From: a virus
Lineage: Duplodnaviria; Caudoviricetes
Length of the DNA: 64,000 nucleotides
IMG/VR virus record: IMGVR_UViG_3300028832_000007
Location: 6,459-70,458 of that record
Strand: one strand, 5' to 3'
Shown here: positions 1 through 64,000 of the stretch, in pieces
How the letters are laid out: the number at the start of each line of letters is the position of its first letter
Position numbering within the stretch: the first letter of the stretch is position 1
The notes under the pieces: model-generated
The model's input: the letters and a program-made list of their open reading frames with translations, nothing else
The model's database searches: none
What the model was told of the DNA's origin: nothing
Position numbers and translations under genes: made by a program

Positions 1-1
1 T

Positions 2-1657
2 ACGATAGCGCTTGCGAACGTGAACGATGCCGACGACCTGAAAGCGATCGAGGCCCTGACGGGTACATCCGGTCTGCTGAAAAAGACGGCTGCAAACACC
101 TGGACCCTCGACACGACGGCATATCTGTCGTCGCACCAGACCGTGACGCTTGCTCCTGGAACCAACAACGGAACCCTCAAGCTGACCACGGCTGCGGGAG
201 TCGTTGACAATATCGCCGTGAAGGGTCTCGGGACTAACGCCTTCTCGTCCGAGGAGTATCTGCCGCTGACGGCTGGATCGTCGAAAGAGCTGACCGGCGA
301 CCTCTATACAAGTAAGTGGATAACGGCCAGACCTGCTGTAACCGAAACGGAGACGAACTATCAGGCGGATTTCAGAATAAATCTGAGAGACCCTAACAAT
401 GCCTCGACCTATATGTTTTTTGGACGAGCCGCCAAGAACAAGGCAACTAATGTCATGACATACTACACGTATCTCACCGGAGGTTTCTTTACTTGCCAGT
501 ACACTCAGACACCTGCCGGAACTCAGGGATACAGATACTTCACCGTCGGCTCAAGTGTGGCAAAGGCTAATGCCAACTCAGGCTGCGGTGCGATAAGGCT
601 CTACGGTCTGACGAATGCGGATAGTGAAAGGGCTTACATGGTTACGCTCCGTCCTGCAGTCATCACCTCCGCAAAGACGATCGTTATCCCGGACAAGGCA
701 GGAACGATAGCCCTGACGACCGACAACGTGGCTTCCGCTACGGTCCTCGCAACCGCAAGGAACATCAACGGAACGGCCTTCGACGGCTCCGCCGATATCA
801 CCACGGCATTGTGGGGAACGGCGAGGAACATCACCATAAGCGATTCCGACAACACCAACACGGGAACGGCGGTCAGCGTCAACGGAAGCGCGAACGTCAA
901 CCTTCTACTCCCTGCAACGATAAAGGCTACCCTTAGTGGCAACGCATCGACGGCCACGACATTGGCTACCAGCAGGAGTATCTGGGGGCAGTCATTCGAC
1001 GGCTCGGCAGACATTACCGGAGCTATGAGCGATGTCACCTCCATAGATTCCCTGCTCTACCTCGACACGACCAACTCCCGTATCGGAATCGGTCAGTCCA
1101 GTCCTGCATACAAGCTCGACGTGGCTGGCACGTTCAGGGCGACCGGTAATTCCCAGATAAGCGGAGCCCTCGGCGTGACGGGACTTGCGACATTCGGCAG
1201 CAATGTCAGGCTGTCAGGGCATTCTCTCTATTTTGACTCTTCACACAGCAAGTATGCGGTGTACGACACTACGGAGGGCGGACTTCATTTCAATTGCGGT
1301 ATCTACACTGACTCATGGTCTTCCGCCGGCGGCGTATCCACTACGTCAGATATCAGGATGAAGACCGATTTCGTCAAGGTAGGGCTGACCTTGGCAGACA
1401 TAGCCAAGGCTCCTGCAGTTGAGTTCGCATGGAAGGACGGACGCGGAAGGAGTGCCGGCTCAATCGCCCAGTATTGGGAAAAACACCTGCCGTACAACGT
1501 CCACGGAGACGAGAAGAAATCAATGGAATACGGCAATATTGCCCTCCTGTCTGCAATCACCATAGCGAAAGTCGTGGAATCCCAGGAAGCTAAGATAGAG
1601 CGGCTGGAGAAACGCGTCGAAGAACTTGAATCGGAAGTACAACTCTTAAAACAATAG
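2..1657 (+). CDS. Tail fibre/spike, 5'-partial, with C-terminal intramolecular chaperone (peptidase S74-like)
   Basis: Frame is open from base 2. Thr/Ala/Gly-rich repeats (ATARNINGTAFDGSADIT / ATSRSIWGQSFDGSADIT); C-terminal SDIRMK...YGNIALLSAITIAKV..QEAKIERLEKRVEELE is the typical chaperone plus coiled coil. Confidence 0.85.
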   Translation, partial: TIALANVNDADDLKAIEALTGTSGLLKKTAANTWTLDTTAYLSSHQTVTLAPGTNNGTLKLTTAAGVVDNIAVKGLGTNAFSSEEYLPLTAGSSKELTGDLYTSKWITARPAVTETETNYQADFRINLRDPNNASTYMFFGRAAKNKATNVMTYYTYLTGGFFTCQYTQTPAGTQGYRYFTVGSSVAKANANSGCGAIRLYGLTNADSERAYMVTLRPAVITSAKTIVIPDKAGTIALTTDNVASATVLATARNINGTAFDGSADITTALWGTARNITISDSDNTNTGTAVSVNGSANVNLLLPATIKATLSGNASTATTLATSRSIWGQSFDGSADITGAMSDVTSIDSLLYLDTTNSRIGIGQSSPAYKLDVAGTFRATGNSQISGALGVTGLATFGSNVRLSGHSLYFDSSHSKYAVYDTTEGGLHFNCGIYTDSWSSAGGVSTTSDIRMKTDFVKVGLTLADIAKAPAVEFAWKDGRGRSAGSIAQYWEKHLPYNVHGDEKKSMEYGNIALLSAITIAKVVESQEAKIERLEKRVEELESEVQLLKQ

Positions 1658-1660
1658 ACT

Positions 1661-3172
1661 ATGCCTTACAATCCGCTTTCAAAGATAGTGACATCTCCGG
1701 TCAGCATCGGGGATGTTCAGCAGGCTATGAGCGATTATCGCTACAACGACATTGGCAATCTCTGTACGAGCGACAAGATCAATCACATGGCCAAGTACCA
1801 TCCTCTCAAGCCTACGGGCTTCCCTAGGCATCACCTTACCCCTTATGAGCGGGAGCAGAGGAACTACGGATGGTCGGATACTTATGTGGAGGGGGTTGCC
1901 CTCCTTCTTGACCCTTGGCCGCAATCACTTTCGAATCTTCCCCAGTTTGAACTGAAACGGAAGGACGATTCCCGTCCTTGGATATATTACAACCTGTGGG
2001 ACTTCGCAGAGGACGCTCAGTATGGCTATTATCATAGCGCCCCGAAGCAAATACTCTATAGTTGCGAAGGTACCGCACTAGCAAATGATGTCGTAAACCC
2101 TGCGAGCGGAGGAGCGAGGTTCATGATATTGCAGGATCTGGTCGATTCGGCGATCAGCGGAAAACTCCTTTCCTGGAACAACAGGACCCTCGTAGATTCG
2201 GGGCTTCATAGGGTTATATCTGCAGACCAGAAGGAGTGTTCAATCTATCCGGAAGACCTGGTGTTCCATTCTCCGGGGACGGGGTTCGACCACTATATAT
2301 ACGACCATAATAGTTATCTGTGCGTCGTAATCCAGGATCTCAATCGTATAGGCGAACAGGGGTCTTACCAGATACTCGACGCAGCAAGGGCACTGGGATA
2401 TCCGAGCACTCTCGAAGAGGCTCAGGAAATGCTCTTTGTAGATCTTTCTAACGCATTTGTGCAATATTCCAACCACAACTATGTGGCCATCCTCTGCGTA
2501 CATGCAAGAGACCAGATATTACAGGGTAATGAGATCACCTACAAGGATATCTTCATCCCTATCCAGGGCTCTGCAGAACACCCTACGGTTATACCGTTCA
2601 CCGATATCCTCCCACGGGAAGGTTACGACTATCAGGCAGTAGGGTTCTCGCCGGTTATGACCCCTCCAGCGCCGGGCCTCATAGTAGTCTTCCGTTCAAA
2701 TCTTACCGTCACGTCCCGAGACAGTGACGTGTATATCAGGATGAGGGTCAAGAACCATACGGGAGTCCCTTCCGGGGCTGACGCTGAGACGAGTTTGAAG
2801 TGGAAGCTCAACATTAGGTTCAGGGGCAACCTCTATGACAAGAACGGGTATAACTATTACGTGGACGAGACATATTCGCTCCCGTTCGAAGATTATTATC
2901 CGACAACCCAACAGTTCTTGTCCCTTCCTGACGGGCAGCTTGTCCCCGTAACCTTCAAGATACCGAGCGACAGAAAGCTGTTCAGGACAAGGACTATCAC
3001 GGACCCGTTGGACCCTCGGTATGGAACGCGCATCGTTCCTGTTAGCGGAACCCTCAATGTAATCTCATGCGAAGTGACGTTCAATGGTGCCGTCCTTAAC
3101 GAGATGCCCGACCAGCCGAGTATGTCGGTAACGGTGAATGATCCTTCAAACGAGAACGAAGGACATGTATAG
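1661..3172 (+). CDS. Putative virion-associated protein downstream of tail fibre
   Basis: 503-aa ORF coupled to the fibre gene; N-terminal PVSIGDVQQAM...DIGNLCTSDKINHMAKYHP motif recalled from Bacteroidota phage tail regions. Confidence 0.55.
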   Translation: MPYNPLSKIVTSPVSIGDVQQAMSDYRYNDIGNLCTSDKINHMAKYHPLKPTGFPRHHLTPYEREQRNYGWSDTYVEGVALLLDPWPQSLSNLPQFELKRKDDSRPWIYYNLWDFAEDAQYGYYHSAPKQILYSCEGTALANDVVNPASGGARFMILQDLVDSAISGKLLSWNNRTLVDSGLHRVISADQKECSIYPEDLVFHSPGTGFDHYIYDHNSYLCVVIQDLNRIGEQGSYQILDAARALGYPSTLEEAQEMLFVDLSNAFVQYSNHNYVAILCVHARDQILQGNEITYKDIFIPIQGSAEHPTVIPFTDILPREGYDYQAVGFSPVMTPPAPGLIVVFRSNLTVTSRDSDVYIRMRVKNHTGVPSGADAETSLKWKLNIRFRGNLYDKNGYNYYVDETYSLPFEDYYPTTQQFLSLPDGQLVPVTFKIPSDRKLFRTRTITDPLDPRYGTRIVPVSGTLNVISCEVTFNGAVLNEMPDQPSMSVTVNDPSNENEGHV

Positions 3173-3175
3173 GGA

Positions 3176-3207
3176 TTTGCTATTTAGGTACAAAAAACAT
3201 ATATTTG
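3176..3207 (+). promoter_or_regulatory. Bacteroidota sigmaA-type promoter for lysis module
   Basis: TTTG (3176-3179), 20-nt spacer, TATATTTG (3200-3207). Confidence 0.75.
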
Positions 3208-3226
3208 TAAAAATTCCTAATCTGTT

Positions 3227-3670
3227 ATGAAAAAGAGTGAAATAAGGGTCGCGCTTGACGCGTTGAAAAGGCTTAAGCTCCCCAAGATTGAGGACAAGGA
3301 GATGAGGAACAATATCATCTCGATTCATTTCTTTCTTCTTAAAGCTCAGAAAGAACTCGATTCTGCCGTTGCGGACGCCGAGAACGTTTATCTGGCTCCT
3401 TACAAGGACGAGCTCAGGGAGATCTCCGAGCTGCAGCAGAAGGCTCTGGTTGCTAAGAGCCAGGATGAGGCGATGGATTATCGCCGCAGGGTCCAGGAGC
3501 ATGAAGAGTGCAACAGGGCTGTCGCATCGTACAATGCGGAAGTGACGAAAATCCTTGCAGAGGAGATAGAACTTCCTGCCAAGATTAATCATGACAGCTT
3601 CGTAAAGAATATGGAAACCCAGGATATGGGACTCGATATTCAGGAAGCTCTCTACCCTTTATTCGAGTAA
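3227..3670 (+). CDS. Hypothetical protein (helical)
   Basis: 147-aa ORF directly behind the promoter and coupled to the amidase. Confidence 0.7.
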   Translation: MKKSEIRVALDALKRLKLPKIEDKEMRNNIISIHFFLLKAQKELDSAVADAENVYLAPYKDELREISELQQKALVAKSQDEAMDYRRRVQEHEECNRAVASYNAEVTKILAEEIELPAKINHDSFVKNMETQDMGLDIQEALYPLFE

Positions 3671-3673
3671 GCT

Positions 3674-4261
3674 ATGCCTAAATTTATACTGTTGGACCCA
3701 GGTCATGGACAGGAAACCCCCGGTAAGAGGTCTCCTGTCTGGCCTGACGGCTCCATTCTCTATGAGTACGAATTCAATCGGGATATCTGTTCCCGAATCA
3801 GTTCTGCATTGTTCCGGGAAGGGCTGGGCACGAAGGTGTATAACCTTGTTCCGGAACTGGACGACATTTCTTTGGCTGAAAGGGTTCGTAGGGCCCGCAG
3901 ATGGTGTGCCAGCCTGGGAAGCGACGCGCTATTGATAAGCGTGCATGCAAACGCGGGCGGGGGAACCGGATTTGAAGTCTTTACCACTCCGGGGGAAGAT
4001 CATTCGGACCTATATGCCTCCCAGTTCTCAGAAATGCTGAAAGCCTCTTTCCCTGACATTAAATTCAGGGCTGACGTAGGTGATAACGACCCCGATAAGG
4101 AGGCGAACTTCTATATCATCAAGAATGCCCCATGCCCAGCCATGCTCGTGGAGAACCTGTTCATGGACAACGAGGCGGATTGCCACAAGCTGCTGGATCC
4201 TGGTTTCAGGGACAAGCTGGCCGGGGTATATGTCGAATTCATTAAAAAGGTTTTGTCGTGA
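3674..4261 (+). CDS. Endolysin, N-acetylmuramoyl-L-alanine amidase (Amidase_3)
   Basis: ILLDPGHG, YEYEFN, ISVHANA, AMLVENLFMDN zinc-amidase motifs. Confidence 0.93.
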   Translation: MPKFILLDPGHGQETPGKRSPVWPDGSILYEYEFNRDICSRISSALFREGLGTKVYNLVPELDDISLAERVRRARRWCASLGSDALLISVHANAGGGTGFEVFTTPGEDHSDLYASQFSEMLKASFPDIKFRADVGDNDPDKEANFYIIKNAPCPAMLVENLFMDNEADCHKLLDPGFRDKLAGVYVEFIKKVLS

Positions 4262-4794
4262 AAAAAGAAATCAAACGAGGGATAGTCGTCACGCTCGGCT
4301 TCCTCCTCATCTTGCTGGCTATTAATCTTCTTTTCTCGTGCTCTCCGAAGATTGTGGAGAAGATCGAGACCAAGGTGGAGTATCGTGATTCTATTCGCGT
4401 CGAGGTCCGGGAGAGGATAGTCCATGACACAGTGAAGGTGCAAGTGCCTGTGGAGATTGAGAAGGTCGTAACCCCTTCGGACTCTTCGCACATTGAGACA
4501 TCCTTCGCGGTTAGCGAGGCTGTAATGAAAGACGGCATGTTGCATCATTCAATTTGGAACAAGCCCCAGGCGATAGAGGTCCCAGTGGCGATACCCGTTA
4601 AAGATTCGACGGAATATCATCAGACCTCATCAGTAAACGATACAGCGGTCGAGAAGACTGTCTATGTAGAGAAACCCTTGTCTTGGTGGCAAAAGTTCAG
4701 AATTTGGGCGTTTTTCCCGCTTCTATTGGCCGTCCTTTATCTTGGCAGAAAGTATATCTGGAAATTCATCGAACTAATCCTTAAACTCATATAA
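4258..4794 (+). CDS. Lipoprotein with C-terminal transmembrane helix; unimolecular-spanin-like
   Basis: Signal peptide ending LLFSC (lipobox), beta-rich V/E/K/T body, C-terminal WWQKFRIWAFFPLLLAVLYLG; overlaps the endolysin stop. Confidence 0.65.
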   Translation: MKKEIKRGIVVTLGFLLILLAINLLFSCSPKIVEKIETKVEYRDSIRVEVRERIVHDTVKVQVPVEIEKVVTPSDSSHIETSFAVSEAVMKDGMLHHSIWNKPQAIEVPVAIPVKDSTEYHQTSSVNDTAVEKTVYVEKPLSWWQKFRIWAFFPLLLAVLYLGRKYIWKFIELILKLI

Positions 4795-4796
4795 TC

Positions 4797-4904
4797 ATGG
4801 CAAAGAAAATCGTTCCGAAGTCCGGCTCCGCACCGAAGAAGGTTGTGAGCGGAGGATACAGACCGAAAGTCAGCATCCATCTCAAACCCCAAAAAAAGAA
4901 ATAA
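4797..4904 (+). CDS. 35-aa Lys-rich microprotein (not in ORF track)
   Basis: MAKKIVPKSGSAPKKVVSGGYRPKVSIHLKPQKKK; its stop overlaps the next ATG (TAATG). Confidence 0.55.
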   Translation: MAKKIVPKSGSAPKKVVSGGYRPKVSIHLKPQKKK

Positions 4905-5332
4905 TGGTCGCCGACGAGAAAGAAAAAGTACGACAGCTGCTTCTCAGGCTTAGGCGTGTCACCATTGCGGTAGAGGCGATCCCGTTCATATATGGGTTCG
5001 CCTATATCGTTGCGTTGATATGCTATCTATCGGGGAACGACAGCCTGCAGTTCGTCATGGACGAGCTGTTCTACGTCTCTCCGCTTTTCGTGCTCTGCCT
5101 CCTCTGGCTCTCGTGCTTGCTGAAACTATGCAGGTGGCATAAAATCGCCTGCTGCGTTCCTCTCCTCATCCAGGTGGATGTCTTTGCAGGTTTTTTCCTC
5201 TGCGACTTCAGTAACGCCCAGAAGTGCGTGCATATCCTCATCACGCTTTTTATTCTTGTAACTCTTTTGTTTTCTTGTTATAAAATTTTCTTCCCGAAAT
5301 GGAGCCGGCAAAGCTGTTATCTGAAATCTTAG
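4904..5332 (+). CDS. Multi-pass membrane protein (holin candidate or sensor)
   Basis: Several hydrophobic segments; lies at the end of the lysis module. Confidence 0.5.
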   Translation: MVADEKEKVRQLLLRLRRVTIAVEAIPFIYGFAYIVALICYLSGNDSLQFVMDELFYVSPLFVLCLLWLSCLLKLCRWHKIACCVPLLIQVDVFAGFFLCDFSNAQKCVHILITLFILVTLLFSCYKIFFPKWSRQSCYLKS

Positions 5333-5580
5333 CGTTCTACAAATACAAGGTAGACAACAACCTCTGTTCCGTAGAGGAGATAAACAGCGTGCTTAAGGCC
5401 CTCGAGGAAAATATGGAAATATACGGAACCATCGAGGATTTCTCAAAGTTCTACAACACTCCGGAGAGCAATATCCGCTCCATGATCTGCCGCAAACTGC
5501 TTGCCAAACCAAAGAGGGTCCTCCTGTATCCTTTCCACAAATTCGTGGACATCGTGCCTGAGAAATGGCGCAAAAAATAA
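5299..5580 (+). CDS. Small putative DNA-binding (HTH-like) protein
   Basis: GTIEDFSKFYNTPESNIRSMICRK resembles an excisionase-type HTH. Confidence 0.45.
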   Translation: MEPAKLLSEILAFYKYKVDNNLCSVEEINSVLKALEENMEIYGTIEDFSKFYNTPESNIRSMICRKLLAKPKRVLLYPFHKFVDIVPEKWRKK

Positions 5581-5651
5581 TTCCTATCTATCATACTGTC
5601 AGTCCGTTAGCTATATTTTGCAGCTAGTTTATCATTGTCAGGGTCGGTCGT

Positions 5652-5659
5652 TATCTTTG
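5652..5659 (+). promoter_or_regulatory. -7 promoter element upstream of six-gene cassette
   Basis: TATCTTTG 55 nt before the ATG at 5715; no well-spaced -33 TTTG. Confidence 0.5.
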
Positions 5660-5714
5660 TAAGAGAATAAGACCGGTCTCAAAATAATGTTGAACTTTTA
5701 AATACAATAAAAAT

Positions 5715-6572
5715 ATGGCAGAATCGGACAAAACGATTATTCTTCCAGACAACCAGCACCCGGGGTATGCATATCCGATGGGTGGACTGGGTGCCGGCTT
5801 CGGCTCTTTCAACTCTATCGCGGACCTCTTCGGTCTTGCTATCATAGCCAGCATGTTCGGCTGGGGCGGTAACTGGGGCGGCGGTTTCGGCGGCTTCGGC
5901 GGTAACGGCGCAGGGTTCCTCTCCAATCAGCTCAATAACGACAGCGGAAGGGAGCTCATCATGAATGCCGTTACATCCCAGGGAGAAGCTTCCCGTACGG
6001 CAATCCAGAGTCTCGCGACAATGCTCGGACAGGACTTCAATCTCGTGAACGGAGCTGTCCAGAACGTGCAGAACGCCCTCGCTACCATAGCTGCGAACCA
6101 GGGTATGAACACCCTCCAGGTGGTCAACGCCATCCAGAACGGCAACTGTCAGCTCGCAAGCCAGTTCCAGGAGTGCTGCTGCGCTCAGAAGCTCCTCACC
6201 GTCGAGCAGGGATACCAGTCTCAGCTCAGGACCGTGGAGCAGACAAACACCCTCAACGGCTCCATCGCCGACCTCAAGGCGACGGTTATCGACAAGTTCT
6301 GCGACCTCGAGAAGCGAGAGATGCAGGCTAAGATAAACTCTCAGGCCGACATCATCGGACAGCTTCGCGGTCGGATCGACAACGCAAATCAGACAAACCA
6401 GATCATCGGATACGTGAATAGCGTGATTTCCCCTCTTCAGACCAAGGTCAACGAAATCGCTGCCAAGCAGCTTCCTACCGTACCCGTGGTTTATCCGAAC
6501 ATCCAGGCCGTAAACAATACTCCTTACATGGGAGGTTACTACGGCTATAACGGCAACGGTTTAGTTTTCTAG
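5715..6572 (+). CDS. Gly-rich / Gln-Asn-rich protein with CCC motif (cassette gene 1)
   Basis: WGGNWGGGFGGFGG, then Q/N-rich helices and QFQECCCAQK; family recalled from gut phages, function unknown. Confidence 0.8.
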   Translation: MAESDKTIILPDNQHPGYAYPMGGLGAGFGSFNSIADLFGLAIIASMFGWGGNWGGGFGGFGGNGAGFLSNQLNNDSGRELIMNAVTSQGEASRTAIQSLATMLGQDFNLVNGAVQNVQNALATIAANQGMNTLQVVNAIQNGNCQLASQFQECCCAQKLLTVEQGYQSQLRTVEQTNTLNGSIADLKATVIDKFCDLEKREMQAKINSQADIIGQLRGRIDNANQTNQIIGYVNSVISPLQTKVNEIAAKQLPTVPVVYPNIQAVNNTPYMGGYYGYNGNGLVF

Positions 6573-6585
6573 GGAGGGCAGTACC

Positions 6586-6921
6586 ATGTGGGAGTGCGTT
6601 AACAACATAACGACTAATACACGTGGGGTGCCTTACCTCGCCACGACTGGCGTGACCGTAGGTACTGACGCAGTGGATTTCTCCCTGGGCTTCAGGGCTA
6701 TTCCACGCAGCGGCTATATCACGATCCGCATATCCGAGGCGATTCCTACGGGAACTACCGGGACGCTCCCGGTGCGGTTCACCCTTAACGGGAATACCCG
6801 TGCGCTTACGTCGTTCGGCGGTGTAGCTGTGACTGTCGCCGATCTAACAGGAGCGGGTGTCATAACCGTCTTCTATGACTGGTTTAACGGCATACTGCAA
6901 GTTGTATCACCTATCGTATAA
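6586..6921 (+). CDS. Small beta-sandwich-like protein (cassette gene 2)
   Basis: 111-aa Thr/Val/Gly-rich ORF. Confidence 0.75.
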   Translation: MWECVNNITTNTRGVPYLATTGVTVGTDAVDFSLGFRAIPRSGYITIRISEAIPTGTTGTLPVRFTLNGNTRALTSFGGVAVTVADLTGAGVITVFYDWFNGILQVVSPIV

Positions 6922-6937
6922 CATAAATTTATAAACA

Positions 6938-7456
6938 ATGCTTTCAGGACTTAGACAAGGAACACCGGTTTTCATTCTTTACAAGAACGAACCGCGATTC
7001 GCGGTGGGAAAGGTCGTACAGGTCAGCAATCAGTATCCTCCGCAGTTCAACTTCCAACAGCCACTCAACCCGACGACCATGGGTATGATGGTAGATTTAT
7101 CCATCGAGGTGGATGGGAAAACGGAAACGTATTCAAGGATTCCGATAAATTCGTCCATCGCTGAATTCCCGGACAAGGGAGTCATTATCAGCGAGACGAG
7201 GGACGGGATTGTCAACGAAGTCAACGTTATCCGCAATGCCAGTCAGACTGCTATAGAGCAAGTGGATGTCCATAAGAGGATAATTTCGGCATGCGACCAG
7301 CTTTTGCTGGACTTGAACCCGCAGCTGAAGCACGACCAGGAGCAGGCAGGCAAGATTGCCCGGCTGGAAGAGCAGATTGCTGGAATGAGCGAGCAGATCG
7401 CCGCGATGACAGGGCTCCTGTCTAAGTCCTTGGGTAAGAAAAAAGAATCTGAATAA
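6938..7456 (+). CDS. Hypothetical protein with C-terminal coiled coil (cassette gene 3)
   Basis: 172-aa ORF; KIARLEEQIAGMSEQIAAM coiled coil. Confidence 0.75.
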   Translation: MLSGLRQGTPVFILYKNEPRFAVGKVVQVSNQYPPQFNFQQPLNPTTMGMMVDLSIEVDGKTETYSRIPINSSIAEFPDKGVIISETRDGIVNEVNVIRNASQTAIEQVDVHKRIISACDQLLLDLNPQLKHDQEQAGKIARLEEQIAGMSEQIAAMTGLLSKSLGKKKESE

Positions 7457-7458
7457 AT

Positions 7459-7701
7459 ATGGGTTATAGAATTATCAGCATGAGGGGAGGACGCTATGGA
7501 CGCAAATCCTCCAACACTGACGAGTTTTACGAGGCTATGGACATGGCCAAGGAAGGCTTGGAGAAAGTGTGCGAACTCGCCGAAGAAATGCGCGAGCAGT
7601 ACGGCGACAGACATGGCGATTATGGCAGACGCGAGAACTGGGACGAGATGGAAGACTATGGAGAGCGTCGCCGTAGGGACTCGAGAGGTCGTTATATGTA
7701 A
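7459..7701 (+). CDS. Arg/Gly/Tyr-rich small protein (cassette gene 4)
   Basis: RGGRYGR N-terminus, YGERRRRDSRGRYM C-terminus. Confidence 0.75.
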   Translation: MGYRIISMRGGRYGRKSSNTDEFYEAMDMAKEGLEKVCELAEEMREQYGDRHGDYGRRENWDEMEDYGERRRRDSRGRYM

Positions 7702-7746
7702 TTTTCGGGGGCGGGACCACTCGCCCCTAAGTTTATTAGAAATAAG

Positions 7747-8148
7747 ATGAACAGGCTAGACTATTATGAGATATTGCCTTCCGGAATGGAAGCCTACCTG
7801 AGCCTCTATTCGTGGCACTTCTCTAAGAAGATGTGCGAGTTCGCCATCTCTAAGATGAAGGACAGAAACGACGAAAAGGTCAAGATGAAGACCAAGGAAC
7901 AGGTCGACGCGATCCTGAAGGCAAACAACATAGAGCTGAAAAACGACTATGGCTATGATGCCGTATTCGTCTATCACATGGGGCTGTCCGACTATTCGGG
8001 AAGCTCCGTACCTGACGAGGCTCATCTCGCCAGATATGTAAAAGACGTCCTGGATGACAAGGACGGCTATGAGGGCGTAGCCCTGACCAGGTTTCTTGCG
8101 GACTGTAACGGAAAGGGCGTGCCGATAATTTGGACAGATGTTATTTAG
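7747..8148 (+). CDS. Hypothetical protein (cassette gene 5)
   Basis: 133-aa ORF overlapping the next start. Confidence 0.75.
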   Translation: MNRLDYYEILPSGMEAYLSLYSWHFSKKMCEFAISKMKDRNDEKVKMKTKEQVDAILKANNIELKNDYGYDAVFVYHMGLSDYSGSSVPDEAHLARYVKDVLDDKDGYEGVALTRFLADCNGKGVPIIWTDVI

Positions 8149-8542
8149 AGAGATTCATATAAGGCGCTGGAACGTCATGTTCTTTTTCTCCTTCGACACG
8201 TTCGATGAGGAGCGTATCTTGGATGCCCTTGTCTGGGCAGACGCGCCCGGTTCTATCATTTCAAAAGTGTCAGAGAATATTCGCGCCGAGCATCTCAACG
8301 AAGGGTTCTGTTATAGCAACCCTCTGGAACGGAAGTCCGTATTAGGGATAGGCAAGACCACCAACGGCCCGGAATACATGGATACCACCGTCCATGAAAT
8401 CGTGCACGTGGCTCAGCATATCGCCCAGACGGACGGGATAGACCCCCTCAGTGAGGATTTTGCATATCTGTGCGGCGATCTATCCGAAACCGTTTCCGAT
8501 ATAATCTGTAAGCTTTCATGCCCACGCTGCGGAGCTCATTGA
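8138..8542 (+). CDS. HExxH zincin-like protein (cassette gene 6)
   Basis: TTVHEIVHVAQHI followed by SEDFAY (candidate third ligand Glu). Confidence 0.65.
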   Translation: MLFREIHIRRWNVMFFFSFDTFDEERILDALVWADAPGSIISKVSENIRAEHLNEGFCYSNPLERKSVLGIGKTTNGPEYMDTTVHEIVHVAQHIAQTDGIDPLSEDFAYLCGDLSETVSDIICKLSCPRCGAH

Positions 8543-8550
8543 GGCAAGTT

Positions 8551-9126
8551 TCAAGCTTCGCAAAAATCCCCTCGGTTTGCGGTGCCGGGGGGATTTCCTT
8601 TTATTTTCCGGATATACCATAAATATCGCTTCAGGTATATATCCGCCATGAGATTATGGGCCTCGCGGGCATATATCAGCCTGGACCGTTCGGCGAGACT
8701 TAACTCAGAACGAACAAGCATGCTGAGTGATTCCGTTCGTCGGAAATAATAGCTGTCGCTAGATATCATCTTGCGAAGCATCGTGATTTTGAACTTTTTC
8801 ATTTCAAAGATTTTTTACAAGTCCTTGCACCTTTCTGCCCCCTTCAACTCTTCCTCGGCAATCTTTGTCATTCTCTCGACCTCCCATCTGGAGACTGCTA
8901 CAGCGATTCGAGACAATTTCGCGAAGGATACTTCAGGATAGCGTTTACTGAGTTCAGCTATTAATGCAGCAAGCTGCTCGTCATGGTCATCTTTGCGGTT
9001 CTCGATCGTTTCACCGACATTTCTAACAATGAACCGCTTTCGAATCCTCAGGCTAAATATCAAGCCCACGAAGCAAAAAATTCCCAAACAGACTAATACA
9101 ATTATATCAGCAATACCCATAATCAT
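8551..9126 (-). CDS. Two small hypothetical proteins (8551-8802, 8815-9126; the second has an N-terminal TM helix)
   Basis: Tightly packed ORFs at the end of the - strand block. Confidence 0.55.
8562..8602. terminator. Bidirectional intrinsic terminator between convergent blocks
   Basis: AAATCCCC-TCGG...CCGG-GGGGATTT stem with A-run before and T-run after. Confidence 0.8.
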
Positions 9127-9127
9127 T

Positions 9128-9775
9128 TTATTTTATTAGTTCAAACTCGTACACGAATACATACGGATTGCTCTCCCAGGTCCCTTTGCCGGATACCTTG
9201 TCAATGAGAGCAGCAAAGGCTTCACGAGGTGTGAAATAATGTGTTCTACTGTTTTCGAAACGGTAATATGAAACTGCATGTCCATTCTGAAAACTTACAT
9301 CAATTCCTTCCCTAAAGCAGTCCTCCTCGCTGATATCCTGGAGCCTTTCGATGTGGATATTCGTGATACGGATCTGGTGAGGCATAAGGTCTGCACGGAC
9401 AAACATCTTGTTGTCCCAACCTCCGCTCTGCATAAGGTGTGAGTACGGATGGCTTGCCTCGCAAATAGTCCCATCGTTAAGCGCAACATCTTCGTATGTT
9501 TCTGGGTTATATCGAGGAATATCCCGATAGGCTTGCGCCACGGCCACAACCTCGCCGGGCTGATAACGCGGAAAAATATCGAGATAGTCTGTAGCGAATG
9601 GAAGTTTAAGAACGAGCGATATCATCGCCCTCCCTTTTTCGTCCATACCCCACTCAGTAAGATCGCATTCGGACATGCCTTTCAATTCTGGGACAATCCT
9701 TCTCGTCATCGTCTTGCGACCTTCCAGCACGGCTCTTGTAAGACCGTACTTGTCATTAAACATTATCTTTTTCAT
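9128..9775 (-). CDS. ASCH/PUA-like domain phage protein
   Basis: MKKIMFND...AVLEGRKTMTRR start, ITNIHIERLQDISEEDCFREGI and WESNPYVFVYEF end. Confidence 0.7.
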   Translation of the reverse strand: MKKIMFNDKYGLTRAVLEGRKTMTRRIVPELKGMSECDLTEWGMDEKGRAMISLVLKLPFATDYLDIFPRYQPGEVVAVAQAYRDIPRYNPETYEDVALNDGTICEASHPYSHLMQSGGWDNKMFVRADLMPHQIRITNIHIERLQDISEEDCFREGIDVSFQNGHAVSYYRFENSRTHYFTPREAFAALIDKVSGKGTWESNPYVFVYEFELIK

Positions 9776-10152
9776 TTCTTTGTTCTGATTAATTCAAATG
9801 CACTAACCCCCTGCTTCTCCCAGTATTTCCGAATAGCTTCCCATATCGCATCCTCTTCCATTTCAGCGGTATAAAATACGTTTCCCGTATCGACGCACCT
9901 GTATTGTCGTTGGCGAATGGATACTTCCGTGCCTCGATAAGTCACGTTCTGCGTCACCCATTCTTCGACCACTGGTCCTCCCGAGAACGGAGACTTGAAT
10001 CCTGGCACAACTTTCTCCAGCTTCACTGTCATATCGTCATTCAGGGAAAGCCAGAGGTCCACTTCCTTCCCATTATGGACGATAGGAATGTCAGCGGTAT
10101 TCAGCTGAGAACCTATCGCCGCCATCCGTTTAGATAATTCGTTAAGAGTCAT
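9772..10152 (-). CDS. Hypothetical protein with YgiT/MqsA-type zinc-finger-like C-terminus; true start 10152
   Basis: MTLNELS...; VTYRGTEVSIRQRQYRCVDTGNVFYTAEME. The longer ORF-track start (10428) overlaps the upstream gene. Confidence 0.55.
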   Translation of the reverse strand: MTLNELSKRMAAIGSQLNTADIPIVHNGKEVDLWLSLNDDMTVKLEKVVPGFKSPFSGGPVVEEWVTQNVTYRGTEVSIRQRQYRCVDTGNVFYTAEMEEDAIWEAIRKYWEKQGVSAFELIRTKK

Positions 10153-10153
10153 A

Positions 10154-11431
10154 TTATAGTTTCTTGAGTTGATCATAGAGCTGGTAGAGGACATTGCCAT
10201 CTTCTCTGTCGATCTCCTTTTCTCTCGCAGCTTCAAGCAGGGCATCAAGTTGCTCCTTGGTCGGCTTCCAGTCGTCCAATGGTTTCGATGGTTTCGGACA
10301 GCTAAGAAGGGATTTGAGCCAGGCAATCTCTCTGTCATACGAAGTATCTCCGTCCGTTTCCTTGTAAGCGTACCGATTCTCCTTTGCTTCTTCAATAGAG
10401 GAAATACAGCAATTAAGTATATCTGCATCTTCCTCGCTCCACTCTGCGTGTCTTTTCAGATAAGTCAGCAGGGAGGCGCAGAAGTTATACCAGTCGATGT
10501 CACGGTCATGGTCGATTCTGATATTGAAAGTCTTTGCTAGATCGGTGACAGCAACCTTGAAGTTATGAATATCGTCCATAGCCTGATTAATCTCCTTGTC
10601 GGTGATACTCTCTTCTGGCTTCTGCTCTTCCTCAAATTTCTCCATTTGAGTGTAATAGCCGTTGGGGTATTCTTCGCCCGGATAGATACCATCTCTCGCC
10701 GAATTATCTTCAAATTCAACGCGATAGAAATTAGGTCCGTGTAACCCTTTAACCTCTTCAAAAGATTTGATGATATGTTTTCTCCCGTCCCCGTTTTTCA
10801 ATCTCACTGCATCACCAACCTTGAACCCGAAAACTTCCAATATTGGCTTATGCTCTTTCTGCTCTTCCTTCGTGCGCTTAACATATAACTTGTAGGTGTT
10901 AATACTATAGATCCCGTGACTGTAATAGTCTCCAAGTATTTCTACGCACTTTTTGTATTCTTGGGATTTCCAAAAGTCATCTTCGTGGCGTGGAATATCG
11001 ATACGATAGAATATCTTACTTATATCGCCTTTGACGGCAGGGGCATACTTGCAGTCTTCCAGATATGAAACAACGTTTTTTACCAAAGCAAGGGAGTCCT
11101 GCTCTTTCTGCTTTTCTTCCATTGCGGGGTTTCCTTGAAAATGCATTCTTTCCCCGTCGTAGAAGTATATCGCAGGATAACCAAGCATAACATCTTTCAC
11201 AAAAGGAAGCTCTTTCTGCTTTTCGAGGTAAGAGATAATGTCTTCGACAGGGATATTGCACCATGTCTTCTTGGTCTTACCCCTGAAGTGCTCGACCATC
11301 TTCTTCCTTATCTTTTCGTCCTTGCTCTCTGCAAGAGCAGGATGAAGTTCAAGGATCGCATCCTTTACTTTTGCATTGTCCGAATTTTTGAGAAATTCTC
11401 TCAATGTTTCACGGGCTGAATTCTTATTCAT
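10154..11431 (-). CDS. Mosaic multi-module hypothetical protein
   Basis: 425 aa; modules separated by E(K/E)QK(E/P) linkers. Confidence 0.7.
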   Translation of the reverse strand: MNKNSARETLREFLKNSDNAKVKDAILELHPALAESKDEKIRKKMVEHFRGKTKKTWCNIPVEDIISYLEKQKELPFVKDVMLGYPAIYFYDGERMHFQGNPAMEEKQKEQDSLALVKNVVSYLEDCKYAPAVKGDISKIFYRIDIPRHEDDFWKSQEYKKCVEILGDYYSHGIYSINTYKLYVKRTKEEQKEHKPILEVFGFKVGDAVRLKNGDGRKHIIKSFEEVKGLHGPNFYRVEFEDNSARDGIYPGEEYPNGYYTQMEKFEEEQKPEESITDKEINQAMDDIHNFKVAVTDLAKTFNIRIDHDRDIDWYNFCASLLTYLKRHAEWSEEDADILNCCISSIEEAKENRYAYKETDGDTSYDREIAWLKSLLSCPKPSKPLDDWKPTKEQLDALLEAAREKEIDREDGNVLYQLYDQLKKL

Positions 11432-11448
11432 AGCTATTTCTCGTATGA

Positions 11449-11987
11449 TTAGTTCTTCTTTAATTCTTTATATAATTCATACAATTCTTCATCTGAGAGT
11501 GGGTTGTATTTCTCAATATGCCAGGCGTCTTCCCATTTCCATTCATTTGCGAATCCCCCTATATAATCGCCGAGCTTTAGTTGCTCCAACTTTTTTATCA
11601 ATTTGACATTTCCATAGCGCGGCGTTGTCCCCCGAAGCATGTGGATAATGTCTTTTCTATCTAATTCTGCGGTCATAACTCTTCCTCCCTTCTGATTTCA
11701 AGAATGGCAATCTTTGCGATTCCACCTTTGAATGGTTCTTCTTCTCCATTTACACGGCAAGTACCCCCATCAAATTTCACCTCTACAACCTCAGATGGAT
11801 GTACCGGAATAGATTCCAGAGGGACCAGTTCAATAGCAGAGTTGATAACTCCGACCGCCAGATCGAATCCCTCTTGAACCTTCTTTCTTTCTATAGAATC
11901 AGGATGGAAAAGTACATCCAAATCGAGTTCGTCTTTTAGGGCCGCGAGCTCCTTTAGCAGCTTATCTGCGTCAATGCATTTTAACAT
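11449..11987 (-). CDS. Two small hypothetical proteins (11449-11676, 11673-11987)
   Basis: Overlapping stop/start; the second begins with the common phage IDADKL motif. Confidence 0.65.
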
Positions 11988-11989
11988 AG

Positions 11990-12931
11990 TTATTCCTCCT
12001 TTCTTGCGTTAAGCCTAAGTTCAAAGAAGTGGCGAACTATATTTATAAATTCTTCTTTGTTGAATACGGCATACTCGTTTCTCGGTGGAGATACCCAATT
12101 TTGCCAGCATTCTTCTATCTCGTTCTCCAAGTTCACTTTCAGCTGCTCCTGCTCAATTCTTGCGTCACAAAGGGCAGAACAGAATCCACAACTTTTTTCT
12201 CTCTCTTCAAGAGTTCTTCCATAGATACATTCTGGCTGCTCCTGTTCGTCCATTGTTGCCATAGGGACATTATTGCCGTTCATATAAGAAATGTAGCCTT
12301 GCAACACATCTGCATCTTTTAGATACCCTTCTTTTATGAGGCAATCACAAAGTTTCTTGGCGTAATTGTTTACAGTATCATTCCAGTTCTCAGACGGAAT
12401 TTTTTGAATAAGCCGATTAAGTGGGATGAAGTGTAATCCTTCCGACTGCTCTTGCTGGAGATATTCGTATAATCTCTTTGCTGCCTCTTGTGGAGTGTGT
12501 CCGTCCCATTCATCAGCAATTTCTTTCTCTGGAACCTTGAACAAATCCCAATCTTTTAGTTCATAGTGATTAGAAACTTGTCCGGTAGGAAGATTTGCTA
12601 TAACGATAAACCAGCCGCCTCCAAAGCATTCTTCTCCAGTATGATGTCGTTTACTCTTATGAACCCACTCTTTCGGAAGCAGGTTAAAGAAAGCTGCATT
12701 GTAAAGCATTCTATAGTAATAGAGTTCATTAAATGTATGGTAACCGTCGGAAACTTCGCCCATATCCTCCGGCTGCTCCTGCTGGAGAGAGCCAATAAGA
12801 TCTTTCATCCAAATCAACTCTTGCCTGCATACCATCGCTGATTCAAAAGTATCTTTGTGAGGTTCTAATATTTTTAGCCGCCGTTCTATCTCAGCAATCA
12901 GCTTTTCTGCGTCAATGTATTTCTTTTCCAT
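11990..12931 (-). CDS. Mosaic protein containing a WDGH-type domain
   Basis: SDGYHTFNELY...KSKRHHTG...WFIV...LPTGQVSNHY...WDGHTP; QEQP linkers. Confidence 0.7.
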   Translation of the reverse strand: MEKKYIDAEKLIAEIERRLKILEPHKDTFESAMVCRQELIWMKDLIGSLQQEQPEDMGEVSDGYHTFNELYYYRMLYNAAFFNLLPKEWVHKSKRHHTGEECFGGGWFIVIANLPTGQVSNHYELKDWDLFKVPEKEIADEWDGHTPQEAAKRLYEYLQQEQSEGLHFIPLNRLIQKIPSENWNDTVNNYAKKLCDCLIKEGYLKDADVLQGYISYMNGNNVPMATMDEQEQPECIYGRTLEEREKSCGFCSALCDARIEQEQLKVNLENEIEECWQNWVSPPRNEYAVFNKEEFINIVRHFFELRLNARKEE

Positions 12932-12933
12932 AA

Positions 12934-15598
12934 CTATTCGAATAGATACTTAATTAAGGCCCACTTAGCCAATTCCTCTGTGGTGTAATGACCGTACATA
13001 TATACGTATGCCACAACACTCATCAAGATCACAGCGGCCCAAAGAATGATTTTCACATAGCCGCTCTTTGCATGTATTTTACTTTCAATTGCCATAACTA
13101 TTCATTATTTGTTTTAGCCACACAGCCCTTTACTTCGCAAGGCGTTCCTGGAAGGCCCTTCTTGCATTCTCCTCCATCGTGCCATTTGCAGGTCATAGCC
13201 TTGCGTGTCCTTTCGTATGCGTCTTCTGTAATGCGAGAAAGAAACTCTCGTATTTTTGTGCTATTGCGTTTCATAACTTAATCGTCTATAAGGTCTAAAA
13301 AGAGTGATGCTAAATCCTCACAATGAAAAGTTTCTTCTATATCGTTTTCTTGTCTATGTATTGACAATTCTTCCAACACTTCGTGTGCAAGGTCGGCAGC
13401 TTTATGTAAAACATCATCTATATCTAACCCGTCAAGAGTTACACTTGACGCAGCCGTTGTTATTACTTGTAATCGTTTCATTTTTCGAACTCCTTTTTCA
13501 GTTCTTCGTACAGTTTTCTTCTCGATAGTCTTTGTTTTTCTTCTTCTTCGGCTTGTGCCTCGGCTCCGAGATGCTGATATAGCTGATTTTCATTTCGACA
13601 AGCTTTTTTAGTTCATCTTCTGAGAGTGTAATGTATTCTTCTATTTGTTCTTTCTTCATAATCCACGTACCATTTTCATATATTCATCCACATCAACGCC
13701 TTTCCATGTGCCTCTTTCCTCGACACGCTGGATTAGTTCATCGAGTTCTTCCATAGCTTTCTCAGTATTCTCCCATCTTTCCATAAGCTCACATAGATGG
13801 ATAAGCTCTTTCTTAATAGGGGACGGGACATCCTGACCTCCACCATTAACAATGCCTATCCGGACAGACTCATTAAACAGATTCTTTCCTGGAATATCAA
13901 AGGCAATCACGATGTCTCCATCCCAGCCCCGCATGAATCGAACCTTATTCCCGTCCCCGTTAAGTGATATCAACTCTTTCATCTCACATTCTTTTCTATA
14001 ATATTATCCATACGCTCAAACTTTTCACACACATCATCTGTGGGCTGGTAGTTCCACCACCTCCCAGAATGCGGACAAAGGTACATTGCAATCGGAGAGA
14101 GCATGAAGCTAAAACTGTTTCCGCCATATTCCCCATTGAATTGTAAATGGCGACATCCAATACATGTGTCTCTTATCATAAAACTATCTCCTTTTCTATG
14201 CCGCACAGCCTAAGAGCCGCCTGGAGTTGGTGAATGTTTTCGCAGTCGCATGAATGGAATGAGTTGATGCCATTACTTGAACTACTGCATCGAATCTCCA
14301 CAAGGCACTTTACCCCGATGAGTTCTTCATCATATAAGGATATTTCGACCGTTGTAAATTCCAGTTTATTTTGAGGTGGTTTCTGCGCCCAAACGAATCG
14401 TGAGACAACCTCATTCTTTTCATCTATTACCCATCCGTTCTTCTCCAAGATTTCGGGAGTGATAGAAATCGGTTCAAGATATGAGAGCCAAATTCCTCCA
14501 TCGAATTGCTCTCCATCAAGGGGATGGCAGTGAACAGCACAGACAAGTCCTTTCTCCTCTAATTTAGCTTCGCCATCTATGCCAACAACCCGAACAATTG
14601 TTCCTTTCTTTATGCAGAGACCATCTTTGTTCACACGAAAGAAGTCCCCAAGCATCAATTCATTTGCTTTCATATCTCTATTATATTCTGTAGTTCACTT
14701 TTCATCCACCTTGCTCCGGCTTTGAATGTCTCTTCAACAACCTCTCTGAATGTCCGGTTTTCCTCTATCCACATTCTTGCTGCATCTTCATCGGAATATC
14801 TTTCAGCCTCGGCATTAAGCCTGTTTATATACTTTCCTTTTTTCATGATTTTCGATCTAGTATTTTCCAAAGTTTCCCGATGACGTAGACAAAACTCAGA
14901 ACGGAAGCACCGAACAAGATGCCGATGGCCGGGAAATATCCTAACATTATATAAAGATTTTCCGAAGCGTAATATATCTTTGAGAGTAATATTATAAGGT
15001 CTATAGCAATGCCTATTACGGCGAACGCACCAAAAAGCTTGAGGTAGTCAATAATACGGTCTTTATTCTTCATAACTTACTAGATTAACGGTTTAGCTAT
15101 TTCAATTAGGTCGCGGAAGTTCTCTAGAAACTGATCACAGAGTTCTTCGGACTTGAAGGTAAGGATACGAGGGGAGTGATATTCGTGATCAGTAATTATC
15201 TCTATATTCTTGTCAGAATCTTTACAACAAGACCTAATTACATATTTTTCCGATGGACGTGTCCAATCAGGCTCCCAGACACCATTGTAGCAGTTCCTGA
15301 GTTGAAGTAGCTGCATCAGAGCAAGAATAGCCCCGGCGGTCTCTTTGTTAGGTAGAATATCCTTATATTGCACTTCTCGGTTTTTGGGGAAGTCGGTACC
15401 CACTGCCTGGATTCCAGCATCAGCGCCAGGAGCCAGATAATACTCATCATCCTTAATAGGATTCATCTCGCAGAATTCCTCCCATGTCTTAGGAAATTTC
15501 TTCTCCATCTTTCGCTGCTCCCACTTACCTTCGCCGGTCTGGACGAGTTCGCAGTCGTCCGGAATATTGATTGTTACTTTTTTCATTTTCATAAGCAC
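12934..15598 (-). CDS. Run of small hypothetical genes (e.g. 13278-13481, 13656-13982, 13979-14206, 14176-14673, 14670-14870, 14843-15073, 15080-15598)
   Basis: Contiguous, translationally coupled - strand ORFs with AGTTATG/ATATG starts; no function recognised. Confidence 0.6.
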
Positions 15599-15599
15599 A

Positions 15600-16133
15600 C
15601 TATTTAAGATTTCGATAATTGAATATTTTCTTTGGGAAGTTCTCCCGGCGAAGTATAGAGTAAAGAATCAGCATGTCGGCATGACAGCCCTGCAATCTCG
15701 TCTGAGGGGCTACGATAGGATGGATCGCTTTTCCGTCCCAATATAGAAGCCCCCAGCCTTCGGGCAATTCTTCCGGCTTGATAATTCCCTCTGGACAGAG
15801 ATACCAACGTCTATTGCCGGCCTGGTATTCTGGAGGAACGGATCTCCAATACTTCTTGCGATCTGCGAGAAAATCCGCATGTGAGGTCTTGACCTCTATG
15901 ACGGTGGTCGCGTACCCGTCATACCCCCAGACATCAGTATTCTCAGCTGCGACGGTGTTCAGTTCTACGGCAACGTATAGATGCTGCTTACATACACCGC
16001 AGTAGTCATGTCTGAAAGCAGGGCATTGAGAACACGCTGTCTTATGCCGTCTGTGCAACCACTTCGCTCCTTCCACGCAGAGCTGATAATGTAGAGAATC
16101 TGACTTGCTCATAGAAATATGTAAATCTTTCAA
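15600..16133 (-). CDS. PD-(D/E)xK nuclease-like protein (MmcB-related)
   Basis: TDVWG...VIEVKTSHADFLAD...RWYLCPEGIIKPEELPEGWGLL. Confidence 0.65.
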   Translation of the reverse strand: MKDLHISMSKSDSLHYQLCVEGAKWLHRRHKTACSQCPAFRHDYCGVCKQHLYVAVELNTVAAENTDVWGYDGYATTVIEVKTSHADFLADRKKYWRSVPPEYQAGNRRWYLCPEGIIKPEELPEGWGLLYWDGKAIHPIVAPQTRLQGCHADMLILYSILRRENFPKKIFNYRNLK

Positions 16134-16139
16134 ATATTT

Positions 16140-16355
16140 TTATATTTTTTCAATTCCCCAAAAGGAACATATCTCATCTATGTACTCGACAGCCTCCGCC
16201 CTTGTGGCAGTACAGTCAAGCAGAAAGCCCTCATTGTTCCATACGCCCCAATTAAAAACCATCCCGCCACAAATGTAGCACTCTTTAACGATAGTGAAGC
16301 CTCTGTAAGTGTATACCTCACATTCTTCCTTCTTTATTTTATGTAACTTCCCCAT
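16140..16355 (-). CDS. Hypothetical protein
   Basis: MGKLHKIKKEE...; starts 3 nt after the MTase stop. Confidence 0.6.
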   Translation of the reverse strand: MGKLHKIKKEECEVYTYRGFTIVKECYICGGMVFNWGVWNNEGFLLDCTATRAEAVEYIDEICSFWGIEKI

Positions 16356-16357
16356 GA

Positions 16358-17947
16358 TCAGCTCGCGAAATTTAGTTGATAGCTCAATGCAGTGCATAAG
16401 GCGTTAGCCATATGTGTTTCCACTGCGTTTCCGATATATTTTTTCTGCTCCGCCTTGGTCCCTATTAAGACGTAGTCATCCGGGAATCCCATGATCCTCT
16501 TTAGCTCTGGTATCTTCAGCATGCGCATGCATATATCCTTGATGCCGTAGAGAGCCATGAACTCCTTTATCTTGACCGTCATCGGGCTATCAGTGTCATA
16601 GATTGCCACGACCGGACCGAGCTCTGGAGTTATCAGATAAGGAGGTCTCTTGTCCATCCTGGCTATGAGGGTGAAGCATGGCTTGTCAAGAGGCGCTCCT
16701 GCAGAGGTGAACTGCGGGTTCATGAGCCAAGACTTGACGGTCACGAGGTTCTGTTTAGGAACTGCCGTTACCGTGCCGGAAGGTCCATCGAGGGAAGCCG
16801 CCGTACCGTTGCCGTACTGCTGGTCCATAAACTGCATCTTGACAAGGCCGAGCCTATCCTTTGTTGTTACCGTAGGGGACGGAGCCTGCAATGACGAATT
16901 GCCTCCGTTACCATAGTAGGCCGTGATGAAGGCATGATGGTCGATGCAGGTAATGGTCCCTGCCGGCTTGTCTATCGAGGTGTTTTTGCTGCCCGGGTCC
17001 CCTGAGAACTGCTTCGAAAGGAAGCTCACCTTCGCAAGCCCGAGGCGGTTCTGCGTTGCAACGGTAGGACACGGATCATCCACGGACGGAGGTATATACT
17101 TACCCTTCCTGTTCATGGAGTTATACTTGATGAGAAAGGCATCCTTACCCCCGGCCACGAACTTGATAAGCCCTGCATATATTCTCTGCAATGTCTTTTC
17201 AGACAATGGCTTTTCCCTGAATATGGTTGAACCCGCATCGTCAAGCTCAAGGACTTCCCTGACAGGCTTCCACGCCTTGGTAGCACCCCAGATATTTGTT
17301 TCCGGTGTCTTGCTGTGCGTAGGCTCCGGGAATACTATCGGCAGGTTACCCTTTGCGAAGATTCCGAAGAAACGCTCCCTCGAAGTGTATGCCCCGTAGT
17401 CGGCAGCGTTGAGTATCCTATGCTGGAAGGTATAGCCTCTGTTGCATACGTTATGCACCCAGTTCATGTAACAACGCCCCGCATCCTTGCTGATAGGCTT
17501 GCCATTCTCATCCAGGTCACCCCACATCATGAACTCCTTCACGTTCTCGATCTGGATATAGTCAGGCTGGAGGGTGTCGATGTATCTGAACAGATGCTCG
17601 GCGAGTGTCCTGCTGTCTGCATCCCTCGGCTGGCCCCCCTTAGCCCTGCTGAAATTGGTACATTCCAGCGAGGCCCAGAGAACGAGCATCGAGCCCGGGT
17701 TCTTCGCCCTCTCTCTGGCCGTATGCTCCACGAGGGTGGTAAGGTCGAGGGTACGTATATCCTCGGTGTAGTGCTTCGCCTCCGGATGATTGGCGAGGTG
17801 TGAAGCGATTGCATGCTTGTCATGGTTCACGCAGGCAATCACCCGAGCGCATTTCTGACCTCCTATCGTAGCGGACTCCACGCCGGTGGATGTTCCACCA
17901 GCTCCACAAAAAAGGTCTATGTATAATAACTCTTTCATATTTTTCAT
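16358..17947 (-). CDS. C5-cytosine DNA methyltransferase
   Basis: Motif I DLFCGAGG, motif IV LECTNFS, motif VI IENVKEF, motif VIII TSRERFF, motifs IX/X ELKRIMGFP and IGNAV. Confidence 0.93.
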   Translation of the reverse strand: MKNMKELLYIDLFCGAGGTSTGVESATIGGQKCARVIACVNHDKHAIASHLANHPEAKHYTEDIRTLDLTTLVEHTARERAKNPGSMLVLWASLECTNFSRAKGGQPRDADSRTLAEHLFRYIDTLQPDYIQIENVKEFMMWGDLDENGKPISKDAGRCYMNWVHNVCNRGYTFQHRILNAADYGAYTSRERFFGIFAKGNLPIVFPEPTHSKTPETNIWGATKAWKPVREVLELDDAGSTIFREKPLSEKTLQRIYAGLIKFVAGGKDAFLIKYNSMNRKGKYIPPSVDDPCPTVATQNRLGLAKVSFLSKQFSGDPGSKNTSIDKPAGTITCIDHHAFITAYYGNGGNSSLQAPSPTVTTKDRLGLVKMQFMDQQYGNGTAASLDGPSGTVTAVPKQNLVTVKSWLMNPQFTSAGAPLDKPCFTLIARMDKRPPYLITPELGPVVAIYDTDSPMTVKIKEFMALYGIKDICMRMLKIPELKRIMGFPDDYVLIGTKAEQKKYIGNAVETHMANALCTALSYQLNFAS

Positions 17948-17950
17948 TAT

Positions 17951-18030
17951 AAAAAAGGGGCGGGGTAGTTTAAGTTTAGGCAACCAACAAAACTACGATC
18001 ATGAAAAAGTCCCAAAGTTTTTCCCGCCCC
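17951..18030 (-). terminator. Large-loop hairpin plus U-tract just upstream of MTase start
   Basis: GGGGCGGG (17957-64) / CCCGCCCC (18023-30), inner GTAGTTT/AAACTAC stem, T6 on the - strand. Confidence 0.6.
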
Positions 18031-18044
18031 ATATATATTTTTTT

Positions 18045-18821
18045 TTATTTCGTCTTAAGGTCCCTGAGGACGAGCCTGGCCCACCGGGATATATGGTATC
18101 TCTCGAATGGGCCTCCACCGGGAGCACTATATATTTCTGGATTCGTCTCGTGGAGCTCGTTAAGCTGCCTGAGGATATCCTTTCTCGGCACGTTATTCCT
18201 TAGCAGGGAAGCAGCCAGGATATAAGCGGAATCACGGAGACGTCTCGCATTCGCGGCTTCAGAGATGGCTATTCCGGCCTTTATCCCGCTTTCGGTATTG
18301 TCGCACCCCTTTTCTCGTCCCAAATGGGTCCGCCATAGGCCGTCCTTCGTCTCGAAGCCCCCGTCTCTCTCGATCTTCTTTTTTATCTCAGCCATCGCAA
18401 GCTTGGTGTTTATCTGACCCATCTTCGCCTGCGCTTCCCACACCGACCACATGATCTTGAGGATAAGCTCATTCACCGTGGGAAGGTCGCAGAACCTGAG
18501 ATTACCTTCGCCGCACACCCTCAAGACCTTGCAGGCTTCCTCGACGTTCCTGAATCGGTCCGTCTTGGCTATCAGCAGGTATGTGCCGTGAGCCTTACAG
18601 TAATCTATGGCGTCCCATAAAGACTTGCACTTATCCAGTTTCTGACCGGAATATACGTCCTTGAAAGTCTCGACCGGGTCTTTCCCCGTGAATGCCTTTG
18701 CATATGCAACCTGGGCTTCCAAACCTAAGTTTGACAGCCCCTGTTTCTTGGTAGATACCCTTATCCAGAGAACATAGTCCCTGGAGTCCTGTATATCTGG
18801 ATTGTTTGCAATCTTTCCCAT
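18045..18821 (-). CDS. Small serine recombinase (resolvase/invertase family)
   Basis: YVLWIRVSTKKQG..LGLEAQ catalytic motif; LLIAKTDRFRN. Confidence 0.88.
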   Translation of the reverse strand: MGKIANNPDIQDSRDYVLWIRVSTKKQGLSNLGLEAQVAYAKAFTGKDPVETFKDVYSGQKLDKCKSLWDAIDYCKAHGTYLLIAKTDRFRNVEEACKVLRVCGEGNLRFCDLPTVNELILKIMWSVWEAQAKMGQINTKLAMAEIKKKIERDGGFETKDGLWRTHLGREKGCDNTESGIKAGIAISEAANARRLRDSAYILAASLLRNNVPRKDILRQLNELHETNPEIYSAPGGGPFERYHISRWARLVLRDLKTK

Positions 18822-18826
18822 GTCGT

Positions 18827-18907
18827 TTATTTTTTGTTACGGCGGTCCTCACCCAGCAGCTCTGGAAAGAATGCGATCCAGCAAAGAAGAATGATTAACC
18901 ACTTCAT
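18827..18907 (-). CDS. 26-aa membrane micropeptide (not in ORF track)
   Basis: MKWLIILLCWIAFFPELLGEDRRNKK fills the intergenic gap. Confidence 0.45.
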   Translation of the reverse strand: MKWLIILLCWIAFFPELLGEDRRNKK

Positions 18908-18919
18908 GATAAGAAGAAT

Positions 18920-19147
18920 TTAAAATCCGATTGCCTTCCGAATTGCCACGAGTCTATTTATCTCGGACTCGATGGTATCCTTTGTCAGGACTGTCCAGCC
19001 TTTTACCGACCCCATATTACGGACGGCGACTGAAACGGCTCCGGAAGTTGCGCCCAAAGCTCTCGCACATGCATTCATGCTGGGATACCTTATAATATCC
19101 CCGGAAAGCTTATTTATTGCGAATATCTCTTGTGATTGTTTTCTCAT
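18920..19147 (-). CDS. NUMOD1-like HTH protein
   Basis: IFAINKLSGDIIRYPSMNACARALGATSGAVS. Confidence 0.55.
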   Translation of the reverse strand: MRKQSQEIFAINKLSGDIIRYPSMNACARALGATSGAVSVAVRNMGSVKGWTVLTKDTIESEINRLVAIRKAIGF

Positions 19148-19192
19148 TTGTTTCTGATATTATATCTTGTTTCTATCAAAAATTATGCCATA

Positions 19193-22100
19193 CTAATCCT
19201 CCCACCAGGCATAGATTGCACCATAAGGACCACGAAAGCAGCCAGTCTCTCCGGATACGCCACTGCTTGCGAGTTTCGCATCAGCGATTTCCGAAAGTCT
19301 ATCGCAGACACAGGTCGATGTGTAGAAAGGCTCACCGGACCTCTTCGCGGCGGCATAAGCCTCAGCCTTTGTTCTGAATAATACTCTCTGTACTTTCATG
19401 GCTCAAAAGATTTTAATCCAATACTCTCGAGACGAGATGAAGCGCGTGAGGCACTGGTTGAATGTTTCCTCGAATTCATCGGGTTCGTAGATAGCAATGA
19501 AGGAATCTTCCTCCATGATATTCACCTCGCGGCTAACCTCCGCCTTGATTTCTTCCTCGGACTTCTCGAAGAGTCCGTTGTATCCCTCCCATTCCTTAGG
19601 GAGAAGGTCCCATCTGCCAATATAGATTTTTTCCATAATAATCTTAATCTTGATATTCCAAGTATTCTTCTTCAGATAAGCATTCAACGACAAAGTCTTC
19701 TGTTTCATAAACATCTCCGGGGAAGGCGTCGTCGTCAGCCCATCCGTCGAGCTCGAGTGCGTAAGGTACATCAGTCAGAGGATGTGGTTTCATCCCCACG
19801 ATGTCCTCGATTTTGTTGTACATAATCTGGCTCCCTCGTGGGGCCATAAAGATGTCAACCCAGCCGTCCTTGCGGGTCTTGTCGATTAGTTTGAAGTACA
19901 TTACTTTTTCTTTTGTGATTTTACAATCGTGACTTTCTTGCCGGCCTTGACAAGAATCTCGACAGCCTTCCAGGTATCGGTGTTCATCTGATCCGCGAAG
20001 AAGTGAAAGTTATCGGCACCTCTGTAGCAGTCATCCTTCATTGCACGCGTGAGGTGTCCGGTGTCACACCAGAACCCGATGAGCTGCGCCATTGGGGTTC
20101 CCTTCTTTATTTTTTCGCCGAATTCCTCGTAGTCCTCCTTGGCCTTGTAGAAATACATGTCTGCCCACAGGTTGACATTGGCGTGACACATCCAGTTCTT
20201 GAACTTCCTTTCCGGCTCGTCCTTCCTTTTTTCGGTCTTAGTATAGTAACCGATACAATTTACTCTGAGTGACATAATTATTTTGCTGTTCCTGTGTATA
20301 TAACGTTAATAATAATCTCATTGTTCGGAAGGACTTTGAATGACGTAACATCAAACAAGGCATATCCGAAGTCGTCATACGGGGCGGAAATAGTAAAGTC
20401 TAAGCGACTCTTACGAATCAACGCCTCGGCTTCTGCTTTAAGGTTCTTTTCCACAGATGCCGCTTCTTCGTCGCCTTCAAAAGTCCTGCGAAACTCCTTA
20501 TAGTTGGTGATCCAGATTCTTTTTAGTTTCATATCCTTATAAGATTAGATGTAAATTGTTTTTTCCATAATCCGGTACATGCTATAGATATCTATCGTCA
20601 ACGACACGCATACCGGCCTTCAGGCTACCGTAGATTGCGAGATAGCGTTCCGATTCGGCACCATCACACGCCAGCGCTCCCTCGAGAAAAAAATCCATCG
20701 CCTCCTGACGACGCCAGACCTTCGTTTTACCGTAGCAGGTCACTTCGACCTTATCATTTACTCTTTTTGGCATAGTTAATCCTCCGCTTTAGGGAATACA
20801 AAACGTCTTGAACAATATCCAATATGGAGCGTTGTGCCTTTCGGCACGACCGTCACTGTCGGGTCCGTCGATATTGTAAGATTGGTTGGCATTCCAAACT
20901 CTTCAATATAGCGTAACTCCTTAACGAGAGGGATGTCTTTTACATTGACATAGAATTTGTCCTTGTAGAAAACACATGCATTGAGCTCATTGATTGCGTG
21001 CTGCAATTCGTCAAGAGTCATCTGGTCCGCGCCTCCGTAATACCAAGACTTGCCTACGCCCTTGACTCGGCTGTCTACCCAAACCAAATTTGCCATAACC
21101 TTGTCCTTTTATTCGTTAATCTCTTTTTCCTCTATGGTTGTCTTCAACCGGCTTTTGTTCCAATACTGCTTAATGAACAGCCGCTTGGCCTTTTCCCTGG
21201 CCTCCGCCGGGGTATTAGCCGCGATATTGAAGAACGTTTCCTGCTCGCCATATGATTCCACATAGACGGTGAATAGATACTTTTTCTTTGCCATGCTTTA
21301 TCCCTCCACTGCTAAAAGGTTGAACACGTTGAACTGACGCCACCACTGGGCCTCGATGTCGAAGTAATCGACCTTGGTCGGGTCCTCCGGCTTAGAGTCT
21401 CCCTTGGGCGCCCACAGGCTCCCATCCTTGAGTATCATAAGGTCACGGCGGAGGGTGCCCACGGCCTCACGAACCGTTCCGTCCTTCTTCTTGTACTGAA
21501 ACTTGATTGCCTGCTCCAGCATCTTCTCCTGGAGTAGCATGATCTCGTCGGCCTTGATCCCGTCAACGCCGAGCTTTATAAGTTCATCTCGTGTCTTCAT
21601 ATTCTTACTGTGTTATTTCGATTCCTTTGGCAAGAAGGAAGCCCTCTATTCTGGCTTTCTCCTTGCCGAATGTCACCTCCCCGTACCAGGGAGCCCATGT
21701 AGCTTCCAGCATCTTACCTGTCTTCGGGTGAATGGTGATTTCCACTGTAAATGCGTCGATCGTGTCAGGACGCATATTCGCCGGCGTGAAACGATGCGTG
21801 ACCTCCCCCGAGATATCCGTAAAGAGCAGCGCTCTATGGACCTTGAGCATCCATTCATATGCGGCCATAAATTCTTCTTTCTTCTGTTTAATATCCATGA
21901 TTTTACCTCCTTCCGAATTTGTCTATGTAACTTTTCCATTGCGAAGCGGTATCGAACGTTATCCATTGTCCGTTGATCTCGCTCTTGTATTTATTCCCCC
22001 ATTCATAGAGGATGATACCCTTGTATTTCAGTAATTCCATTTTCATCCCATAGCCTCCGTTATATAACCTATCTGACTATCGAGCGCGTCATAAGCCCCG

Positions 22101-23942
22101 TCGAGTTCAGAAGCGATATCGTCGAGTTCGTCTATCTTTTCTTCCACGTCCGAGGCCGCATCAGACTCCTGCCATCTTTCCGAATGGCTGTCAAAGAATT
22201 CTTGCAGAGCGGTCTTATTCTCCTCTACCAGCTCCTTTGCGGCCTGTATCTTTCCCTGTGCGACGCGCAGGGACATGTTTGCCCTTTCCAGATTCTTTCT
22301 TAATTCTTTCTTCATCTCTTTTGATTTTTTCCTGCCAGGTCTCGCCGGTCCTGGCATAGTGAACATCCATTATCTGCTGGGCGATAAGACAGCAGACGAT
22401 ATATAACATTACGATGACAAAGAATATCTCCGCCACGGTTTCGATTACTCCAGTTTCCATAACAACATGTTTCTACTGCTTTTCGGCAGCTTCTGTGCAT
22501 CTTTTACTTCAAGGATGATATCCGGCTCATATTTGGCCAGGAAATCCTTGATATCGCAATTAAACGACGAGTATCGGAACAGATACGTCCCTTCCTTGAT
22601 CTCCCCCTCTATCAATTTCGCCTCCCCCATCCTTTCTTTCAGGAATGTTTCTGGGAAAGCCTCGTCGACAAGGGTTATGTCAATAAGCTGGCCGTAATCC
22701 AGTAACTCGGAGTTCTTCTTTATCTCCCTGAGTAGGTCTATCGCTTTCATCTTAATTCGAATTGATAGTTAAACATTTTCTTTTCCTTGTCCGAGAGGTC
22801 TCCCATATCCTCGCCGTCGGGGTCGAACACCTCTCCCTTGAAACACTCGCAGGAGACCTCGCCTTCTGTCCAGGACTCAGAATCGTAAGTAGCGTGATGG
22901 TAGCGACACCACCCCCTGACTTCAAAGTGCAGGCGCAAGAACCAGCCGGCGTCCTCAAACTCTAGCATCAGATCCCGGTCCTCGATATCATCGTCATAAG
23001 GATTGCCGCTGAAATCCTCCTCCTTGAGGCGGTCCCCGACATAGTCGGCCATTTTGTTAATAAATTCTTCCCTGTTCATAACTTTTTATACTACAAAAAT
23101 TATACCTGCCAGAGCCTATTCGTTTAGCTTTTTGTATAACACATCCGCTATCCTGCCAGCTCCGTCGGCCAGCTCGTTAAAGGCGTCATATGCTTCCTTC
23201 TCCACGAGTTTCGTGTAGTCGAATTCGTCTACCGCACTCCGCACCTTATCCTCGATTCGTGACTTATTGGCTTGCACGGCTTCGTCCAGTATCTTCTGCC
23301 CTTCCGATTTTCCGGAGAGATAGCTCTCGGTATGAAAGATATGATACTTAAGATTGTCGGAACGGAGGAAGAAGCTTTCCAGGTTCTCGACGATTCTCCC
23401 CTTGTAGTTAGGAATGAGCGTGTCAACGTCTTTTGACAGTGCATTGTAAGCGATGTTCGAGAGAACTCTTTCTACGTTCTCACTTTTCATGAATAGACTT
23501 TTGGTCGCAACGAGAAACGCTTCTCTTACAACCCCTTTCTGCTCCTCTTCTGAGAGGTAGTCATTTACATTAATTGTCAGTTCCATTTGTATTTACATGT
23601 TAAAATATTCCACTTAAAAACGATATCCATACCGGCGTTTTGCTTCCTCAGAACTCGCTTAGCGAGAGCTATGGCCGTATCCTTGTTACTCCGGCGGGCC
23701 TGCAGGTCAGAAAACCCGCCGTTCATAGTGTAGACGAAGTAAAGCGGGCCATCAAAATCGCTCCGCTTCTTCTTGTCAACCTCGGCCAGAACCTGGCCAG
23801 TCTCCTTTACGCTGAACTCCCAATACTTTCCGTTGGGGTGCCTGCATTCAGTGATGATGATTGTTTTTTCCATGTCAGTGCGCTTCAAAAAGTATCGTAT
23901 CGCCCTTGCCGGCGGTCCAGCATCCTTTGCCTGCTTCTGCAC
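19193..23942 (-). CDS. Cluster of ~17 small early-type hypothetical genes, many acidic
   Basis: Back-to-back 60-160-aa ORFs with coupled stops/starts; no recognisable catalytic motifs. Confidence 0.65.
21298..21600 (-). CDS. SH3-fold / DUF2693 (WYL_2-like) protein
   Basis: IKFQYKKKDGTVREAVGTL...DYFDIEAQWWRQF. Confidence 0.7.
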   Translation of the reverse strand: MKTRDELIKLGVDGIKADEIMLLQEKMLEQAIKFQYKKKDGTVREAVGTLRRDLMILKDGSLWAPKGDSKPEDPTKVDYFDIEAQWWRQFNVFNLLAVEG

Positions 23943-24603
23943 ATTCAGCGCAGTTGGACGGGCACCAGAACTGGCGGTCCGTCACATGTTCTCCCATTGT
24001 GCCGTCCTTCCATACCGGACTCGATACCGGCAGATTGTACGGGTTCTTCATGGAAAGCCCGCGCCAATCCGAGAAGATGACATGCAGGTTGCGGGGGATC
24101 TCGTTTCCCTTGTCCAGCCAGTGATTTACAAGGTTAAACATTTTTGTGAATACAAGGAACTCGCATGTCGGAGTCCTGCGTGCGATGTCCACGATGTGCT
24201 CCCAGTACCAGAAGCTGATGATTTCGCCACCACAATGCCAGCGGAAGTAACGCAGGAACTGGACCTGCAGGTAAATCTCGTGGAAGTACCGTTCCATATC
24301 ATCGTGCAGGATTGCGCTGTTGTTGGCCCGCATCTTCCGTGTCTCGTTGTAGCAACAGCAATTGCGGATGTCGTAGCAGCCCTTCTTGCAGTGCTCGCAG
24401 TTCGGACAGTCTGCGATTGGTATGAGGCTCACGCTCGGGACTAGAGCAGTCGTCTTGCGGTTGCCGTAACTGAGCTTGACATGAAGCTTCGATGCGTCCA
24501 GACTTTCCCTGAGTTCAACCATCTTGGCGACCCGTGCGTTGATAGTCTCGTCCTTGAATTCCGCATACTGATGCTTGCCGGTTAATGATTTATGTGATGC
24601 CAT
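23875..24603 (-). CDS. GP88-like Cys-rich (radical-SAM-related) protein
   Basis: GNRKT...SLIP..DCPNCEHCKKGCY, FRWHCGGEI, FLVFTK, N-L-H-V-I-F-S, CPSNCAEC..CW. Confidence 0.7.
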   Translation of the reverse strand: MASHKSLTGKHQYAEFKDETINARVAKMVELRESLDASKLHVKLSYGNRKTTALVPSVSLIPIADCPNCEHCKKGCYDIRNCCCYNETRKMRANNSAILHDDMERYFHEIYLQVQFLRYFRWHCGGEIISFWYWEHIVDIARRTPTCEFLVFTKMFNLVNHWLDKGNEIPRNLHVIFSDWRGLSMKNPYNLPVSSPVWKDGTMGEHVTDRQFWCPSNCAECAEAGKGCWTAGKGDTILFEAH

Positions 24604-24605
24604 AA

Positions 24606-26762
24606 TCAAATCAAATCGTAAGTTGGTTTATTGATTTCGTATTCTTCGGCTCTGATAACGATATCGTCGTAATCGCAGTCTCCGTAGTGTAATTCGGCAT
24701 AGCCATTGTGGTGGTTCTCGGTGTTATGAATGCCTGCCGAGTAATACTCCTCAAACATCTCCTCATCTTCGATGAACGCCTCGTCTACTCTTGCTACAGC
24801 ATCGCCAAACTCTTCATAAACCCCAAGAATGATGAAACTATCGTCATCTGCAGTGTGACGAACACGCGTCACAACCCATACTTTCTTTGCCATAACTATT
24901 CTCCTATTACTTGTTTAACAAAATCACTCCTGAGGTACAATACGAGCACCCAGTAGCCGCCGTCCAGCAACTCATCGTTGTAGTCGGCCTCGAAGTCGCA
25001 GCCGTCCAGGAGAGCCTGCATGCCGTACGGGTTGTCTTCCTCATCAGTCTCAATGTCGTAGAGCTTTACGCCCCACTTATCCCTGTTTTCCCACAACTGC
25101 TTGAATGCGTCCTCGTGGGAGCAGCAGTCAAAGGAGTGTCTTTCGGGCTGTCCATCCCCAGGATAGCCAACCTCCCAAAATGCTAAGATTGTCATGGTCT
25201 ATTCAGTTTTGATTAGTTCTGTATGCGTGTTCTCGAACTCTGTCGGGTCGTCTTCATACTCCCCGTTGTTGTAGCGGTCCTGGGCGATCATGCTTGCATC
25301 GTCCTCATTGTCCGCCTCTACTGTGATGTCCACCCAGCTGCGGTAGTGGAATCGGTAAGTGTATTTTGCCATAACTATAATACTATTTGATATCCATAAC
25401 ACCAGTGCCCGTCTGAAAGACCGAACACGCAGTGCTCAATGCTTTTCACATCAATCTCATTCACCATCGTTCCGTACTTTTGACCCGGAGCGCGGCAGAG
25501 TTCAACCCATTTAATCTTTGCCTGTTTTGGAGTATCCGCACCCCAACCTCCACGATAGGTTACGGTATCTCCAATCTTAATAGTTTCCATTGTCTACTCG
25601 GTTATTGTCCCAACACTTCACATCTTGTAATTTCCACTTCATAATGCGTATGGCTCCATCCTTCAGCCATGCTATACAGACAGAAGTAATCCGGCTTGTT
25701 CTTGTCAATCTTCATATCTTCGTCCGAATCTTCCATGTAATCGGAAATAGCCTCCTCCTTAGCACCGCTGAGGGACTTCCTCGCATCATCCAGATTCGAG
25801 AACACATACGGCTCGTGATCGAATTGCTCGAAATCAGAGACCTCATTAATTGTAACTACGTAAACTTCCATAACTATTCTTCGTCTATAAATTCCACTCT
25901 CATCCCCACGATCTCTCCATTGGTGTTCTTGCTGATGTAAAGGTCATAAAGTCCTTTGCCGTATCCGCTCGCCGAAACAACGCCCTTATTGTCAATAGCC
26001 CCCCAACGCTTACTCAAACCTTTAGAGTCTAGAGTTATATCGCAGATCCTGCGGTACCAGCTATCGTCTGGTCGATGCTCTTTATAGTAGTCGAAATCAA
26101 AGAATCCACACTGACGGCTATCGACGCCAATGCTGCCCGACTCGAACTTAGATATTTCGCCTTCCGGATAATCCTCGTGACGGGCAATCAGTTCTGCTAT
26201 ATAGCCTTCTTTAGTTCTTTTCACCTCTACTCCCCATACTCCTGGAAGAACATTCGACAGCTCTTTCTGACACCATATCCCGACCTCATAACAAGGATCA
26301 GAGACGATTACTTTCTTTCCTAAAATTATTTTTTCCATTGTTAGTCCTCCTTTCGTGTTACTTTGAAATGTTCACAGGCTTCGTAGAGAGCGTCAGAGAA
26401 AAGGTCGTCGAAATAGTTTCCGACATACGATGCGATTTTCTCCATCAGAATATCTGGAATGTTGTCCCCATTAAACCCGAGATTGTTGATAACGTCGCGA
26501 TCAACATCCATGATCACGAAAATTTCCTTCTTGTGCTTCATAATATGATAAATTAAAACATATCGGGATTACTCATGTAAATCTCGTATTCTATAACTTT
26601 CTTGCGAGCTTCTTCCGGATCCGCAAAAGCGGATTGAAATCTACGCTTATCCCTTCTAGGGTTGGCGGCATATTTACCCCTTCCGTCCCTATCTTTCTTT
26701 GCGATAAGGTGACATGGAATAATCTCGTAATTATGCACCGCCCAAAATACCTGTCGGGCCAT
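24606..26762 (-). CDS. Cluster of small acidic hypothetical genes (24606-24893, 24896-25195, 25199-25372, 25375-25590, 25602-25871, 25874-26338 with SDPCY motif, 26341-26541, 26553-26762)
   Basis: Contiguous coupled ORFs with high D/E content. Confidence 0.65.
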
Positions 26763-26764
26763 GA

Positions 26765-26959
26765 CTAATTCAACTCTATCTTCACATTCATTCCCAGTGC
26801 ATCGGCCCACTGGTATAGCCTTTTCAGTGTCAGTCCTCCGTGGCCATTCTCTATCTCGCTCAGACGAGCACGCTCCGTGCCCATCAGCTTGGATAGCCCT
26901 CCCAAAGAGATGCCCTTCCTCAGGCGCTCCTCTTTTAAACGCTCTACTATATCTTCCAT
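26765..26959 (-). CDS. XRE-family helix-turn-helix regulator
   Basis: RLKEERLRKGISLGGLSKLMGTERARLSEIENG..GLTLKRL..WADALG. Confidence 0.85.
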   Translation of the reverse strand: MEDIVERLKEERLRKGISLGGLSKLMGTERARLSEIENGHGGLTLKRLYQWADALGMNVKIELN

Positions 26960-26974
26960 GTCGTATATACACTT

Positions 26975-27493
26975 TCAATATTCAATTATCTCCGCTTTTT
27001 TTACTCTATTTTTGGGAACATAGTAGAAGCTTCCGGCGATCAGTAGCCACCAGGTCTTAAACTGACACCCTGGCGCCATCTTGATGACGGTCCGGCTTGT
27101 TCCGTCCTTCAGTTCCACTTTAAGTTTGGCGCCCACCGGCGCATCCTTCAGCGTCGTGTCCTTCTTGTTGGCACGGCACTTCTCGCGCCACTCGATCGCG
27201 TACTTGTTATCAGTCGGACTCAACGCATCCAGGACCGACTTGGGGCACTCGCATTTGTAAGGCCCGCACTCTTCGTCCATGAACTTCATTCCGAAGTTGC
27301 AGTACCCGGCCCTGTCAATGTGCGTAAGAATAATGGCCGCTCCGACCTTACCGTCATGCGGGCTCTTGACCGCTGCATAGTAAGTCGTGCCTACAACTGC
27401 GTCCCTTACTACCTCGTAGCCGTTGCCGATTTGCCTTCTGCAGATAGCCCTTCTATCGTAAGGCGCTACCTCATGATGATAATCCCATCCCAT
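26975..27493 (-). CDS. DUF6927-like protein
   Basis: GTTYYAAV...AAIILT...FGMKFMDEECGPY.CECP.SVLDALSPT..YAIEWR.KCR. Confidence 0.65.
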   Translation of the reverse strand: MGWDYHHEVAPYDRRAICRRQIGNGYEVVRDAVVGTTYYAAVKSPHDGKVGAAIILTHIDRAGYCNFGMKFMDEECGPYKCECPKSVLDALSPTDNKYAIEWREKCRANKKDTTLKDAPVGAKLKVELKDGTSRTVIKMAPGCQFKTWWLLIAGSFYYVPKNRVKKAEIIEY

Positions 27494-27495
27494 TG

Positions 27496-28017
27496 CTATT
27501 CTCCTTCTTTCATGAATTTGTTTATCCGGTCGTAGACGGCCTGAAAGAACTCGTCATGCACTCCGTCGATGTACCGCAACGGCACCGAGTCGAAATACTT
27601 GCTCAGGTCTGATTTCCAGCCGATCACGTCTCCTGCAGTCGAGCATATCCTCCTGCTTACCTCCTGCACGACCCGGCCACATCCTACACCCTTCTGATAA
27701 GACTTGCACCTCGGATGTATCATGTCCGGGCACAGCTCGAACAGCAGGTCATTGACTATGCTGAGCACAATCCGGTCGATCGGCTCATTGACATAGACCG
27801 TACGGAATTCCCCCGGCGTATCCTTCGGAATCCGTGCCGTGTGTGGCGGAGATATCTGATACCGCCCGTCCTTCATCTGCTGATAGATGTACGCTCGCAC
27901 CTCAGGCTTGGCAAGCTGATACAGCTGGTCTCGCCGCACATCCTTACCGATACCCTTGGAGATGGCATACGTCCATCGGTCAAGGTCGAAGAACATTGTT
28001 AATAACTTGTCTTCCAT
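27496..28017 (-). pseudogene. Reverse transcriptase, N-terminal half only (motifs 0-3; no YxDD)
   Basis: PPHTARIPK..GEFRTVYVNEPIDRIVL (motifs 1-2), IHPRCKSYQKGVG (2a), WKSDLSKYFDSV (3); then an unrelated 20-aa tail and stop. Confidence 0.85.
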
Positions 28018-28026
28018 AATATGTTT

Positions 28027-30890
28027 TTACTTTATGTATTTCACAATTTCAGATGTCGGTATATACCAGCCGTCATATATCATGCAACGGCCCAACCTTA
28101 CATCCGGATCATCATCGTACTTTATAAGGCAATCCCCGGACAGCTTCGTGCCAGCCGATGCCCTGCGCCAGCATATTTCTGCAACCATTTTTCTTACCTC
28201 CCGTCGATAACTTTCCAATCCACTACGCGAACATCAGTCTCGCCCAGCTTCTGATCAGTGACTGTGAACGCCAGGCCACTAACGACCGTGTCCCCCTTGA
28301 CATATTCAGGGTTGGCCGCATCTACGTGATACATCACACCATCAATATTCACATCTCCCTCAAACCCTATTTCAAACAATTCCTGCTCCGTAAGCGGTTC
28401 TTCATCGAAATACAGGGACTCTACGTATATGTGCCCGTTAAAGCTCAACGTGAGCTCTATTTCATTTATTCCTTTCATGTTAAACCCATTCTATTGAATT
28501 ATACGTGCAACCTTCAAAGTCGGTGTGCACACCGCGATGTATTTTTGCATGCTCCTTCATGTAATCCCGCTGGTCGCGGAATATCTCCAGAGCCCTCTTC
28601 TTGCCTAAAGACTCGGCGTACGGCAATCCATACATTCCCCAGGAACTTGTCTTCTCATCGTAAAAGTCGTACTCGGTCCCGTAGCAGATGCAGGCCATCA
28701 CCATCTCCCGACACCATAACTCATCTTCCTCCCTGCGCATCTCGTCCGTAAAAAACGGCCACAGCTCGCTAAGACCGCCGTCCTCACCGCGTATCTCAGC
28801 GGCTCTCTTTGCCAGGTCTCTTTTGGCCTGTGCAATCATTTTGTCTGTCATAATTCTTCGTCTAAATAGTCCCAGAACAAGGCCGTCTCCAGAAACTCTG
28901 TCGTTATGTCTTCCGGAGCCATGCCGTCCTCTATCAGGCCGTTAATGATATGCTCAGGCACCTCCCGGCCGAATGCGTAATACTTTTTTATACCCATATG
29001 ATTTCGTCAACTACTTCATCGAGATCCAAGCCCAGGAAGTCAACTCCGTTGTCCACACACCACTCCTCGATGGTATCTGATATGTCGTCAAACAACGCAT
29101 GATTCGCTACCTCCAGCGGACAGTGCATGACACCCATCATACTCAGCGCCAACTGGATGCGCTCCTCATAAAATTCCACATTATCCCGCACATAGGCGGC
29201 AATGTCCCTAATTCGCTTTGTCATAATCTTAAACTTTTAGTTCAAACTCAGAACATCTGCACGCATAGGCTTCCGGACGGACAGCATAGAAATATCCCTG
29301 CCTGCCGGCGATAGTCTTCGGCTTCAGTTCGCAATGATGGTTAACCCACCACTGGTCCTGCATCGTCAATTTACCCTCATGGCAATGGACGCAATCCGCA
29401 CACCTCGGGCCGGCATACCTCACCTGCCTCTTGATAATCTGCACTCTACGCCCTTTATCAACAATCTTCGCCCGGCACTCGGGCACGATCTTGTATGTCC
29501 CTTCCGTCAGTTCCATGTCGCTACTCTACATAAAAATCCCTGACAAATCCGCCCTTAAACCGAGCACACAGCTCTGCCCATTCAGGCTTTATCAGCTGCT
29601 GGCCGTTTCTACTCAGACATACCGGATACAGACCGCCTGGAACATGCGTAAAGCACTCGCCCGGCTCACAGTCTCTATATCCGACCGAAAAGTAAAGGTT
29701 TACCGGCTCAACCTGCTCACCCTTATCATTCACATAGTAAAGGTCCCCAACCATTTGAGGACCTGACTTATTCACACCTTCGCACTTATCGAGTAATGCC
29801 ATAAGCTCTTTTCTATGCTGCTCGAGCATCTCTTCCCATGTACTCATAACTCGTCCGCCTCCTGGATAATTTCCTCTGCTACCATGATACGGTCGCCTGA
29901 CTCAACAATTCGGAATCCGTCAGCCTTCATGGAAAAGAGGTTCAGTTTACTACTCAGGCTCTTTACCATTTGACTCTCTGCAAGATGCTCGGCCGTTACA
30001 GGTTTACCTAAGCGTTTTCTTTTTTGGATGCACCGGGCAGCTGCCTGGAACTGCTCATAAATTCCATATTCCTGCACGTTCAGCAGGTACACGTGAATCA
30101 AATCGTTGCGTTCAGAATGCTTATTCGTGTCCATAACTCTCTATTTAAGTAAAAACCTCTCCTTGAACAAATCAAGCTTATTCTCGTTATCAATCTCGTC
30201 TGCCTTTTCCTGATACGTGTAATGAGTCCACTCCACCCTGTCCTGTCGTGTCATGATGTTCCCAACAAACTCAGATACGGTCAGCGATATACTCCAGTAT
30301 GCTTCTTCCGTTCCATACACCTTCAGGTCAGTGAATCCGTTCACTTTGCCACAGAGACTATTCTGTATCTGCTGGAACTCGGCCAGCACTTGCTTTTTTG
30401 TCTTCATGTCATTCATTGTTTACTCGGTTATACAATGTAGTCGTGTGCGTGTCCGTTCAACTGCCAGAACCCGCACTTGTTCCTGAATATCCACCGATAA
30501 GCCGTTGAAAACTTAATCGGCCTGACTTCATAGTTGTTCCATACGCCCATCAACTCGCGGGCTGCTTGCTTTCTATTCATCACTCAACCCCTCCACCTTC
30601 CAGAACCACACCTCACGGTCATCGGTATCGAATTTTTCAGCATCGTTCCGCACGATAACCACGTCGCACGGATGGTTTATATCGAACGGATGAATCTTGC
30701 TCGCAGTACACTCCCACACGGTGAGGTATATAGCATCTTTCTCTATTGTTCCAGCCTTGATACGGAAATCGCCGAACGTTTGTTTCAGCCAATCGTTGAC
30801 CAGACGCGACCCGTCCCAACTTACCAACCCGCCACACTCGGCCAAGCTACTATCTTGGAGCATATTCTTGATTATCTCTATCGCTTTCAT
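28027..30890 (-). CDS. Cluster of small early hypothetical genes (incl. 28027-28218, 28194-28478, 28480-28851, 28988-29224, 29229-29516, 29521-29847, 29844-30134, 30141-30416, 30428-30580, 30573-30890)
   Basis: Contiguous coupled ORFs. Confidence 0.65.
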
Positions 30891-30894
30891 AACT

Positions 30895-31760
30895 CTATGC
30901 GTTTATCAATATTTTACTTAGTTCGATATCATCTTCGTTGTTTGTGATTCTATACCACCCGCTTCTCCTTGTAAAAAATTCTCCGGCACATTTTGCTCTT
31001 TCCTCAGTAGGTCTTTCCTCAACCCTTGTGATGATGTTCATCTTGTCATAAATGATTGCTGCGTACATATCTCTTTATATTTTTCGTTGTCCTTACGCCT
31101 CGCCCTATAATAGCAGACGGCACCAGGTCCCCCCAATGCCGCACGTCACTTACTTCGCCGCCTCCCTCTCCATCCGCTCAAGCTTCCACCCCTCAACATA
31201 ACTCTCCAGCGGGCCCACGTCGTACCGCTGACACAACCATACGAACCGTATCCGCCCGTATCCCTCGCCGAACCGCAACACCAGGCGGTCCAGCACCAGC
31301 TGTAACCTCGCACTACGCATACCTCTCCCCCTCCAGCTGCTCCTGAACCCTCTCCACGTGCTCCCTCCACTGGCGTTCAACATACCTCGGACTGACCAGC
31401 CCGACAATCCATAACAATGCCTTCTTCGCCCAGGCTACTCTGCTTCGCCTCAGACGATTCCTGTACCAGTTGTTCATTTCCTATGCTTTTTTCGTCGTTC
31501 TCTCTTGCGGTCGATCCTCTCAATCAGCCTCTCCTCATCGTCCGCCCACCGCTGACGGGCCAGCCTGTCGCTCGCCCAGTCATACCTCGTGTATTCCCTG
31601 CTCATTCCATCGCCCTTATCAATTCCTCCGGCAAGCCGTCCACGGCCGCCATTATCGCACCCATGCTCCATGACGAGCAGGCGAGCCTCTTCAATATGAG
31701 CTGACTCGCCTCGGCCGTCGACACCTTGTGCCCCAGCCAGTCCTTTACTATGTCGTCCAT
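30895..31760 (-). CDS. Chain of five microproteins (30895-31068, 31150-31320, 31313-31477, 31474-31605, 31602-31760)
   Basis: 43-57-aa ORFs, three junctions being overlapping stop/start pairs (TAATG, ATGA). Confidence 0.6.
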
Positions 31761-32017
31761 TATCTTAGCTGTTCGCCCATCTGTTCGTACTCGTTGTCAG
31801 TCGCCGCACCCCAAAAGTAGCCGTGCATCATGCTGGCCATACAGTACCATTCAATTGATTCGATGTACTCTACCATCTCGACAAGATCGTCCTTGTCCAT
31901 TCGTCCGCCGTTCTCCTCGGTCCACTTGTCGATAATTCGGTCCATCGTCTCGGCCATCGTCCAAAAGCCGAGTTCGTTATTCTGCCTATAATTTGCAGTC
32001 GCTTCATACTTGTTCAT
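31760..32017 (-). CDS. Acidic hypothetical protein
   Basis: 85-aa ORF. Confidence 0.65.
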   Translation of the reverse strand: MNKYEATANYRQNNELGFWTMAETMDRIIDKWTEENGGRMDKDDLVEMVEYIESIEWYCMASMMHGYFWGAATDNEYEQMGEQLR

Positions 32018-32116
32018 GGTTCACTCCATTTTTACCACCGCCCCACCCGTTTACGGGCAGGGCACGCACCGAGCCTGAGGTCTGTTTATACTCGCTCGGT
32101 CGAGTGCTGGCTGGGC

Positions 32117-32494
32117 TTACTTGCTCTCCTTCTCAGCCTTGGAGGCGTTGAGTATCCTCGCCCTGTTCGCCCTGCGGACATAGTCCACCACCTGACCTGC
32201 CGTCCATGTGGTCTTAGGCTTGAACTCGCCCTTGCTGGTCGTGCCTATGACCTTGTCCTTGCAGTAGTTCGTGCCGTCGAGGTGCTTGATGATGAATGCG
32301 GACGAGAAGTCCTCGATAACCAGTCCGTCGTCCTTCGCGGACTTGATGCTGGATGCGAGTTCCGGGTCCTTCTCCGGCTTGTCCCACACTGCCTTTACTG
32401 CCTTTATGGCGTGGTTCATTCCTTTGCCTTCGAGGTTTGCACTGGTTCTGAAAGCCTTTGCGTTTGCTGTTGAGAAATTTACGATTGTTTTCAT
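32117..32494 (-). CDS. First gene of the leftward early operon; Lys/Ala-rich hypothetical protein
   Basis: 125-aa ORF with a good A/T-rich initiation region and biased codon usage. Confidence 0.75.
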   Translation of the reverse strand: MKTIVNFSTANAKAFRTSANLEGKGMNHAIKAVKAVWDKPEKDPELASSIKSAKDDGLVIEDFSSAFIIKHLDGTNYCKDKVIGTTSKGEFKPKTTWTAGQVVDYVRRANRARILNASKAEKESK

Positions 32495-33112
32495 GATACT
32501 AAAATTTTGAGGTTAAACATAAGATTAGCACCCCCCGACAGAATCGGACTGTCGCAGGGTAGCCGTTCGCAACTATCTCTTCGTCTCTTCCAAACCATCG
32601 GAAAAGCATGGTAATCACTTTAGTTGCCGTAGCCGTTATTTGTCTTTTTATCTTCTATTCGTTAGTATTCTTGTATGCCGTGTTCGTTCGCGTTCACATA
32701 CACCGATATATCGGGCTGCACCCTCAACACCATACTAACGCAGAGTTGGGATTTCCGGCACCCAACCGCCTAATAAAAAAGTTTCATCTGTTAGAATCCC
32801 CTTTGCAGTGCTCCTGCGTAATCGGATACGTTACGCCCCTACTTAGCAATATTTCCGTGCCTAACTTCGCTTTTGGCATAGTGGGTTTATTCAGCTATGG
32901 GTGCGACTTCCTGCCGTGGCAGTGTTCGCAGATACGGCTGTATGGCTTTTGACCTCCTCAACTAACATTCATGTTAGGATATCGTTTCCGACATCTTCAA
33001 CGGGTGGACTACCTTTTTCGGGTAACTGCACAGACTTGTCAATGAACAAACACCGCTTACAATCCTACGGCTTGTAATGTGTTCCGTATCTCTCCCCTCT
33101 CTCATGTTGCTG
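32495..33112 (-). ncRNA. Candidate large structured ncRNA / 5' leader (~615 nt)
   Basis: Lies between a consensus promoter and the first ORF; at least seven stems found by eye; no sense-strand ORF of 60 aa or more. Confidence 0.6.
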
Positions 33113-33115
33113 ATG

Positions 33116-33146
33116 CAAAGTTACTACTATTTTTCCATACTACAAA
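33116..33146 (-). promoter_or_regulatory. Strong sigmaA-type early promoter (leftward)
   Basis: On the - strand: TTTG (33146-43), 19-nt spacer, TAACTTTG (33123-16). Confidence 0.85.
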
Positions 33147-33581
33147 TTTATCATAGTATATTTTATAAAAAAGTTACGATTTTATTGATTATCAATGAGT
33201 TACAAAGACGAAAAATTGCATAGTAAATATATTGTAACGTTTTAAGTGCTTGTATATCAATATGTTAGCAATCTTGCAGTTTTGAATGATTCTAATTTGC
33301 TATATATACCTATATTATAGCGGAAAGGCTTCCCCGCTTGTGCTAAAATATGGCACAAGCTGCCACCCCCTATTAAAACGTTTTAATAAACCATGTTGCA
33401 AAATTGAATGTTTCCCTTTGATTCTGCAACACATTGAGCGTTAAGGGGGTAAGGGGTATTTAACTACCATAGCGAACCACGTACGGTGGAATCCTGAAAT
33501 TTTTTTTTCTTGCAAAAACGGCCCTGTAGGTACGTAGGGTGGCGATTGGGTCAAACCCGTCCCTGAGAGTGTCTGAGCCGG

Positions 33582-33890
33582 GGTGACGGAAGCGTGGTGA
33601 CGGGTGACGCAAACGTGTATGTTAATTGGACCAACCGTCACCTTTTGCGTCACCACTTAACATACTATATAATAAATACTTACAACCTTAGGTGACGGAG
33701 TGAACTTTGGTTTAAATAAACTATCAATTGAAAAAAGTTAAATTTATGTAGAAAATTTGCTAAATTTGCGTCACTGCGTCACCCGACCGGCAGAAATCCC
33801 GTATTTACGGGGCTGAGGGGCCGATTTTTGAGGTGACGCATCGAAAAAAGCTAGCGTCACCGGTGAAGCATTTGCGTCACCAGCGTCACC
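33582..33890. repeat. Iteron-like GGTGACG/CGTCACC array around an AT-rich core; putative replication origin
   Basis: GGTGACG at 33582, 33596, 33603, 33691, 33832; CGTCACC at 33636, 33648, 33777, 33855, 33875, 33884; AT-rich 33655-33768; directly upstream of the primase/helicase genes. Confidence 0.75.
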
Positions 33891-33904
33891 GGCACGGAAT
33901 TTGC
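33890..33904 (+). promoter_or_regulatory. sigma54-type -24/-12 promoter motif (one of a series)
   Basis: CGGCACG-GAAT-TTGC, 14 nt before ATG 33919; related copies at 38144, 38680, 45440, 48048 (+) and 19190, 23107, 53681 (-). Confidence 0.65.
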
Positions 33905-33918
33905 AAGTGAGGCGAGTC

Positions 33919-34404
33919 ATGGATTTCAAGGTAAAAAGGAAAGGCAGGATAAGGGTGGTTCCCGGATACGGGGGCCGCTACTCGGTGAGCGACCTGGGCA
34001 TGGTCTACAGCGAGGGGGAGGAGATGTCCCTGATCGGGGGCAGGTTCGTGAAGCTGTGCTCCGGGGGGCGCGTGGAGAAGGTGGACGTGGCGTACCTGGT
34101 GGCGAGGGCGTTCATAGGGAACGCGGCGCTGAGGCCGTACCTGAGGCACAGGGACGGTGACCGGAGGAACAACAGCGCGGAGAACCTGGAGTGGGTGGAG
34201 CGCAGGATGGAGGGCCGCAGGGGAAGGCCCGAGGGGACCGGGAGGAACGTGCTGCAGTTCGACCTGGAGGGGCGGATGCTGGCGTCGTTCCCGAGCGTGC
34301 CGGCGGCGGCGCAGTGCCTGGGGATATCCCCGGACAGGATCCGGAACAGCCTGGCCGGAAGGACGTCGACGGTGGCCGGGGAGTGGACGTTCAGGTACGA
34401 GTAG
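33919..34404 (+). CDS. NUMOD4-HNH-NUMOD1 homing endonuclease-like protein
   Basis: VPGYGGRYSVSDLG; HRDGDRRNNSAENLEW; VLQFDLEG...FPS...AA..LG. Confidence 0.8.
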   Translation: MDFKVKRKGRIRVVPGYGGRYSVSDLGMVYSEGEEMSLIGGRFVKLCSGGRVEKVDVAYLVARAFIGNAALRPYLRHRDGDRRNNSAENLEWVERRMEGRRGRPEGTGRNVLQFDLEGRMLASFPSVPAAAQCLGISPDRIRNSLAGRTSTVAGEWTFRYE

Positions 34405-34440
34405 GGAATGGCATGGGATTTGAAGTAAAATACCGCAATT

Positions 34441-35916
34441 ATGGATTATATAGTGGATTATCTGTGTGAAACGGTGGGGCCCAGCATCGCCCGCGCCGGC
34501 GAGATCGACCGCAGGGTGGACAAGCGGACGGAGGCGGGCATGTGCGAGACCTTCCGTAGGTATATCGTGGGCGAGGAAGGCGACGAGGGGAACCAGCTGT
34601 TCAGGGTGGTGAATGACCAGATACTGTGCGTGTTCAACGGGAGGTTCTTCGAGAGGATCACCGACGTGCAGCTGACGGGCGTGATCCGCCGTGTGCTCCG
34701 CAGGATGGAGGTGGGCCTGGTCTACCTGACGGGGAGCGCCTCCACGATCAGCAAGTACGTGATAGACTCGATGCTGGCGGAGCCGTCGATGCGGTTCCAC
34801 CCGGACCGCAGGTACGTGTGCTTCGACAACTGCGTGCTGGACCTGAGGACGATGAAGGTGAAGGAGCATGGCCCGCAGTATTGCACGGACGTGATAATGA
34901 ACTTCGAGTACAGCCCGGGGGCGAGGAGCGCCCTCTGGGACAGGGTGATAGAGACCACGGTGCCGGACGAGGGGATGCGGAGGGCGTTCCAGCAGTTCTG
35001 CGGGGCCTTCCTGCTGAACCGCCACGAGTACAAGTTCGAGTACGTGTGCTTCGTGATAGGCGAGGGCCAGAACGGAAAGAGCATCATCTGCAAGGCGATG
35101 GTGAACGTGTTCAAGAACGAGGACGAGCGGGGCAACGCGAGGACGAAGTGCGTGACGACGTACACTCCGGACCAGCTGTTCAGGAGCCAGCAGATGCAGT
35201 ACGTGATGGCGGACGTGCAGGGGAAGGTGATGAACTACTGCGACGACGTGAGCGACAAGGACTTCTCGGGCGGCGACTTCAAGGCGTTCGTGTCGGGAGG
35301 CGAGTTCCGTGGAAGGAGCCCGTACGGCAAGGAGGTGGTGGAGGTGACGGACGTGCCCCTGATGCTGTGCTGCGCGAACAGGATTCCGCCGACCACGGAT
35401 GACTCGGAGGGTTATTTCAGGAGGTTCCTGATCATAAACTGCCCGAACCACGTGTCGGAGAGGGATAAGGACCCCCAGCTGGAGGCGAAGCTGCGTGCGG
35501 ACGACGTGCGTGCGGCGATCTTCAACTGGATGGTGGAAGGCTACGGGGAGCTGATGAAGAATGCGTGCAAGATAGAGATGACCGGGGCGATCCAGCAGCT
35601 GAGGGAGGACATGAAGGCGGAGTCGAACAGCTGCCGCAGGTGGATCAGGGAGTACGGCTACGTTGCCGTGGAGCCTACCGGTGTCCTGGACGAGAGGTGG
35701 AAGTCCCTGAGGGAATGGCTCGGGATATACAAGCAGTATTGCATTGATTACGCGGAGGGTGCGCCTAAGACGCAGAAGTCCGTGAGCAAGATATTCAAGG
35801 AGATGGGTTTCGCCAGCCAGAAGCGCAAGGACGGCGTCTGGTATTGCATAGGCAGGAACGTCGATGAGGAGCTGCGGGACGACGGGGTGGGGAGTGAAGA
35901 CAATCTGCCTTTTTAG
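34441..35916 (+). CDS. D5/P4-family SF3 helicase (primase-associated)
   Basis: Walker A GEGQNGKS, Walker B NYCDD, FKAFVSGG, CANRIP...GYFRRFLII. Confidence 0.88.
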   Translation: MDYIVDYLCETVGPSIARAGEIDRRVDKRTEAGMCETFRRYIVGEEGDEGNQLFRVVNDQILCVFNGRFFERITDVQLTGVIRRVLRRMEVGLVYLTGSASTISKYVIDSMLAEPSMRFHPDRRYVCFDNCVLDLRTMKVKEHGPQYCTDVIMNFEYSPGARSALWDRVIETTVPDEGMRRAFQQFCGAFLLNRHEYKFEYVCFVIGEGQNGKSIICKAMVNVFKNEDERGNARTKCVTTYTPDQLFRSQQMQYVMADVQGKVMNYCDDVSDKDFSGGDFKAFVSGGEFRGRSPYGKEVVEVTDVPLMLCCANRIPPTTDDSEGYFRRFLIINCPNHVSERDKDPQLEAKLRADDVRAAIFNWMVEGYGELMKNACKIEMTGAIQQLREDMKAESNSCRRWIREYGYVAVEPTGVLDERWKSLREWLGIYKQYCIDYAEGAPKTQKSVSKIFKEMGFASQKRKDGVWYCIGRNVDEELRDDGVGSEDNLPF

Positions 35917-35927
35917 TCGATGGGGAT

Positions 35928-36833
35928 ATGGAAGACAGGTTTGCATATGATCCGGTTCCGGCGCTGAGGAACGCGCCGAGGCTGATGGGTTTGGAGCTGC
36001 GGGAGTGCGGTCCGAACAAGCTCTGCGGAGGGTATTATATTGACGGTGAGCCTCACGCTTACCGGCGGGACAAGCTGAAGGTATATATATGGAAGGGAGT
36101 GGTGTTCGTCAGCGAGGAGGGGGGTCCCACCATGTCCCTGACGACGTGGCTGCAGCAGTACGGCGGGGCGGCGGATTATCGGGAGGCGCTCGGCATGATC
36201 AAGGGGGGTGACCAGGCCCTCCATTGGGACGGGACGTACCGTCATGTGGCGAAGGTGGAGCGCAAGCATGTGTCCCCGGACGTGCTCCAGGGGGCGAAGG
36301 AGTATGACCTGAGGCTGAGCCCGCTGTTCCGCCACATGTGCCGGCTGTTCCCGGAGGAGGTGGTGAGGGAGGTGTGGGCGGCCTATGAGGTGACGGCTAC
36401 GCCGAGGGGGGGGACGTGCTTCTGGTACCTGAACCCGTCGGGGCAGATCTGCCATGACAAGGTGGTATGGTATGGGGAGGACGGCCACAGGAAGAAGGAG
36501 CTTCCGATGGGACGCCGGTACCGGATAGGTGATGGCTATACGGAGAACCCTATGTTCGGAAGCCATCTGCAGGGGACGGTGAGAGGGGTCCTGGAGTCGG
36601 AGAAGAGCTGCCTGTATGCCGCATGTTACTACGGGGGCGTATGGCTGGGAACCGGCGGGAAAAATAACATACGGGACGTGGCGGGCCTGCCGCTGTATCC
36701 CGACAGGGATGCCGAGGAAGCCTGGAGCCGTGCCGGCGACTGCGTGGACTGGTATTCCGAATGGCCGGAGTGCGGCGAGCATTGCGACCTGGGAGACAAG
36801 ATAGAATGGTTAATTTTGAATAATTCTAAATAA
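35928..36833 (+). CDS. Putative primase (Toprim-like, DUF6371-type C-terminus)
   Basis: DKVVWYGEDGHR, MFGSHL, VLESEKS, WLGTGG, LYPDRD. Confidence 0.6.
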   Translation: MEDRFAYDPVPALRNAPRLMGLELRECGPNKLCGGYYIDGEPHAYRRDKLKVYIWKGVVFVSEEGGPTMSLTTWLQQYGGAADYREALGMIKGGDQALHWDGTYRHVAKVERKHVSPDVLQGAKEYDLRLSPLFRHMCRLFPEEVVREVWAAYEVTATPRGGTCFWYLNPSGQICHDKVVWYGEDGHRKKELPMGRRYRIGDGYTENPMFGSHLQGTVRGVLESEKSCLYAACYYGGVWLGTGGKNNIRDVAGLPLYPDRDAEEAWSRAGDCVDWYSEWPECGEHCDLGDKIEWLILNNSK

Positions 36834-36834
36834 G

Positions 36835-37200
36835 ATGGGATGTGCATGGAAAATAAAGGCTGAGCACAGGCGTTGTGAGCTGTGTTCTTATGAGGGGCCC
36901 TGTGACAGGGACTGGAACAGGGAGCATCCGTACGTGCGGAAGATGGCGTCCGTCGTCGGCGAGGATATCCGGGGCGGGAGCAGGAGGAAGGAGGTCGTGT
37001 GGGGAAGGTATTTCGTCATGTATGCCCTCCGTCAGGAAGGATACTCGACGCTGAGGATAGCGGTGGCGCTGCGGCGGGACCACTCGTCGGTCGTTCACGG
37101 CCTCGGGATGGTGTCGAAGGCGCTGTCCGTGCCCGGGATGTATGCTGACGTCCTGCCGATATGGGAAAAGTTTTCAACCTTAAATAATATTGAGTTATGA
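36835..37200 (+). CDS. Protein with DnaA domain IV-like HTH
   Basis: RRKEVVWGRYFVMYALR..GYSTLRIAVALRRDHSSVVHG (cf. DHTTVxH). Confidence 0.65.
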   Translation: MGCAWKIKAEHRRCELCSYEGPCDRDWNREHPYVRKMASVVGEDIRGGSRRKEVVWGRYFVMYALRQEGYSTLRIAVALRRDHSSVVHGLGMVSKALSVPGMYADVLPIWEKFSTLNNIEL

Positions 37201-37628
37201 TTAAGAAATTCAAGGAATGGTGGTATTTCCACGTCAAGAACCCGGTCGTAAGGAAAGGAGAGGCCGGCGGATTCACATGGGTGTTCAGGAAGTTCGGGCT
37301 GGAGGTCAGGACGCGGAGCGGCAATTTCAGGGCGCAGTGGACTGCGGATGAGCATCCGTACGGGTATCTGGCATATTCGGACGGGAATGAGAACATTCAC
37401 GGCTTCGCCATGACGGTATACATGGTGTCGAAGCTGCTGACTACGGAACCCAGGTTCGCGGAAGATATCCAGCTGGCTATCAAGGCTTACGAGAAGAGGC
37501 TGGATGAGAGTCTCTCCGTGGTAGATGACCCCGTGGAGGAGGAAATAGCCCTGGCGGAGATGAAGGACGTGCAGGAACAGGTAGAAAAAGTTCGCAGAAG
37601 GAGGAAGAGGAATGGAGATAAAGGTTAA
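37197..37628 (+). CDS. Hypothetical protein
   Basis: 143-aa coupled ORF. Confidence 0.7.
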   Translation: MIKKFKEWWYFHVKNPVVRKGEAGGFTWVFRKFGLEVRTRSGNFRAQWTADEHPYGYLAYSDGNENIHGFAMTVYMVSKLLTTEPRFAEDIQLAIKAYEKRLDESLSVVDDPVEEEIALAEMKDVQEQVEKVRRRRKRNGDKG

Positions 37629-38049
37629 GAAGCTTATTCCGGAGGCCGTGGTGCCGACGAGGGCGCATGCGAGTGACGCCGGGTTTGACTTGGTGGCGGT
37701 CAGCAGGGTGATAGATGAGGACAGTGCGGTCGTTTACGGGACCGGCCTGGCGTTCGAGATCCCGGAGGGATATGTCGGGCTTGTCTTCCCGAGGAGCAGC
37801 GTCGCGAAGAAGGATATGGTGCTGTCGAACTGCGTGGGAGTGATTGACTCGGGATATCGGGGAGAGGTGATGGCGAAGTTCAAGCTGATAGACCCTCTTA
37901 TCGTGCATGAGAAGTATCATTGGTATGAGATCGGTGAGCGTATCTGCCAGATTGTGTTCATGAAGTTGCCGGAAGTGGAGCTTGTCGAAAGCGACGAGCT
38001 GAGCGAGAGCGACAGGGGAACTGGCGGATATGGCAGCACCGGGAAATGA
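37612..38049 (+). CDS. dut: dUTPase (trimeric)
   Basis: AGFDL, PRSS, GVIDSGYRGE, RICQ, RGTGGYGSTG. Confidence 0.97.
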   Translation: MEIKVKKLIPEAVVPTRAHASDAGFDLVAVSRVIDEDSAVVYGTGLAFEIPEGYVGLVFPRSSVAKKDMVLSNCVGVIDSGYRGEVMAKFKLIDPLIVHEKYHWYEIGERICQIVFMKLPEVELVESDELSESDRGTGGYGSTGK

Positions 38050-38052
38050 TTA

Positions 38053-38144
38053 TTTGGAAAATATCGGGATAATCCATATATTTGTACTTAGTTGAATTTC
38101 CATAAGTAGTAGGATGCGGTCCGCTGTGAAGCGTACCGCATTTT
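38053..38144 (+). ncRNA. Stand-alone small RNA unit: promoter, ~25-nt body, terminator
   Basis: TTTG-N20-TATATTTG (38053-84), body TACTTAGTTGAATTTCCATAAGTAGTAGG, hairpin ATGCGGT-C-CGCT-GTGA-AGCG-T-ACCGCAT-TTT. Confidence 0.65.
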
Positions 38145-38184
38145 GGCATGAAATTTGTATGGATTATATAAAATTTTTTAAGAT

Positions 38185-38496
38185 ATGAACGATTTTACGC
38201 TAAAATTCCATTCTGGGGACCATGTGTTCCTTTTTAACAGTATTTCTCTCTCTATCGAGGAGGATGACGTGTACGGAGCCCTGTTCTTGCCTGTACCTGT
38301 GCCGGGTGTGCTTCAGGAGAGCGGGAAGAGCATCAAGGAGAAGATCGAAGCCGGTCAGTTGGCGGTAAAGCAGCAGTATCAGCTGTGCCAGCACCAGGGC
38401 GTGGTGGATGCAGACATCCTTTTCGGTACCCGCGAGGAGTGTATCGCGTTTTACGCGGAGTTCTTCAACCGTGGCGGCGCGATCGTCTCAGAATAG
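38185..38496 (+). CDS. Hypothetical protein
   Basis: 103-aa ORF. Confidence 0.7.
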   Translation: MNDFTLKFHSGDHVFLFNSISLSIEEDDVYGALFLPVPVPGVLQESGKSIKEKIEAGQLAVKQQYQLCQHQGVVDADILFGTREECIAFYAEFFNRGGAIVSE

Positions 38497-38503
38497 GCGT
38501 TTT

Positions 38504-38590
38504 TCCCGGGTAGCCCAACCGGTGAGGCCCTGGCGAGCCCCGTTTATGGGGCGGACCGGTAAGATGCGGGTTCGAGTCCCGCCCCGGGAG
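38504..38590 (+). ncRNA. tRNA-like RNA 1 (no canonical anticodon loop)
   Basis: 7-bp acceptor TCCCGGG/CCCGGGA, TAGCC D arm with GG, T arm GCGGG-TTCGAGT-CCCGC; anticodon arm extended. Confidence 0.8.
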
Positions 38591-38643
38591 CTCTGAGTGA
38601 AAGATTTTTCATAAGCAGTGGTTGTTATACATGTGTTAAGTTG

Positions 38644-38673
38644 AAGCGGGTCGCTGCGAAGTGCCCCGCTTTG
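38644..38673 (+). terminator. GCGA-capped terminator
   Basis: AAGCGGG-T-CGCT-GCGA-AGTG-C-CCCGCTT-T. Confidence 0.75.
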
Positions 38674-38728
38674 TTCTTATGGCACGGAATTTGAAGGATT
38701 TGTTGTTAGTTTATAAATATTTTCGTTT

Positions 38729-39301
38729 ATGTCAGAGATTGGTACGTTTTATAAGAAAGGGTCTAAGTCCGATTACAGCGGAGTGGAGATCCTTGGCCCT
38801 TCCGGAGTTGTCCCGAGGGCGATCATAGAGAAGATTACCTTCCATGATGTGTTGAGCGTGCAGGGAAAGAAGGAGAAGGACCGCTGGACGTGCAAGTTCC
38901 AGGGTATCGAGAAACCTATGTTGTTGAATTCGACCTGCAGGAAGCGTCTCGCCAAAAGGTTCTGGAACGTTATCGTGGAGGATGGCCAGCCTTGTGCGGG
39001 CAGGATTGACCTGTTGTCGGGTAAGGGTCTGGCGGTGCGCCTCGATTCGGAGCCGTGCAGGGATCCGAGCGACGGGACCATGACTATAGGTCTGAGAATA
39101 TCCCTTCTGGATCCGTCTCCGGAAGAGGCTCGGCCGGTTAAAAAGAAAGTCGTGACCGAAGATAAGGTCCAGGTTACGGTCAACTGGGCGAAGGAGAACA
39201 ATATGACGTTCGAGGACGTGGAAAAGAAGTTTGATTTCGCGAGTGAGGAGGTCAAGAATGCAGTCCAGTCAGGTCTGAACAAGGAAGATTTACCTGCGTA
39301 G
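38729..39301 (+). CDS. Putative recombination / ssDNA-annealing partner protein
   Basis: KPMLLNSTCRKRL motif; lies upstream of the YqaJ-like exonuclease. Confidence 0.45.
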   Translation: MSEIGTFYKKGSKSDYSGVEILGPSGVVPRAIIEKITFHDVLSVQGKKEKDRWTCKFQGIEKPMLLNSTCRKRLAKRFWNVIVEDGQPCAGRIDLLSGKGLAVRLDSEPCRDPSDGTMTIGLRISLLDPSPEEARPVKKKVVTEDKVQVTVNWAKENNMTFEDVEKKFDFASEEVKNAVQSGLNKEDLPA

Positions 39302-39446
39302 CGTATGGACGGAAATAAGACGGTTTACTGGCAGGGTGTTAATAAGATAGAGAGCGGCACCTTGCTGCTGGAGAGCTCTAACGGGGACTGGTATGTCCGG
39401 TTAACGAGCGGCAAGGTTGTGCTGGTCAACGAAAAAAGTTTTTTAG

Positions 39447-40187
39447 ATGTACGACAGTAAGGAAAATAGGTGGTTACGTCGTCGTGTGGGCATGATCACG
39501 GCGAGTGAGTTGGGGCAGATTACCAGTGTCAGCGGAAAGCTCATAGATGGCAACCTGAGTTATATTCGGGCGAAGCGCTGGGAGCGGCTGCATGGTTTCT
39601 CCCATCCGGTGACGGCGCGGGCGATGGAGATCGGGAACGAGCAGGAGCCGTATATATATGAGTGGTGTAAGGCTAACCTGGACATAGGGGAGATCGTTTA
39701 TAGCAAGAATCTTCCGGAGATTCCTTTCTGGGTGTCGGAAGATTGTCCTATGGGGGCTTCTCCGGATGCTTTCACCCCGTCTGAGGAGATCGTCCTTGAA
39801 TTCAAGACCCTTGTGGGGGCGACAGCCATCGAGTTCTTCGGGGATGTGTATACCCCGTTCGAGGTCAAGTACCAGGCGGTATGGAAGGACCATGGAGACC
39901 AGGTTCTGGGCCAGTTCCTGTCTAACCCCAAGGTTAAGGAAATATGGGTCGTGAAGTATATCTATTGTGACGACGATATAATGGAGGACGTGGACAGTCC
40001 GCTTGCTCCTTGGCGCGGGCTGGTGTTCAAGTTCAAGAGGGAGTCTTATTCTCTTAGTATCACCCAGATGCGTGACAGGATTTGCCTTATGGACAAGATG
40101 ATAGATTCCAAGCTCAACCCCGCCTTGTTTAAGAAGGGAGAGTGGATTATAAACCAAAATGGAGAGTTATGTCAGAGTTCAGAATAG
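39447..40187 (+). CDS. YqaJ/lambda-exonuclease-like protein
   Basis: WLRRRVGMITASE, AMEIGNEQEP, GASPDA, LEFK. Confidence 0.85.
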   Translation: MYDSKENRWLRRRVGMITASELGQITSVSGKLIDGNLSYIRAKRWERLHGFSHPVTARAMEIGNEQEPYIYEWCKANLDIGEIVYSKNLPEIPFWVSEDCPMGASPDAFTPSEEIVLEFKTLVGATAIEFFGDVYTPFEVKYQAVWKDHGDQVLGQFLSNPKVKEIWVVKYIYCDDDIMEDVDSPLAPWRGLVFKFKRESYSLSITQMRDRICLMDKMIDSKLNPALFKKGEWIINQNGELCQSSE

Positions 40188-42337
40188 AGGGCAATGCCCT
40201 GTATGACGACAAGGGCCTGTTGCTGGCCAGGATTGTCGTCAGGGATGGCGAGATGCATGTAGTGCGGGAGCCACGGTGTTCGATAGGGGATTATTTCGCG
40301 ATATTGACCATGTTACACGAAAAAGGATACAGAATATCATGAGCACGATAGTTTTGACGAAGACCATCGCCAAGCAGATACTTCGGCTGTTCGATCATTG
40401 TTTCAAGCAGGGCGTCATGGATGCTGCGGACAGCTCGGATGACCTGATGGCGAGGGAGTGGCTTGAAGCCCGGTTGAATGACGGGAAGTTCGGGCGTGTC
40501 ATCGAGCCTGATGCGGAGTATAACTGGAAGAGATGGCGCTTTACCCTGTATTGGTGGAGCAGGGAGTCTAAAATTGGGACTCTCGGGGAGAATTATATAG
40601 ACTATATCCGGGATATGAATTCATTCCATTATGCTCTTCTCCCTGTCTGTATGCGTTTTTACCTGATGGGGGTGCAGGAGTGGCTGGATTATCCAAACCC
40701 GTCAAAGATGGTCTTTTTCACCGGGGAGAATAATGTTCATTGGGCTCCCGTTGGCTCCAATATCCGAAAGATTTCTGTTACGGATTTCATTTCTTACGTC
40801 CAGATGTTCATATTCGAGCGGGTTGAGAAGCAGTACGAGGGAGATATGCCTTCTTCCCGATATGACAGCTTTGCCCAGGCGCTCTGGACCTTAACAAAAC
40901 GTTTTCCTGATTTTTATGGCAAATTTAGAGAAGATATCGAGGGTTCCTAAGGTGTTCCGGACAAACCATGCCCAGGTCGGAGGGTTTTCCATGGATTATA
41001 TGCTCCTTCCAATAGGATTCAGGTACAATGACGAATGGCTCAAGGCGAAGGCTGGGGATAAGCTGTATCTGACTACGGGTGGGGAGCATATCATCAGGTA
41101 TGTGAGAAAGCTTCCCATGAAAAGTACCTTCACTGACATATTATGTCGGGTCCGTTATGGGATGACTCTGGCCGGAGTTCTCCAGAGATGGCAACTGAAT
41201 GCGTCTCTGGAGGGACATGGCAAGCAGTGTATCAGTACGGATGAGTGTCTTTGGGTCGTATATGAAAAGGACGAAGAAGAATAGCGGATATGTCCCGACT
41301 GAAAAGTATGGGAAATTATCGTGCAGGTTTGCGCCGGAGGTTCTTGTTCCCTCAAACGCGATTGATGGGTCTTTTTTCCTGGGTGCTCCCGCCGACAGGT
41401 ATATTTTCACGACAATGGACGGACATAAGTGTCTTGGCACGTTTCTTGCATCATGGAAAAACAGTGAGGACGGACATAATGATGAGCTGCAGGACTTTTG
41501 TATGGAACGCTTTAAGTGCGGTTTTGGTACGATCCGGGCTATCATGGCGTCCAGATTGGGGAAGGTTGAGGATTATTGGCATCTGATAAAATTAGAGGAG
41601 ATATGTGCTTAGAAGAAATGTTTGAGAAAGGAATCACCCCCCTGACGGGGCCGAATAAGGGGGAGCGCATGTGTGTCGTGGAGATGGATCGGCTCGCTGT
41701 TCGTGTCCGTGGATGGAATTCAATGAAGGAATATCCTCCAATCCGTCATGGGGACTATAAAATATGGGATGAGGTATGACAGGCGAGGAGATGTTAGGAC
41801 TTTTTGAGCAGGGAAAGGCTGCTGGAGTAGAGACGACGGTCCTGATTATCCGTGTCCAAGGAACGGTCTTTGTCAGCTTCGACGGAGAAGAGTGGGTTGA
41901 GTCAAAGAGTGAATTTATCAACAAACAATTAGATTGATATGGATTATAGAGTTTCTGAACTTTTCAAGTGTGGTGTGACCCCGAAAAAGGGGAAGGGCGC
42001 CGGTGTCAGGTATCGCGTGCAAAGCGTGTGGCCTGGCGGTGTTGTAGTCAAGCCATGGGAGGGCGACGGCGATGCTGTCGAGCTGAAGGAAGGTGAGTAT
42101 GTGCTGTGGACTCCTCCCAAGACGTTGTTCAAGGATCCGACCATCCCTGCCACATGGGGGAACCTCAAGCGTGCTGTGGAACAGGCGGGACTTGGAGACG
42201 ATACCAGGATTCTTTTGTGTGATGGTTTTTTCTGGCCTGTGGAGACTTTCTGCGGTTTAAGCGGCGCCAGTTTTTCCCTTATCGAGGCGAAAGCTCTTGA
42301 CGGTAGTGGCAAGGAGAGGGTTATCGTAGTGAAATAG
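40169..42337 (+). CDS. Run of hypothetical genes (40169-40342, 40339-40950, 40916-41284, 41262-41612, 41605-41779, 41776-41937, 41939-42337)
   Basis: Coupled + strand ORFs; no motifs recognised; some starts approximate. Confidence 0.6.
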
Positions 42338-42345
42338 AGACGGAT

Positions 42346-42442
42346 ACCGGGGTACCTCAGAGGTTAGAGGAAGGTAAGCGTGGGCAGGTAAGAAGGGCTA
42401 CGCGCTTAGCCAAAGACGCGGGTTCGAACCCCGCTCCCGGTG
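42346..42442 (+). ncRNA. tRNA-like RNA 2 (long anticodon-position stem, purine-rich loop)
   Basis: Acceptor ACCGGGG/TCCCGGT, D stem CCTC/GAGG, T arm GCGGG-TTCGAAC-CCCGC. Confidence 0.8.
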
Positions 42443-42513
42443 CTATGGTGTGGGTGAGGGACAAGACCAGCCGCTACTGGCGGAGGAGGCATGAGAAATC
42501 CGCACCGACTTTT

Positions 42514-42631
42514 GGATGGATGCCAGAATTGGGATTGGGAATCCCCCGATAGGGTAGCCCGGCGCATCAGCCCTTTGTAGTATCGGCTGGTTGGTGTGGA
42601 GGGCATGCAGGTTCGAGTCCTGTTCCATCCA
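42514..42631 (+). ncRNA. tRNA-like RNA 3 (class II-like, ~48-nt extra arm, aberrant anticodon loop)
   Basis: Acceptor GGATGGA/TCCATCC, D stem CCAG/TTGG, T arm GCAGG-TTCGAGT-CCTGT. Confidence 0.78.
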
Positions 42632-42647
42632 CAAAAACTGATGTGAT

Positions 42648-43208
42648 ATGGCAGTAATAGTACCAAATGTAGAGAAAATGACTTTGGCGGAAGCGAAGAA
42701 TTTTTGCCGCCCAGGACAAGCTATTTTTATAGATAGCGATAAGATTCTTGTCCTTGAAAAATCGGATGTGAAAAATTTCGATGACTACAAGCAGCGCTTA
42801 AAAGACCACATCCTTGGTATCATGTCGTCCGCTGAAGACGACAAGCCTAGTATGTTCAGTCTGGCTGCTTATATTCGCAACGAGGTATTGCGGGATTTAT
42901 ACAACGATATTAACAAGGATAGAATATAAGCCACCATCCACAATATGGCAAAAGGAAAATGGTTTAAGGAAGGTGCAGAGTGCTGGGTGTACTCGACCTT
43001 GGAGATAGATACGAACCCTATTACTCATCTTCATTGGGTGTCGAAGGGGTACATAAAGAAGATAGGAAGGAAGTGGACGGAGGTTGTCTTAAATTATTAC
43101 AATGAGTCCACTCCGTTCCTTACCGATTCAGAGGTATTCTATTCTTTGGGACAAGTCCGACGCAGGTACGGGAATGACTTTGAAATAAGGGACGAGAAAT
43201 GGAGTTAA
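42648..43208 (+). CDS. Two hypothetical proteins (42648-42929, 42945-43208)
   Basis: Coupled ORFs ahead of the helicase. Confidence 0.65.
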
Positions 43209-44704
43209 GAGAATATCAGAATACGCTCATCGCTGAGACTCGTCAGGCCCTGGCGAAGCATAAGCATATTATTGTGCAGAGCCCGACTGGAAGCGGGAAA
43301 GGGGTCCTTATCGGCTCGATGGCATCAATGGCCGCGAGAAAGGGTAATCGCGTCCTGATCTTGGCCCATAGTGAGGAGATTCTCACCCAGGATGCTGGGC
43401 ATGTGAGGAAGTGGGGCGTGGATGCTGCTGAGGTTTTTGCTAAGACCAGAAAGCGTCCGGACGTCGAGTGCTGCTGTATGATGGCACAGACGCTTCGCCA
43501 ACGGCTCAAGAAGGAAGACTGGGTGAACTGGTTTGGCACCTTCAAGCTGATTATCCTGGATGAGTGTCATCGTGCTGAGTTTGACTTTGTGTTTGAGCAG
43601 CCAGGGATAGGTAATAAATTTGTTATCGGTCTGTCAGCTTCGCCGGCGAGATACGGCCAGATGCGTCAATTAGGACTTGACTACGATGCTGTTGTTATCG
43701 GTCCGTCTGTCCGCTCGCTGATTGATCAGGGCTACCTTTGTAAGTGCCGTCTTTTCTCTCTCGATGCCCCGTCTATGGATGATGTCGAGTGGAGTTCATG
43801 TCGTGGAGATTATAATCTCGGGCAGATGGCCCAGAAGTTTAAGTCGCGTGCTCGTTATGTCGGCGCTGTTGACAATTACGAACGTCTCTGTAAAGGCCAG
43901 AAATGCCTCGTATTTTGCTGCTCGAGCGAGCAGACGATAGAACTTACCAAGGAGTTCTGCGAACGCGGCATAGAGGCTAAATATTGCCTTTCCGGGGGTT
44001 TTGGCGAGGATGGAGAGTATAGCGGGGAACGAAAGGATGTCGTGGACGCTTTTGCCCGTGGCGAATTCCCTGTGCTGGTCAACTACGGCCTGTTTACGAC
44101 CGGTATCGACATTCCGGATATCAAGGTTGTGATGCTGATGTTTTCAACGACATCGCTGGTGAAGTACATGCAGTGCCTTGGCCGTGCGTCGAGGATTGCT
44201 CCCGGGAAGAATAATGAGTTTCTATGTCTGGACTTTGGTTGCAACTATGAGCGACTGGGGAGGTACGAGGACGAGCGGGCCTGGTCTGTATGGCATTCGA
44301 CTGGAGCGGGCGGCGGTGTACCACCCACAAAAATATGTCCACAGTGTGGGAAAATGGTGCCAGTCTCCTGGAAAGATTGCGCTTTTTGTGGGTACCACTG
44401 GCCTACGCAGCAGGAGTTCTATAACGCAGAGCTACAAGAGGTGGTGGCAAGAGAGGATGAAGAATCTCTCGAATCTTATGTGGCTCGCAAGAAACTTGAA
44501 GGGAAATCTAACAACTGGATATTGGTCCAGGTGTGTATTAAGGATCCTGACAACCAAAAGGAAGCCTTCATGCGAGCCATCGAGGTGCTAAGGACCAAGC
44601 ATGGTGCGAATATAAGCCCCAAGTACTACTTTTTCTTCAAGAAAGAAATTTTATCGAAAGTTAAAGTCAAGAAAAAAGACGAAGGCCCTTCTTTATTCGA
44701 ATAA
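43199..44704 (+). CDS. SF2 DEAD/H-box helicase with C-terminal Zn ribbon
   Basis: LREYQ, SPTGSGKG, IILDECH, LSASP, TTGIDIP, QCLGRASR, CPQC..C.FC. Confidence 0.93.
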   Translation: MELREYQNTLIAETRQALAKHKHIIVQSPTGSGKGVLIGSMASMAARKGNRVLILAHSEEILTQDAGHVRKWGVDAAEVFAKTRKRPDVECCCMMAQTLRQRLKKEDWVNWFGTFKLIILDECHRAEFDFVFEQPGIGNKFVIGLSASPARYGQMRQLGLDYDAVVIGPSVRSLIDQGYLCKCRLFSLDAPSMDDVEWSSCRGDYNLGQMAQKFKSRARYVGAVDNYERLCKGQKCLVFCCSSEQTIELTKEFCERGIEAKYCLSGGFGEDGEYSGERKDVVDAFARGEFPVLVNYGLFTTGIDIPDIKVVMLMFSTTSLVKYMQCLGRASRIAPGKNNEFLCLDFGCNYERLGRYEDERAWSVWHSTGAGGGVPPTKICPQCGKMVPVSWKDCAFCGYHWPTQQEFYNAELQEVVAREDEESLESYVARKKLEGKSNNWILVQVCIKDPDNQKEAFMRAIEVLRTKHGANISPKYYFFFKKEILSKVKVKKKDEGPSLFE

Positions 44705-44710
44705 AATTAC

Positions 44711-44818
44711 TATCTTTGCATAAACATTGTGTCGCAGACAATGAGTAGAAATATATCACCCCGAATGAGTAGTGCGGAGCTGCGACCTCCGCGTGAAAGT
44801 CCGGGGTTAGTTTTTAAG
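44711..44818 (+). promoter_or_regulatory. Promoter (-7 TATCTTTG) and structured leader of HNH gene
   Basis: GTCGCAG (44731-37) is complementary to the CTGCGAC loop of the GCGGAG/CTCCGC hairpin, nested in ACCCCG/CGGGGT. Confidence 0.6.
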
Positions 44819-45439
44819 ATGGAAGAAATTTGGAAAGACATCCCTGGATATGAAGGGTTATACAAAGTTAGCAGCCTTGGGAGGGTGTTATCTTTGAATT
44901 ATAACAGCGCTGGGATATCAAAGATAATGAAGGGTTCTATCAAACGAGGGTATTTAATTGTAGAACTTTATAAAGATAGGATTAGTAAGAGATTTTCAGT
45001 GCATAGGCTCGTTACCATGACTTTTCTCCCGATCCCGGAAAACCTAAAGCGATATATCGGCACAAGGATTTTGCAAGTTAATCATATAGACGAAAACAAG
45101 ACAAATAATTCCGTTGATAATCTTGAATGGTGTACCGCTTCTTATAATCTGTCTTATGGAACAAGACCTCGCCGAGTGTTGGATTCGCATAAGGCTTCTG
45201 GTTCGTCTCGTGCAGAGAAGCAGGTGTGCCAATATGACCCAACTGGGAATTTTATCAGAAAGTATATATCTGCTCACGCTGCGGCGAGAGATACGAAACT
45301 TGATTTTAGTAAAATAGCGATGTGTGCAAGGAAGGAAAGAAATATGCACGGAGGTTTCCTCTGGTGCTACGCCTCCGATACAGAACGCATAAAAGAAATC
45401 GAATCATTACGGACCGATTCTTCGCCGAAGCTGTTTTAG
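44819..45439 (+). CDS. NUMOD4-HNH-NUMOD1 homing endonuclease
   Basis: EIWKDIPGYEGLYKVSSLGRV, VHRLV, VNHIDENKTNNSVDNLEWCT. Confidence 0.92.
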   Translation: MEEIWKDIPGYEGLYKVSSLGRVLSLNYNSAGISKIMKGSIKRGYLIVELYKDRISKRFSVHRLVTMTFLPIPENLKRYIGTRILQVNHIDENKTNNSVDNLEWCTASYNLSYGTRPRRVLDSHKASGSSRAEKQVCQYDPTGNFIRKYISAHAAARDTKLDFSKIAMCARKERNMHGGFLWCYASDTERIKEIESLRTDSSPKLF

Positions 45440-45468
45440 TGGCACGGTCTTTGTAGTGGGAGAATGGT

Positions 45469-48308
45469 ATGAAAAAGAAGATTTCAGAATTTAATGGCCG
45501 AATTATAGGCTTTGAAGGTGGCCCAGATTGGCTGAGTATACTTGTCGACGCCGCTATTGTGCATAACGGGGCTGTCGGCGTTAGGTATTTTTTCCCGTTC
45601 ATTAAAAAGGAGGGCGAGGTTAGTCTCAATGAGTATACGGGGAAGTGTGTAAAAGTGACAGTAGAAGTACAGGATTAGTTATGGAAACCGAAAGAAAGAC
45701 TTGCGCTTCTTGCGCCTATTTTATAGATCTCTCCCCCGATGAGGGTGCTTGCTCCAAGCCGAAAGGCGGCAGAAATGGCGTTTGGGGGAACGAGGATATT
45801 TGTTGTGATTACGAAAAAGATGAAAAGCGAATACGAGAAATGAACGATCCGGTATTAGATATCAAGACTATTATAGAGCGGAAGATTGCTGAGGGTGGAA
45901 AGGATAATCCTATTCTGGTCCCGGCAAGCCAGTACGATTGTTTTGTCTCGACGGCGAAGAAATATAATATAAATGCAAAGTTTGACGCAATAGTGGCAAA
46001 ATGGAAAACAGACGAGAAATGAAACTATCAGAAGAACAGAGGCGCTATGTTGGCGCGATTCTAGAACGAGCGGGGCTCTATTTCAATTTAGATTCTCATT
46101 ACGACCCAGAGAAGGACGAAGAAGATGATTGTACAAGTGTCTATATTGACGGAGACATCTCTTTCGACACAATGGCTGAAATAGTGGATTATTTGAGAGG
46201 ACGCGAGAAATGAAACTCTATGGATTAGTAAAGCAAGTCTGGATCATGGATGAAGGAATGTCTATTCCAGACGCGGACTCGGTAGAACTGTATGAGTCGC
46301 AGGCGGAAAGAGATGAGCGCCTTTTGTATCTGAATGGCGGACATGGCAAGGACTATTTCCGCCGCATGGATGATTATTATGCGGCTATTGATTTTGAGGT
46401 AGGGAATCGTAATGAGTATAATAAGCCATACAAAGAACCAGAGCCCCGTGAGTTATTGCCCGGAGAACTAGAGCAGAGATTGCGTCTTATTGCGACATTT
46501 GCGAGGCATCCTTTAAAGATATAATGATATGAAACCAGGAGATAAGGTGTGGATTTTCGATGAAGACAAGTTCAAACAAGTGTCTTATGAGGAATTATGG
46601 GGGAAATGTCATCTTGTTGACCGCAACGATTGCGACCAATATTGGGGGATACCGAAATCTTGGCCTTTAAGCAAACCACATTTCCCCTCCCGCGAGGCGC
46701 TGTGCGAACATTACAGAAAAATATTCGAGTGATATGGAAGAAATATTAATTGAAAAGGTTTATCGGCTCAAGTCTGAGCTGGAAAGCATGACCAAAGTGC
46801 TCAATCTTATGAGTTCCGCTTCGCAGACATCGTTGCGCGACCCGAATGGTAGTTTTGGACTATACCTACATGGTTCAGTTGCTGGCCACGATGTCGAAGT
46901 GGATATAAAACAAGAAGTCTATACCAGCATCGAAATGGCGCTTAAAGAACGCATAGGACAAATTCAATACGAACTTGCCAAGCTATGACAATCGAAAAAT
47001 ACAAGGTTCAAGACTATCTTTAAGCTATGTGCACTCACGAATTATTTTCCCCATCCAAGATCTTTATTAAGCGTGCGGACGTAGAAGAGGAATGGAAGGA
47101 GCTGATTGGTCCTATAGTCCAGAAATCTTTAACCATTTCGGAGAGCGAGCCAGTCGGATACAATCCGACCACCATAAAATTCACCGCTACGCTGAGAATC
47201 AGTCGCAATGACCGCATTAGCCTATTCAAGTTCGTAGGGCTTATGAAGCGTCCCCGGCTTACTTACAGAACAATCAAGCGCGATAGCGCAAAACGGAACA
47301 AGTAAATATGAAGACGGTAATAGGAATAACGAAAGAGTATGAAGGGTTGACAGAAATTGCTCATAAGGATGCTCTTGAATGGTGCAAGGCATGTATCCAA
47401 AAGCGTATCGACCATGATCACCTCGAGGACCAAGTGGATTGGGAAGACCTTATTGTAAAAGATGAGAAAATAGACGAATACGGCTGGTATCGTATGGAGT
47501 GCCGCCTTCCACTTAAAGAACTATTTTTTTGAAATGACAATCGAAGAATACAAAGCTCAGGTCTTCAAGTACGACGGCAAAGGCCCCGTTACGATCGGAG
47601 ATGAATGGCCGTATCTCCCAAGGGCGACCCGCCGAGAGATCGAACGGCTCGTAAAGAAAGGAAAGAACCCGGATATAATGAACTACGTTTGATATGAGCA
47701 AGATAACAACAATAATCGAGCAAGTAAAGAGACTCTTTCGTGCCGCTTCGCCGCGCAGGAGTGCGGGCATGCGAAGGAATTACAGAATAAGTCGTATTGA
47801 CTACGAGGTGGTTCCAATCAAGGCATCAGTAGAAGTTCCCCCAGGTGTACGTTATGCCCTGGATGCCAAGATACTGAATGAAGCCACCATGGATAGACTG
47901 AGCAAGGCTATCGGAAAAGAACTGCTCTCTAATGGTCTCATAGAATGTAATAAAGAGTCCCGTCCAGATGGCATAGAGCTTCACTTGGCAACCTGTTACG
48001 TTTTGAAACGGGTTGACAAAGAATAAAATAAAGCGAAATAGACGCTTTGGCATGATAATTGTATTCTAACCAACAAAATATATTTTTACATTATGGCAAA
48101 AGAATCAAAACAGAGTATTTGGCACAGAGCTGACACGGAAAAGCCTTGTGTCGGCACAGTCGTAACTATCGAGTATCTCTCGAAGGGTATTAAGGGCTAT
48201 TACACAGCGATGTGGATTGGGACTCAGTGGCTTATCAGGAAGCCTTATTCCCGTAATGACTTTGAGCCCCTTCCGGATGACATAGATATCCTGGCGTGGT
48301 CTGAATGA
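45469..48308 (+). CDS. Run of ~11 small hypothetical genes
   Basis: Coupled 65-125-aa ORFs. Confidence 0.6.
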
Positions 48309-48712
48309 TACAAGAGAAGTCAGATCCATCAATAAGAAGACAACGGAGGCAAGAAGAAATGCGCTTGCAGGCCCGTTGTTTTCAGTGGTGCTGGAATGAG
48401 CGTCCTGAGACTCGCCGATTACTTTTCCACGTAGAGAACGAAGGTCCCCGCAGCGATGCAAGGAACGGTGCTTTGAGGAGGGCGACTGGGATTGTGGCTG
48501 GAGTGTCGGATTTGATCCTTATGATGCCTCGAGGCTCCTGGCATGGTCTTTGTATTGAAATGAAGACGACGGAGCGCGGTTCGGGACAAAGTGCAGAGCA
48601 GAGATCTTGGCAGACTCTTGTTGAAGGTCAGGGGTATCGCTATGAGGTCGTAAGGACGGAAGATGAGTTCAGGAGGCTTATTGACGAGTATTTACGTTCA
48701 ACGAAAGAGTAA
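48305..48712 (+). CDS. VRR-NUC family nuclease (Holliday-junction resolvase-like)
   Basis: EMRLQ, LFHVENEG, AGVSDL, IEMKT, QSAEQRSW. Confidence 0.85.
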   Translation: MIQEKSDPSIRRQRRQEEMRLQARCFQWCWNERPETRRLLFHVENEGPRSDARNGALRRATGIVAGVSDLILMMPRGSWHGLCIEMKTTERGSGQSAEQRSWQTLVEGQGYRYEVVRTEDEFRRLIDEYLRSTKE

Positions 48713-48764
48713 CTAAACCAATGTTGGGTTTAGGTTTTCATAGTACAGTGCTTTTTTTATGTCG

Positions 48765-48798
48765 AGTGGGCTCCGCAGTGAATGCGTGGCTCACTTTT
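48765..48798 (+). terminator. GTGAA-capped terminator
   Basis: AGTGGGC..CGCA-GTGAA-TGCG..GCTCACT-TTT. Confidence 0.7.
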
Positions 48799-48826
48799 GT
48801 TTTTTAAAAAGTATTTCATATATTTG
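48796..48826 (+). promoter_or_regulatory. sigmaA-type promoter for packaging genes
   Basis: TTTG-N19-TATATTTG, 4 nt before ATG 48831. Confidence 0.7.
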
Positions 48827-48830
48827 TATT

Positions 48831-49388
48831 ATGGCAGGAAAGATTCCAATGCGGCCAAGGGGTCGCAAGTTTGATTTGTCCGAAGAAGAAATGAACGGAC
48901 TGTCTTATTATGTCTTGTCGGGTTGCAGTCGGGAGGATATGTTTTTACGTTTTGTGCGTCCTGATTTCTTAGGTACCAAGGCGCCGGCAGCTTTCAAGGC
49001 AGCTGTGAAGCAGTTTTTCGCGGTTAAGGATGTCCAGGAGTATATTGAGTCTTACAGGAGGACTATTGACGAATTACTATCGCCTCGCGGTCACTCCAAG
49101 CCTCAACCGGAGACAGCTGAGAGTCTTGAGGCGAAGAAAGCCAGGGCAAGGACTAAGGCTATGGAGTTCGCGATGGCTCTGGCGGAAAATCTCGACGAGG
49201 CTCAGGATCCAGAATCCGTAATGAAGATTCTCGATAAGGTTGGCATATTGGACGTTGACGAGCAGGCGGAAGAATTGCCGAGGAGGTATCTGCCCGTGTG
49301 TTGTAACGATTGTGCTTATCGTAAGTTTGTAGAGGAAAATTGCGATGAGGTTCCGGATGGCACGAATATTGCAGGAGATAGTGAATAA
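48831..49388 (+). CDS. Putative terminase small subunit
   Basis: Helical protein two genes before TerL; positional inference only. Confidence 0.45.
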   Translation: MAGKIPMRPRGRKFDLSEEEMNGLSYYVLSGCSREDMFLRFVRPDFLGTKAPAAFKAAVKQFFAVKDVQEYIESYRRTIDELLSPRGHSKPQPETAESLEAKKARARTKAMEFAMALAENLDEAQDPESVMKILDKVGILDVDEQAEELPRRYLPVCCNDCAYRKFVEENCDEVPDGTNIAGDSE

Positions 49389-49399
49389 ATTTTTCAGAT

Positions 49400-49768
49400 A
49401 TGAGTCTAAACAAAGTAATGCTTATCGGTAACGTCGGCAAGGACCCGGAGGTCAAATTTGTCGGCGGCACGAACAAAGTCGCAAATCTTACGCTAGCGAC
49501 CACGGAAACGTGGAGAGACAGCAACGGAGATAAAAAGGAGAGTACGGAGTGGCACAACATCGTCGTCTGGCGAAACGCCGCAGATATAGTCGATCAGTAT
49601 GTAAAGAGAGGCTCCCAGATCTATGTCGAAGGGAAGCTAACCACGCGCAAATGGAAGGACCAGAATGGCAATGACCGCTACACCACGGAAATTCAGGCGC
49701 AGACTATTCAGCTCCTGGGGAAAAAGGACGGAGCCGCCTCTCAGCCTGCCTCTAATGAACCATTCTAA
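49400..49768 (+). CDS. ssb: Single-stranded DNA-binding protein
   Basis: LNKVMLIGNVGKDPE, TEWHNIVVW, YVEGKLTTRKW; acidic ..EPF tail. Confidence 0.96.
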   Translation: MSLNKVMLIGNVGKDPEVKFVGGTNKVANLTLATTETWRDSNGDKKESTEWHNIVVWRNAADIVDQYVKRGSQIYVEGKLTTRKWKDQNGNDRYTTEIQAQTIQLLGKKDGAASQPASNEPF

Positions 49769-49769
49769 T

Positions 49770-50153
49770 ATGAAAAGAATCCTTGTCTACATATTCATCT
49801 TATCCTGTGCTTTATCGTCCTGCTCGAAGGAACATTCCGTCGATGCGGCATATCCGGCTTTCACTGGACGGTGGGTGTCGGAATATATGCTGAGCCAGGG
49901 CGAATGGATACCGGTCATAGAGCTTCGTGACCAAGTGATAATTTCCTTCAAGGATACTGGTGATTTCTACCTATATAGTTCTGTGTTCGGGACGGCGTCG
50001 GGGGTATATGAGAGGTCAGATGATCGTATTTCGCTTTATGCGAGCGGTAAGGAATACATGACAATCGAGATATTGTCGGACATGGAATCACAATATGTCG
50101 ACGCTACGTTGCGCTGTCGACAAAAAAACTTAAGCTATCGCTTCCGGAAGTGA
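49770..50153 (+). CDS. Lipoprotein, lipocalin-like
   Basis: MKRILVYIFILSCALSSC lipobox; FTGRW motif. Confidence 0.7.
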   Translation: MKRILVYIFILSCALSSCSKEHSVDAAYPAFTGRWVSEYMLSQGEWIPVIELRDQVIISFKDTGDFYLYSSVFGTASGVYERSDDRISLYASGKEYMTIEILSDMESQYVDATLRCRQKNLSYRFRK

Positions 50154-50194
50154 GTAACTTCTGTTTTTTCTTCATCATATAAGTTATTCCCGCG

Positions 50195-50225
50195 AGGCCC
50201 CCTGCAGTGATGTACGGGGCCTTTT
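50195..50225 (+). terminator. GTGA-capped terminator
   Basis: AGGCCCC-C-TGCA-GTGA-TGTA-C-GGGGCCT-TTT. Confidence 0.8.
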
Positions 50226-50252
50226 GTTATAATAATTTTTTTTATATATTTG
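50223..50252 (+). promoter_or_regulatory. sigmaA-type promoter for TerL/portal
   Basis: TTTG-N18-TATATTTG, 6 nt before ATG 50259. Confidence 0.65.
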
Positions 50253-50258
50253 CGGTAT

Positions 50259-52004
50259 ATGTTTAGACTTAAGCCAGATCACGCCCCGTTTCCTCCTCTT
50301 TACGAGCATGTTGAGAGGAAAAAGGCTACGGTCAAAGACAAGGGCTACGACAAGGTTGGAGACTTTGTCCTGAGGGATAACGTTGACCTTATTCCTCAGG
50401 AGGGTCTACAGGAGAATCTCGCGAGGTGTATGTCTAATTTGATATTCATCTGCGGAGAAGCTACTTCTGGGAAGACGTTTGGCATGATGTTGAAAGCGCT
50501 GCAGGGCGTAGGCGTGTATGGATATACGGCCCGATTGATCAACGTCAGAAAGCTTGATTCCGCAAAGGGTACCAGTATGCAAAGAGACGGTCAGACGGTC
50601 TGGGGGAATTTTTCTAGCTGTGAGGTAACGACAGGCGAGCTCCCGACATTCTCCTGGCCCAAATGGAATAACGCCGTCCAATTTTTGCATGCGAATTTCA
50701 ACGCGGATAATCCTCAGGAATGGGACGAGTTCCAGGAGATGTATAAAAAGCAGCAGGCTGCACTGTTTATGTGCGATGAGGCAACTGCGATCGAGCAGTT
50801 CAAAATGTTTACGTACATCTTCTCCAGAAACAGGGATTCTTCTGGTGTTACACCCCAGACTATCCTGGCGTTCAACCCGAAATATGAGCATTGGACCACG
50901 GCTTTTTTGCTTGCTGCGGGCTATATCGGAGATGATTGGCACTTGAAGCCGGATTGGGACGGAAGGACGAGGTATTTCTATGTGAAAGGCGATGAGCCTT
51001 CGGATATTATTTGGGGTGACTCTCGGGAAGAGGTGGTCGCGGCTGCAAATATCAAGCTCAACAGCGAGGATAGGGCTGCCGGCCTGACCGAGGTCGACAT
51101 GGTTAAATCGTTTACGCTCTTTACTGGCCATGCATCCGGCAATAGAAAGCTTGTAAACGCTACTGGTGGGCAATCGGTCGCAAACCTGCATAATGTAGGT
51201 GCTACACAACGTGCCATCCTCGCAGAGGCGTATTTCGGTCCTTCGCTATCAAGCAGGTCGTCGATTACGAAGCAGATGATTGCTGAGCTGCCAAGTAATC
51301 CTATTAGCGACGATGAGAACATGTATGCTACAATGGATATTTCGGGAGCCGCGTCGTCGAAAGATCCGGATGTCTGCCAGATGGTGATATGGAAGGGACT
51401 TAGATTTATTGCTATAGAGTCATACCACGGGAACATGAAGGATATCGTGCCGTGGATAGAAGGAATGCTCGCGAAATATGGCGTACCGGTGTCAAATTTT
51501 GCGTTTGACGCTACGGGAATGGGTTTCTTCTTAAAAGATTATGTGAATGGATATCCGGTGACTTCGAATAAGACTGCGCTCCAGGAATACGATGAGAATG
51601 GAAATGCTGTCACGCTGGAGCAATATTTCAACGTTCGAAGTCAGCTGCTGGGGAAAATGAAAGTGCTCCTCGAGACTGGACGGATAAGCACGAGCATGGA
51701 TCTCGATACGAGAATTCCATATGGAAAGAAGGGGGAATTGAGAACGATTCGTGATATCCTGTTCGATGCCGTGGATTTGTTTGTGAGCACAACGAAGAAC
51801 AAGCGAATATATTATTTATCTAAGGATGAATACAAAGCCCGGCATCAGAAGAACTCTCCTGACCTTATGGATTCACTTTGTCTTAGGGCGGTCTTTGAAC
51901 TCGATGCGAGGCCGAAGAAGGCTCCTTCGCCGGAAATCGAGGATGATGCGTACGATGGCTTATTTGAGGATTACAGCGACGGACGTGCCGTTGTATATAT
52001 ATAA
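50259..52004 (+). CDS. terL: Terminase large subunit
   Basis: Walker A GEATSGKT, Walker B FMCDE, LAFNP coupling motif, nuclease ATMDIS..., AFDATGMG, SPDLMDSL. Confidence 0.88.
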   Translation: MFRLKPDHAPFPPLYEHVERKKATVKDKGYDKVGDFVLRDNVDLIPQEGLQENLARCMSNLIFICGEATSGKTFGMMLKALQGVGVYGYTARLINVRKLDSAKGTSMQRDGQTVWGNFSSCEVTTGELPTFSWPKWNNAVQFLHANFNADNPQEWDEFQEMYKKQQAALFMCDEATAIEQFKMFTYIFSRNRDSSGVTPQTILAFNPKYEHWTTAFLLAAGYIGDDWHLKPDWDGRTRYFYVKGDEPSDIIWGDSREEVVAAANIKLNSEDRAAGLTEVDMVKSFTLFTGHASGNRKLVNATGGQSVANLHNVGATQRAILAEAYFGPSLSSRSSITKQMIAELPSNPISDDENMYATMDISGAASSKDPDVCQMVIWKGLRFIAIESYHGNMKDIVPWIEGMLAKYGVPVSNFAFDATGMGFFLKDYVNGYPVTSNKTALQEYDENGNAVTLEQYFNVRSQLLGKMKVLLETGRISTSMDLDTRIPYGKKGELRTIRDILFDAVDLFVSTTKNKRIYYLSKDEYKARHQKNSPDLMDSLCLRAVFELDARPKKAPSPEIEDDAYDGLFEDYSDGRAVVYI

Positions 52005-52027
52005 AAATATTTATCGCGATTAAACCT

Positions 52028-53605
52028 ATGAATATCGGTGAACACTTAAAAAAGGACTATTGGGTGCGCAGAGTCACTCCTGATAGCGTTGGTGCGTATC
52101 CCCCATGCGGGAACAATTTGGGATATAGGAGGCCGAAGACCGGAGGTTTCGGCGTAGGCTATGTCAACCTGACGCAGGACACGTTCCTGAACGAGATTAA
52201 CGCTTCTGCTCATGAAATAAATTCGAGATTCATGAGCCAGCGTCCAATTTATAAGACAGAAAAGGATGCTGATGGCAAGACTAAGTATGTCTTGAATGGC
52301 TTCGATGACGTGGAAACTGTCGCCCTGGCCATTCAGGAGTTCATCGTCGGAAAGAAGATTTCCCATCTGACGGGAGATAAGTTCTGGGTGGCGAGCGAGG
52401 ATAAGGACGAGGAGGCGTTCCAGAAAGTGGAGTCCTGGATGGACTATGCCGGTTTTTGGGATGCATGGGTCGAGGCGGTTTCATATTGCGAGCGCGAGTG
52501 TGATTCTGCTCTATATTGGTGGTATGACGGGAATTCGCTCCAGTATGAGGTCTTTGCTTATGAGAAAGGGGACACCCTTTATCCTGGCATAGACGACGAG
52601 GGGCGCCCTGTGTTATATAGAGCCTATTCATTAAACGGGAAAAAAGCCGTGGACGTTTTTTCGGTGAAGTCTCGCGAGACATGGGTAAAGGTCGATACTG
52701 ACGAGGACGAAGGGAAAGCATGGTTTGACCAGGTCCTGAAGAGGCTTAAGGGATTTAGGTTCAACGAGGTCAGTGAAGATGGCTATCGCCTTATTTCCAG
52801 AAAGGATGCCCAGATCGGTAATGATGTTCTGCAAGTTATATATTTCCGTGTCCCGGATATTGCTACGGGTCCTGTCCAGGATTGTATCGTAAAATATGAA
52901 CGGGCTCATAGCTATATTGCTAATGAGGTGAAAGATAGCGCATTCCCGATTTTGTTCCTGAAAAGCGAGAAAATCGTCAATCTTCCACCAACGAGAATCA
53001 ACGGTAAGACTATCGGTGTAAAGGGAACGTCTGATAGTCTGGCTCATAGCGACGCCAAATTCTTGGCTCCGCCGGACGCTTCGAATATAGCGAAGACGAA
53101 TCTCGATACGCTGTGGAGCAATATCCTCCGAGGGTCTCTGACCTCCTTGGTCGAGCCTGTAGATATCCGGCAGGGGTCGGACAGCAGCACGACGATTAAG
53201 ATCATGTTCGCTCCAGATGTCGAATGGTGTCAGAATCGCTGGAAGTTCTATGCGAAGCCCGTCCGTCAGCTCGTTGAGGTGTTCAAGCGTCTTGTGGGTA
53301 AGGCCGAAAAAGATATTAAGAGATATGGTGATCTAAAGATATCTTGCGGACAGAATATTTGGCTTCCGTCTAACGAAGCTGAGCGCATAAAGATTGAGCT
53401 GGATCAGTATTATGCGGAGGTTAAGTCCAGGAAGGCCGTAATGGCGGATATCGGAAACTCTCATCTCGGAGATGCTGAACAAATCATGAAGGAGAAGGAG
53501 GAGGAGAAAGCTCTCGAGGCGAAGTATAACGTAAAGACGGCCGAGAATAATCCTGCCGTTCCTGACGTCACGAACCAGGCTAAGAAACAGCCGAGAAATA
53601 AATGA
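52028..53605 (+). CDS. Portal protein
   Basis: 525 aa, immediately after TerL and before the scaffold/capsid genes. Confidence 0.75.
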   Translation: MNIGEHLKKDYWVRRVTPDSVGAYPPCGNNLGYRRPKTGGFGVGYVNLTQDTFLNEINASAHEINSRFMSQRPIYKTEKDADGKTKYVLNGFDDVETVALAIQEFIVGKKISHLTGDKFWVASEDKDEEAFQKVESWMDYAGFWDAWVEAVSYCERECDSALYWWYDGNSLQYEVFAYEKGDTLYPGIDDEGRPVLYRAYSLNGKKAVDVFSVKSRETWVKVDTDEDEGKAWFDQVLKRLKGFRFNEVSEDGYRLISRKDAQIGNDVLQVIYFRVPDIATGPVQDCIVKYERAHSYIANEVKDSAFPILFLKSEKIVNLPPTRINGKTIGVKGTSDSLAHSDAKFLAPPDASNIAKTNLDTLWSNILRGSLTSLVEPVDIRQGSDSSTTIKIMFAPDVEWCQNRWKFYAKPVRQLVEVFKRLVGKAEKDIKRYGDLKISCGQNIWLPSNEAERIKIELDQYYAEVKSRKAVMADIGNSHLGDAEQIMKEKEEEKALEAKYNVKTAENNPAVPDVTNQAKKQPRNK

Positions 53606-53613
53606 TACTATCT

Positions 53614-53646
53614 AAGCCCGGGCTCGCTCTGAGTACCGGGCTTTTT
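53614..53646 (+). terminator. Intrinsic terminator after portal
   Basis: AAGCCCGG...CCGGGCTT-TTT. Confidence 0.8.
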
Positions 53647-53686
53647 ATAGAAAGGTGCCAAATTTTTCAAAAATCGTGCCAAAGAT

Positions 53687-53716
53687 TTTGTTTTTTATAC
53701 TTTTTTATTATTTTTG
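53687..53716 (+). promoter_or_regulatory. sigmaA-type promoter for head genes
   Basis: TTTG-N18-TATTTTTG. Confidence 0.6.
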
Positions 53717-53745
53717 CGATAGAAATCATTCTAACCTATAAACAT

Positions 53746-54435
53746 ATGTTCAAAGAAAAAATCGTTGAAGGGCTCAGGGCGAAATCTGAAATCAAGCGTT
53801 TCGGGCTGAGCAACGAGGCTATTGACCGGATTGCCGAGGCGAGACAAAAGACGGTCACAGAGGAATCTCAGGTCGAAACCGTCCTTACGGATGCAGAGAC
53901 TATGAGGCTTATCGCTGAGGAGCTGATGAAGCATCGCGACCAGGAAATCACTAAGAGGACCGAGACGCAGAACGCTTTTGAAGGCTACAAGGCAAAACAT
54001 CCCGAAAAGGACCCTGATCCGGACCCTGACCCGGACCCGCAGAAGCCAGATATCGCTAAGATTGTGGCCGACGCGGTAGCCGCAGCCGTGCAGCCGGTCA
54101 AGGAAGCTTTCGAGACCTTCAAGTCGCAGACAACGGCGAAGGAGGCGAAGTCCCTGGCAAAAGCTAAATTCTACGAAAACAAGTGGACTACAAAGTTCAA
54201 GGAGGAGGCTGATGACGCATGGGAGAGAGCTGACGAGCTGAATGCTGCGATGGGAGGCAGTATGACGCAGGAAGATCTGACGGCTAGAGCGACAGAGTAT
54301 TTCAACAAACTGGTTCAGCGTAAGGGCGCTGATGCCACGAAGCCTTTCGAGGACGACGGCGGCAAAACTGGCGAATTTGACTTCTCTGCTCAGGCCAAGT
54401 ATCTGGAAGGCGCAGGACTGATCCCGAAGGAGTAA
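53746..54435 (+). CDS. Capsid scaffolding protein (true start 53746)
   Basis: Charged helical protein with PDPDPDPDP linker, upstream of capsid genes. Confidence 0.65.
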   Translation: MFKEKIVEGLRAKSEIKRFGLSNEAIDRIAEARQKTVTEESQVETVLTDAETMRLIAEELMKHRDQEITKRTETQNAFEGYKAKHPEKDPDPDPDPDPQKPDIAKIVADAVAAAVQPVKEAFETFKSQTTAKEAKSLAKAKFYENKWTTKFKEEADDAWERADELNAAMGGSMTQEDLTARATEYFNKLVQRKGADATKPFEDDGGKTGEFDFSAQAKYLEGAGLIPKE

Positions 54436-54464
54436 AAATAAGTTTAACCCAAAAGTTGTGACCA

Positions 54465-54836
54465 ATGAAAAACTACGGAAACTCTTTTAATAGAGACTCG
54501 CAGGAATATGCGGCTGGCAAAGTGCCTATTTGGCTGCATACTGACGAGTTCTATCCTGCAGGTTGCACTCTGAACAATCAGACTCAGGGTTCAACCATCC
54601 CCGCCGGTTCTGTCGTATATGTAGCAAAAATGGGAGGTGAGGCTACAGTTCTCGCTCCTGATGCCGCTGCTCCGGAGACCGGTGTGACCGGCCTTCTCTT
54701 GGAGGACGTTTATATCGGTAATGTAGGTGCTACTGGCACCGTTGTAACAAAGGGACAGGTCCTCGCAAAGCGTATCCCGTCTATTTCCGCAGCCGTTAAG
54801 GCTCTTCTTCCTGGTATAACTTTCGTAAACGAGTAG
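54465..54836 (+). CDS. Head decoration/cement protein
   Basis: 123 aa, TGLLLEDV..G motif, between scaffold and MCP. Confidence 0.6.
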   Translation: MKNYGNSFNRDSQEYAAGKVPIWLHTDEFYPAGCTLNNQTQGSTIPAGSVVYVAKMGGEATVLAPDAAAPETGVTGLLLEDVYIGNVGATGTVVTKGQVLAKRIPSISAAVKALLPGITFVNE

Positions 54837-54840
54837 AACT

Positions 54841-56058
54841 ATGAATCAGTATTTTGGACTTGACACTCTGATGGCCTCCAATGGCATCATCTCGTCTGAA
54901 GCCTTTATGGCTTACTACCTCCAGGTTCTCTCCCGTCGCGAGAGTCAGAACCTGAACGAAATCGGTTTCGAAGAGTGGGATGTTCCCCAGATTGACTTCG
55001 ACTACAAGATGCTTGAGGTCGAAGACCAGATCAAAGTGATGGCCACCTATGTGGACCTCAACTCCGACCCGATTCCTCTCGGAACCAAGGGCTTTAACAC
55101 CCTGAGCGGTTCTATCCCTCGCCAGAAGGCTCGCTGGGAGCTGGGCGAAAACGACTATCGCAAGGAACTGGTTACCCTGCAGAACCTCCAGGTATCTGCC
55201 ACCTTCATGAACCAGTCCCCTGCTGAAAGTATCAACAACTATCTCGCCAAACTTCTGTTCGGCGGTCTGTCCGAGATTCAGGATGCCCATATAGGCTCTA
55301 TCTCCTATCAGGTCGGCCAGATGAAGTCCACCGGCGCCGTAACCCTCACCGATGCCAACAACCCTCGCGGTATCCAGAACATCACCTTCAGCGCCCAGAT
55401 TCCTAATGAAAACATTAAGACTCTGACCGGCACAGCCCGTTGGTTCACCAACGCAGACAAGACCACCGAAGGTTCTGCCTCCGACCCTGTCAACGACCTG
55501 AAGAAGATGGTTCGCGATGCCAAGGAAGTATACGACTCTGTGACCGTCGAGGTTAACGAGGAATCCTTCCTCGAGGATATGAAGCACAGCAAGTGGCAGG
55601 TTGCTCTGGGCTACCAGATGTCTCCTTCACTGCTAGTTTCTGCCGGTGTTACCGACGAGGCCAAGGCTACCGCCCGCGCTATCGCTGACACAGCTTCTGA
55701 CGACGCGATTAAGGCTGCTTTCAAGAAGGTTATCGGTACCGACGAGGTTATCTTCAACAAGACCCGATGCGGCGTAGAAGTGTGGGATGACAACCAGAAG
55801 AAGCTTGTGCGCAACAAGCTCTGGGCCTTCAACAAGGATACCTATCTGGTGCGTCCTTCCGGAAAGGTTGGCATCAAGAAGAACGTCGTTCCTCTTCGCC
55901 CTGATCCGAGCGCAATCAGCGCCACTATCTTCGGCGGCCACGGTATCATCGAGTACCGTTACGACGCTCGTACCAAGTATCAGGATTGGGTATCCGAACT
56001 CACCGTGCTGTGCGTTCCTACCCGTCCTCGTGACATGTTTATCCTTCATACGAAGTAG
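54841..56058 (+). CDS. Major capsid protein
   Basis: 405 aa, strong codon bias, canonical position. Confidence 0.8.
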   Translation: MNQYFGLDTLMASNGIISSEAFMAYYLQVLSRRESQNLNEIGFEEWDVPQIDFDYKMLEVEDQIKVMATYVDLNSDPIPLGTKGFNTLSGSIPRQKARWELGENDYRKELVTLQNLQVSATFMNQSPAESINNYLAKLLFGGLSEIQDAHIGSISYQVGQMKSTGAVTLTDANNPRGIQNITFSAQIPNENIKTLTGTARWFTNADKTTEGSASDPVNDLKKMVRDAKEVYDSVTVEVNEESFLEDMKHSKWQVALGYQMSPSLLVSAGVTDEAKATARAIADTASDDAIKAAFKKVIGTDEVIFNKTRCGVEVWDDNQKKLVRNKLWAFNKDTYLVRPSGKVGIKKNVVPLRPDPSAISATIFGGHGIIEYRYDARTKYQDWVSELTVLCVPTRPRDMFILHTK

Positions 56059-56060
56059 CT

Positions 56061-56504
56061 ATGATAACTGTCGAAGAATATTTGCGTAGTTTAACGCCCG
56101 GTCTTAACCTGCAGGATAATGTGGTGGCGAGAGCCGCACGGAGCCCGAAGGATGTCGGGTTGGACCCGCTTCCTCTTGATGAGGACATCGACTATATCGT
56201 CGACGGCCAGACGGGAGAGAGAACGCCTCGGGTAGATACTGATGGCGAATATCAGAAGCGGCTGGACTACGCCTCTTCGACGGTATACTATTCGGTACTG
56301 GGAGTTTTCGCTGGCGGAGGCTGTTCCGAAGAGGTCGGCGATGTCCGTGTCTCTCGCGGCGGATATACCATTACAATGGCGGACAGGGCTCGCTTCAAAG
56401 CGATGGGCGATGCCCTCCGCCGTAAATGGGGATTTGCTGAGGAAGACGAGGAGTCCACCAGTGAGATGTATGATGCGAGTTCTTTGAGATATGGAGCTAA
56501 TTAA
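56061..56504 (+). CDS. Head-tail adaptor
   Basis: Position; ...RFKAMGDALRRKWG motif. Confidence 0.6.
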   Translation: MITVEEYLRSLTPGLNLQDNVVARAARSPKDVGLDPLPLDEDIDYIVDGQTGERTPRVDTDGEYQKRLDYASSTVYYSVLGVFAGGGCSEEVGDVRVSRGGYTITMADRARFKAMGDALRRKWGFAEEDEESTSEMYDASSLRYGAN

Positions 56505-56847
56505 GTTTCGAGACCAATGCGTTATCTCCAGGGCGAGAGTCGGGCAGGACGGAAAACCTGTCCGAGACGAGTGGGACAACCCTCTCGCGCCCGAGGTTGT
56601 ATATACGGGTCCTTGCCTATATGAAGAAGGCGGTATGAGTTCCGCCTTGTCTATGGTGACCAGGTTCCCGACATTATATCTACCCGGTGCGTTTCCCGGC
56701 GTGAAGATAAATGATAGCGTCGATATCGAAACTGAGTTCGGACGTGAACTTCAGTCGGTGGTAAAGATTGTCCGCGATGTGAACATGCCTTTATACTCCG
56801 GCACGAAGATTACGAGGATTGAGCTAAAACAAGCACAGGGGGAATGA
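56491..56847 (+). CDS. Head closure/stopper protein
   Basis: Position and size. Confidence 0.55.
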   Translation: MELIKFRDQCVISRARVGQDGKPVRDEWDNPLAPEVVYTGPCLYEEGGMSSALSMVTRFPTLYLPGAFPGVKINDSVDIETEFGRELQSVVKIVRDVNMPLYSGTKITRIELKQAQGE

Positions 56848-56848
56848 C

Positions 56849-57460
56849 ATGGGTGTACGCAGTATCAATGGTAAAGCGTCCTGGGGTAAGACTTATCGTG
56901 GTTTTGCCCAGGCTTTGGCAGAAGCAGGAAAGCATCTGACCAAGCAAGGGGCGACAATCTTATCAGATGCTTGCGAGTCGTGGCTTCAGGACGTCGACAG
57001 TCAATGGCCGAGGGGCTCTCGTAATGACATCGTAAATCTGAACACGGGAAAAGTCCAGCGGACATACGGGGCATACGCTTCAGGGTATCGTGGAGGAGAC
57101 AAATACTTTCCATGGTACACGGGAAACCTTCACGACTCTTTGGCGACAGTCGTTACCGATGGCAACCGAGTGGTCGGGATACGCCAAATGCAGCCCGGTG
57201 CTACAGTAGCTCAATATGATGAAACGAGCGGGATTATTGACGGAACGGAGTGGGGTTTGCTTGTTGCGAATCGCGCTGCGCATGTTTTACTTGGAGGAGT
57301 TCAGGCGAAACTCGTCATAGGTGTCCCTTATGCTCAGAAGGTGGATGAAATGCCGGAGCATGCCGGATATGTCCACGAGCTCGAAGTTGATTTCGCTAGT
57401 ACGATGGAAAACGCATTGAATTATGAGTTTGGACGCACGAAAAACTTGATTATACGATGA
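56849..57460 (+). CDS. Neck / tail-completion protein (HK97 gp10-like)
   Basis: PWYTGNLHDS, IGVPYA motifs. Confidence 0.6.
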   Translation: MGVRSINGKASWGKTYRGFAQALAEAGKHLTKQGATILSDACESWLQDVDSQWPRGSRNDIVNLNTGKVQRTYGAYASGYRGGDKYFPWYTGNLHDSLATVVTDGNRVVGIRQMQPGATVAQYDETSGIIDGTEWGLLVANRAAHVLLGGVQAKLVIGVPYAQKVDEMPEHAGYVHELEVDFASTMENALNYEFGRTKNLIIR

Positions 57461-57909
57461 TTAACCCTTCAGACATACAACCCGACGTTGAGTTGCGCGA
57501 CGTTCTTAAAGGTCAAGTCCGTGTTGGCTTGGCTGGGGGAGGTTCTCAGATTATCCCCGTTTACGGAGACTGGGAACGCCCCACGAATGAGGCTCCGTCT
57601 GACTTCATAGCGATTTATATGAACGGCAGTGTGGAAGGTCTCTCTCGAGAGAATGGTTTTGCTCGGGGGCATCTTATCGTAGCTCTTCATTCCAAGATGA
57701 ATGATGACGGGACTGTCAAGAAAGCCCGTGTAAAAAAACTCCTGAAACAGTTTGAGGACCTTGTGATTAACAACGCGACCGAGAACTATTTCTTTGAATA
57801 CGAAATTCCCCAGTACATAACTCCCACTATACCGGATAGGACTACAGGCTATTCCGTGACAAGATTAAACCTTAAATGGCATACAACAAACAATTTTAAT
57901 TCAGAATAA
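57457..57909 (+). CDS. Tail terminator protein
   Basis: Position and size. Confidence 0.55.
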   Translation: MINPSDIQPDVELRDVLKGQVRVGLAGGGSQIIPVYGDWERPTNEAPSDFIAIYMNGSVEGLSRENGFARGHLIVALHSKMNDDGTVKKARVKKLLKQFEDLVINNATENYFFEYEIPQYITPTIPDRTTGYSVTRLNLKWHTTNNFNSE

Positions 57910-57911
57910 TT

Positions 57912-58508
57912 ATGGCTGTTCCAAAACTTGAAGCCGCTTCCAAGCTTTTTGCTGGACAGGGCGACCTCGTAATTTTTGACGAGATTCTCGATTACACCGG
58001 AAAGTCTCTCGCAAATCTGACCGTTACCAGCGGAGCTTCTGGCTCTTGCGGCCAGATCGTGCAGGACTCTACTAACTGGGAAGGAGAGGACGTGAACACC
58101 GAACAGATCCTGGACGAGCAGGGAAACCTTATCACCGCTCGCGTGACCGCCGGTACTCTCGGATTCTCTTTCGACATCGCATCCACCTCTCTCGGTATGG
58201 TCAAGAGATTCCTTGCCGGCGAGGATATTGAGGGCTCTGCTCTCGCTAGCCTCTTCGACGGCACCGTATCTGCAGTTGGTTTCGGTACCAAGCTGCCTGT
58301 GATGACACGTCCTATCGCTGTCGTGAACGATGAGCTGAACCGAGCATGGATCTACCCTAAGGCGAAGATCACCTCGAACCTGGCTTACTCTGACGGACTT
58401 TACCGTATCCATGCTGTTGTCCTGGCGGAGAATCTGGACGTCCGCGATCCAGAGGATTCTACCAAGCAGCTGCTTGCTACCGGCATGATCGTGGAGAAGG
58501 TCGCATAA
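57912..58508 (+). CDS. Major tail tube protein
   Basis: 198 aa, strong codon bias, followed by a terminator and the chaperone genes. Confidence 0.7.
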   Translation: MAVPKLEAASKLFAGQGDLVIFDEILDYTGKSLANLTVTSGASGSCGQIVQDSTNWEGEDVNTEQILDEQGNLITARVTAGTLGFSFDIASTSLGMVKRFLAGEDIEGSALASLFDGTVSAVGFGTKLPVMTRPIAVVNDELNRAWIYPKAKITSNLAYSDGLYRIHAVVLAENLDVRDPEDSTKQLLATGMIVEKVA

Positions 58509-58530
58509 TCAGTCTTAAACCTTATAGAAC

Positions 58531-58557
58531 GGGGCGGGCGTACTGCCCGCCTCTTTT
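58531..58557 (+). terminator. Intrinsic terminator after tail tube gene
   Basis: GGGGCGGGC-GTACT-GCCCGCCTC-TTTT. Confidence 0.85.
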
Positions 58558-58569
58558 AATTTTGCTTAT

Positions 58570-59420
58570 ATGGATAACGTTGCAAGCGCGAAATTCCTAG
58601 AAGGAGCATATGAAACTTTGGTGGGGGCTCCATGTGTTGTTATGGTTGGACGGCACAAGTATAAGGTCCGCCAGGTTGCTCAGGCCGTAAAGGAGCGAAT
58701 CATACTTCTGGAACAAGAGGCTCATGTCCTGGAAGAGAGGGGAAAGCAGGGCCTACCCCTGAAGGAAGCCAAGAGAATCACGAAAAAGCTCTACTCGCTG
58801 CATTCAAAGAAAGCGGCATATTATCTCCTGGGGAACTGGGCGATATTCCTGAAGCCTCTATGGTGGATGCAGTGGAATATACTTCAACTCAGAGGCAATG
58901 AGACGACATTTAAGATAAACGAAGCGGGAGTCGTCAACGCCGACCTGGGTTTTTCCAAAGCCAACTGGGATATCTCAAGGCAGGAACGCGTGCTTTATAT
59001 GAGACCGGTTGGCGAAGTCGCCAGGCAGCAGCTAGAGCGGCTGGAAAGCGTAATCAATATGTTGGAGAAGGACGCTTTGGGGATAAAGGAGGGCGACAAG
59101 TAGGCTCGGCGTTTGACTTTACAACACATAATGAACGGATAAAACAAGTCTACGGGAATTATTGTTTCTGGGCGTGGTTTAGATACTGGTATCTGGACTC
59201 AGTGAATCTGGTTACAGCGATCCTTCTCGACAAGGGGTACTTCGACTATGATTTTGTGAAAGAAAACAAACAGCTCCTATGGGAGGATACCGTGAAATCA
59301 CATGAAGAGATTATGAAGACGCTGTCGATGTTCGGCATCGGAACGAAGGCTAAGGAGGAAAAACCGGATACGATGGAAGATATCCAAAGTTATATAAGAA
59401 AACAAATGGAGGACAAATAA
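58570..59420 (+). CDS. Tail assembly chaperone pair (G: 58570-59103; GT via -1 frameshift at 58947-58953, ending 59420)
   Basis: Slippery heptamer G GGT TTT; the -1 frame is stop-free from 58947 into ORF 59202-59420. Confidence 0.75.
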
Positions 59421-59421
59421 T

Positions 59422-62400
59422 ATGGCAGTAGATATACCTGTAATTGTTGATATAGAAAAGTCTTTTGAAGATGCGGCTAAAAGAGTGAAAACCGCCATAA
59501 AGCCGCTTCAGGAAGTCATAGAGTCTGCTCCGGCGTCTCTTTTTATCGACGTAAAAATCGGGAATTCGAAGAAAGTCCTGGTGGAGCTTTTCGACGATGC
59601 GAGAACATCGGTATCCTCATTCGAAAGCGCTCTTGCTCAGGTTAGTGCCAAGATCGAGAAGTTGGCTGCGAAGGGAGGCTTTAATCTCAGGGCTTCCGGC
59701 CAGCTAACGAAAGAAGAAAAGAACCTTCTTGAGGCCGCTGGTCTACTCGAGACGAAGCTGAAGGGTGTCGGTAACGCGTCTTCGGCTATGAGCCGTGTTT
59801 TCTCTCTAAACATGAAAAAGGCTGAGGAGGATATTTCGAATTACATGCATCAGCTCGATGCTTTGCAGAGAAAACAGAATCTATCCGCCAGGGTGTCGTC
59901 TTCTGGCGGTCTGACAAAGCCTTATCAAGCGCAGATAGATGCTGTGAATGTCAAGTTGCAGGAAACCAGGAGGTTCCTGGGATATTGTTCCTTGGAATTG
60001 GAAAAGGTCTCTAGCTCCGGCGTTAAGGCGACGGCTGCAATGGGCGGCATGAAGACGAAGGCCCAGGAGATGGCTGAGGCGTGGAGACGTGGTGAAAGTT
60101 ATCTTGCGCGATACAATGCTGGTCTTGAAAGCGCGTCGTTCAGGATGGGTACCCTTGTAAAAAACGCACTTTCACTTATGGCTATACATGCTGCATCCAG
60201 CTTTATCCGGAATGTGCGAGAGGTGACTTCGGAGTTCGAGATGCAAAGAGTCGCCCTCGGGGGTATTATCCAGGATACGGAGCGGGCGGAGAAGCTGTTC
60301 AAACAGCTCAAGGCTGCAGCTATTCAGTCTCCTTTCCAGATAAAGGATTTGGTTACATTCACGAAGCAGCTGTCTGCGTATCGAATCGAGACGGAGAATC
60401 TTTTTGACGTAACGATGAAGCTGGCTGACGTGTCAGCCGGTCTCGGCGTTGACATGAATCGTCTCGTATTGGCCTACGGTCAGGTTAGGGCAGCATCTGT
60501 TCTTCGTGGTCAGGAGCTTCGTCAGTTTACTGAAGCAGGTATTCCGTTGGTAGAGGAATTGGCTCGTAAGTTCCGTGAACTCGGCAGGGAAGGAACGACA
60601 ACAGCGGATGTGTTCGAGCTGATTTCGCAGAGGGCCGTACCGTTCAAGATGATTGAAGATATCTTCAACGACATGACAAAGGCGGGAGGAATCTTCTATA
60701 AGATGCAGGAGAAACAGTCTGAAACGCTGAAGGGTCAGTGGATGAAACTTCGGGATGCGTTGTCTATTATGTACGACGAGATAGGCAACACCAGCGCCGT
60801 CCATGGTGCTATGGAGGTAATGCTTCGGAGCGCCAAGGAGCTGTTGGAAAACTGGCGTGAAGTTGGGAAGACGCTCGGTGTAGTCATCACCTCTTTAGCT
60901 GCTTACAAGGTCGCGATAATCAATCTGCGAATATCTCAGAATGCGTTGACAGCCGCCGAGGCTGCTCAGATTTCCGCGTTGGAGCTAAACACGATTGGAC
61001 GTTCCAGGCTTATTGCCGTAATGTTGGGAGAAGAGAAAGCTATGAAGCTCCAGGTTTTTCTCTCAAACCTCTATGTAGCTGCGAAAAGGAGAGAGACTAT
61101 GGCGACAAACATTTTCACGAAAGCGCTATGGAAGATGAATGCCGCTTTACTGAAAAACCCATACGCGGCAGCCGCTGCGGTGATAATCGTCCTGGTTGCA
61201 GCGATCTATAAATTGGTGAAAAGAACAAAAGAGGCTAAGGCTACAGTCGAAAGTCTACAAAAGACTATTGCGGCTTATGATAAGACGAAGGAAAGCGTTA
61301 AAGATATTCAGGATCTGTGTCAGGCCTATACCGAGCTGAGCGCAAAGCTTGAGAGGACGAAAGACGAGGAAGATAAACTCGCCAGGGTGACTAAAGAATT
61401 AGCAAAAGCATATCCAGGAGCTATTTCCGGGATAAACAAGGAGACTGAAGCTTTGAAAATCAATACAAAAGCGATCCAAGAGGAGAATGCCGCGAAGAGG
61501 GAGGCTATGGGGCTCGCGCTCGAAAAGCAGAAAACTGACATTGAATCAGAGCTGAAACCACTCCAGGATGAGTACGATTATATAATGGAGACCCTGACTC
61601 GGGGAACGGTTCGCAAAGGTGCGTATGGAGGTGTCTGGGAGGAGGTGTTGACTGAGGACCAGAAAGCCCGGTTGGGGGATCGTCTGCTATATCTGCAGGA
61701 AAGGATGGCAGGCTTTAAGGAGCAGATAGACGCAGCGACTAAAAGCTTGGAGGATTTTACTGGCGTTACGGCAGGACCTCCCCTTCCAGATTTTTTCAAC
61801 GAAAAGTGGAAACTTCGCCTGGCTTCCTATAAAACAATGTTATCCGGAGCCGTAGCCGCGACTCGCGCTTTTGAGAACACTGAATTGGAACAATTCAAAA
61901 CAGCGCAAGAAGCGGCGGAAAAAACTGCGGAGAAATACAATAAGCTGGCAGCCGAAATCCAGTTTTATTCTAACGCGCTGAAGACCGCCAAAGGTCAGGA
62001 TGCGGAGTATTTTGCGAAACAGAAAGCAAATGCGGAAGCTATGCTGAGCTTGTACGGTCTTATTCTTACGGATTTTAATGCCTGGGATATGCTCAAGAAG
62101 AATGGTAGCGGAGGTGACAAGCTGTCTGGATTAAAGAATAGTATTTCAGACATAACCAACGCTTACAAGAAGTATCTTGAGCTCTTGAAGTATATGAGCA
62201 AGGAGGACGCGTTGAAGAATATCGACACTCTGTTCCCGTCGCTTGCGGGCTGGGAGCCGACATATGAGAACATGCTCGAAAGGTTGGAGAATCTTATAAC
62301 GGCTTATAGGGGAAACGCTGATGCTACAAGGCTTATAGAGCAGGCTATAGCAAACGTAAAATTTGATAAGCTCCGGGACGACATCAAGGACGAGCTTTCA

Positions 62401-64000
62401 AGGCTCTCGAACGAGATAAAGCATTCCAAGGAGGCTAAGTCTTTCTACGACAACCTGCTTGACATGACCGGAAACGAAGACCTCGCAAGGAAGTGGACGG
62501 AGAAGATTTACGGCACCGTTGGGGAAGAGGCTGAAAACCGCCAGAAAGAACTATTGAGCAAGCTGTTTACGTTTGATAGCTCTCGCGTGGATGTTAGCGG
62601 TGAACTGCAGGGCGTTATCGCCAAGGCTATCTCCGAAAAGGATGTCGTCACCTTGAGGAAGTATCTTGGGGACATTGTTGATGCGAACAAGTCTGCTGCC
62701 GAGAGTATTGTTGCTGAATGGGAGAGGGACGAGGGCGCGTTTATTCAAAATTGGGAGAAAACATACGCAAAGGCTAAGACCTTCCAAGAGAGAATAGACG
62801 ATATAAACAGGAAGCGCAAAGTAGCCAAGGATGAGGCGGAAGGGAAAGGTATAAGCACTTCTGGCCTCGCAGCCATGGACGCATACTATAATAAAGAAGT
62901 GGCTAAGGTTACGTTAGAGGTATTGAAGAGTGCTCCCGAATGGAAAGCTGCTTTCGAGGATATGGGGTCCGTAGGCGAGGCTACGCTCCGAAAACTTATC
63001 GTCCATTTGACTACGTTCAAGAACCTCTTCGCAGATGCTCTTTCACCGGAAGATTTAAAAGCCATAACCGAGGCTATCACACGTTCTGAAGAGGGTTTGG
63101 CAAAAAAGAATCCTTTCTTGACGATGTCTGAGGGCTTTTCGGAGTATGTGGATGCCCGAATGAAGCTTGCGAACATCGACAAGGAGTCAGATCCAGTTTT
63201 GTGGGCAAAATATAAGGACAAGGAGGCGGAAGCAATAAAGAAGATGCAGGATTCCGTGCAGGGGCTTTCGAACGTATATTCATCTTTCAGCGGTATCCTT
63301 TCTAACGTCAAGCAACTCCTCGACGTGGATGAGACCTCAGAGTTCGGTGCCGCTCTCGATGGCGTGGCTAGCAGTCTGGAGATGGTTGGTGTTGCACTCG
63401 TGGCAATTAATGCTATCCTAACTCTCATGGAAACCAATCCGATAGTCCTGGCGATTTCTGCCGTTGTCGCTGCTGGTGCTGCTATCGCAAAGGCACTCTC
63501 TGGCATCAAGAGCGCTAGGATGGAGAAAGAGATCCAAAAGCAGAAAAAGCTTGTTGACGATTTATCAGCGGCTTACGACAAGTTATCCAAGGTGATTGAT
63601 AATGCTTTTGGTTCCGACTACGTCGCAACCAACGAGAAAATGATTAAGAACCTTGAAGCTCAGCAAAAGGCATACGAAAAGCAAGCGGAGGCAGAGAGCA
63701 AGAAGGGAAAGAAGACCGACGACGATAAGGTTCGAGAATACAGGAAGGCTGCGAGAGATACGGCTGAACAGATTTTAGAGCTCCGGGAAAAGGTTGCAGA
63801 GTTCTTTGCCGGGCAGGATCTAACATCGGCTGCAGAATCTTTCGCGAGCGCTTGGCGTGAGGCGTACGCGGAGTTCGGCGATACAGCGGACGCGATCAAA
63901 GAAAAGATGGAGGACATGATTCATAATCTTATAGAGAAAGCTGCGATGGCCGGTATTGTCCAGGCGGTGCTGAAGCCGTGGTATGATGAGCTCAATCGTC
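59422..64000 (+). CDS. Tape measure protein, 3'-partial (absent from ORF track because it has no stop in the window)
   Basis: ATG at 59422; tape-measure domain AAIQSPFQIKDLVTFTKQLSAY...LADVSAGLGVDMNRLVLAYGQV...GQELRQFTEAGIP; long helical sequence. Confidence 0.9.
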   Translation, partial: MAVDIPVIVDIEKSFEDAAKRVKTAIKPLQEVIESAPASLFIDVKIGNSKKVLVELFDDARTSVSSFESALAQVSAKIEKLAAKGGFNLRASGQLTKEEKNLLEAAGLLETKLKGVGNASSAMSRVFSLNMKKAEEDISNYMHQLDALQRKQNLSARVSSSGGLTKPYQAQIDAVNVKLQETRRFLGYCSLELEKVSSSGVKATAAMGGMKTKAQEMAEAWRRGESYLARYNAGLESASFRMGTLVKNALSLMAIHAASSFIRNVREVTSEFEMQRVALGGIIQDTERAEKLFKQLKAAAIQSPFQIKDLVTFTKQLSAYRIETENLFDVTMKLADVSAGLGVDMNRLVLAYGQVRAASVLRGQELRQFTEAGIPLVEELARKFRELGREGTTTADVFELISQRAVPFKMIEDIFNDMTKAGGIFYKMQEKQSETLKGQWMKLRDALSIMYDEIGNTSAVHGAMEVMLRSAKELLENWREVGKTLGVVITSLAAYKVAIINLRISQNALTAAEAAQISALELNTIGRSRLIAVMLGEEKAMKLQVFLSNLYVAAKRRETMATNIFTKALWKMNAALLKNPYAAAAAVIIVLVAAIYKLVKRTKEAKATVESLQKTIAAYDKTKESVKDIQDLCQAYTELSAKLERTKDEEDKLARVTKELAKAYPGAISGINKETEALKINTKAIQEENAAKREAMGLALEKQKTDIESELKPLQDEYDYIMETLTRGTVRKGAYGGVWEEVLTEDQKARLGDRLLYLQERMAGFKEQIDAATKSLEDFTGVTAGPPLPDFFNEKWKLRLASYKTMLSGAVAATRAFENTELEQFKTAQEAAEKTAEKYNKLAAEIQFYSNALKTAKGQDAEYFAKQKANAEAMLSLYGLILTDFNAWDMLKKNGSGGDKLSGLKNSISDITNAYKKYLELLKYMSKEDALKNIDTLFPSLAGWEPTYENMLERLENLITAYRGNADATRLIEQAIANVKFDKLRDDIKDELSRLSNEIKHSKEAKSFYDNLLDMTGNEDLARKWTEKIYGTVGEEAENRQKELLSKLFTFDSSRVDVSGELQGVIAKAISEKDVVTLRKYLGDIVDANKSAAESIVAEWERDEGAFIQNWEKTYAKAKTFQERIDDINRKRKVAKDEAEGKGISTSGLAAMDAYYNKEVAKVTLEVLKSAPEWKAAFEDMGSVGEATLRKLIVHLTTFKNLFADALSPEDLKAITEAITRSEEGLAKKNPFLTMSEGFSEYVDARMKLANIDKESDPVLWAKYKDKEAEAIKKMQDSVQGLSNVYSSFSGILSNVKQLLDVDETSEFGAALDGVASSLEMVGVALVAINAILTLMETNPIVLAISAVVAAGAAIAKALSGIKSARMEKEIQKQKKLVDDLSAAYDKLSKVIDNAFGSDYVATNEKMIKNLEAQQKAYEKQAEAESKKGKKTDDDKVREYRKAARDTAEQILELREKVAEFFAGQDLTSAAESFASAWREAYAEFGDTADAIKEKMEDMIHNLIEKAAMAGIVQAVLKPWYDELNR

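Follow-up and report, generated by a model that had tools for sequence, protein, structure and literature searches.

Within a 64,000-nt stretch of phage DNA (hereafter, the window), the 173-codon ORF on the minus strand at 27496..28017 (ORF list of the window) is most probably an inert and recent remnant of a phage UG27 reverse transcriptase (RT) system. The virus record from which the window is taken is 70,458 bp long, carries direct terminal repeats and is estimated to be 100% complete; its GP88-like and further phage genes share synteny with contigs of related phages. The ORF, here called the stub, is the front part of a UG27 RT followed by a short foreign sequence. Its surroundings were delimited with the help of two related contigs, L089 and L090, and are given below in the direction of transcription.

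28027..28478, minus strand: gene directly upstream of the stub, split into ORFs of 94 aa and 63 aa (pairwise DNA alignment with L089).
27559..28017, minus strand: codons 1–153 of a UG27 (Class 2 UG/Abi) RT, comprising the fingers and motifs 1–3 with the motif-A Asp and ending ...RYIDGV (RT_UG27 positions 1–156 of 420; L089 DNA).
27496..27558, minus strand: foreign 20-codon tail (HDEFFQAVYDRINKFMKEGE) and TAG stop; the AAGGAG ahead of the next gene lies within its last codons (L089 homology ends at 27559, L090 homology starts at 27494).
26975..27493, minus strand: 172-aa gene with a weak DUF6927 match and phrog_21047, a putatively mobile early-region cassette adjoining the RT stub (Pfam DUF6927, PHROGs, L090 DNA).
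26760..26959, minus strand: 64-aa XRE-type HTH gene (ORF 26765..26959), the right edge of the replaced segment (L089 DNA, Pfam HTH_3).

When compared with the PADLOC models, the stub matched positions 1–156 of the 420-position RT_UG27 profile with an E-value of 1.9e-77 and 259 bits, as against at most 31 bits for the best RT model outside UG27. Judged by these scores, the assignment to UG27 is far beyond chance. An earlier, sequence-only reading of the locus had called it a non-DGR, non-retron RT of an unknown group and had proposed HMM placement among the RT classes; that placement bears the call out, the N-terminus being of the UG27 type rather than that of a retron, DGR, group II or other UG enzyme. 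The Pfam model RVT_1 matched below its cut-off (positions 1–91 of 205, E = 2.3e-5), PHROGs assigned the ORF to a reverse-transcriptase family, and UG27 RTs of 421 aa are 82–99% identical to the N-terminal region of the stub. The same reading had likened the N-terminus to a family of ~450-aa RTs of Bacteroidota phages with the signature YVRYSDD; this is UG27, whose members measure ~420–450 aa, carry YxRYSDD and occur in gut phages.

By descent the stub is a UG27 protein, but not a working member of the family. RT motifs 1–3 are present, including the motif-A Asp within WKSDLSKYFDSV, and the ORF ends 16 residues further on. What full-length relatives have and the stub lacks are the QG of motif B, the YSDD of motif C, motifs D and E and the thumb; of the hallmarks of an active RT, i.e. 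motif-B QG, motif-C YxDD, two further catalytic Asp residues and a thumb, none is found. A full-length member should cover the ~420 positions of the RT_UG27 profile, as does P0244, an intact 421-aa RT (positions 1–420, E = 2.8e-223), while the match of the stub is confined to 1–156. It is well established in RT enzymology that an RT without two of its three catalytic aspartates cannot polymerise.

More than 2,500 longer relatives of the stub protein were retrieved, nearly all of them 414–425 aa in length, and 77 out of 80 viral loci of related RTs have an RT ORF within this range (417–424 aa); a megablast search of GenBank phages with the stub region gave no match. Intact loci share a layout of RT, a gene-free gap of 670–850 nt, a gene of ~150 aa and one of 324–354 aa. 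HMM searches of L089 identified the two helpers as RTas346 (~150 aa, E = 8e-60) and RTas337 (~324 aa, E = 2e-116). In an alignment of six gaps, a unit motif, TA[ACT]AGNA[AT]TG[CT][AG], was found three times per RT–RTas346 gap in three intact loci (L089 11267–11934, L085 7267–7964 and L086 7318–8136), with copies ~155–360 nt apart. Such threefold repetition fits the tandem ncRNA units known from publications. Mestre et al. (2022, Nucleic Acids Res 50:6084, PMC9226505) described UG27 as a Class 2 UG/Abi RT accompanied by an intergenic ncRNA and by proteins of clusters 346 and 337, frequent among the human-gut phages that infect Bacteroidetes and Firmicutes and without enrichment in defence islands; ncRNA arrays lately discovered beside UG27 RTs are mentioned in a 2026 preprint.

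The other parts of such a system are gone from this genome. Six-frame HMM searches that read through stops, run over the whole 70,458-bp record, gave one partial match to RT_UG27 and none to its positions 157–420, and RVT_1 returned the same single partial match only. The observation that the RT is cut before its QG and YxDD, originally made within the window, is thus extended to the entire record; a remaining RT piece elsewhere, be it through a split gene, an intron or recoding, was considered and rejected because of this one partial match. As positive controls, the same HMM searches detected RT_UG27 and RTas337 in two other phage records with E-values of ~1e-123 or better. Neither RTas346 (cluster 346, ~150 aa) nor RTas337 (cluster 337, ~320–350 aa) was found in the whole genome, whether the L089 protein or the HMM was used as query, and 1,475 nt of L089 covering the 3′ part of the RT and the gap had no DNA match there. 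Where a structured ncRNA would be expected downstream of the RT, the next gene begins 2 nt past the stop. The unit motif occurs nowhere on either strand of the 64-kb window, and an nhmmer profile of the ncRNA gap, which gave weak but correctly placed matches in loci outside its build set, reached a best E-value of 4.6 in the window. The RT 3′ half, the ncRNA array, RTas346 and RTas337 are all absent from the genome. The suggestion that the locus is a relic of an RT–ncRNA system therefore stands, as the RNA region and both partner genes are gone.

Alignment with the closest full-length locus, likewise proposed beforehand, mapped the deletion and the lost partner genes. The 90%-identity cluster of the stub protein includes P0244, which differs from the stub at 2 of residues 1–153 and diverges completely thereafter. 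Its contig, L089 (64.2 kb), shows 80–98% DNA identity to the window in aligned blocks on both sides of the stub region. Window positions 28019–27559 align with L089 9999–10459 at 95.9% identity through RT codon 153 (...YIDGV), and DNA homology stops at 27559, in agreement with the break position noticed from the sequence, beyond which the 20 residues of the tail are foreign. Homology to L089 resumes at the HTH gene (window 26959–26760 versus L089 14953–15152, 93.5%; Pfam HTH_3, E = 4e-9). The replaced segment thus measures 4,493 nt in L089 versus 599 nt in the window: in the former it holds RT codons 154–421, a 668-nt gap, RTas346, RTas337, a 693-nt spacer and genes of 85 aa and 206 aa, and in the latter the 20-codon tail, the stop and the 172-aa gene. 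L090 is intermediate in layout: RTas337 and a gap of 888 nt are followed there by the same 172-aa gene and the HTH gene, and the window is homologous to L090 from 27494 on, a single base ahead of the ATG of this 172-aa gene. On the upstream side, L089 has 688 extra nt (9311–9998, genes of 87 aa and 120 aa) between a 151-aa gene and the RT start, for which the window has only 28018–28026; a joint is therefore placed 2 nt before the RT ATG. According to these alignments, the RT stub is an island with putative recombination joints on both sides.

The 64 nt between the two homologies (27495–27558) match neither L089 nor L090, and only the RT frame is open through them. At the 3′ end the tail reads AAGGAG, GAA, the TAG stop, CA and then the ATG of the next gene, and the encoded protein ends ...DEFFQAVYDRINKFMKEGE. 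With this AAGGAG-GAA-TAG-CA-ATG ending, the tail has the look of a gene's own 3′ terminus. The sequence-only reading had proposed that a deletion fused the RT front half, in frame, to the tail of a small downstream gene. The foreign tail and the intact frame are as it said, while the origin from a small gene is plausible only: no donor was found by tblastn of the tail against 100 loci or by a scan of viral contigs with a degenerate back-translated pattern, and the sequences preceding 7 homologues of the 172-aa gene, taken from viral and metagenome scans, did not contain it either. We also considered that the tail might be diverged RT sequence, which would place the truncation at residue ~168, as BLASTP to P0121, a more distant RT, pairs AVYDRINKF with AVIDVLRKY across a 5-aa gap. 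This was rejected: the 96–99% identity to L089 and P0244 collapses exactly after codon 153, and the tail has no significant similarity to RT residues 154–173 (tblastn E ~1).

An exact-sequence look-up found the identical 173-aa protein in six contigs, among them contigs from four other samples (three Logan runs and one JGI metagenome; SRR8543131, SRR11060108, SRR9008937 and JGI 3300028914). In all four the same 172-aa gene follows 2 nt later, with the HTH gene next where the contig is long enough; the lineage is present in at least five samples. One contig, L088, is 100% identical to the window in DNA over 1,220 nt spanning the junction. It is the one other copy whose DNA was compared, and there is no variation between these stub copies. 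The protein P0242 is a 166-aa form that differs only by a start at Met8. With the same junction in four other samples, an assembly collapse at ~27560, which had been named as a possible objection, was not borne out and is excluded for practical purposes. All carriers of the stub are of one clonal lineage.

Over the shared 153 codons, the window and L089 differ at 17 codons synonymously and at 2 non-synonymously. Polarised with three outgroups, 6 synonymous and 2 non-synonymous changes fall on the window branch, and 9 and 0, respectively, on the L089 branch. The non-synonymous share on the window branch is low (binomial ~0.003 against neutrality, calculated from branch counts and site numbers), which probably means that most of this branch evolved under constraint. 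Such constraint does not separate decay from retention, because the same pattern is expected if the truncation is young compared with the divergence of 4% between window and L089. One of the two non-synonymous changes, A88V, replaces an Ala that 22 of the 25 aligned homologues share. The lack of variation among copies, the location of both non-synonymous changes on the window branch and a frameshifted neighbour can be taken as signs of youth and local decay.

That neighbour is the gene immediately upstream. At 28027–28478 the window has ORFs of 94 aa and 63 aa in place of the one intact 151-aa gene of L089 (8854–9309), and pairwise DNA alignment traces the lesion to a 1-nt gap and a new stop in mid-gene. 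The split is a second lesion, adjoining the RT stub. On the other side, just 2 nt separate the TAG of the stub from the start of the 172-aa gene at 27493, and AAGGAG lies within the last stub codons, so that the next gene does adjoin immediately, as had been remarked. It matched Pfam DUF6927 below the cut-off (E = 7e-6) and phrog_21047 with an E-value of 8e-9, and is 91.8% identical in DNA to L090 2144–2878, where it lies downstream of RTas337. In 7 of 7 other loci examined, members of its family have a different upstream neighbour, and some of these upstream sequences are non-coding. Loci with the 172-aa DUF6927-like gene are L087, L090 and L094–L099, and homology between them breaks at or within a few bases of the ATG. 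The gene thus appears to behave as a mobile cassette of phage early regions. A scan for promoters and terminators around the stub gave nothing beyond chance and no excess between genes. Farther away, ~1 kb of non-coding DNA at the head of the early gene array (window 32124–33109, minus strand) does not align to its non-coding counterpart in L089 (3522–4563); its flanks are 92–98% identical.

The protein search also returned many relatives of 110–300 aa, several of them with odd tails near residue 155–175. Eight loci of such short or split UG27 forms were opened (L003, L082, L083, L084, L091, L092, L102 and L103). In L003 the RT gene is interrupted by one in-frame TAA, at codon 174 (4520–4522), and continues beyond it; L082/L083 have a 1-nt insertion in the RT gene at about position 5500. 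In L091, L092, L102 and L103 the later RT pieces lie inside an RT footprint of normal length and the helper genes are kept; the relevant coordinates are 2716–2730 in L091 and 4607–6122 in L092. L084, the contig of P0043, ends ~120 nt past the short ORF. A stand-alone N-terminal stub was found in none of the 80 viral loci and in none of the eight opened loci, and the recurrence of the truncation in independent phages, which had been put forward as a check, did not materialise. Homologues of 156–175 aa had suggested an insertion hot spot or intron at codons 150–175. This was rejected on account of RT footprints of normal length with no insert, as seen in the opened loci with downstream DNA (L003, L082/L083, L091, L092, L102 and L103). 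The broken N-terminal products P0023, P0061 and P0059 head 90%-identity clusters of 65–243 members; the genes behind them may be pseudogenes or may encode two-piece enzymes that are tolerated. From these sequences, UG27 RT genes seem often to be inactivated in natural phage populations.

The following course of events would account for the locus. An ancestor of this ~70-kb phage would have carried the full module, as L089 still does, consisting of the 421-aa RT, a ~670-nt array of structured ncRNA units, RTas346 (~150 aa) and RTas337 (~324 aa). A single illegitimate recombination or deletion may then have fused RT codon 153 to the last 20 codons of another frame that ended just upstream of the mobile 172-aa gene; RT motifs B–E and the thumb would have gone in the same event, as would the two helper genes and the RNA array. 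By happenstance the join would have been in frame, keeping the 173-aa ORF open and ending it 2 nt before the next ATG. The product is left with a single catalytic aspartate out of three and with half a palm sheet; having neither a primer grip nor a template RNA, it cannot polymerise. Its persistence would be due to the youth of the event and to its position in a tightly packed, co-directional early gene array, not to any need for it. That the module was lost here rather than gained, that this took a single step and that the product has no function is what we infer from the comparisons above. Dispensability of UG27 in this phage group is indicated by the complete 72.8-kb relative behind contig L087: HMM searches found no UG27 system in it, while the 172-aa gene is present along with further early genes that the two phages have in common.

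Some features count against an inert remnant, namely the intact in-frame ORF with its stop 2 nt before an ATG, the preserved Shine-Dalgarno-like AAGGAG and the success of the lineage, seen in five samples or more. An in-frame junction could be explained by a one-in-three chance or by selection. If selection is invoked, it might act on behalf of the neighbour: translation through the stub would deliver ribosomes to the 172-aa gene, and deletions of the stub would be selected against. Stop, 2-nt spacer, ATG and internal AAGGAG are seen directly, and no promoter-like or terminator-like excess lies between the two genes, but the family of the 172-aa gene stands behind 7 unrelated upstream sequences, some non-coding, in 7 other loci, so this gene does not need the stub ORF upstream; moreover, a short upstream ORF would suffice, with no need for 173 codons. 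We consider such coupling unlikely. An error of assembly or binning at ~27560, or a remaining RT part encoded elsewhere and spliced or supplied in trans, has next to no probability given that independent assemblies from four other samples have the same gene order, one of them DNA-identical across the junction, and that six-frame HMM and DNA searches of a complete genome with terminal repeats show no second RT piece.

Selection might also act on the protein itself. A catalytically dead protein of fingers and half a palm could be kept as a decoy or dominant-negative, directed at the ncRNA or helpers of co-infecting UG27 phages or at RT-based defences of the host, as the sequence-only reading had envisaged. 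The open frame, the placement of the stub in series with early genes (and hence its predicted expression), the mostly synonymous changes on the window branch and the occurrence of the lineage in several samples would all agree with this, and a target would be available, since phages related to this one and carrying intact UG27 are in circulation. Yet a single clonal lineage carries the stub, with identical DNA in the copy compared; stand-alone stubs are missing from the 80 viral loci and the eight opened ones; and the other short forms with downstream DNA, ordinary frameshift or nonsense splits, all retain the 3′ part of the RT as well as the helpers. The two non-synonymous changes are both on the window branch, one at a conserved Ala, the adjacent gene is broken too, and half a palm domain would, by analogy with general RT structure, hardly fold stably alone. 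The decoy reading thus found no support and is very unlikely. Because the truncation is unique and recent and purifying selection is not shown, an outcome which that reading had itself named as counting against it, the idea of a functional fragment fails for now. Just as remote is its more specific form, in which a dead UG27 fragment was selected for phage–phage competition and, made early, would titrate the ncRNA units or helpers of a rival; if true, the stub would provide the first dominant-negative RT fragment of natural origin.

With the inert remnant as the preferred reading, the locus is a well-mapped case of a phage losing its UG27 RT module and by itself carries little weight: the UG27 family, its partners and its RNA are already published, and a deletion remnant is ordinary. 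Within one group of ~64–73 kb phages, the module is intact in L089, reduced to a stub in the window and absent from the L087 record. As the three states coexist in one group and broken RT alleles are common in metagenomes, the picture fits UG27 as accessory cargo that is often lost, and not as a core function in replication. For annotation, the case advises caution, as an N-terminal HMM match alone should not count as an RT or a defence-related gene.

Set beside the UG27 systems of Mestre et al. (2022), the stub is alike in that its first 153 residues are those of a UG27 RT, with 2/153 differences from an intact 421-aa enzyme, and in being phage-borne within an early gene array; it is unlike them in that the locus is without RT motifs B–E, thumb, ncRNA array, RTas346 and RTas337. 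The split UG27 RT genes of L003, L082/L083, L091, L092, L102 and L103 resemble it in their N-terminal ORFs of 158–201 aa with short aberrant tails, but in them the 3′ RT sequence is still there, behind a single stop or in a different frame, and so are the helper genes, whereas in the window this DNA is gone. Mosaic recombination at gene boundaries is well established for the early and accessory regions of phage genomes. The joints 2 nt before the RT ATG, at codon 153 and at the ATG of the 172-aa gene are reminiscent of such mosaicism, except that the codon-153 joint sits within a gene; a truncated ORF was left behind because this junction did not fall at a boundary.

What the first reader, a model, noticed from the sequence alone, without database searches (positions are those of the whole stretch)
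32495..33146. ~615-nt highly structured RNA at the head of the early operon
Seen on the - strand behind a perfect promoter: TTACAA/TTGTAA; GATGTCG-GAAA-CGATATC (32995-78) stacked on CTAACA-TGAA-TGTTAG (32977-62); nested CAGC/TGCGA/CTGC stems; GCGTAA/TTACGC (32836-16); GTTGGG/CCCAAC (32766-45); a 9-bp long-range CGTTAGTAT/ATACTAACG (32740-32660); GCAACTA/TAGTTGC flanked by two AACGGCTAC copies; and a final CGACAG/CTGTCG hairpin. This is by far the longest transcribed gap in a genome otherwise packed with overlapping genes. Inference: a large phage ncRNA, possibly the template RNA of the RT family encoded 4.5 kb downstream in the same operon. Caveat: a 43-codon ORF (MREGRDTEH...) starts just after the predicted TSS.
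Basis: partly seen in the sequence, partly recalled or inferred. Interest (0 to 1): 0.8.

Follow-up and report, generated by a model that had tools for sequence, protein, structure and literature searches.

The report
New large structured RNA heading phage operon
The roughly 616 bases between the early promoter and the first early gene of this rumen phage encode a conserved, non-coding, elaborately folded RNA of a previously uncatalogued family. It ends in a mimic of the top half of a tRNA that probably serves as a cutting signal; it is very unlikely to be a reverse-transcriptase template.

Summary
Window 33110-32495 (- strand) is non-coding and lies behind a Bacteroidota-type promoter (TTTG-N19-TAACTTTG). 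A 620-905 nt gene-free leader with the same architecture precedes every homologue of the first early gene (ORF1) whose upstream DNA could be read (16 full or partial distinct leaders).

Primary sequence has diverged beyond blastn, but the helices persist:
- 3' domain: 53 pairs, 87-90% paired against 60-64% in shuffles and 31-46% when slid; 42-47 pairs carry compensatory changes.
- 5' three-way junction: 24 of 24 pairs are compensatory.
- G-U pairs outnumber A-C about 5:1, which places the fold on the transcribed strand.

No Rfam 15 family matches, including ROOL and GOLLD.

Downstream of ORF1 there is a pistol ribozyme (window and 3 relatives), a second copy of the tRNA-like module (5 relatives), or another hairpin.

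I infer RNA punctuation: the RNA is released and the ORF1 mRNA is excised. The released RNA's own job is unknown.

The RT-template idea is unsupported. The RT is a fragment seen only in this genome, and there is no template/variable repeat pair.

The parts
33116..33146 (-). Early promoter: -33 TTTG (33146-33143), 19-nt spacer, -7 box TAACTTTG (33123-33116). Predicted transcription start is about 33110.
   Evidence: Pattern scan. The -7 box plus GCAnnAG is conserved at 629-905 nt before the ORF1 ATG in most related leaders. The start site is inferred and not mapped.
32495..33110 (-). The whole non-coding RNA / 5' leader, about 616 nt.
   Evidence: No conserved ORF. No Rfam match at E<=10. Family conservation shown.
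32978..33077 (-). 5' segment: hairpin TTACAA/TTGTAA with tip GCCGTAGG (33077-33057), conserved motif TTCATTGACAAGTCTGTG (33046-33029; family consensus GTTCTTTGAAAAnnTTGTG), and GNRA-capped hairpin GATGTCG-GAAA-CGATATC (32995-32978).
   Evidence: The motif has invariant columns in A10. The hairpins have counterparts in relatives by eye only. RNAalifold found no consensus on the MAFFT alignment, so this part is not formally supported.
32869..32966 (-). Three-way-junction module. Outer stem 32966-32960 with 32885-32879. Hairpin GGT-CAAAA-GCC (32954-32944). Stem CAGC/GCTG (32940-37 with 32895-92). Stem TGCGA/TCGCA (32930-26 with 32906-02). Tip CTGC-CACG-GCAG (32922-11). Second GCCAAAAGC motif (32877-32869).
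   Evidence: Two CAAAAG motifs lie 76-81 nt apart in 9 leaders. On MAFFT alignment A9 (13 sequences), 77.6% of cells pair against 55.2% in shuffles and 36-44% when slid; 24 of 24 pairs have compensatory changes.
32745..32766 (-). Hairpin D5: GTTGGG/CCCAAC with a conserved A-rich loop (TGCCGGAAAT).
   Evidence: Helix 1 of model R1: 5 of 6 pairs have compensatory changes and 85% of cells pair.
32660..32740 (-). Long-range stem P6 (CGTTAGTAT 32740-32732 with ATACTAACG 32668-32660). It encloses hairpin GTATG/CATAC (32701-32673), which presents a near-invariant 19-nt loop TGAACGCGAACGAACACGG (32696-32678). The conserved AATAG follows at 32659-32655.
   Evidence: Helices 2 and 4 of R1: 8 of 8 and 5 of 6 pairs are compensatory, and 96-98% of cells pair. 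The loop columns are invariant.
32530..32641 (-). tRNA-like module. It contains AACGGCT (32637-31), stem P7 GCAACTA/TAGTTGC (32627-21 with 32575-69) and an inner hairpin whose loop carries an invariant GG (32596-95). Then come GCGAACGGCT (32570-61), an acceptor-like stem ACCC/GGGT (32560-57 with 32533-30) and the T-arm mimic CGACAG-TCCGATT-CTGTCG (32554-32536).
   Evidence: Helices 5-9 of R1. Helix 9 has 11 of 12 compensatory pairs. In 21 of 21 module copies the loop is U-N-C-R-A-N-U closed by G-C. There is a weak Rfam tmRNA T-arm match in relatives. ARAGORN calls no tRNA or tmRNA here.
32117..32494 (-). ORF1, 125 aa, with a basic C-terminal helix. It is the gene that always follows the RNA; its function is unknown.
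   Evidence: 22 homologues at 54-76% identity plus one at 34% in L248. No Pfam or PHROG match. The AlphaFold2 model has pLDDT 88.7 and no clear structural match.
32033..32105 (-). Pistol self-cleaving ribozyme between ORF1 and the next early gene.
   Evidence: Rfam RF02679, 59.3 bits against a gathering score of 34.5. It sits at the same position in L013, L021 and L248.

Best explanation
This is a real, conserved, non-coding and highly structured RNA. It represents a family not present in Rfam 15, and it is the first thing transcribed from the early promoter of a group of tailed phages from ruminant gut metagenomes that use Bacteroidota-type promoters.

The RNA is modular:
- a 5' segment with an invariant motif;
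- a three-way junction flanked by two CAAAAG motifs;
- a hairpin with an A-rich loop;
- a long-range stem presenting an invariant 19-nt loop;
- a 3' tRNA-like module, in which a roughly 12-13-layer acceptor/T-arm stack sits next to a hairpin with an invariant GG loop that could play the D-loop's part.

Shown: conservation, covariation, the strand of the fold, absence of coding, and the T-arm signature.

Inferred: the tRNA-like module is a cutting signal for host tRNA-processing enzymes (RNase P at its 5' side, RNase Z at its 3' side, or both). Cutting there would detach the roughly 550-nt RNA from the ORF1 message. The pistol ribozyme, or a second tRNA-like module, would cut behind ORF1, so the ORF1 mRNA would be excised on both sides. 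This resembles RNase III punctuation of the T7 early transcript or tRNA punctuation in mitochondria.

The released RNA probably acts early in host take-over as a decoy, scaffold or RNA-protein particle, perhaps together with ORF1. That last step is speculation.

My odds: conserved structured RNA about 0.9; the tRNA-like module as a processing signal about 0.55; a separate trans-acting role about 0.3.
For: Conservation of the leader:
- Every ORF1 homologue with readable upstream DNA has a 620-905 nt gene-free leader behind the same promoter box.
- blastn finds almost no similarity between leaders even at 76% ORF1 identity, yet covariance model R1 scores 55-227 bits on 12 of them.
- R1 scores 91 bits on L248, which was found independently by a DNA pattern and whose ORF1 is only 34% identical.

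Covariation:
- Alignment A7: 90.5% of cells pair against 60.2% in shuffles; 47 of 53 pairs are compensatory; 0 of 500 shuffles reach the observed values; slid controls give 31-44%.
- Unfitted MAFFT alignment A3: 87.1% against 63.9%; 42 of 53 pairs are compensatory.
- 5' junction: 77.6% against 55.2%; 24 of 24 pairs are compensatory.
- G-U against A-C at paired positions: 62:10 and 29:7.

Not coding: no conserved peptide.

T-arm signature: present in 21 of 21 copies.

Position after ORF1:
- pistol in the window, L013, L021 and L248;
- a second tRNA-like module in L005, L022, L023, L015 and L009;
- L002, which lacks ORF1, has a weak R1 match with a T-arm-like hairpin on its early strand.

Literature: self-cleaving ribozyme classes are known to share genetic neighbourhoods in phages (PMC4604425).
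Against: - There is no transcript evidence: no start site, ends or cleavage were observed.
- The single-sequence folding energy is unremarkable (z = -1.27).
- The module lacks an encoded CCA. CAA, CGA or CTA follows the stem, and its two helices are separated by a small mismatch or internal loop, so RNase P or RNase Z recognition is unproven.
- Five relatives (L006, L007, L011, L014, L020) carry a different hairpin in place of the tRNA-like module. L248 lacks the P6 domain. No single module is therefore universal.
- The 5'-most 140 nt gave no consensus fold.
- The sample is small (about 17 loci), and most were collected through ORF1, so linkage to ORF1 is partly by construction.
Confidence: 0.6

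Rival explanations
1. It is only a cis-acting 5' leader. The structure controls expression or stability of ORF1 and the early operon (translation control, antitermination, protection from nucleases) and has no life as a separate RNA.
For: It is always directly upstream of ORF1 and co-oriented with it. The AU-rich 35-45 nt between the tRNA-like module and the ATG is conserved. A 5' stem-loop left after cutting could stabilise the message.
Against: A regulator of one 125-aa gene rarely needs 600-900 nt with at least 14 covarying helices and invariant loops. Cleavage elements on both sides of ORF1 suggest physical separation. No terminator-like site lies in the stretch.
Confidence: 0.25
2. The tRNA-like module (P7 plus minihelix) is itself a new self-cleaving ribozyme class and not a substrate of host enzymes.
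For: It occupies exactly the slot that a pistol ribozyme fills in four relatives. Ribozyme classes are known to substitute for one another in phage contexts (PMC4604425). It has more conserved sequence (GAACGGCT twice, an invariant GG loop) than a bare RNase P substrate would need.
Against: The exact T-arm signature in 21 of 21 copies is what tRNA-processing enzymes recognise. No known ribozyme model matches. No cleavage data exist.
Confidence: 0.1
3. It is a divergent member of ROOL or GOLLD, the large ornate phage RNAs that build RNA-only nanocages.
For: Same habitat (rumen) as ROOL, and similar size to ROOL and GOLLD. Both classes are phage-borne and associated with tRNAs, and GOLLD likewise has a conserved 3' region and a variable 5' region (PMC12286853).
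Against: No match to any Rfam family at E<=10 in the window stretch or E<=1 in 17 relatives. The ROOL model finds nothing in the whole phage genome. Oligomerisation cannot be tested here.
Confidence: 0.04
4. It is the template or primer RNA of the reverse transcriptase encoded 4.5 kb downstream.
For: It is in the same operon as an RT-like ORF. tRNA-like ends can prime reverse transcription in other systems (general knowledge).
Against: The RT is an N-terminal fragment below Pfam's cut-off. It is the only RT-like match in the genome and was not found in any relative locus that carries the RNA. No repeat of the RNA occurs elsewhere.
Confidence: 0.02
5. The conservation acts on DNA (replication origin, operator sites or single-stranded DNA hairpins) and not on an RNA.
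For: The stretch adjoins an array of 11 GGTGACG repeats at 33582-33890 that looks like an origin or regulator-binding region. Some motifs, such as GCCACGGC/GCCGTGGC, are palindromic and occur in both orientations.
Against: G-U pairs far outnumber A-C at paired positions. The helices are long-range and nested, with compensatory changes. A T-arm mimic has meaning only as RNA.
Confidence: 0.03

Closest known systems
ROOL and GOLLD large ornate RNAs of phages and prophages
   Same: They are 600-800 nt, elaborately structured, phage-encoded, found near tRNAs or tRNA-like elements, and of unknown function. ROOL was first seen in cow rumen. GOLLD has a conserved 3' region and a variable 5' region (PMC12286853).
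   Different: There is no covariance-model match. This RNA sits at the head of the early operon directly behind the promoter. It is fused to a protein gene through a tRNA-like module, and it is linked to ORF1 and pistol ribozymes.
tRNA punctuation and the MALAT1-mascRNA type of processing
   Same: A tRNA-like structure embedded in a long transcript would recruit RNase P and RNase Z. This defines the 3' end of an upstream long RNA and the 5' end of what follows (general knowledge).
   Different: Here only the acceptor/T-arm half plus a GG-loop hairpin is present. There is no cloverleaf and no CCA, and cleavage has not been shown. The setting is a phage early operon.
RNase III processing sites of the phage T7 early transcript
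   Same: The early polycistronic RNA is cut between genes, including a cut that removes a long leader ahead of the first early gene (general knowledge).
   Different: T7 uses plain hairpins cut by RNase III, and its leader is not a conserved structured RNA. Here the punctuation marks are a tRNA mimic, a pistol ribozyme or GC-rich hairpins, used interchangeably.
tmRNA tRNA-like domain
   Same: An acceptor stem stacked on a T arm without an anticodon arm. Rfam's tmRNA model weakly touches the T arm (11-14 bits). A related phage (L002) carries a true tmRNA gene.
   Different: The 5' strand of the acceptor-like stem is local, not the 5' end of the RNA. There is no G3-U70, no tag reading frame and no ARAGORN call.
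Theta (HDV-like) ribozymes next to tRNAs of gut phages
   Same: They are small cleavage elements combined with tRNA-shaped RNAs in gut phage transcripts (PMC10879173, seen).
   Different: A different ribozyme class (pistol). The tRNA-shaped partner here is not a decoding tRNA.

Membership tests
ROOL (Rfam RF03087) | Match to the family covariance model at or above its gathering score (99.1 bits) | tested here: not met
   No match at E<=10 in 32300-33400 or in the whole phage genome. No match at E<=1 in 17 relatives.
GOLLD and all other Rfam 15 families | Match to any of the 4227 covariance models | tested here: not met
   Only Pistol (adjacent), true tRNAs elsewhere, and sub-threshold chance-level rows were found.
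tRNA | Complete cloverleaf with an anticodon arm | tested here: not met
   ARAGORN finds nothing in the leader of the window or of 9 relatives. No RF00005 match in the leaders.
tRNA-like structure (acceptor/T-arm mimic) | T arm: a 7-nt loop U54-N-C56-R57-A58-N-U60 closed by G53-C61 | tested here: met
   21 of 21 module copies. The stem covaries, with 11 of 12 pairs compensatory.
tRNA-like structure (acceptor/T-arm mimic) | Acceptor-like helix stacked on the T stem to about 12 base pairs | tested here: met
   6 + 6 pairs with a 1-2 nt mismatch in the R1 consensus. The window has 4 + 6 pairs with 2-nt bulges.
tRNA-like structure (acceptor/T-arm mimic) | 3' RCCA end, and cleavage by RNase P or RNase Z | tested here: not met
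   No CCA is encoded; CAA, CGA or CTA follows the stem. Cleavage itself is not testable with these tools.
tmRNA | tRNA-like domain closed by the RNA's 5' and 3' ends, plus a tag reading frame | tested here: not met
   No ARAGORN tmRNA call in the leaders. Rfam tmRNA touches only model positions 347-363 at 11-14 bits.
Pistol ribozyme (the neighbouring element, not the RNA itself) | Match to RF02679 above the gathering score | tested here: met
   59.3 bits at 32033-32105. 56-57 bits in L013, L021 and L248.
RT-associated template RNA (retron msr-msd, DGR template repeat) | An intact reverse transcriptase encoded alongside and co-occurring with the RNA | tested here: not met
   The RT ORF covers RVT_1 positions 1-91 of 205 at 24.6 bits, below the 29.6-bit cut-off. 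No RT was found in relatives' loci or records.
RT-associated template RNA (retron msr-msd, DGR template repeat) | A template/variable repeat pair | tested here: not met
   No repeat of 30 nt or more involves 32495-33146 within 19000-34500.
Structured non-coding RNA (general) | Compensatory base changes beyond shuffled and slid controls, and no conserved reading frame | tested here: met
   covariation; G-U against A-C; no conserved peptide.
Structured non-coding RNA (general) | Evidence that it is transcribed, and what its ends are | not testable with these tools
   No usable transcript data were available.

The most novel reading that the evidence does not exclude
The roughly 550-nt RNA is a new class of trans-acting phage RNA, made in the first minutes of infection and cut free by a tRNA mimic. 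It would work as a decoy or scaffold against the host, for example by occupying tRNA- or RNA-directed defence or processing factors, or by assembling into an RNA-only or RNA-ORF1 particle in the manner of ROOL and GOLLD. The tRNA-like module, which swaps places with pistol ribozymes, would then define a new family of RNA punctuation marks, or possibly a new ribozyme.
Probability: 0.3. Interest if true: 0.85.

Novelty: new variant of a known kind. Interest (0 to 1): 0.75.

Why it matters
Only a handful of large, ornately folded bacterial and phage RNAs are known (OLE, GOLLD, ROOL, raiA and a few others), and their functions are mostly open.

This family adds one with unusually informative context:
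- a fixed place at the very start of the early transcript;
- a fixed protein partner gene;
- a tRNA mimic;
- a cleavage slot that different relatives fill with a tRNA mimic, a pistol ribozyme or a hairpin.

That context turns two open questions into bench experiments: what a large phage RNA is for, and what pistol ribozymes are for. It also suggests that phages with Bacteroidota-type promoters punctuate early transcripts with tRNA-like signals, a mode of gene expression control not described for them.

Tried and rejected
- blastn of the stretch against 50,697 phage records gave no match.
- A single-protein scan for ORF1 in IMG/VR found nothing. The profile scan gave 1 viral and 5 metagenome loci.
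- The helicase relative L002 lacks the leader and ORF1.
- Rfam at permissive thresholds gave nothing relevant. The ROOL model gave nothing in the phage genome. My one search used a wrong accession (RF01998 is a group II intron piece, not GOLLD) and is void. GOLLD is covered by the all-family scans.
- ARAGORN found no tRNA or tmRNA in the leaders.
- Single-sequence folding was not significant.
All were chance matches by nhmmer against the 3'-domain profile.
- The T-arm-context pattern gave 117 loci, of which only L248 is a member.
- RNAalifold on MAFFT alignments of the 5' junction and the 5'-most segment recovered almost nothing. The junction structure had to be derived from summed pair probabilities.
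- No RNA holder was listed among public sequencing runs. I did not lay reads.
- For ORF1, Pfam, PHROGs, Foldseek against PDB, VIA-align wide and the ESM Atlas gave no informative match.
- Search for a target complementary to the invariant 19-nt loop: none in the window. In 201 Bacteroidales genomes, 6 had a match, no more than the reversed-pattern control.
- Model R1 was not found in the 151 Bacteroidales genomes searched.
- CGAACG is not enriched in the window.
- No template/variable-like repeat was found.

Full report
**What the window is**

The window is most of a complete 70,458-bp virus record with direct terminal repeats. It is a tailed phage. It has an SPP1-type portal, an HK97-like capsid hit, a D5/DUF5906 primase-helicase, an HNH endonuclease and a C5 methylase. 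Its DNA is held by bovine gut metagenome runs.

GC skew switches sign at 32-34 kb. Small early genes run leftwards on the - strand from 32494. Replication genes run rightwards from 33901. Between them lie the stretch in question (32495 to about 33146) and an array of 11 GGTGACG repeats at 33582-33890.

**The observation**

- On the - strand no open frame exceeds 51 codons.
- The promoter is TTTG (33146-33143), 19 nt, then TAACTTTG (33123-33116), which is the Bacteroidota arrangement. The predicted start is about 33110, so the RNA is about 616 nt up to the ORF1 ATG at 32494.
- Rfam finds no family in the stretch even at E<=10.
- Rfam does find a pistol ribozyme at 32033-32105, just behind ORF1 (59.3 bits).
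- The minimum free energy is unremarkable (z = -1.27), so energy alone would not support a structured RNA.

**Relatives**

The stretch has no blastn match among deposited phages. L002, a phage whose helicase is 75% identical, lacks both the stretch and ORF1.

ORF1 has 22 homologues at 54-76% identity. I fetched their contigs. Wherever upstream DNA is available, it shows a gene-free leader of 620-905 nt behind the same -7 box followed by GCAnnAG.

Leaders are too diverged for blastn, even between the window and L005 at 76% ORF1 identity. A MAFFT alignment nevertheless shows shared motifs:
- two CAAAAG motifs 76-81 nt apart;
- GTTCTTTGAAAAnnTTGTG;
- a 19-nt block TGAACGCNAACGAAYACGG;
- two copies of GAACGGCT;
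- a hairpin with the loop TTCGAYT.

No peptide is conserved in any frame or strand.

**Structure of the 3' domain**

RNAalifold on eight MAFFT-aligned 3' halves predicted 53 pairs, 42 of them with compensatory changes. I built covariance model R1 from this alignment.

R1 scores:
- 185-227 bits on the eight seed sequences;
- 55-64 bits on four non-seed leaders;
- 91 bits on L248, an IMG/VR contig found independently through a DNA pattern, whose ORF1 is only 34% identical.

| Alignment | Cells paired | Shuffled | Slid | Compensatory pairs |
|---|---|---|---|---|
| A7, 12 rows, fitted to R1 | 90.5% | 60.2% | 31-44% | 47 of 53 (0 of 500 shuffles reach the observed values) |
| A3, MAFFT, unfitted | 87.1% | 63.9% | 31-46% | 42 of 53 |

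**Structure of the 5' three-way junction**

I derived the structure from summed pair probabilities on a MAFFT alignment of 13 sequences. It gives 77.6% paired against 55.2% in shuffles, and all 24 pairs are compensatory. Both structures were derived from these same sequences, so the slid controls are the fairer comparison, and they are clearly lower.

**Strand, and the part left unsupported**

G-U pairs outnumber A-C 62:10 in A7 and 29:7 in A9. The fold therefore belongs to the transcribed strand.

The first 140 nt have an invariant motif and hairpins with counterparts by eye, but no formal support.

**The tRNA-like module**

The last hairpin is a T-arm mimic. In 21 of 21 copies the 7-nt loop reads U, N (U 13, C 6, G 2), C, R, A, N, U and is closed by G-C. 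Its stem covaries.

It is stacked, across a 1-2 nt mismatch, on a second covarying helix whose strands flank it. Together they give about 12-13 layers, the length of a tRNA's acceptor/T-arm stack. No CCA is encoded.

Just upstream lies stem P7, flanked by the two GAACGGCT copies. P7 carries a hairpin whose terminal loop has an invariant GG. This is placed to mimic the D-loop partner of the T loop; that contact is my inference.

ARAGORN and Rfam call no tRNA or tmRNA here.

**What sits behind ORF1**

- Pistol ribozyme: the window, L013, L021 and L248.
- A second copy of the P7-plus-minihelix module: L005, L022, L023, L015 and L009 (R1 at 22-50 bits; sequences).
- GC-rich hairpins: the others, several with a UUGAA-type loop.
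- L002, which has an unrelated first early gene, gives a weak R1 match with a T-arm-like hairpin on its early strand (22 bits).

A self-cleaving ribozyme and a tRNA mimic thus fill the same slot. Self-cleaving ribozyme classes are known to share phage neighbourhoods (PMC4604425). I read both as RNA cutting signals. The upstream module would separate the RNA from the ORF1 message, and the downstream element would separate ORF1 from the rest of the operon.

**What the RNA is not**

- It is not ROOL, GOLLD or any other Rfam family.
- It is not an RT template. The RT ORF is an N-terminal fragment below Pfam's cut-off. It is the only RT-like match in the genome and was found in no relative locus. 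No repeat of the RNA exists elsewhere.
- A purely DNA-level reading is disfavoured by the G-U asymmetry and by the T-arm signature.

**What remains open**

Transcription, the ends of the RNA and any cleavage have not been observed.

ORF1 folds confidently (pLDDT 88.7) but resembles nothing known. Its basic C-terminal helix makes RNA binding plausible and nothing more.

The invariant 19-nt loop has no complementary target in the phage. It has none above control level in 201 Bacteroidales genomes either. Model R1 was not found in the 151 Bacteroidales genomes searched.

The family is modular. L248 lacks the P6 domain, and five relatives replace the tRNA-like module with another hairpin.

**Verdict**

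This is a genuine new family of large structured phage RNA with a built-in tRNA mimic, linked to ORF1 and to pistol ribozymes. The reading as a large non-coding RNA stands. The RT-template idea falls.

Noticed in passing
window 32033-32105 (-): Pistol self-cleaving ribozyme (RF02679, 59 bits) lies between the first and second early genes. The same placement occurs in L013:1902-1974, L021:1285-1357 and L248:596-678.
   Followed up: yes
window 33582-33890: Eleven of the window's 16 GGTGACG copies cluster here, in both orientations, between the divergent early and replication promoters. This looks like an iteron or origin array, or a regulator-binding array.
   Followed up: partly
L002:5424-5759 (+): A phage whose helicase is 75% identical carries a full tmRNA gene (72 bits; ARAGORN gives a 29-residue tag) just upstream of the helicase. 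It lacks the RNA/ORF1 cassette.
   Followed up: partly
L006, L011, L014, L016, L008 downstream of ORF1; L006, L007, L011, L014 just before ORF1: GC-rich hairpins, several with a UUGAA-type or CUGA-type loop, occupy the slots that hold the tRNA-like module or pistol in other relatives. This may be a third kind of processing signal.
   Followed up: no
relatives' leaders, e.g. L023, L021, L016, L013 (about 430-470 nt before the ATG): A hairpin with covarying stem and conserved loop UUUUGUUUU is absent from the window, which keeps only a U-run at 32782-32773. The loop is complementary to the CAAAA loops of the junction module, so a loop-loop contact is possible.
   Followed up: no
window 27496-28017 (-): Reverse-transcriptase fragment: RVT_1 positions 1-91 of 205, 24.6 bits, below the cut-off. 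The next gene starts 3 nt after its stop.
   Followed up: partly
window 33886-35946 (-): A 686-codon open frame antisense to the HNH and primase-helicase genes has no family match and lies in a 61% GC stretch. It is probably spurious.
   Followed up: partly
window 38504-38591 and 42346-42443 (+): ARAGORN calls two oversized tRNAs (88 and 98 nt; Ala-GGC and Pro-GGG) with the anticodon at unusual positions.
   Followed up: no
L007:2525-2967, L016:1945-2300 and other regions after ORF1 in relatives: CGAACG and GAACGA words are strikingly frequent in the early regions of several relatives and in the RNA's invariant loop. They are not enriched in the window as a whole (23 found against 32 expected).
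   Followed up: partly

Follow-up and report, generated by a model that had tools for sequence, protein, structure and literature searches.

A gene-less promoter–terminator unit on a lineage-specific phage insert, a candidate small-RNA unit

Analysis of a 64,000-nt window of a virus genome (the whole stretch studied here, bases 6459–70458 of a 70,458-bp IMG/VR record with direct terminal repeats) uncovered a promoter-to-terminator unit that lacks a conserved gene and occupies a 94-nt block directly behind the dUTPase gene. Its mini-gene anatomy is more than chance, and the unit is assembled from the phage's own standard parts, namely the strongest type of host sigma-A promoter and a member of a GNRA-capped terminator family. 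The explanation that fits best, which we hold with about even confidence, is that the segment is a stand-alone gene-less transcription unit on a lineage-specific insert, moron-like in organization, with 29 nt of non-coding cargo. The unit and its neighbours are:

37612–38049, + strand: dUTPase gene (Pfam PF00692, 3.6e-22; PHROG 135).
38050–38143, + strand: 94-nt block of promoter, body and terminator, present only in the window's narrow clade.
38053–38056, + strand: −33 element TTTG of a Bacteroidota sigma-A-type promoter, recognized by motif and kept by close relatives.
38077–38084, + strand: −7 element TATATTTG, invariant where readable in relatives (L095 has a scaffold gap).
38085–38113, + strand: body, the predicted single-stranded AU-rich 5′ tail of the RNA, 29 nt, unpaired in the fold.
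38114–38144, + strand: intrinsic terminator, with a hairpin at 38114–38141 and a T-run to 38144 (fold, z = −3.65).
38144–38159, + strand: sigma-54-like promoter of ORF103, TGGCAT-N5-TTGTA (motif TGGCAY-N5-TTGNW), conserved.
38185–38496, + strand: ORF103, a conserved phage protein of 103 codons with 19 homologues.
38504–38591, + strand: tRNA-like gene, next after ORF103 (ARAGORN tRNA-Ala GGC, 88 nt).

Genes point leftward from approximately 32.5 kb and rightward from approximately 33.2 kb, and the unit belongs to the rightward arm, where 135 nt separate the dUTPase gene from ORF103. The dUTPase gene is the last of a replication operon that encodes, in order, a D5-type primase-helicase, a DUF6371 protein, a DnaA-C-like HTH protein, a protein without assignment, and the dUTPase. 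ORF103 has no Pfam or PHROG match; its AF2 model (pLDDT 88) is a small beta-barrel with a C-terminal helix, for which a comparison with solved structures (PDB) gave no match below E = 0.001. The best Rfam match of the tRNA-like gene is tRNA-Sec at just 18.7 bits, and in two relatives (L078 and L091) 37 nt of the anticodon-arm region are missing while the acceptor and T arms are retained. Near-identical contigs come from bovine and other gut-type metagenomes (rumen or bovine for those that carry the block), and the promoter type points to Bacteroidota as the probable host. Elsewhere in the genome, the − strand at 32033–32105 encodes a Pistol ribozyme close to the start of the leftward operon (Rfam RF02679; score 59.3 bits, gathering threshold 34.5). 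Dense direct and inverted GCGTCACC/GGTGACG repeats occupy 33540–33900, just 5′ of the sigma-54-like motif at 33886 and an HNH endonuclease gene; because they lie at the strand switch and GC-skew minimum, they may represent origin iterons or an array of enhancers. A role for the unit as an origin-of-replication primer was rejected, since these iteron-like repeats, like the strand switch and the skew minimum, sit at 32–34 kb.

The promoter at 38053–38084 is a perfect TTTG-N20-TATATTTG consensus, and the Bacteroidota promoter of the original prediction is present where it had been placed. Motifs of this type occur eight times in the window against 0.65 expected (12-fold enrichment), five of the eight preceding gene starts, and the full motif arises by chance in the 135-nt gap with P = 0.007 (200,000 shuffles). 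The extended −7 region CATATATTTG is common to the promoters at 3176, 38053 and 48796, the first of which is followed by a gene start after 19 nt and the last after 4 nt; ATATATTTG is common to the promoters at 38053 and 50223, the latter differing from CATATATTTG only in the preceding base. Within the rightward replication and recombination arm (33–48 kb), this is the sole consensus sigma-A promoter in any intergenic gap. Both boxes are intact in eight of the nine block-bearing relatives, the ninth (L095) having a scaffold gap there, and the spacer measures 19 or 20 nt across close relatives despite a spacer indel and roughly 7% divergence.

The terminator that had been predicted behind a short body is also borne out, the body measuring 29 nt. 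The hairpin consists of a 7-bp stem, a 1×1 mismatch, a 4-bp stem and a GUGA tetraloop, followed by TTTT, and the predicted RNA 38088–38146 folds at −20.8 kcal/mol (z = −3.65), a value that none of 200 shuffles reached. Its first 22 nt are unpaired in the fold, and no alternative (anti-terminator) fold was found for it. In Rfam, the predicted RNA matched no family at the gathering threshold, and relaxing the search to E ≤ 10 yielded noise alone. Two hairpin substitutions in relatives (38132 C>T and 38135 A>G) convert Watson-Crick pairs to G·U pairs and keep the pairing on the + strand only; by our own estimate the chance of this is approximately 0.02–0.07, which lends modest support to a hairpin acting in + strand RNA. 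Separately, a palindrome at 38085–38108 has a single occurrence in the window.

Judging from the usual distance to the −7 box, host RNA polymerase would start a few bases past it, at approximately 38086–38091. It would then copy the unstructured AU-rich tail and stop at the hairpin and U-run, releasing an RNA of roughly 55–60 nt that comprises about 24 single-stranded nucleotides followed by the terminator stem-loop. Because a host-type promoter runs straight into a stop hairpin, an RNA of about 55 bases is probably made, although the U-run has just four residues before GG, which could make termination incomplete. We consider it probable that the promoter fires and that its transcripts meet the hairpin, and we lean, with somewhat less assurance, towards most of them ending at it as a distinct short RNA; an independent function for this RNA is a tentative proposition, on balance doubtful. 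The same hairpin would also terminate the upstream replication operon, and the sigma-54-like promoter fused to its tail would restart transcription for the next gene. If the RNA is functional, its anatomy suggests base pairing by way of the single-stranded tail, as in GibS-type sRNAs of Bacteroides, and the most plausible seed would be the invariant 3′ half of the body, 38096–38113.

The view of the segment as self-contained holds at the level of sequence anatomy, and small proteins do not account for it. The original prediction of no sense reading frame is literally incorrect, since an ATG at 38114, within the hairpin, opens a 24-codon frame whose end overlaps the next gene as ATGA, and a nested 9-codon frame ends in the same overlap with ORF103. 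A 1-nt deletion removes the end of these sense frames in L092–L094, L096 and L097, five of the seven close relatives read there, and the sense frame is therefore not a conserved one. On the other strand, the 17-codon frame differs in length in five relatives, and a 63-codon frame (37958–38149) overlaps the dUTPase gene. The sense 24- and 9-codon and antisense 17-codon frames were accordingly rejected as small proteins, frame or length not being retained among close relatives. Leader-peptide attenuation, in which a ribosome on the ATG at 38114 would mask the hairpin, was likewise rejected, the stop/start overlap being lost in most relatives.

The block lies between the dUTPase stop codon on one side and the sigma-54-like promoter on the other. 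In five relatives with the same dUTPase-to-ORF103 synteny (L019–L021, L081 and L087), the stop codon abuts the TGGCA of the sigma-54-like promoter, with no promoter, body or hairpin between them, so the block is a lineage-specific insert. Its carriers are nine contigs (L078 and L091–L098) of at least 90% nucleotide identity. Since relatives that lack the block also lack a terminator here, promoter and terminator arrived together, and their order, the reverse of that in the genome's usual cassettes, indicates that the block is a unit in itself and not a mere junction. Its absence from all relatives beyond the narrow clade marks it as young and dispensable for this phage group. Searches for related DNA found no homologue of a 151-nt region around the unit in four related 70-kb genomes, only a dUTPase match to an Acinetobacter phage in a phage database, no exact match of a 19-mer of the body in IMG/VR, and seven matches of the invariant body 18-mer, every one in an unrelated context.

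Among block-bearing relatives, the 3′ half of the body (38096–38113) is invariant and the 5′ half varies, a contrast for which the overall divergence of about 7% is too low to show selection. The changes in the body are 38087 C>T, 38095–96 GA>TT and a 1-nt insertion before 38114. Divergence in the 135-nt gap is 6.6–7.4%, against 2–13% at third codon positions of the flanking genes; the gap thus diverges about as fast as third codon positions, and no purifying selection is visible. The bin 38000–38099, which takes in the 5′ part of the block, is among the fastest-changing spots of the region, with 10–11 differences per 100 nt against 1–3 in most flanking bins. Mosaic hot spots among near-identical relatives fall at 37800–38050 and 38600–38699, with flanks at 1–3 differences per 100 nt. 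The first includes the 3′ half of the dUTPase gene, a patch that adjoins the block and differs from L092 at 24–35 positions per 100 nt, with dUTPase alleles of 153 and 145 codons; the tail before the hairpin of a second cassette (B, below) shows 12–15 differences per 100 nt. An operator formed by a 10-bp inverted repeat that flanks the unit (38069–78 and 38158–67) was considered and rejected, as the repeat is not retained in L078 or L096.

The unit's hairpin is one of five homologous terminator hairpins in the genome, four of which have their T-tail fused to the next promoter. The other four members, all at operon ends, are:

38638–38695, + strand: cassette B, a homologous GCGA-capped hairpin with a sigma-54-like promoter (38680–38695).
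48760–48826, + strand: cassette C, a family hairpin whose T-tail forms the −33 TTTG of the sigma-A promoter at 48796 (from sequence).
50189–50252, + strand: cassette D, a family hairpin fused to the sigma-A promoter at 50223, its T-tail forming the TTTG (from sequence).
53611–53649, + strand: hairpin E of the same family, at the end of gene 52028–53605 (from sequence).

The unit's hairpin and that at 38646–38669 in cassette B are identical at 18 of 24 positions; cassette B lies 530 nt downstream of the unit's hairpin, past the tRNA-like gene, and its hairpin follows a tail about as long as the unit's, in which no promoter is present. In the unit's own hairpin, the last T of the terminator tail is the first T of the sigma-54-like promoter at 38144. 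The genome's rule is terminator, then promoter, and the unit is the exception, in that a sigma-A promoter stands 29 nt 5′ of such a cassette.

Sigma-54-like promoters of the type TGGCAY-N5-TTGNW are the second standard part, with 10 matches in the window against 0.53 expected (approximately 20-fold), mostly ahead of rightward genes. Sites lie at 33886, 34409, 38144, 38680, 41435, 45440, 48048, 48539 and 49358 on the + strand and at 19175 and 53666 on the − strand, and the motif heads many rightward replication and recombination genes. It also occurs in each of four related 70-kb phages (G001–G004) and stands before almost every ORF103 homologue read, regardless of which gene lies upstream. No phage gene for sigma-54 or for an enhancer-binding activator is encoded. 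An enhancer-site role for a 15-mer common to the bodies of the unit and cassette B was rejected: its three matches against 0.58 expected were counted with a pattern derived from those same two copies, and the 15-mer decays in relatives. As a further observation, the 10-mer ATGGATTATA has four exact copies on the + strand (34441, 38159, 40991 and 41939), at least two of them at gene starts, and 11 copies with at most one mismatch against 4.25 expected; the copy at 38159 pairs with 38069–38078 as a 10-bp inverted repeat that is lost in some relatives.

In two of the related phages, at another locus, hairpins of this family terminate sigma-A-promoter units whose bodies are unrelated (G001:C1:4772–4890 and G003:C1:21402–21500, both on the + strand). 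Gene-less promoter–body–terminator units that share this hairpin family therefore recur in the phage group. The spacers of these two promoters contain a TGGCAY-N5-TTGC motif, and a further ORF-less unit with a sigma-A promoter, short body and strong terminator is found at G003:C1:58434 (− strand).

A stand-alone unit has to be weighed against three other accounts of the same segment. The one that survives best, which we regard as unlikely but credible, is an empty cassette or scar of module shuffling, in which the parts once flanked a small gene, or were joined by cassette recombination, and the short RNA has no function. A genome with five or more homologous terminator hairpins, of which four are joined to promoters, would suit such shuffling, and comparable repeats (PeSL) are substrates for gene gain and loss in T4-type phages (PMC2839356), but no relative with a gene between these promoter and terminator parts was found with the body 19-mer or the invariant 18-mer. 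The first ATG lies 29 nt past the promoter, exactly at the foot of the hairpin, a leader length as at the promoter at 53687, as if it were the remnant of a lost gene's start, and the block adjoins the mosaic dUTPase patch. Change in the body is no slower than at silent sites, which also agrees with an empty cassette, whereas the promoter boxes and hairpin pairing are intact in all haplotypes where readable, an observation whose weight is limited by the low divergence. Finally, all more distant relatives lack the unit, as a scar would predict, yet similar gene-less units recur at another locus in relatives.

A second account, which we consider quite improbable, treats the hairpin as a leaky promoter-proximal terminator: the sigma-A promoter would be a second, host-only input to the operon of ORF103 and the tRNA-like gene, throttled by the hairpin, with the short RNA as a by-product of termination, like the 6S RNA of lambda pR′-tR′. 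The short U-run makes read-through plausible, and this sigma-A promoter is alone among the intergenic gaps of an arm whose promoters are otherwise sigma-54-like. As the phage has no genes for sigma-54 or an activator, an entry point that uses host sigma-A could matter early in infection. Elsewhere in the genome, however, sigma-A promoters that serve genes stand after the terminator, the predicted RNA has an unpaired tail and no alternative fold, no Q-type antiterminator was found in the genome, and the leader reading frame that translation-coupled read-through would use is not conserved.

Very unlikely, in our judgement, is a third account, in which the segment serves only as the replication operon's 3′ untranslated region, a terminator with a silent or fortuitous promoter-like motif. 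Its attraction is that the gap is 68% A+T and that the sister cassette B, too, has a comparably long tail in front of its hairpin, with no promoter in it; the low chance frequency of the full motif in the gap, an extended −7 box identical to that of working-looking promoters, retention of the motif where read in close relatives with compensated spacer length, and the absence of the terminator from relatives without the block all argue otherwise.

The preferred reading, a stand-alone unit, leaves the role of its RNA to be considered, and here the original prediction had gone further, proposing a trans-acting sRNA that would block translation of a host mRNA, perhaps that of a defence gene, by pairing over its start codon. 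As a special case of the stand-alone unit this is highly improbable. The letters are as described: the reverse complement of the body reads as an ATG with following codons, and the 17-codon antisense frame exists. As a signal the resemblance fails, because an antisense ATG occurs in 32% of shuffled bodies (and one with at least four open codons to the end in 16%), so that looking like a translation start carries no information in itself. The sRNA-like anatomy of the unit and the position of the CAT within the invariant part of the tail (38096–38113) speak for start-codon pairing, as does the precedent of GibS in Bacteroides thetaiotaomicron, whose long single-stranded 5′ seed binds mRNAs at their start-codon regions (PMC7366714); against it, two of the codons originally read (38095–96) are altered in most relatives, and the complementarity searches gave no excess over controls.

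The best duplex with 137 phage start windows, at the start of the ORF 25602–25871 (− strand), has −17.5 kcal/mol, which 39% of 150 dinucleotide shuffles equal or better. As a class, phage start windows pair no better than gene interiors or shuffled bodies, and the longest complementary run anywhere in the phage with G·U allowed, 16 nt, is reached by 19% of shuffles. A 22-mer with up to three mismatches gave 26 matches in 401 evenly drawn Bacteroidia genomes against 26 for a reversed-pattern control, and the exact antisense 18-mer gave 35 matches across one genome each for 185,579 species, both patterns including positions that vary among relatives. A target in the phage's own host may still exist but is unsupported. 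The 18-mer matches are scattered over Flavobacteriales, Planctomycetota, Polynucleobacter, archaea and others; none extends, and most are not at gene starts. In everything searched, therefore, start-region complementarity does not exceed controls. Together these results leave the unit a plausible but unproven small-RNA candidate, with the anti-start-codon claim at chance level.

A wider conjecture, which we rate as a long shot, is that such units are mobile small-RNA genes: rumen Bacteroidota phages would trade gene-less modules built on a shared GUGA-capped terminator with differing single-stranded bodies, and the invariant 17–18-nt tail of this one would bind an mRNA of the host, perhaps over the start codon, reprogramming the cell at an early stage of infection.

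The regulatory RNAs of phages that infect Bacteroidota have hardly been explored. If the RNA is real, the unit is a compact candidate that is easy to test, with a clean promoter and terminator on a 94-nt insert that some strains carry and relatives lack. The firmer gain is architectural, in that operon junctions are made from a few reusable parts, one terminator family with sigma-A or sigma-54-like promoters, and gene-less units appear to arise from the same junction parts. This bears on how phage modules are shuffled and on what share of the 'sRNA-like' mini-genes in metagenomes are functional and what share are by-products. A phage group that runs a class of genes from sigma-54-like promoters may also merit a look of its own.

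Several known systems resemble the unit in part. Phage morons are autonomous promoter–gene–terminator inserts, with a factor-independent terminator, between genes that are adjacent in relatives, reportedly described by Juhala et al. 2000 and Hendrix et al. 2000. The block is moron-like in having its own promoter and terminator and in lying between genes that are adjacent in relatives, but its cargo is not protein-coding and amounts to just 29 nt between promoter and terminator. The oop RNA of phage lambda is a 77-nt antisense to cII, and the lambda 6S RNA is made from pR′-tR′, a unit with a promoter-proximal terminator that needs the Q antiterminator. In both, a terminator lies within tens of bases of the promoter, as it does in the unit, and a discrete small RNA results. 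Unlike the cis-antisense oop, the unit has nothing encoded opposite it; it shares the promoter-proximal terminator of pR′-tR′, whereas a search of the 70-kb genome for Q-family antiterminators (PF06530, PF03589) gave no match at E ≤ 1; an antiterminator of an unrelated family may be present. DicF, a prophage sRNA directed by base pairing at the start region of ftsZ, sets the precedent for a start blocker carried by a phage and has a proven target; for the RNA predicted here the searches made found none.

GibS is reportedly 145 nt long, against about 55 nt predicted here. Like the unit, intergenic sRNAs of Bacteroides, such as GibS (Ryan et al. 2020, PMC7366714), have a sigma-A promoter (TAnnTTTG/TTTG), an intrinsic terminator and low G+C content, and GibS shares a long single-stranded 5′ part, which in its case is the seed that pairs with start-codon regions (PMC7366714). 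The hallmarks of validated Bacteroides intergenic sRNAs are their own start site, an intrinsic terminator and a single-stranded 5′ seed (PMC7366714). The unit has its own promoter for the host's primary sigma factor (TTTG-N20-TATATTTG, retained in relatives), an intrinsic terminator at the 3′ end with a UUUU run and substitutions that keep the pairing, and no conserved reading frame on either strand; target complementarity in the phage and the sampled genomes is at control level. It further differs from GibS in being phage-borne, with no target found in the phage or the sampled Bacteroidia, and from GibS-type sRNAs in that the 5′ half of its tail varies even among near-identical relatives and its RNA is predicted from sequence.

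Architecturally, the phage's cassettes parallel the PeSL (promoter-early stem-loop) elements known from T4-type phages, composites of terminator hairpin and host-type promoter that recur between genes at points where related phages differ in content (Arbiol et al. 2010, PMC2839356; Comeau et al. 2014, PMC4122927). Here, too, a related promoter/stem-loop composite is repeated in gaps, with five homologous hairpins of which four are promoter-fused, and a mosaic boundary lies beside the block. At the site itself, the block is absent in relatives, ORF103 and its promoter stand behind various upstream genes, and the mosaic patch ends at the block; any recombination between the phage's cassettes is putative. 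In PeSL the stem-loop is upstream of, within, or just before the start of its promoter, which still serves a gene. That arrangement holds for 38114–38159, where the promoter would still drive the downstream gene; the unit's sigma-A promoter, unlike that of a PeSL, would fire into the hairpin, and the phage's cassettes use two promoter classes. Joining a moron-like insertion, a PeSL-like hairpin and the promoter, terminator and single-stranded 5′ tail of a Bacteroides intergenic sRNA, the unit is a candidate small-RNA unit of a known kind.

What the first reader, a model, noticed from the sequence alone, without database searches (positions are those of the whole stretch)
38504..38590. tRNA-shaped RNA 1: perfect elbow and acceptor, anticodon loop replaced by an extra hairpin
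Seen: 7/7-bp acceptor stem, U8-A9, GCC/GGC D stem with D-loop GG, and canonical T arm (GCGGG-TTCGAGT-CCCGC). The anticodon position holds a 4-bp stem, a 3x3 CGA/GGA internal loop and a second hairpin GCCCC-GTTTAT-GGGGC with a 6-nt loop, so there is no 7-nt U33 loop and no encoded CCA. Established: acceptor plus D/T elbow is what RNase P, RNase Z, the CCA enzyme and EF-Tu recognise. Inference: a non-decoding tRNA mimic, either a decoy for tRNA-targeting or tRNA-sensing defences or a processing handle that releases the downstream RNA at 38591-38673.
Basis: partly seen in the sequence, partly recalled or inferred. Interest (0 to 1): 0.85.

Follow-up and report, generated by a model that had tools for sequence, protein, structure and literature searches.

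The report
Non-decoding tRNA-shaped phage RNA
This 87-base stretch of a rumen phage is a real tRNA-derived gene that can no longer read codons, one of a family of phage "tRNA frames" whose decoding arm has been replaced by other folded pieces; what it does is not yet known.

Summary
Observation confirmed. It is not a decoding tRNA. Rfam's tRNA model does not hit it, and no single deletion rebuilds an anticodon arm.

The frame is of the tRNA-Asn/Gln type. It fills a conserved slot right after a 103-aa ORF in a clade of ~70-kb rumen phages. In that clade nearly all tRNA-shaped genes carry lineage-specific inserts in place of the anticodon loop. Frame helices covary. The acceptor/T-arm half stays 88-100% identical where the neighbouring gene's DNA is 60-75% identical. 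One orthologue's insert is a two-hairpin kissing-loop module with five compensatory pairs.

For RNA1 itself, six samples keep the stems unchanged and the loop has three alleles. Two samples have lost 37 nt, the 3' D strand and the whole arm, leaving an acceptor/T minihelix.

Best reading: a non-decoding tRNA scaffold recognised by tRNA end-processing enzymes, with an extra hairpin that is dispensable in one lineage. Function is unproven and no expression data could be obtained. This scan has reported similar phage families on other DNA.

The parts
38504..38590 (+). tRNA-shaped RNA 1, whole element (87 nt including discriminator G)
38504..38510 (+). acceptor 5' strand; pairs 7/7 with 38583-38589
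   Evidence: identical in all close relatives
38513..38528 (+). D arm: 3-bp stem and 10-nt loop with GG; Gln-like
   Evidence: its 3' strand is lost in L028/L106
38530..38559 (+). extended anticodon arm: 4-bp basal helix, 3x3 internal loop, 5-bp stem, 6-nt loop (38542-38547)
   Evidence: stems invariant in six samples, loop in three alleles
38518..38523 (+). first ACCGGT copy; with the copy at 38555-38560 it bounds the natural 37-nt deletion
38555..38560 (+). second ACCGGT copy (palindromic; can also pair with the first copy)
38566..38582 (+). T arm, 5-bp stem and TTCGAGT loop
38583..38590 (+). acceptor 3' strand and discriminator G; no encoded CCA
   Evidence: the same 3' half occurs in real tRNA-Asn/Gln genes
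38185..38496 (+). ORF103, the conserved anchor gene that ends 7 nt before the element
   Evidence: no Pfam family; confident model with weak Tudor/chromo-barrel-like matches
38484..38503 (+). small hairpin spanning the stop codon, then a T5 leader just before the tRNA-like 5' end
   Evidence: kept in relatives with U:G changed to U:A
38591..38641 (+). trailer, the most diverged stretch of the locus
38642..38680 (+). terminator-like hairpin with GNRA loop, then a T-rich run
   Evidence: fold; conserved in relatives
42346..42443 (+). sister element RNA2, with the same kind of frame and a 13-bp arm
42514..42632 (+). sister element RNA3, with orthologues of 66-118 nt in four related phages

Best explanation
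RNA1 is a gene derived from a tRNA of the Asn/Gln type (U1:A72, G73). It has lost the ability to decode: its anticodon loop is replaced by a short pedestal (4 bp and a 3x3 loop) carrying a U-rich hairpin. It is one allele of a conserved slot just after ORF103 in a clade of ~70-kb rumen phages. In that clade tRNA frames are kept while the anticodon arm is swapped for lineage-specific folded inserts. Shown: selection keeps the acceptor/T-arm half and usually the four-way junction, while RNA1's own arm can be lost. Inferred: the RNA is transcribed with ORF103 and cut out by host RNase P at 38503/38504 and by RNase Z after G38590. It then receives CCA and persists as a stable tRNA-shaped small RNA. 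It acts through the features those enzymes and other acceptor/elbow-binding factors recognise. This cutting also sets the 3' end of the ORF103 message at the small hairpin before it. The extra hairpin is a tolerated or accessory module, not the core of the function.
For: - Not decoding.
- Frame type: the 22-nt T-loop/acceptor 3' half occurs exactly in 36 bacterial genomes; 32 of those sites are called as tRNA-Asn(GUU) or tRNA-Gln(UUG) genes. Relatives L012 and L044 hold a true tRNA-Gln(UUG) in the same slot.
- Slot conserved: a tRNA, a tRNA-like gene or a structured RNA follows the ORF103 homologue in every relative whose downstream sequence could be read.
- Frame under selection: the top half is 88-91% identical to L032/L035/L036/L045, whose ORF103 DNA is 60-75% identical, and two of the 3-4 changes form one compensatory pair. 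Across 12 clade members, 97% of cells pair and 13 of 16 pairs change on both sides. Six orthologues keep a Watson-Crick basal anticodon helix of six different sequences.
- Arm dispensable: L028 and L106, from independent samples, lack exactly 37 nt between the ACCGGT repeats yet keep the other 50 nt identical. A second lineage (G003) has only a 43-nt acceptor/T minihelix.
- Clade-wide pattern: about 16 tRNA-shaped genes in five complete genomes, only 2 of them canonical.
Against:
- Within RNA1's own lineage the constraint is only weakly shown: 0 changes in 50-70 frame positions at 3-6% divergence, roughly p = 0.03.
- The acceptor and T pairs were partly selected for by my own scan.
- The deletion alleles could simply be dead genes.
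- A processing or stability role does not explain why most lineages keep elaborate inserts that covary in some lineages.
- The cloverleaf is not the computed MFE.
Confidence: 0.5

Rival explanations
1. Natural tRNA scaffold with a working cargo. The inserted arm is the functional part: a protein- or RNA-binding module, or a sacrificial or decoy stem-loop. The tRNA frame only supplies processing and stability.
For: An orthologue in the same slot (L045, L115) carries a two-hairpin insert with a 6-bp loop-loop pairing. Of 16 differing columns, 10 form 5 compensatory pairs, all inside the insert. The L008 and L029 inserts also covary in a hairpin. RNA1's arm is more stable than 98% of its shuffles, and its stems are unchanged in six samples. 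In L110 and L111 the loop has 7 nt with U33, UUU and A37, the shape of a tRNA-Lys anticodon loop.
Against: RNA1's arm is deleted in two samples. Its loop has three alleles of 6-7 nt among near-identical phages. The inserts have no repeats and no antisense targets of 13 nt or more in five phage genomes. Only 11 of 26 arms fold clearly better than their shuffles. The six samples differ too little to test RNA1's stems.
Confidence: 0.17
2. Decaying tRNA pseudogene with no present function. An old tRNA-Asn/Gln gene was hit by an insertion in its anticodon loop and is now drifting.
For: The 37-nt loss in L028 and L106, the variable loop, the absence of an Rfam tRNA hit and a weak whole-molecule fold z-score. 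Phage tRNA genes are often gained and lost (established knowledge).
Against: Decay should strike the acceptor, D and T helices as often as the anticodon loop. Instead the frames stay paired and nearly identical across lineages whose neighbouring gene has diverged to 60-75% DNA identity. The basal anticodon helix is rebuilt with six different sequences. Inserts covary in sister lineages. All changes among close relatives fall in loops.
Confidence: 0.18
3. A processing handle whose purpose is to release the downstream trailer (38591-38673) as a small regulatory RNA.
For: The trailer starts right after the discriminator and ends in a terminator. RNase Z cleavage would define its 5' end (established knowledge). 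A TTTCAT motif is kept in all relatives.
Against: The trailer is the most diverged part of the locus between close relatives. The window's version differs from all seven others, and its predicted hairpin is not maintained. Other lineages have different sequence, or further tRNA-like genes, after the frame.
Confidence: 0.1
4. An intron-bearing tRNA that is spliced into a decoding tRNA.
For: Rfam's tRNA model scores several insert-bearing relatives above threshold, treating the insert as a local insertion. Lak megaphages of Prevotella are reported to have tRNA genes with 'enigmatic introns' (PMC6784885).
Against: No single contiguous deletion gives a 5-bp stem with a 7-nt loop, U33 and purine 37 in RNA1. 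This also fails in 24 of 26 non-canonical clade members. There is no bulge-helix-bulge motif; the internal loop is a symmetric 3x3. The insert is far too short for a group I intron. The phage encodes no RtcB, RNA ligase or splicing endonuclease.
Confidence: 0.03

Closest known systems
Bacterial tRNA-Asn(GUU) / tRNA-Gln(UUG) (Rfam RF00005)
   Same: Acceptor stem with U1:A72 and G73, canonical T arm and Gln-like D arm. The 22-nt 3' half is letter-identical to real Asn and Gln tRNA genes. True tRNA-Gln genes occupy the same slot in two related phages.
   Different: No 7-nt anticodon loop, U33 or anticodon; the arm is about 7 layers too long; no hit to the tRNA model.
tRNA genes with 'enigmatic introns' in Lak megaphages of Prevotella (Devoto et al. 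2019, PMC6784885)
   Same: Phages of gut or rumen Bacteroidales-type hosts with oversized tRNA genes interrupted in the anticodon region, of unknown meaning.
   Different: There an anticodon and an intron could be assigned, and the inserts are nearly identical across cohorts. Here no anticodon can be rebuilt, and the inserts differ between lineages.
Viral tRNA-like processing handles: MHV68 TMER vtRNAs, and MALAT1-mascRNA in cells (my own knowledge, not checked here)
   Same: A tRNA-shaped unit that is not aminoacylated is cut by RNase P/Z, which sets the ends of the neighbouring RNA.
   Different: Those are eukaryotic, their released partners are conserved, and they keep near-normal anticodon arms. 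Here the flanking trailer is poorly conserved.
Engineered 'tRNA scaffold' for recombinant RNA (Ponchon and Dardel; used in PMC3753655)
   Same: The same architecture: an intact acceptor, D and T frame with a foreign folded RNA in place of the anticodon loop, which gives processing and stability.
   Different: That scaffold is man-made; a natural counterpart in phages is not described in the papers I could search.
YrlA / bacterial Y RNA with Ro60 (Rsr) (Rfam RF02553)
   Same: A tRNA-like domain joined to a second module.
   Different: Opposite topology, with the ends at the module rather than the acceptor. Only the T arm matches (14.3 bits against a threshold of 69), and the phage has no TROVE protein.
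Phage T4 stable RNAs species 1 and 2 in the tRNA cluster (my own knowledge, not checked here)
   Same: Small, stable phage RNAs of unknown function, co-transcribed and processed with tRNAs.
   Different: No sequence relation was tested, and they differ in size and fold.

Membership tests
tRNA (RF00005) | Score at or above Rfam's gathering threshold (29 bits) | tested here: not met
   No tRNA hit; the clan's best is tRNA-Sec at 18.7 bits, E = 0.45. Relatives with inserts do pass, at 31.9-47.4 bits.
tRNA (RF00005) | 7-bp acceptor, D arm with G18 G19, and a 5-bp T stem with a TTCRA loop | tested here: met
   the D stem has only 3 bp.
tRNA (RF00005) | 5-bp anticodon stem closing a 7-nt loop with U33 and purine 37 | tested here: not met
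   Instead a 4-bp helix, a 3x3 loop, a 5-bp stem and a 6-nt loop. ARAGORN's 'Ala(ggc)' fold has a mismatched stem.
Intron-containing tRNA (archaeal/eukaryal type or group I) | Removing one contiguous insert restores a canonical anticodon arm | tested here: not met
   0 solutions for RNA1; 0 for 24 of 26 non-canonical relatives.
Intron-containing tRNA (archaeal/eukaryal type or group I) | Splicing machinery or ribozyme: bulge-helix-bulge with endonuclease and ligase, or a group I core | tested here: not met
   The loop is a symmetric 3x3, not offset bulges. The phage has no tRNA_int_endo, RtcB or RNA_ligase. No Rfam intron hit. Host enzymes could not be tested.
tRNA-Sec (RF01852) | 8/5 or 9/4 acceptor/T geometry, 6-bp D stem, long variable arm, UCA anticodon, 47 bits or more | tested here: not met
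   18.7 bits; 7/5 geometry and no UCA loop.
tmRNA | tRNA-like domain together with a tag reading frame | tested here: not met
   ARAGORN's tmRNA mode finds none.
YrlA / Y RNA | Rfam score of 69 bits or more, and a Ro60 (TROVE) partner | tested here: not met
   14.3 bits over the T arm only; no TROVE in the phage. A host Rsr was not testable.
Phage attP fragment of a tRNA gene | Only the 3' part of a tRNA is present, next to an integrase | tested here: not met
   The 5' strand is complete and pairs 7/7. There is no Phage_integrase, and the genome has direct terminal repeats.
Substrate of RNase P / RNase Z / CCA-adding enzyme (works-like claim) | Cleavage at 38503/38504 and after 38590, followed by non-templated CCA | not testable with these tools
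   The 12-bp acceptor/T stack, the U at -1 and the lack of an encoded CCA are compatible.

The most novel reading that the evidence does not exclude
This rumen phage clade, and by this scan's earlier notes other phage groups too, uses tRNA frames as natural expression scaffolds. The host's tRNA-processing enzymes cut out and stabilise the frame. The arm that replaces the anticodon loop is an exchangeable, lineage-specific functional RNA module. Examples are the covarying kissing-loop module in the orthologues L045 and L115, and in RNA1 a U-rich anticodon-like hairpin on a pedestal. These modules would act on host or phage factors, possibly in defence and counter-defence. That would be an undescribed class of phage small RNAs.
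Probability: 0.22. Interest if true: 0.8.

Novelty: new variant of a known kind. Interest (0 to 1): 0.55.

Why it matters
Phage genome annotation labels such genes as odd tRNAs or pseudo-tRNAs, or misses them. ARAGORN names this one tRNA-Ala and Rfam gives it no tRNA hit. In this clade about 14 of 16 tRNA-shaped genes cannot decode, yet their frames are conserved. This has two consequences.

- Counts of "phage tRNAs" overstate decoding capacity.
- A recurrent, selected RNA architecture has no assigned function: a tRNA frame carrying an exchangeable arm.

If the frames are natural scaffolds for small functional RNAs, that opens a new class of phage non-coding RNAs and a natural parallel to the engineered tRNA scaffold. 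The paired long and 37-nt-deleted alleles found in nature offer a ready comparison for testing what the arm does.

Tried and rejected
- **blastn of the locus against cultured phages:** no match. The most similar cultured phages by primase are Parabacteroides, Bacteroides and Phocaeicola phages at 22-28% identity. The two regions I fetched, from Parabacteroides phage PF672P2 and the uncultured Dulem virus 40, hold no tRNA-like frame.
- **Scan of viral contigs for the hairpin sequence:** only unrelated coding regions and terminators.
- **Scans for the 3' half in viral contigs:** one other element, L013.
- **Insert as a repeated mobile element or antisense guide:** no copy or complement of 13 nt or more in five phage genomes.
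- **Shared GTTTAT between RNA1 and the L032 insert:** expected by chance (my estimate, about 0.2).
- **Ro/Y RNA, RtcB repair, splicing, CCA-enzyme and integrase links:** none of these families is in the phage.
- **ORF103 as a clue:** the model is confident, but only weak Tudor/chromo-barrel-like matches at E about 0.1 and no Pfam family.
- **Fetching the rest of the L106 contig to check RNA2 and RNA3 in the deletion lineage:** the record is not held.
- **My first, loose frame scanner:** it has about 1.2 false hits per shuffled window. I replaced it with a strict one that gives 0 in 40 shuffles.
- **Literature searches for a described natural phage tRNA scaffold or decoy:** nothing closer than the Lak 'introns'.

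Full report
**Where it lies.** The window is part of a complete 70,458-bp IMG/VR phage genome with direct terminal repeats. No cultured phage matches at the DNA level. Its D5/P4-type primase-helicase is most similar, at 22-28% identity, to those of Parabacteroides, Bacteroides (LoVEphage) and Phocaeicola phages of 60-73 kb. Relatives come from rumen-type metagenomes. The element sits in the replication module, in this order:
- primase-helicase, a DnaA-like HTH protein, dUTPase
- ORF103 (38185-38496)
- the element, 7 nt after the stop codon
- a 50-nt trailer, then a GNRA-capped terminator-like hairpin (38642-38680)
- the next genes, including a YqaJ-type exonuclease.

- ARAGORN reports a gene at 38504-38591, but only by forcing a 'tRNA-Ala(ggc)' fold with a mismatched anticodon stem.
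- Rfam's tRNA model does not hit. The best clan member is tRNA-Sec at 18.7 bits against a threshold of 47.
- A strict definition of a tRNA frame finds three sites in the window (this one, 42346-42443 and 42514-42632) and none in 40 block-shuffled windows. ARAGORN finds 2 against 0.
- One caveat concerns the fold. The two ACCGGT copies (38518-23 and 38555-60) are palindromic and can pair with each other. That gives an MFE of -42.6 kcal/mol against -40.8 for the cloverleaf, about an even split of the ensemble before any tertiary contacts.

**It cannot decode and is not a simple intron.**
- I enumerated every single contiguous deletion between position 27 and the T stem. None yields a stem of 4 bp or more with a 7-nt loop, U33, a purine at 37 and a 4-6-nt variable loop.
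- A stricter version of the test (5-bp stem, pyrimidine 32, 4-5-nt variable loop) fails for 24 of 26 non-canonical tRNA-shaped genes of the clade.
- The internal loop is a symmetric 3x3, not the offset bulges of a bulge-helix-bulge motif.
- The phage encodes no RtcB, RNA ligase, tRNA splicing endonuclease, TROVE protein, CCA enzyme or integrase.

**What it derives from.** The 22-nt T-loop plus 3' acceptor half, allowing the two variants seen in the family, occurs exactly in 36 bacterial genomes. ARAGORN of those sites as tRNA-Asn(GUU) or tRNA-Gln(UUG); none is from Bacteroidota. U1:A72 with G73 and the D arm are Gln-like. In two related phages (L012, L044) the same slot holds a normal tRNA-Gln(UUG).

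**The slot and the family.** I used ORF103 as an anchor to collect relatives from viral contigs, metagenomes and assemblies. In every relative whose downstream sequence could be read, the ORF is followed within about 30 nt by a tRNA, a tRNA-shaped gene or a structured RNA leading into one.
- Orthologues with the same acceptor and discriminator (L013, L032, L035, L036/L118, L045, L115, L116) keep the D arm, the T arm and a Watson-Crick basal anticodon helix. That helix has a different sequence in each.
- What lies inside that helix ranges from a 4-nt loop to about 90 nt.
- In five complete genomes of the clade I count about 16 tRNA-shaped genes, of which only two are canonical.

**Selection on the frame.**
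- Compared with L032, L035, L036 and L045, the 32 positions of acceptor plus T arm are 88-91% identical, while ORF103 DNA is 60-75% identical. Two of the 3-4 changes form one compensatory pair.
- Over 12 clade members, 97.4% of the cells in the acceptor, D and T helices pair, and 13 of 16 pairs change on both sides. No shuffle of 500 and no slid register comes close. The acceptor and T pairs were partly selected for by my scan; the D stem was not.

**Inserts can be real modules.** L045 and L115 align without gaps over 105 columns and differ at 16 of them. Ten of those columns form five compensatory pairs, all inside the insert: one in the basal helix, one in hairpin 1, two in hairpin 2 and one in a 6-bp pairing between the two hairpin loops. 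All 36 pairs are standard in both sequences, and slid registers give none. The L008 and L029 inserts also differ by compensatory changes in a hairpin. At least some arms are therefore folded units under selection, not filler.

**RNA1's own lineage.** Seven further sequences from other samples are 94-97% identical around the locus.
- Five keep the full element with every stem unchanged.
- Their differences fall in loops. The hairpin loop has three alleles: the window's 6-nt form, a second 6-nt form, and a 7-nt form in L110 and L111. The 7-nt form has the formal shape of a tRNA-Lys(UUU) anticodon loop. The variable loop has one T/C change.
- Two sequences, L028 and L106, from independent data sets, lack exactly 37 nt between the ACCGGT copies. 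This removes the 3' D strand and the whole arm and leaves a 50-nt acceptor/T minihelix whose remaining bases are identical to the window's.
- All other orthologues have a four-way junction, and an insertion would have had to recreate two helices by chance. The short form is therefore a derived deletion.
- Another lineage (G003) has only a 43-nt acceptor/T minihelix in this region.
- The trailer 38591-38641 is the most diverged part of the locus, and the window's version differs from all the others.

**Reading.**
- Shown: the element is tRNA-derived, cannot decode, and belongs to a conserved family of frames with exchangeable arms. Its acceptor/T half is the best-kept part. Its own arm is dispensable in at least one natural lineage.
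- Inferred: it is co-transcribed with ORF103, excised by RNase P and RNase Z, CCA-tailed and stable. It works through the features those enzymes and other acceptor/elbow binders read. RNase P cleavage would also leave the ORF103 message ending in the small hairpin plus U run at 38484-38503.

I put this at about 0.5. The rivals are listed below.

| Rival reading | Odds | Main point |
|---|---|---|
| The arm is the working cargo | 0.17 | Strengthened, weakened for RNA1 |
| Plain pseudogene | 0.18 | Hard to square |
| Handle for a trailer small RNA | 0.10 | The trailer is poorly conserved |
| Spliced tRNA | 0.03 | No deletion rebuilds an anticodon arm |

**Comparison and novelty.** The closest published case is the 'enigmatic introns' of Lak megaphage tRNAs (PMC6784885). 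The architecture equals the engineered tRNA scaffold. Viral tRNA-like processing handles (TMERs, mascRNA) are functional analogies that I recall from memory. This scan's earlier notes describe comparable tRNA frames with replaced anticodon arms in phages of Weissella, in soil and rumen jumbo phages and in others. The kind has therefore been seen before on other DNA, and this is a further variant with an Asn/Gln-type frame in a new phage clade. I found no paper describing such a family as natural scaffolds.

Noticed in passing
window 32033-32105 (-): A Pistol self-cleaving ribozyme (RF02679), 59.3 bits against a threshold of 34.5, near the divergent early/middle promoter region.
   Followed up: no
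window 42346-42443 and 42514-42632 (+): Two more tRNA-shaped genes with non-canonical arms. They lie inside an operon, between ORF 41939-42337 and ORF 42648-42929. Orthologues of RNA3 in four related phages range from 66 to 118 nt.
   Followed up: partly
L045:1968-2072 and L115:375-479: Orthologous tRNA frames whose insert is a two-hairpin module with a 6-bp loop-loop (kissing) pairing. Five compensatory pairs separate the two sequences.
   Followed up: yes
L011:3280-3460, L034:1615-1750, L037:1795-2050, L045:1775-1965: A conserved structured stretch of about 200 nt lies between the ORF103 homologue and the tRNA-like gene in several relatives. It has no Rfam hit and is absent from the window.
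   Followed up: no
L007, L008, L032, L035, L041, downstream of the tRNA-like genes: A conserved GC-rich hairpin with a GGAGGGATC core recurs in relatives and is absent from the window.
   Followed up: no
L110:1020-1107 and L111:1020-1107: An allele of RNA1 whose distal hairpin has a 7-nt loop with U33, UUU and A37, formally a tRNA-Lys-type anticodon stem-loop on a pedestal. Other samples have 6-nt loops.
   Followed up: partly
window 38591-38641: The trailer after RNA1 is far more diverged between near-identical phages than its surroundings. The window's version differs from seven relatives that agree with each other, which may reflect a recombination patch.
   Followed up: partly
window 38185-38496: ORF103 is always next to the tRNA(-like) slot. 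It has no Pfam family. It folds confidently (pLDDT 89.8) into a small beta-barrel with a helix, with only weak Tudor/chromo-barrel-like matches.
   Followed up: partly
window 44741-45439 (+): An HNH/NUMOD homing endonuclease follows the SNF2-type helicase gene, about 2 kb from RNA2 and RNA3.
   Followed up: no
G005 (91-kb viral contig), L013:440-506 and array L069: An unrelated larger phage has an array giving about 30 T-loop motif matches. Outside that array it has a 67-nt element with the same acceptor and T arm as RNA1 but only a 3-bp/4-nt anticodon arm.
   Followed up: partly

Follow-up and report, generated by a model that had tools for sequence, protein, structure and literature searches.

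A lineage-specific hairpin-plus-terminator module behind a tRNA-shaped phage RNA as a candidate small RNA released by tRNA-type processing

What becomes of an RNA segment that directly follows a tRNA-shaped RNA and ends in a transcription terminator, and could the tRNA-like fold be what sets it free? The question is raised by positions 38591-38679 of a phage genome of 70,458 bp with direct terminal repeats (IMG/VR), of which we analysed bases 6459-70458 (64,000 nt, hereafter the window, to whose numbering all coordinates refer unless a contig is named). The DNA runs that contain this stretch stem from bovine and sheep gut metagenomes, a look for RNA runs over 37600-39400 returned none, and the host probably belongs to the rumen Bacteroidales. 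The original prediction proposed that an anticodon-less cloverleaf serves as the processing signal for a small RNA carrying an 'anti-start' segment, linking two odd RNA classes into one system.

The region lies downstream of a dUTPase gene (37612-38049, plus strand) and of a gene for a 103-aa protein with no family assigned (38185-38496, plus strand), and is followed by a 190-aa gene (38729-39301, plus strand). By motif scan, sigma54-like -24/-12 motifs were placed before the 103-aa gene (TGGCATGAAATTTGTA, 38144-38159, plus strand) and before the 190-aa gene (TGGCACGGAATTTGAA, 38680-38695, plus strand). The underlying pattern, TGGCAYG-N4-TTG, precedes many genes of the window (sites at 33890, 34409, 38144, 38680, 41435, 45440, 48048, 48539 and 49358 on the plus strand; at 19190, 23107 and 53681 on the minus strand); it also stands immediately 5' of the homologues of the 103-aa gene in relatives (61-70% identity) and recurs in those genomes. 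Relatives of the downstream gene do not have the window's gene order 5' of it, and a blastn search against a phage collection matched the dUTPase only. Taken together, these elements would form a short transcription unit that starts at the sigma54-like promoter at 38144 and runs through the 103-aa gene, the tRNA-shaped RNA and the trailer to an intrinsic terminator; positions 38591-38679 would be the 3'-terminal module of this unit.

The trailer letters quoted in the original prediction are present from 38591 on, and the trailer does adjoin the discriminator base: G38590 is followed by 52 nt of trailer and then by a GCGA-capped hairpin with a U-rich tail. The layout of this copy (copy B) is thus a tRNA-shaped RNA, the 52-nt trailer, a terminator (38643-38679) and the sigma54-like motif that begins at 38680. 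Within the trailer (plus strand throughout) we distinguish a hairpin, P1, with arms at 38593-38599 and 38612-38618 and a 12-nt loop (38600-38611) ending in UUUUUCA; the motif TTTYCATAAGYAGTRG at 38606-38621, which is the segment that had been called 'anti-start'; and a hypervariable spacer at 38628-38642, absent from a second copy described below (copy A), where the alignment shows a gap. The P1 arms of the window (CTGAGTG/TAAGCAG) contain two mismatches, and those of the close relatives L018 and L075 (CTGATTG/TAATCAG) pair perfectly. Taken by itself, the trailer is no more stable than its shuffles (-5.6 kcal/mol, z +0.74), and P1 is backed by few sequences, a pair of paralogues and some five close strains. 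We rejected an alternative inner stem (GUGAAA/UUUCAU), as copy A does not share it. A minus-strand mini-ORF starting from the ATG opposite CAT (by visual reading, 22 codons in the window, 37 in L018) was likewise dismissed, since the differences within it are non-synonymous and part of it runs antisense to the tRNA-shaped RNA.

The terminator (38643-38679, plus strand) consists of a hairpin at 38643-38672, with its GCGA loop at 38656-38659, and a U-rich tail. The hairpin reaches -18.4 kcal/mol, against -9.45 ± 2.36 kcal/mol for shuffled sequences (z -3.8; 0 of 200 shuffles equal). The stable GC-rich hairpin, the U-rich tail UUUGUUCUUAU and the position at the end of the unit are the hallmarks by which 38643-38679 qualifies as a predicted intrinsic (Rho-independent) terminator, in agreement with the GCGA-capped terminator that had been proposed. 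A simple terminator scan made no call at 38643-38679, presumably because the top stem has only 4 bp and the scan applies a loop rule of 3-8 nt. Rfam returned zero matches within 38591-38679, even at E<=10. Exact-pattern scans of IMG/VR (T arm plus linker; trailer core; terminator) gave no matches, and the promoter motif was the only part of the trailer DNA query matched in related phage genomes.

A relative of the trailer was found within the same genome. Judged by alignment, the trailer and a promoter-driven mini-gene 500 nt upstream (copy A, 38053-38143), newly recognised here, are paralogues. The Bacteroidota-type promoter of copy A, TTTG-N20-TATATTTG (38053-38084, plus strand), is kept in L018 and L075, and the cassette behind it (38085-38143, plus strand) comprises a P1 hairpin (38085-38090/38103-38108, 12-nt loop), the motif (38097-38112) and a GTGA-capped terminator (38115-38140). 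An alignment of 38085-38190 with 38591-38735 matches the motif, the terminator top, the U-rich tail and the promoter motif of the two copies. Within the window, the 16-nt motif is found unchanged at two places only, 38097 and 38606; the terminator top CGCTGYGAAGYG occurs at 38122 (A) and 38652 (B), and copy B has about 22 nt more than copy A between motif and terminator. In both, P1 is a 7-bp hairpin (the arms located in A span 6 nt each), and its U-rich loop has 12 nt, of which the last are UUYCA. Copy C (48735-48794, plus strand), located in a 3' UTR, combines a version of the motif (TTTTCATAGTACAGTGC, 48735-48751), here outside any hairpin equivalent to P1, with a GTGAA-capped terminator (48764-48794); a similar layout lacking the full motif at 50150-50221 is perhaps a fourth copy (D). 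A loose form of the motif pattern was matched three times forward and zero times in reverse in this genome (control, one and one), all three matches being intergenic and 5' of terminators. Related phage genomes stayed at the control level, and the module is therefore specific to this lineage, in which it is present in three (perhaps four) paralogous copies.

We favour, tentatively and with a confidence just short of even, the reading that 38591-38679 is a lineage-specific hairpin-plus-terminator small-RNA module, and that its copy B is probably freed by tRNA-type 3' processing. Copy A would then be a free-standing mini-gene under a host-type promoter. That P1 acts as an RNA structure is suggested by its covariation: the arms of A read TACTTA/TAAGTA, and two pairs are altered on both sides between A and B (A-U to G-C and C-G to A-U). 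It is very unlikely, in our judgement, that the motif and its dyad are DNA sites at which a phage regulator (activator or repressor) controls the downstream sigma54-like promoters, and not RNA elements. A distance of 41-67 nt does separate copies A and B from TGGCAYG-N4-TTG motifs downstream of them, and a dyad symmetry with a spacer fixed at 12 nt would suit such a site; however, the arm sequence of A (TACTTA) is not that of B (CTGAKT), although the arms stay complementary in each, which fits RNA pairing and not one protein reading both sites, and both copy C and the element at 50150-50221 precede Bacteroidota-type promoters instead of sigma54-like ones.

Strain variation was assessed in the close relatives L018 (95% protein identity) and L075 (an independent sample), together with contigs from four gut runs. 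In X5 and X6, differences amounted to 2.2-2.9% in the 103-aa gene, 1-2% in the tRNA-shaped RNA (only at 38541/38542, in its inner hairpin) and 0-3% at 38669-38728. The trailer (38591-38645, 55 nt) carried 10 substitutions and 2 indels in X5, and 8 and 1 in X6. This divergence (16-22% among strains) is clustered in the P1 loop and at 38628-38642, where 6 of the 15 spacer positions were changed in X5 and likewise in X6. The core TTTCATAAKCAGTGGTTGTT was invariant in all strain variants, and the P1 loop measured 12 nt (13 in X5). Changes in the P1 stem were one-sided and kept or created pairing (C-G to U.G in L075; G38615T, which creates an A-U pair, in the other strains), and those in the terminator turned the loop from GCGA into GTGA, still a GNRA loop, or kept a wobble pair (A38644G). 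Cassette A, including its promoter, showed 97% column identity in three strains.

The same pattern of conservation can be read in another way, and this close rival we regard as a real possibility, though well below even: the segment may be a purely cis-acting end-of-unit cassette that only stops and insulates transcription before the next promoter, or lends stability to the upstream RNA at its 3' end, with the released piece being degraded and functionless in trans. It would explain why every copy sits at the 3' end of a unit with a promoter directly after it, why the terminator is the best-conserved part and the spacer hypervariable, why our target searches (see below) found none, and why there are relatives with just a short hairpin and a T-rich tail past the tRNA(-like) gene. 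It fits less well with copy A, whose conserved promoter drives only the module (the anatomy of a small-RNA gene), and with the presence of a 16-20-nt motif and a covarying fixed-loop hairpin, neither of which is needed for intrinsic termination. As a side observation, the variable 3' part of the trailer in L018 (UUCGUGUUAUA; L018:1673-1731) can pair, over 11 bp, with RNA transcribed from the sigma54-like promoter motif past the terminator, a pairing that is not kept in the window's own version.

If copy B is freed by tRNA-type processing, as we favour, the cut should be directed by the RNA in front of it. This first tRNA-shaped RNA of the window (38504-38590, plus strand; called by ARAGORN as 38504-38591) has an acceptor stem (38504-38510 pairing with 38583-38589), a T arm (38566-38582) and an aberrant anticodon region. 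An Rfam search of the window yielded no match to the canonical tRNA model (RF00005), so that by Rfam the RNA does not count as a canonical tRNA; the best match for this RNA was tRNA-Sec (18.7 bits, E=4.5). The discriminator G38590 is followed by CTC, and hence no CCA is encoded. Directly 5' of it, a small 5-bp hairpin with a U5 run spans the stop codon of the 103-aa gene (38484-38503, plus strand) and could cap the mRNA 3' end following an RNase P cut; G38497A, found in 5/5 other strains, converts a U.G into a U-A pair and makes the stem perfect. A natural 37-nt deletion in L018 and L075, which are independent assemblies, spans window positions 38523-38559 between ACCGGT direct repeats and removes the entire anticodon-side domain, leaving the acceptor/T-arm minihelix and an 18-nt linker; a contig of run X8 stops exactly at 38523.

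RNase P, RNase Z and the CCA-adding enzyme all need the acceptor/T-arm part in their substrates, and CCA-less precursors are RNase Z substrates, as established in B. subtilis. The 37-nt deletion spares just this minihelix, which fits a role that requires only the top half of the fold. CCA was not encoded in 15 of the 16 tRNA genes read in one Bacteroidales MAG, and one Bacteroidota MAG holds a full-length RNase Z-like gene that scores 288.7 bits, just below the cut-off of 292.95. The missing CCA and an RNase Z-like gene in the host phylum therefore make an endonucleolytic release of the trailer at 38590/38591 plausible. A cut after G38590, the predicted RNase Z site, would place the 5' end of copy B 2 nt before P1, and the position of the promoter of copy A predicts an RNA start at the P1 hairpin. 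By motif scan, no Bacteroidota-type promoter is present in 38085-38600, and copy B has none of its own. That A is promoter-driven, and B is promoterless and begins 2 nt past a predicted RNase Z site, lends circumstantial support to release by tRNA-type processing. Host RNase Z would most likely generate the 5' end of copy B, whose product would measure roughly 80-90 nt, from 2 nt before P1 to the terminator, with both ends structured. P1, which starts 2 nt past the discriminator, might hinder RNase Z, and the released 5'-monophosphate fragment may simply be degraded.

Of the interpretation first put forward, the release by tRNA-type processing holds up as plausible on the circumstantial grounds given (no CCA, RNase Z, the promoter of A and the minihelix form); the 'one system' and the anti-start function do not. 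A trailer follows one of the three tRNA-shaped RNAs of the window, the second (42346-42442) and the third (~42516-42631) having no such trailer, so the claim that the two RNA classes form one system does not generalise. Seen from the side of the modules, just one of the three or four is placed behind a tRNA-shaped RNA.

The anti-start function would have UUUUUCAU pair with phage or host mRNAs across the AUG and the A-rich codons at the start, so as to block initiation, with the tRNA-shaped RNA setting the 5' end; we consider such an antisense RNA unlikely. A precedent exists in the Bacteroides small RNA GibS, which can repress by pairing with start regions that have no Shine-Dalgarno sequence, via a conserved single-stranded 5' seed (PMC7366714), and UUYCA does lie inside the 12-nt P1 loop of A and B. 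In the trailer, however, RNAfold predicts the CAU segment of copy B to be paired within the hairpin, and a conserved single-stranded seed of the GibS kind was not found: most of the conserved motif falls inside the hairpin, and variation is greatest in the single-stranded linker (6 of 15 positions), the place where one would look for a seed. That the second and third tRNA-shaped RNAs come without such a trailer is a further point against this function.

The label itself had been drawn solely from TTTTTCAT, and searches for a target within the phage gave pairing no better than that of shuffled sequences. In 7.2 kb of intergenic plus strand there are 8 copies of TTYCAT, against 6 in the opposite orientation (about 3.9 expected by composition), which is not a clear enrichment. 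Across the entire 70-kb phage genome, the best complementarity score of the trailer was 33, against 35.2 ± 3.0 for shuffled versions (169 of 200 shuffles equal), and RNAduplex runs of the trailer over the whole genome returned just long weak duplexes. Duplex energies of A, B and C with 135 predicted phage start regions were ordinary (8 of 40 shuffles equal).

Outside the phage, a conserved 20-mer of the trailer had three exact matches in a 596-Gb genome collection, in which roughly two would be expected by chance (our own approximation for a random 20-mer that has one two-fold position, both strands being counted). Two of the three lie in Bacteroidota MAGs (L032:6440-6459 and L033:3116-3135), where the 20-mer is perfectly complementary to a gene start, from the 5' leader through the ATG to an AAA; one of these MAGs stems from a ruminant gut (water deer rectum). 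This would favour an anti-start role, but the two genes are unrelated: one encodes a signal-peptide protein of 176 aa, the other a peptide of 44 aa. In 301 Bacteroidales genomes, about 55 matches with up to two mismatches (<=2) were counted by ourselves, against about 23 for a backwards control. Most of these near matches keep the generic start context TTATGAAA, and of 22 inspected, six begin ORFs of at least 40 aa, none homologous to each other. No partner RNA stood above chance in the phage, and no conserved candidate was seen in the 301 Bacteroidales genomes; the actual host may still have a target. An antisense start-codon function of the trailer is, at the level of sequence comparison, not supported. 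Improbable, too, is the broader picture of a regulatory RNA family (A, B, C and perhaps D) whose 12-nt U-rich loops offer an anti-AUG to start regions of the host or the phage, with one copy matured by RNase Z behind a degenerate tRNA 'handle'; were it true, nature would have provided here a system in which a tRNA scaffold releases a phage small RNA.

The reading that we prefer, a module whose copy B is released by tRNA-type processing, can be set beside several known systems. In MALAT1-mascRNA and eukaryotic tRF-1, a tRNA-like fold recruits RNase P and RNase Z, which gives the flanking RNAs defined ends, and trailers are released together with the terminator run. Similarly, the tRNA-like fold described here might define the ends of its flanking RNAs; unlike these eukaryotic, nuclear cases, the phage module lies in an operon of a bacterial virus and has an mRNA on its 5' side. 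In the tRNA cluster of phage T4, the stable RNAs species 1 and 2 are co-transcribed and processed with tRNAs and are themselves partly tRNA-like. The module would likewise be a small phage RNA made together with a tRNA-type gene, but it is a hairpin plus terminator.

The closest known case is 3'ETS-leuZ of E. coli, which is released by RNase E. This spacer of the glyW-cysT-leuZ operon is freed by tRNA processing and persists as a small RNA (Lalaouna et al. 2015, as summarised in PMC9514646). As in the account of 3'ETS-leuZ given there (PMC9514646), the phage trailer comes after the final tRNA-type gene of its predicted transcript and ahead of that transcript's intrinsic terminator, with no promoter motif in between, the upstream element here being tRNA-shaped and not a tRNA by Rfam. 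It differs from 3'ETS-leuZ in being a phage module behind an anticodon-less tRNA-shaped RNA, in its predicted release by RNase Z and in having promoter-driven paralogues. Some small RNAs of Bacteroides thetaiotaomicron are processed (UTR-derived or intra-operonic) and have no start site of their own (PMC7366714). Like the small RNAs of that species, the module is small and AU-rich and ends in an intrinsic terminator (PMC7366714); unlike GibS, it is phage-encoded, shows no sequence relation to it and has its single-stranded part least conserved, whereas the GibS seed is conserved. Should the fragment accumulate, it would constitute a phage case of tRNA-type processing that yields a small RNA, with an adjacent promoter-driven paralogue as a built-in comparison, and would add to the very small known set of riboregulators in Bacteroidota and their phages.

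Should it not accumulate, the locus would still show a hairpin-plus-terminator cassette, peculiar to this lineage, whose spread is by duplication, and would document a conserved pairing of the 103-aa gene with a tRNA-like element in rumen phages. All relatives of this gene (61-70% identity, plus L018 at 95%) have a tRNA or tRNA-shaped gene ~5-150 nt past its stop codon, usually within 15 nt. In several of them the orthologous element passes the Rfam tRNA model at 32-47 bits (L007:3288-3366, L025:1144-1286, L027:1028-1102, L024:1750-1847 and L022), with normal acceptor, D and T arms and an anticodon region of 13-88 nt, against the 4-17 nt expected by the model; the acceptor stem TCCCGGG is common to L022, L025 and the window. 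Within a few nt of the tRNA(-like) gene, L022, L025 and L027 carry a 5-bp GNRA hairpin and a T-rich tail, and L007-L010, L019 and L029 have 150-190 nt of other structured RNA past it. At 61-70% protein identity, relatives still have the tRNA(-like) gene but lack the trailer module; the association of the 103-aa gene with a tRNA-like element is therefore old, and the module is young. The 103-aa protein, with 43 invariant columns across 10 sequences, had no Pfam or PHROG match; its AlphaFold model (pLDDT 88.5) is a small beta-barrel with a C-terminal helix, for which the comparison with known folds gave weak chromo/Tudor-barrel-like matches (E at least 0.07, TM below 0.5).

Two further observations concern structured RNAs in these phages. 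Long ORF-free structured stretches past the tRNA-like gene (L007:3370-3640, L008, L019 and L029), with no Rfam match at gathering score, have in common AACCGCAAATGCC and ACGCWGNGAWGCGT hairpins and a GGGCGGG...GGGA...CCGTCC hairpin. In the window itself, a Pistol ribozyme was detected on the minus strand at 32033-32105 (59.3 bits, gathering score 34.5).
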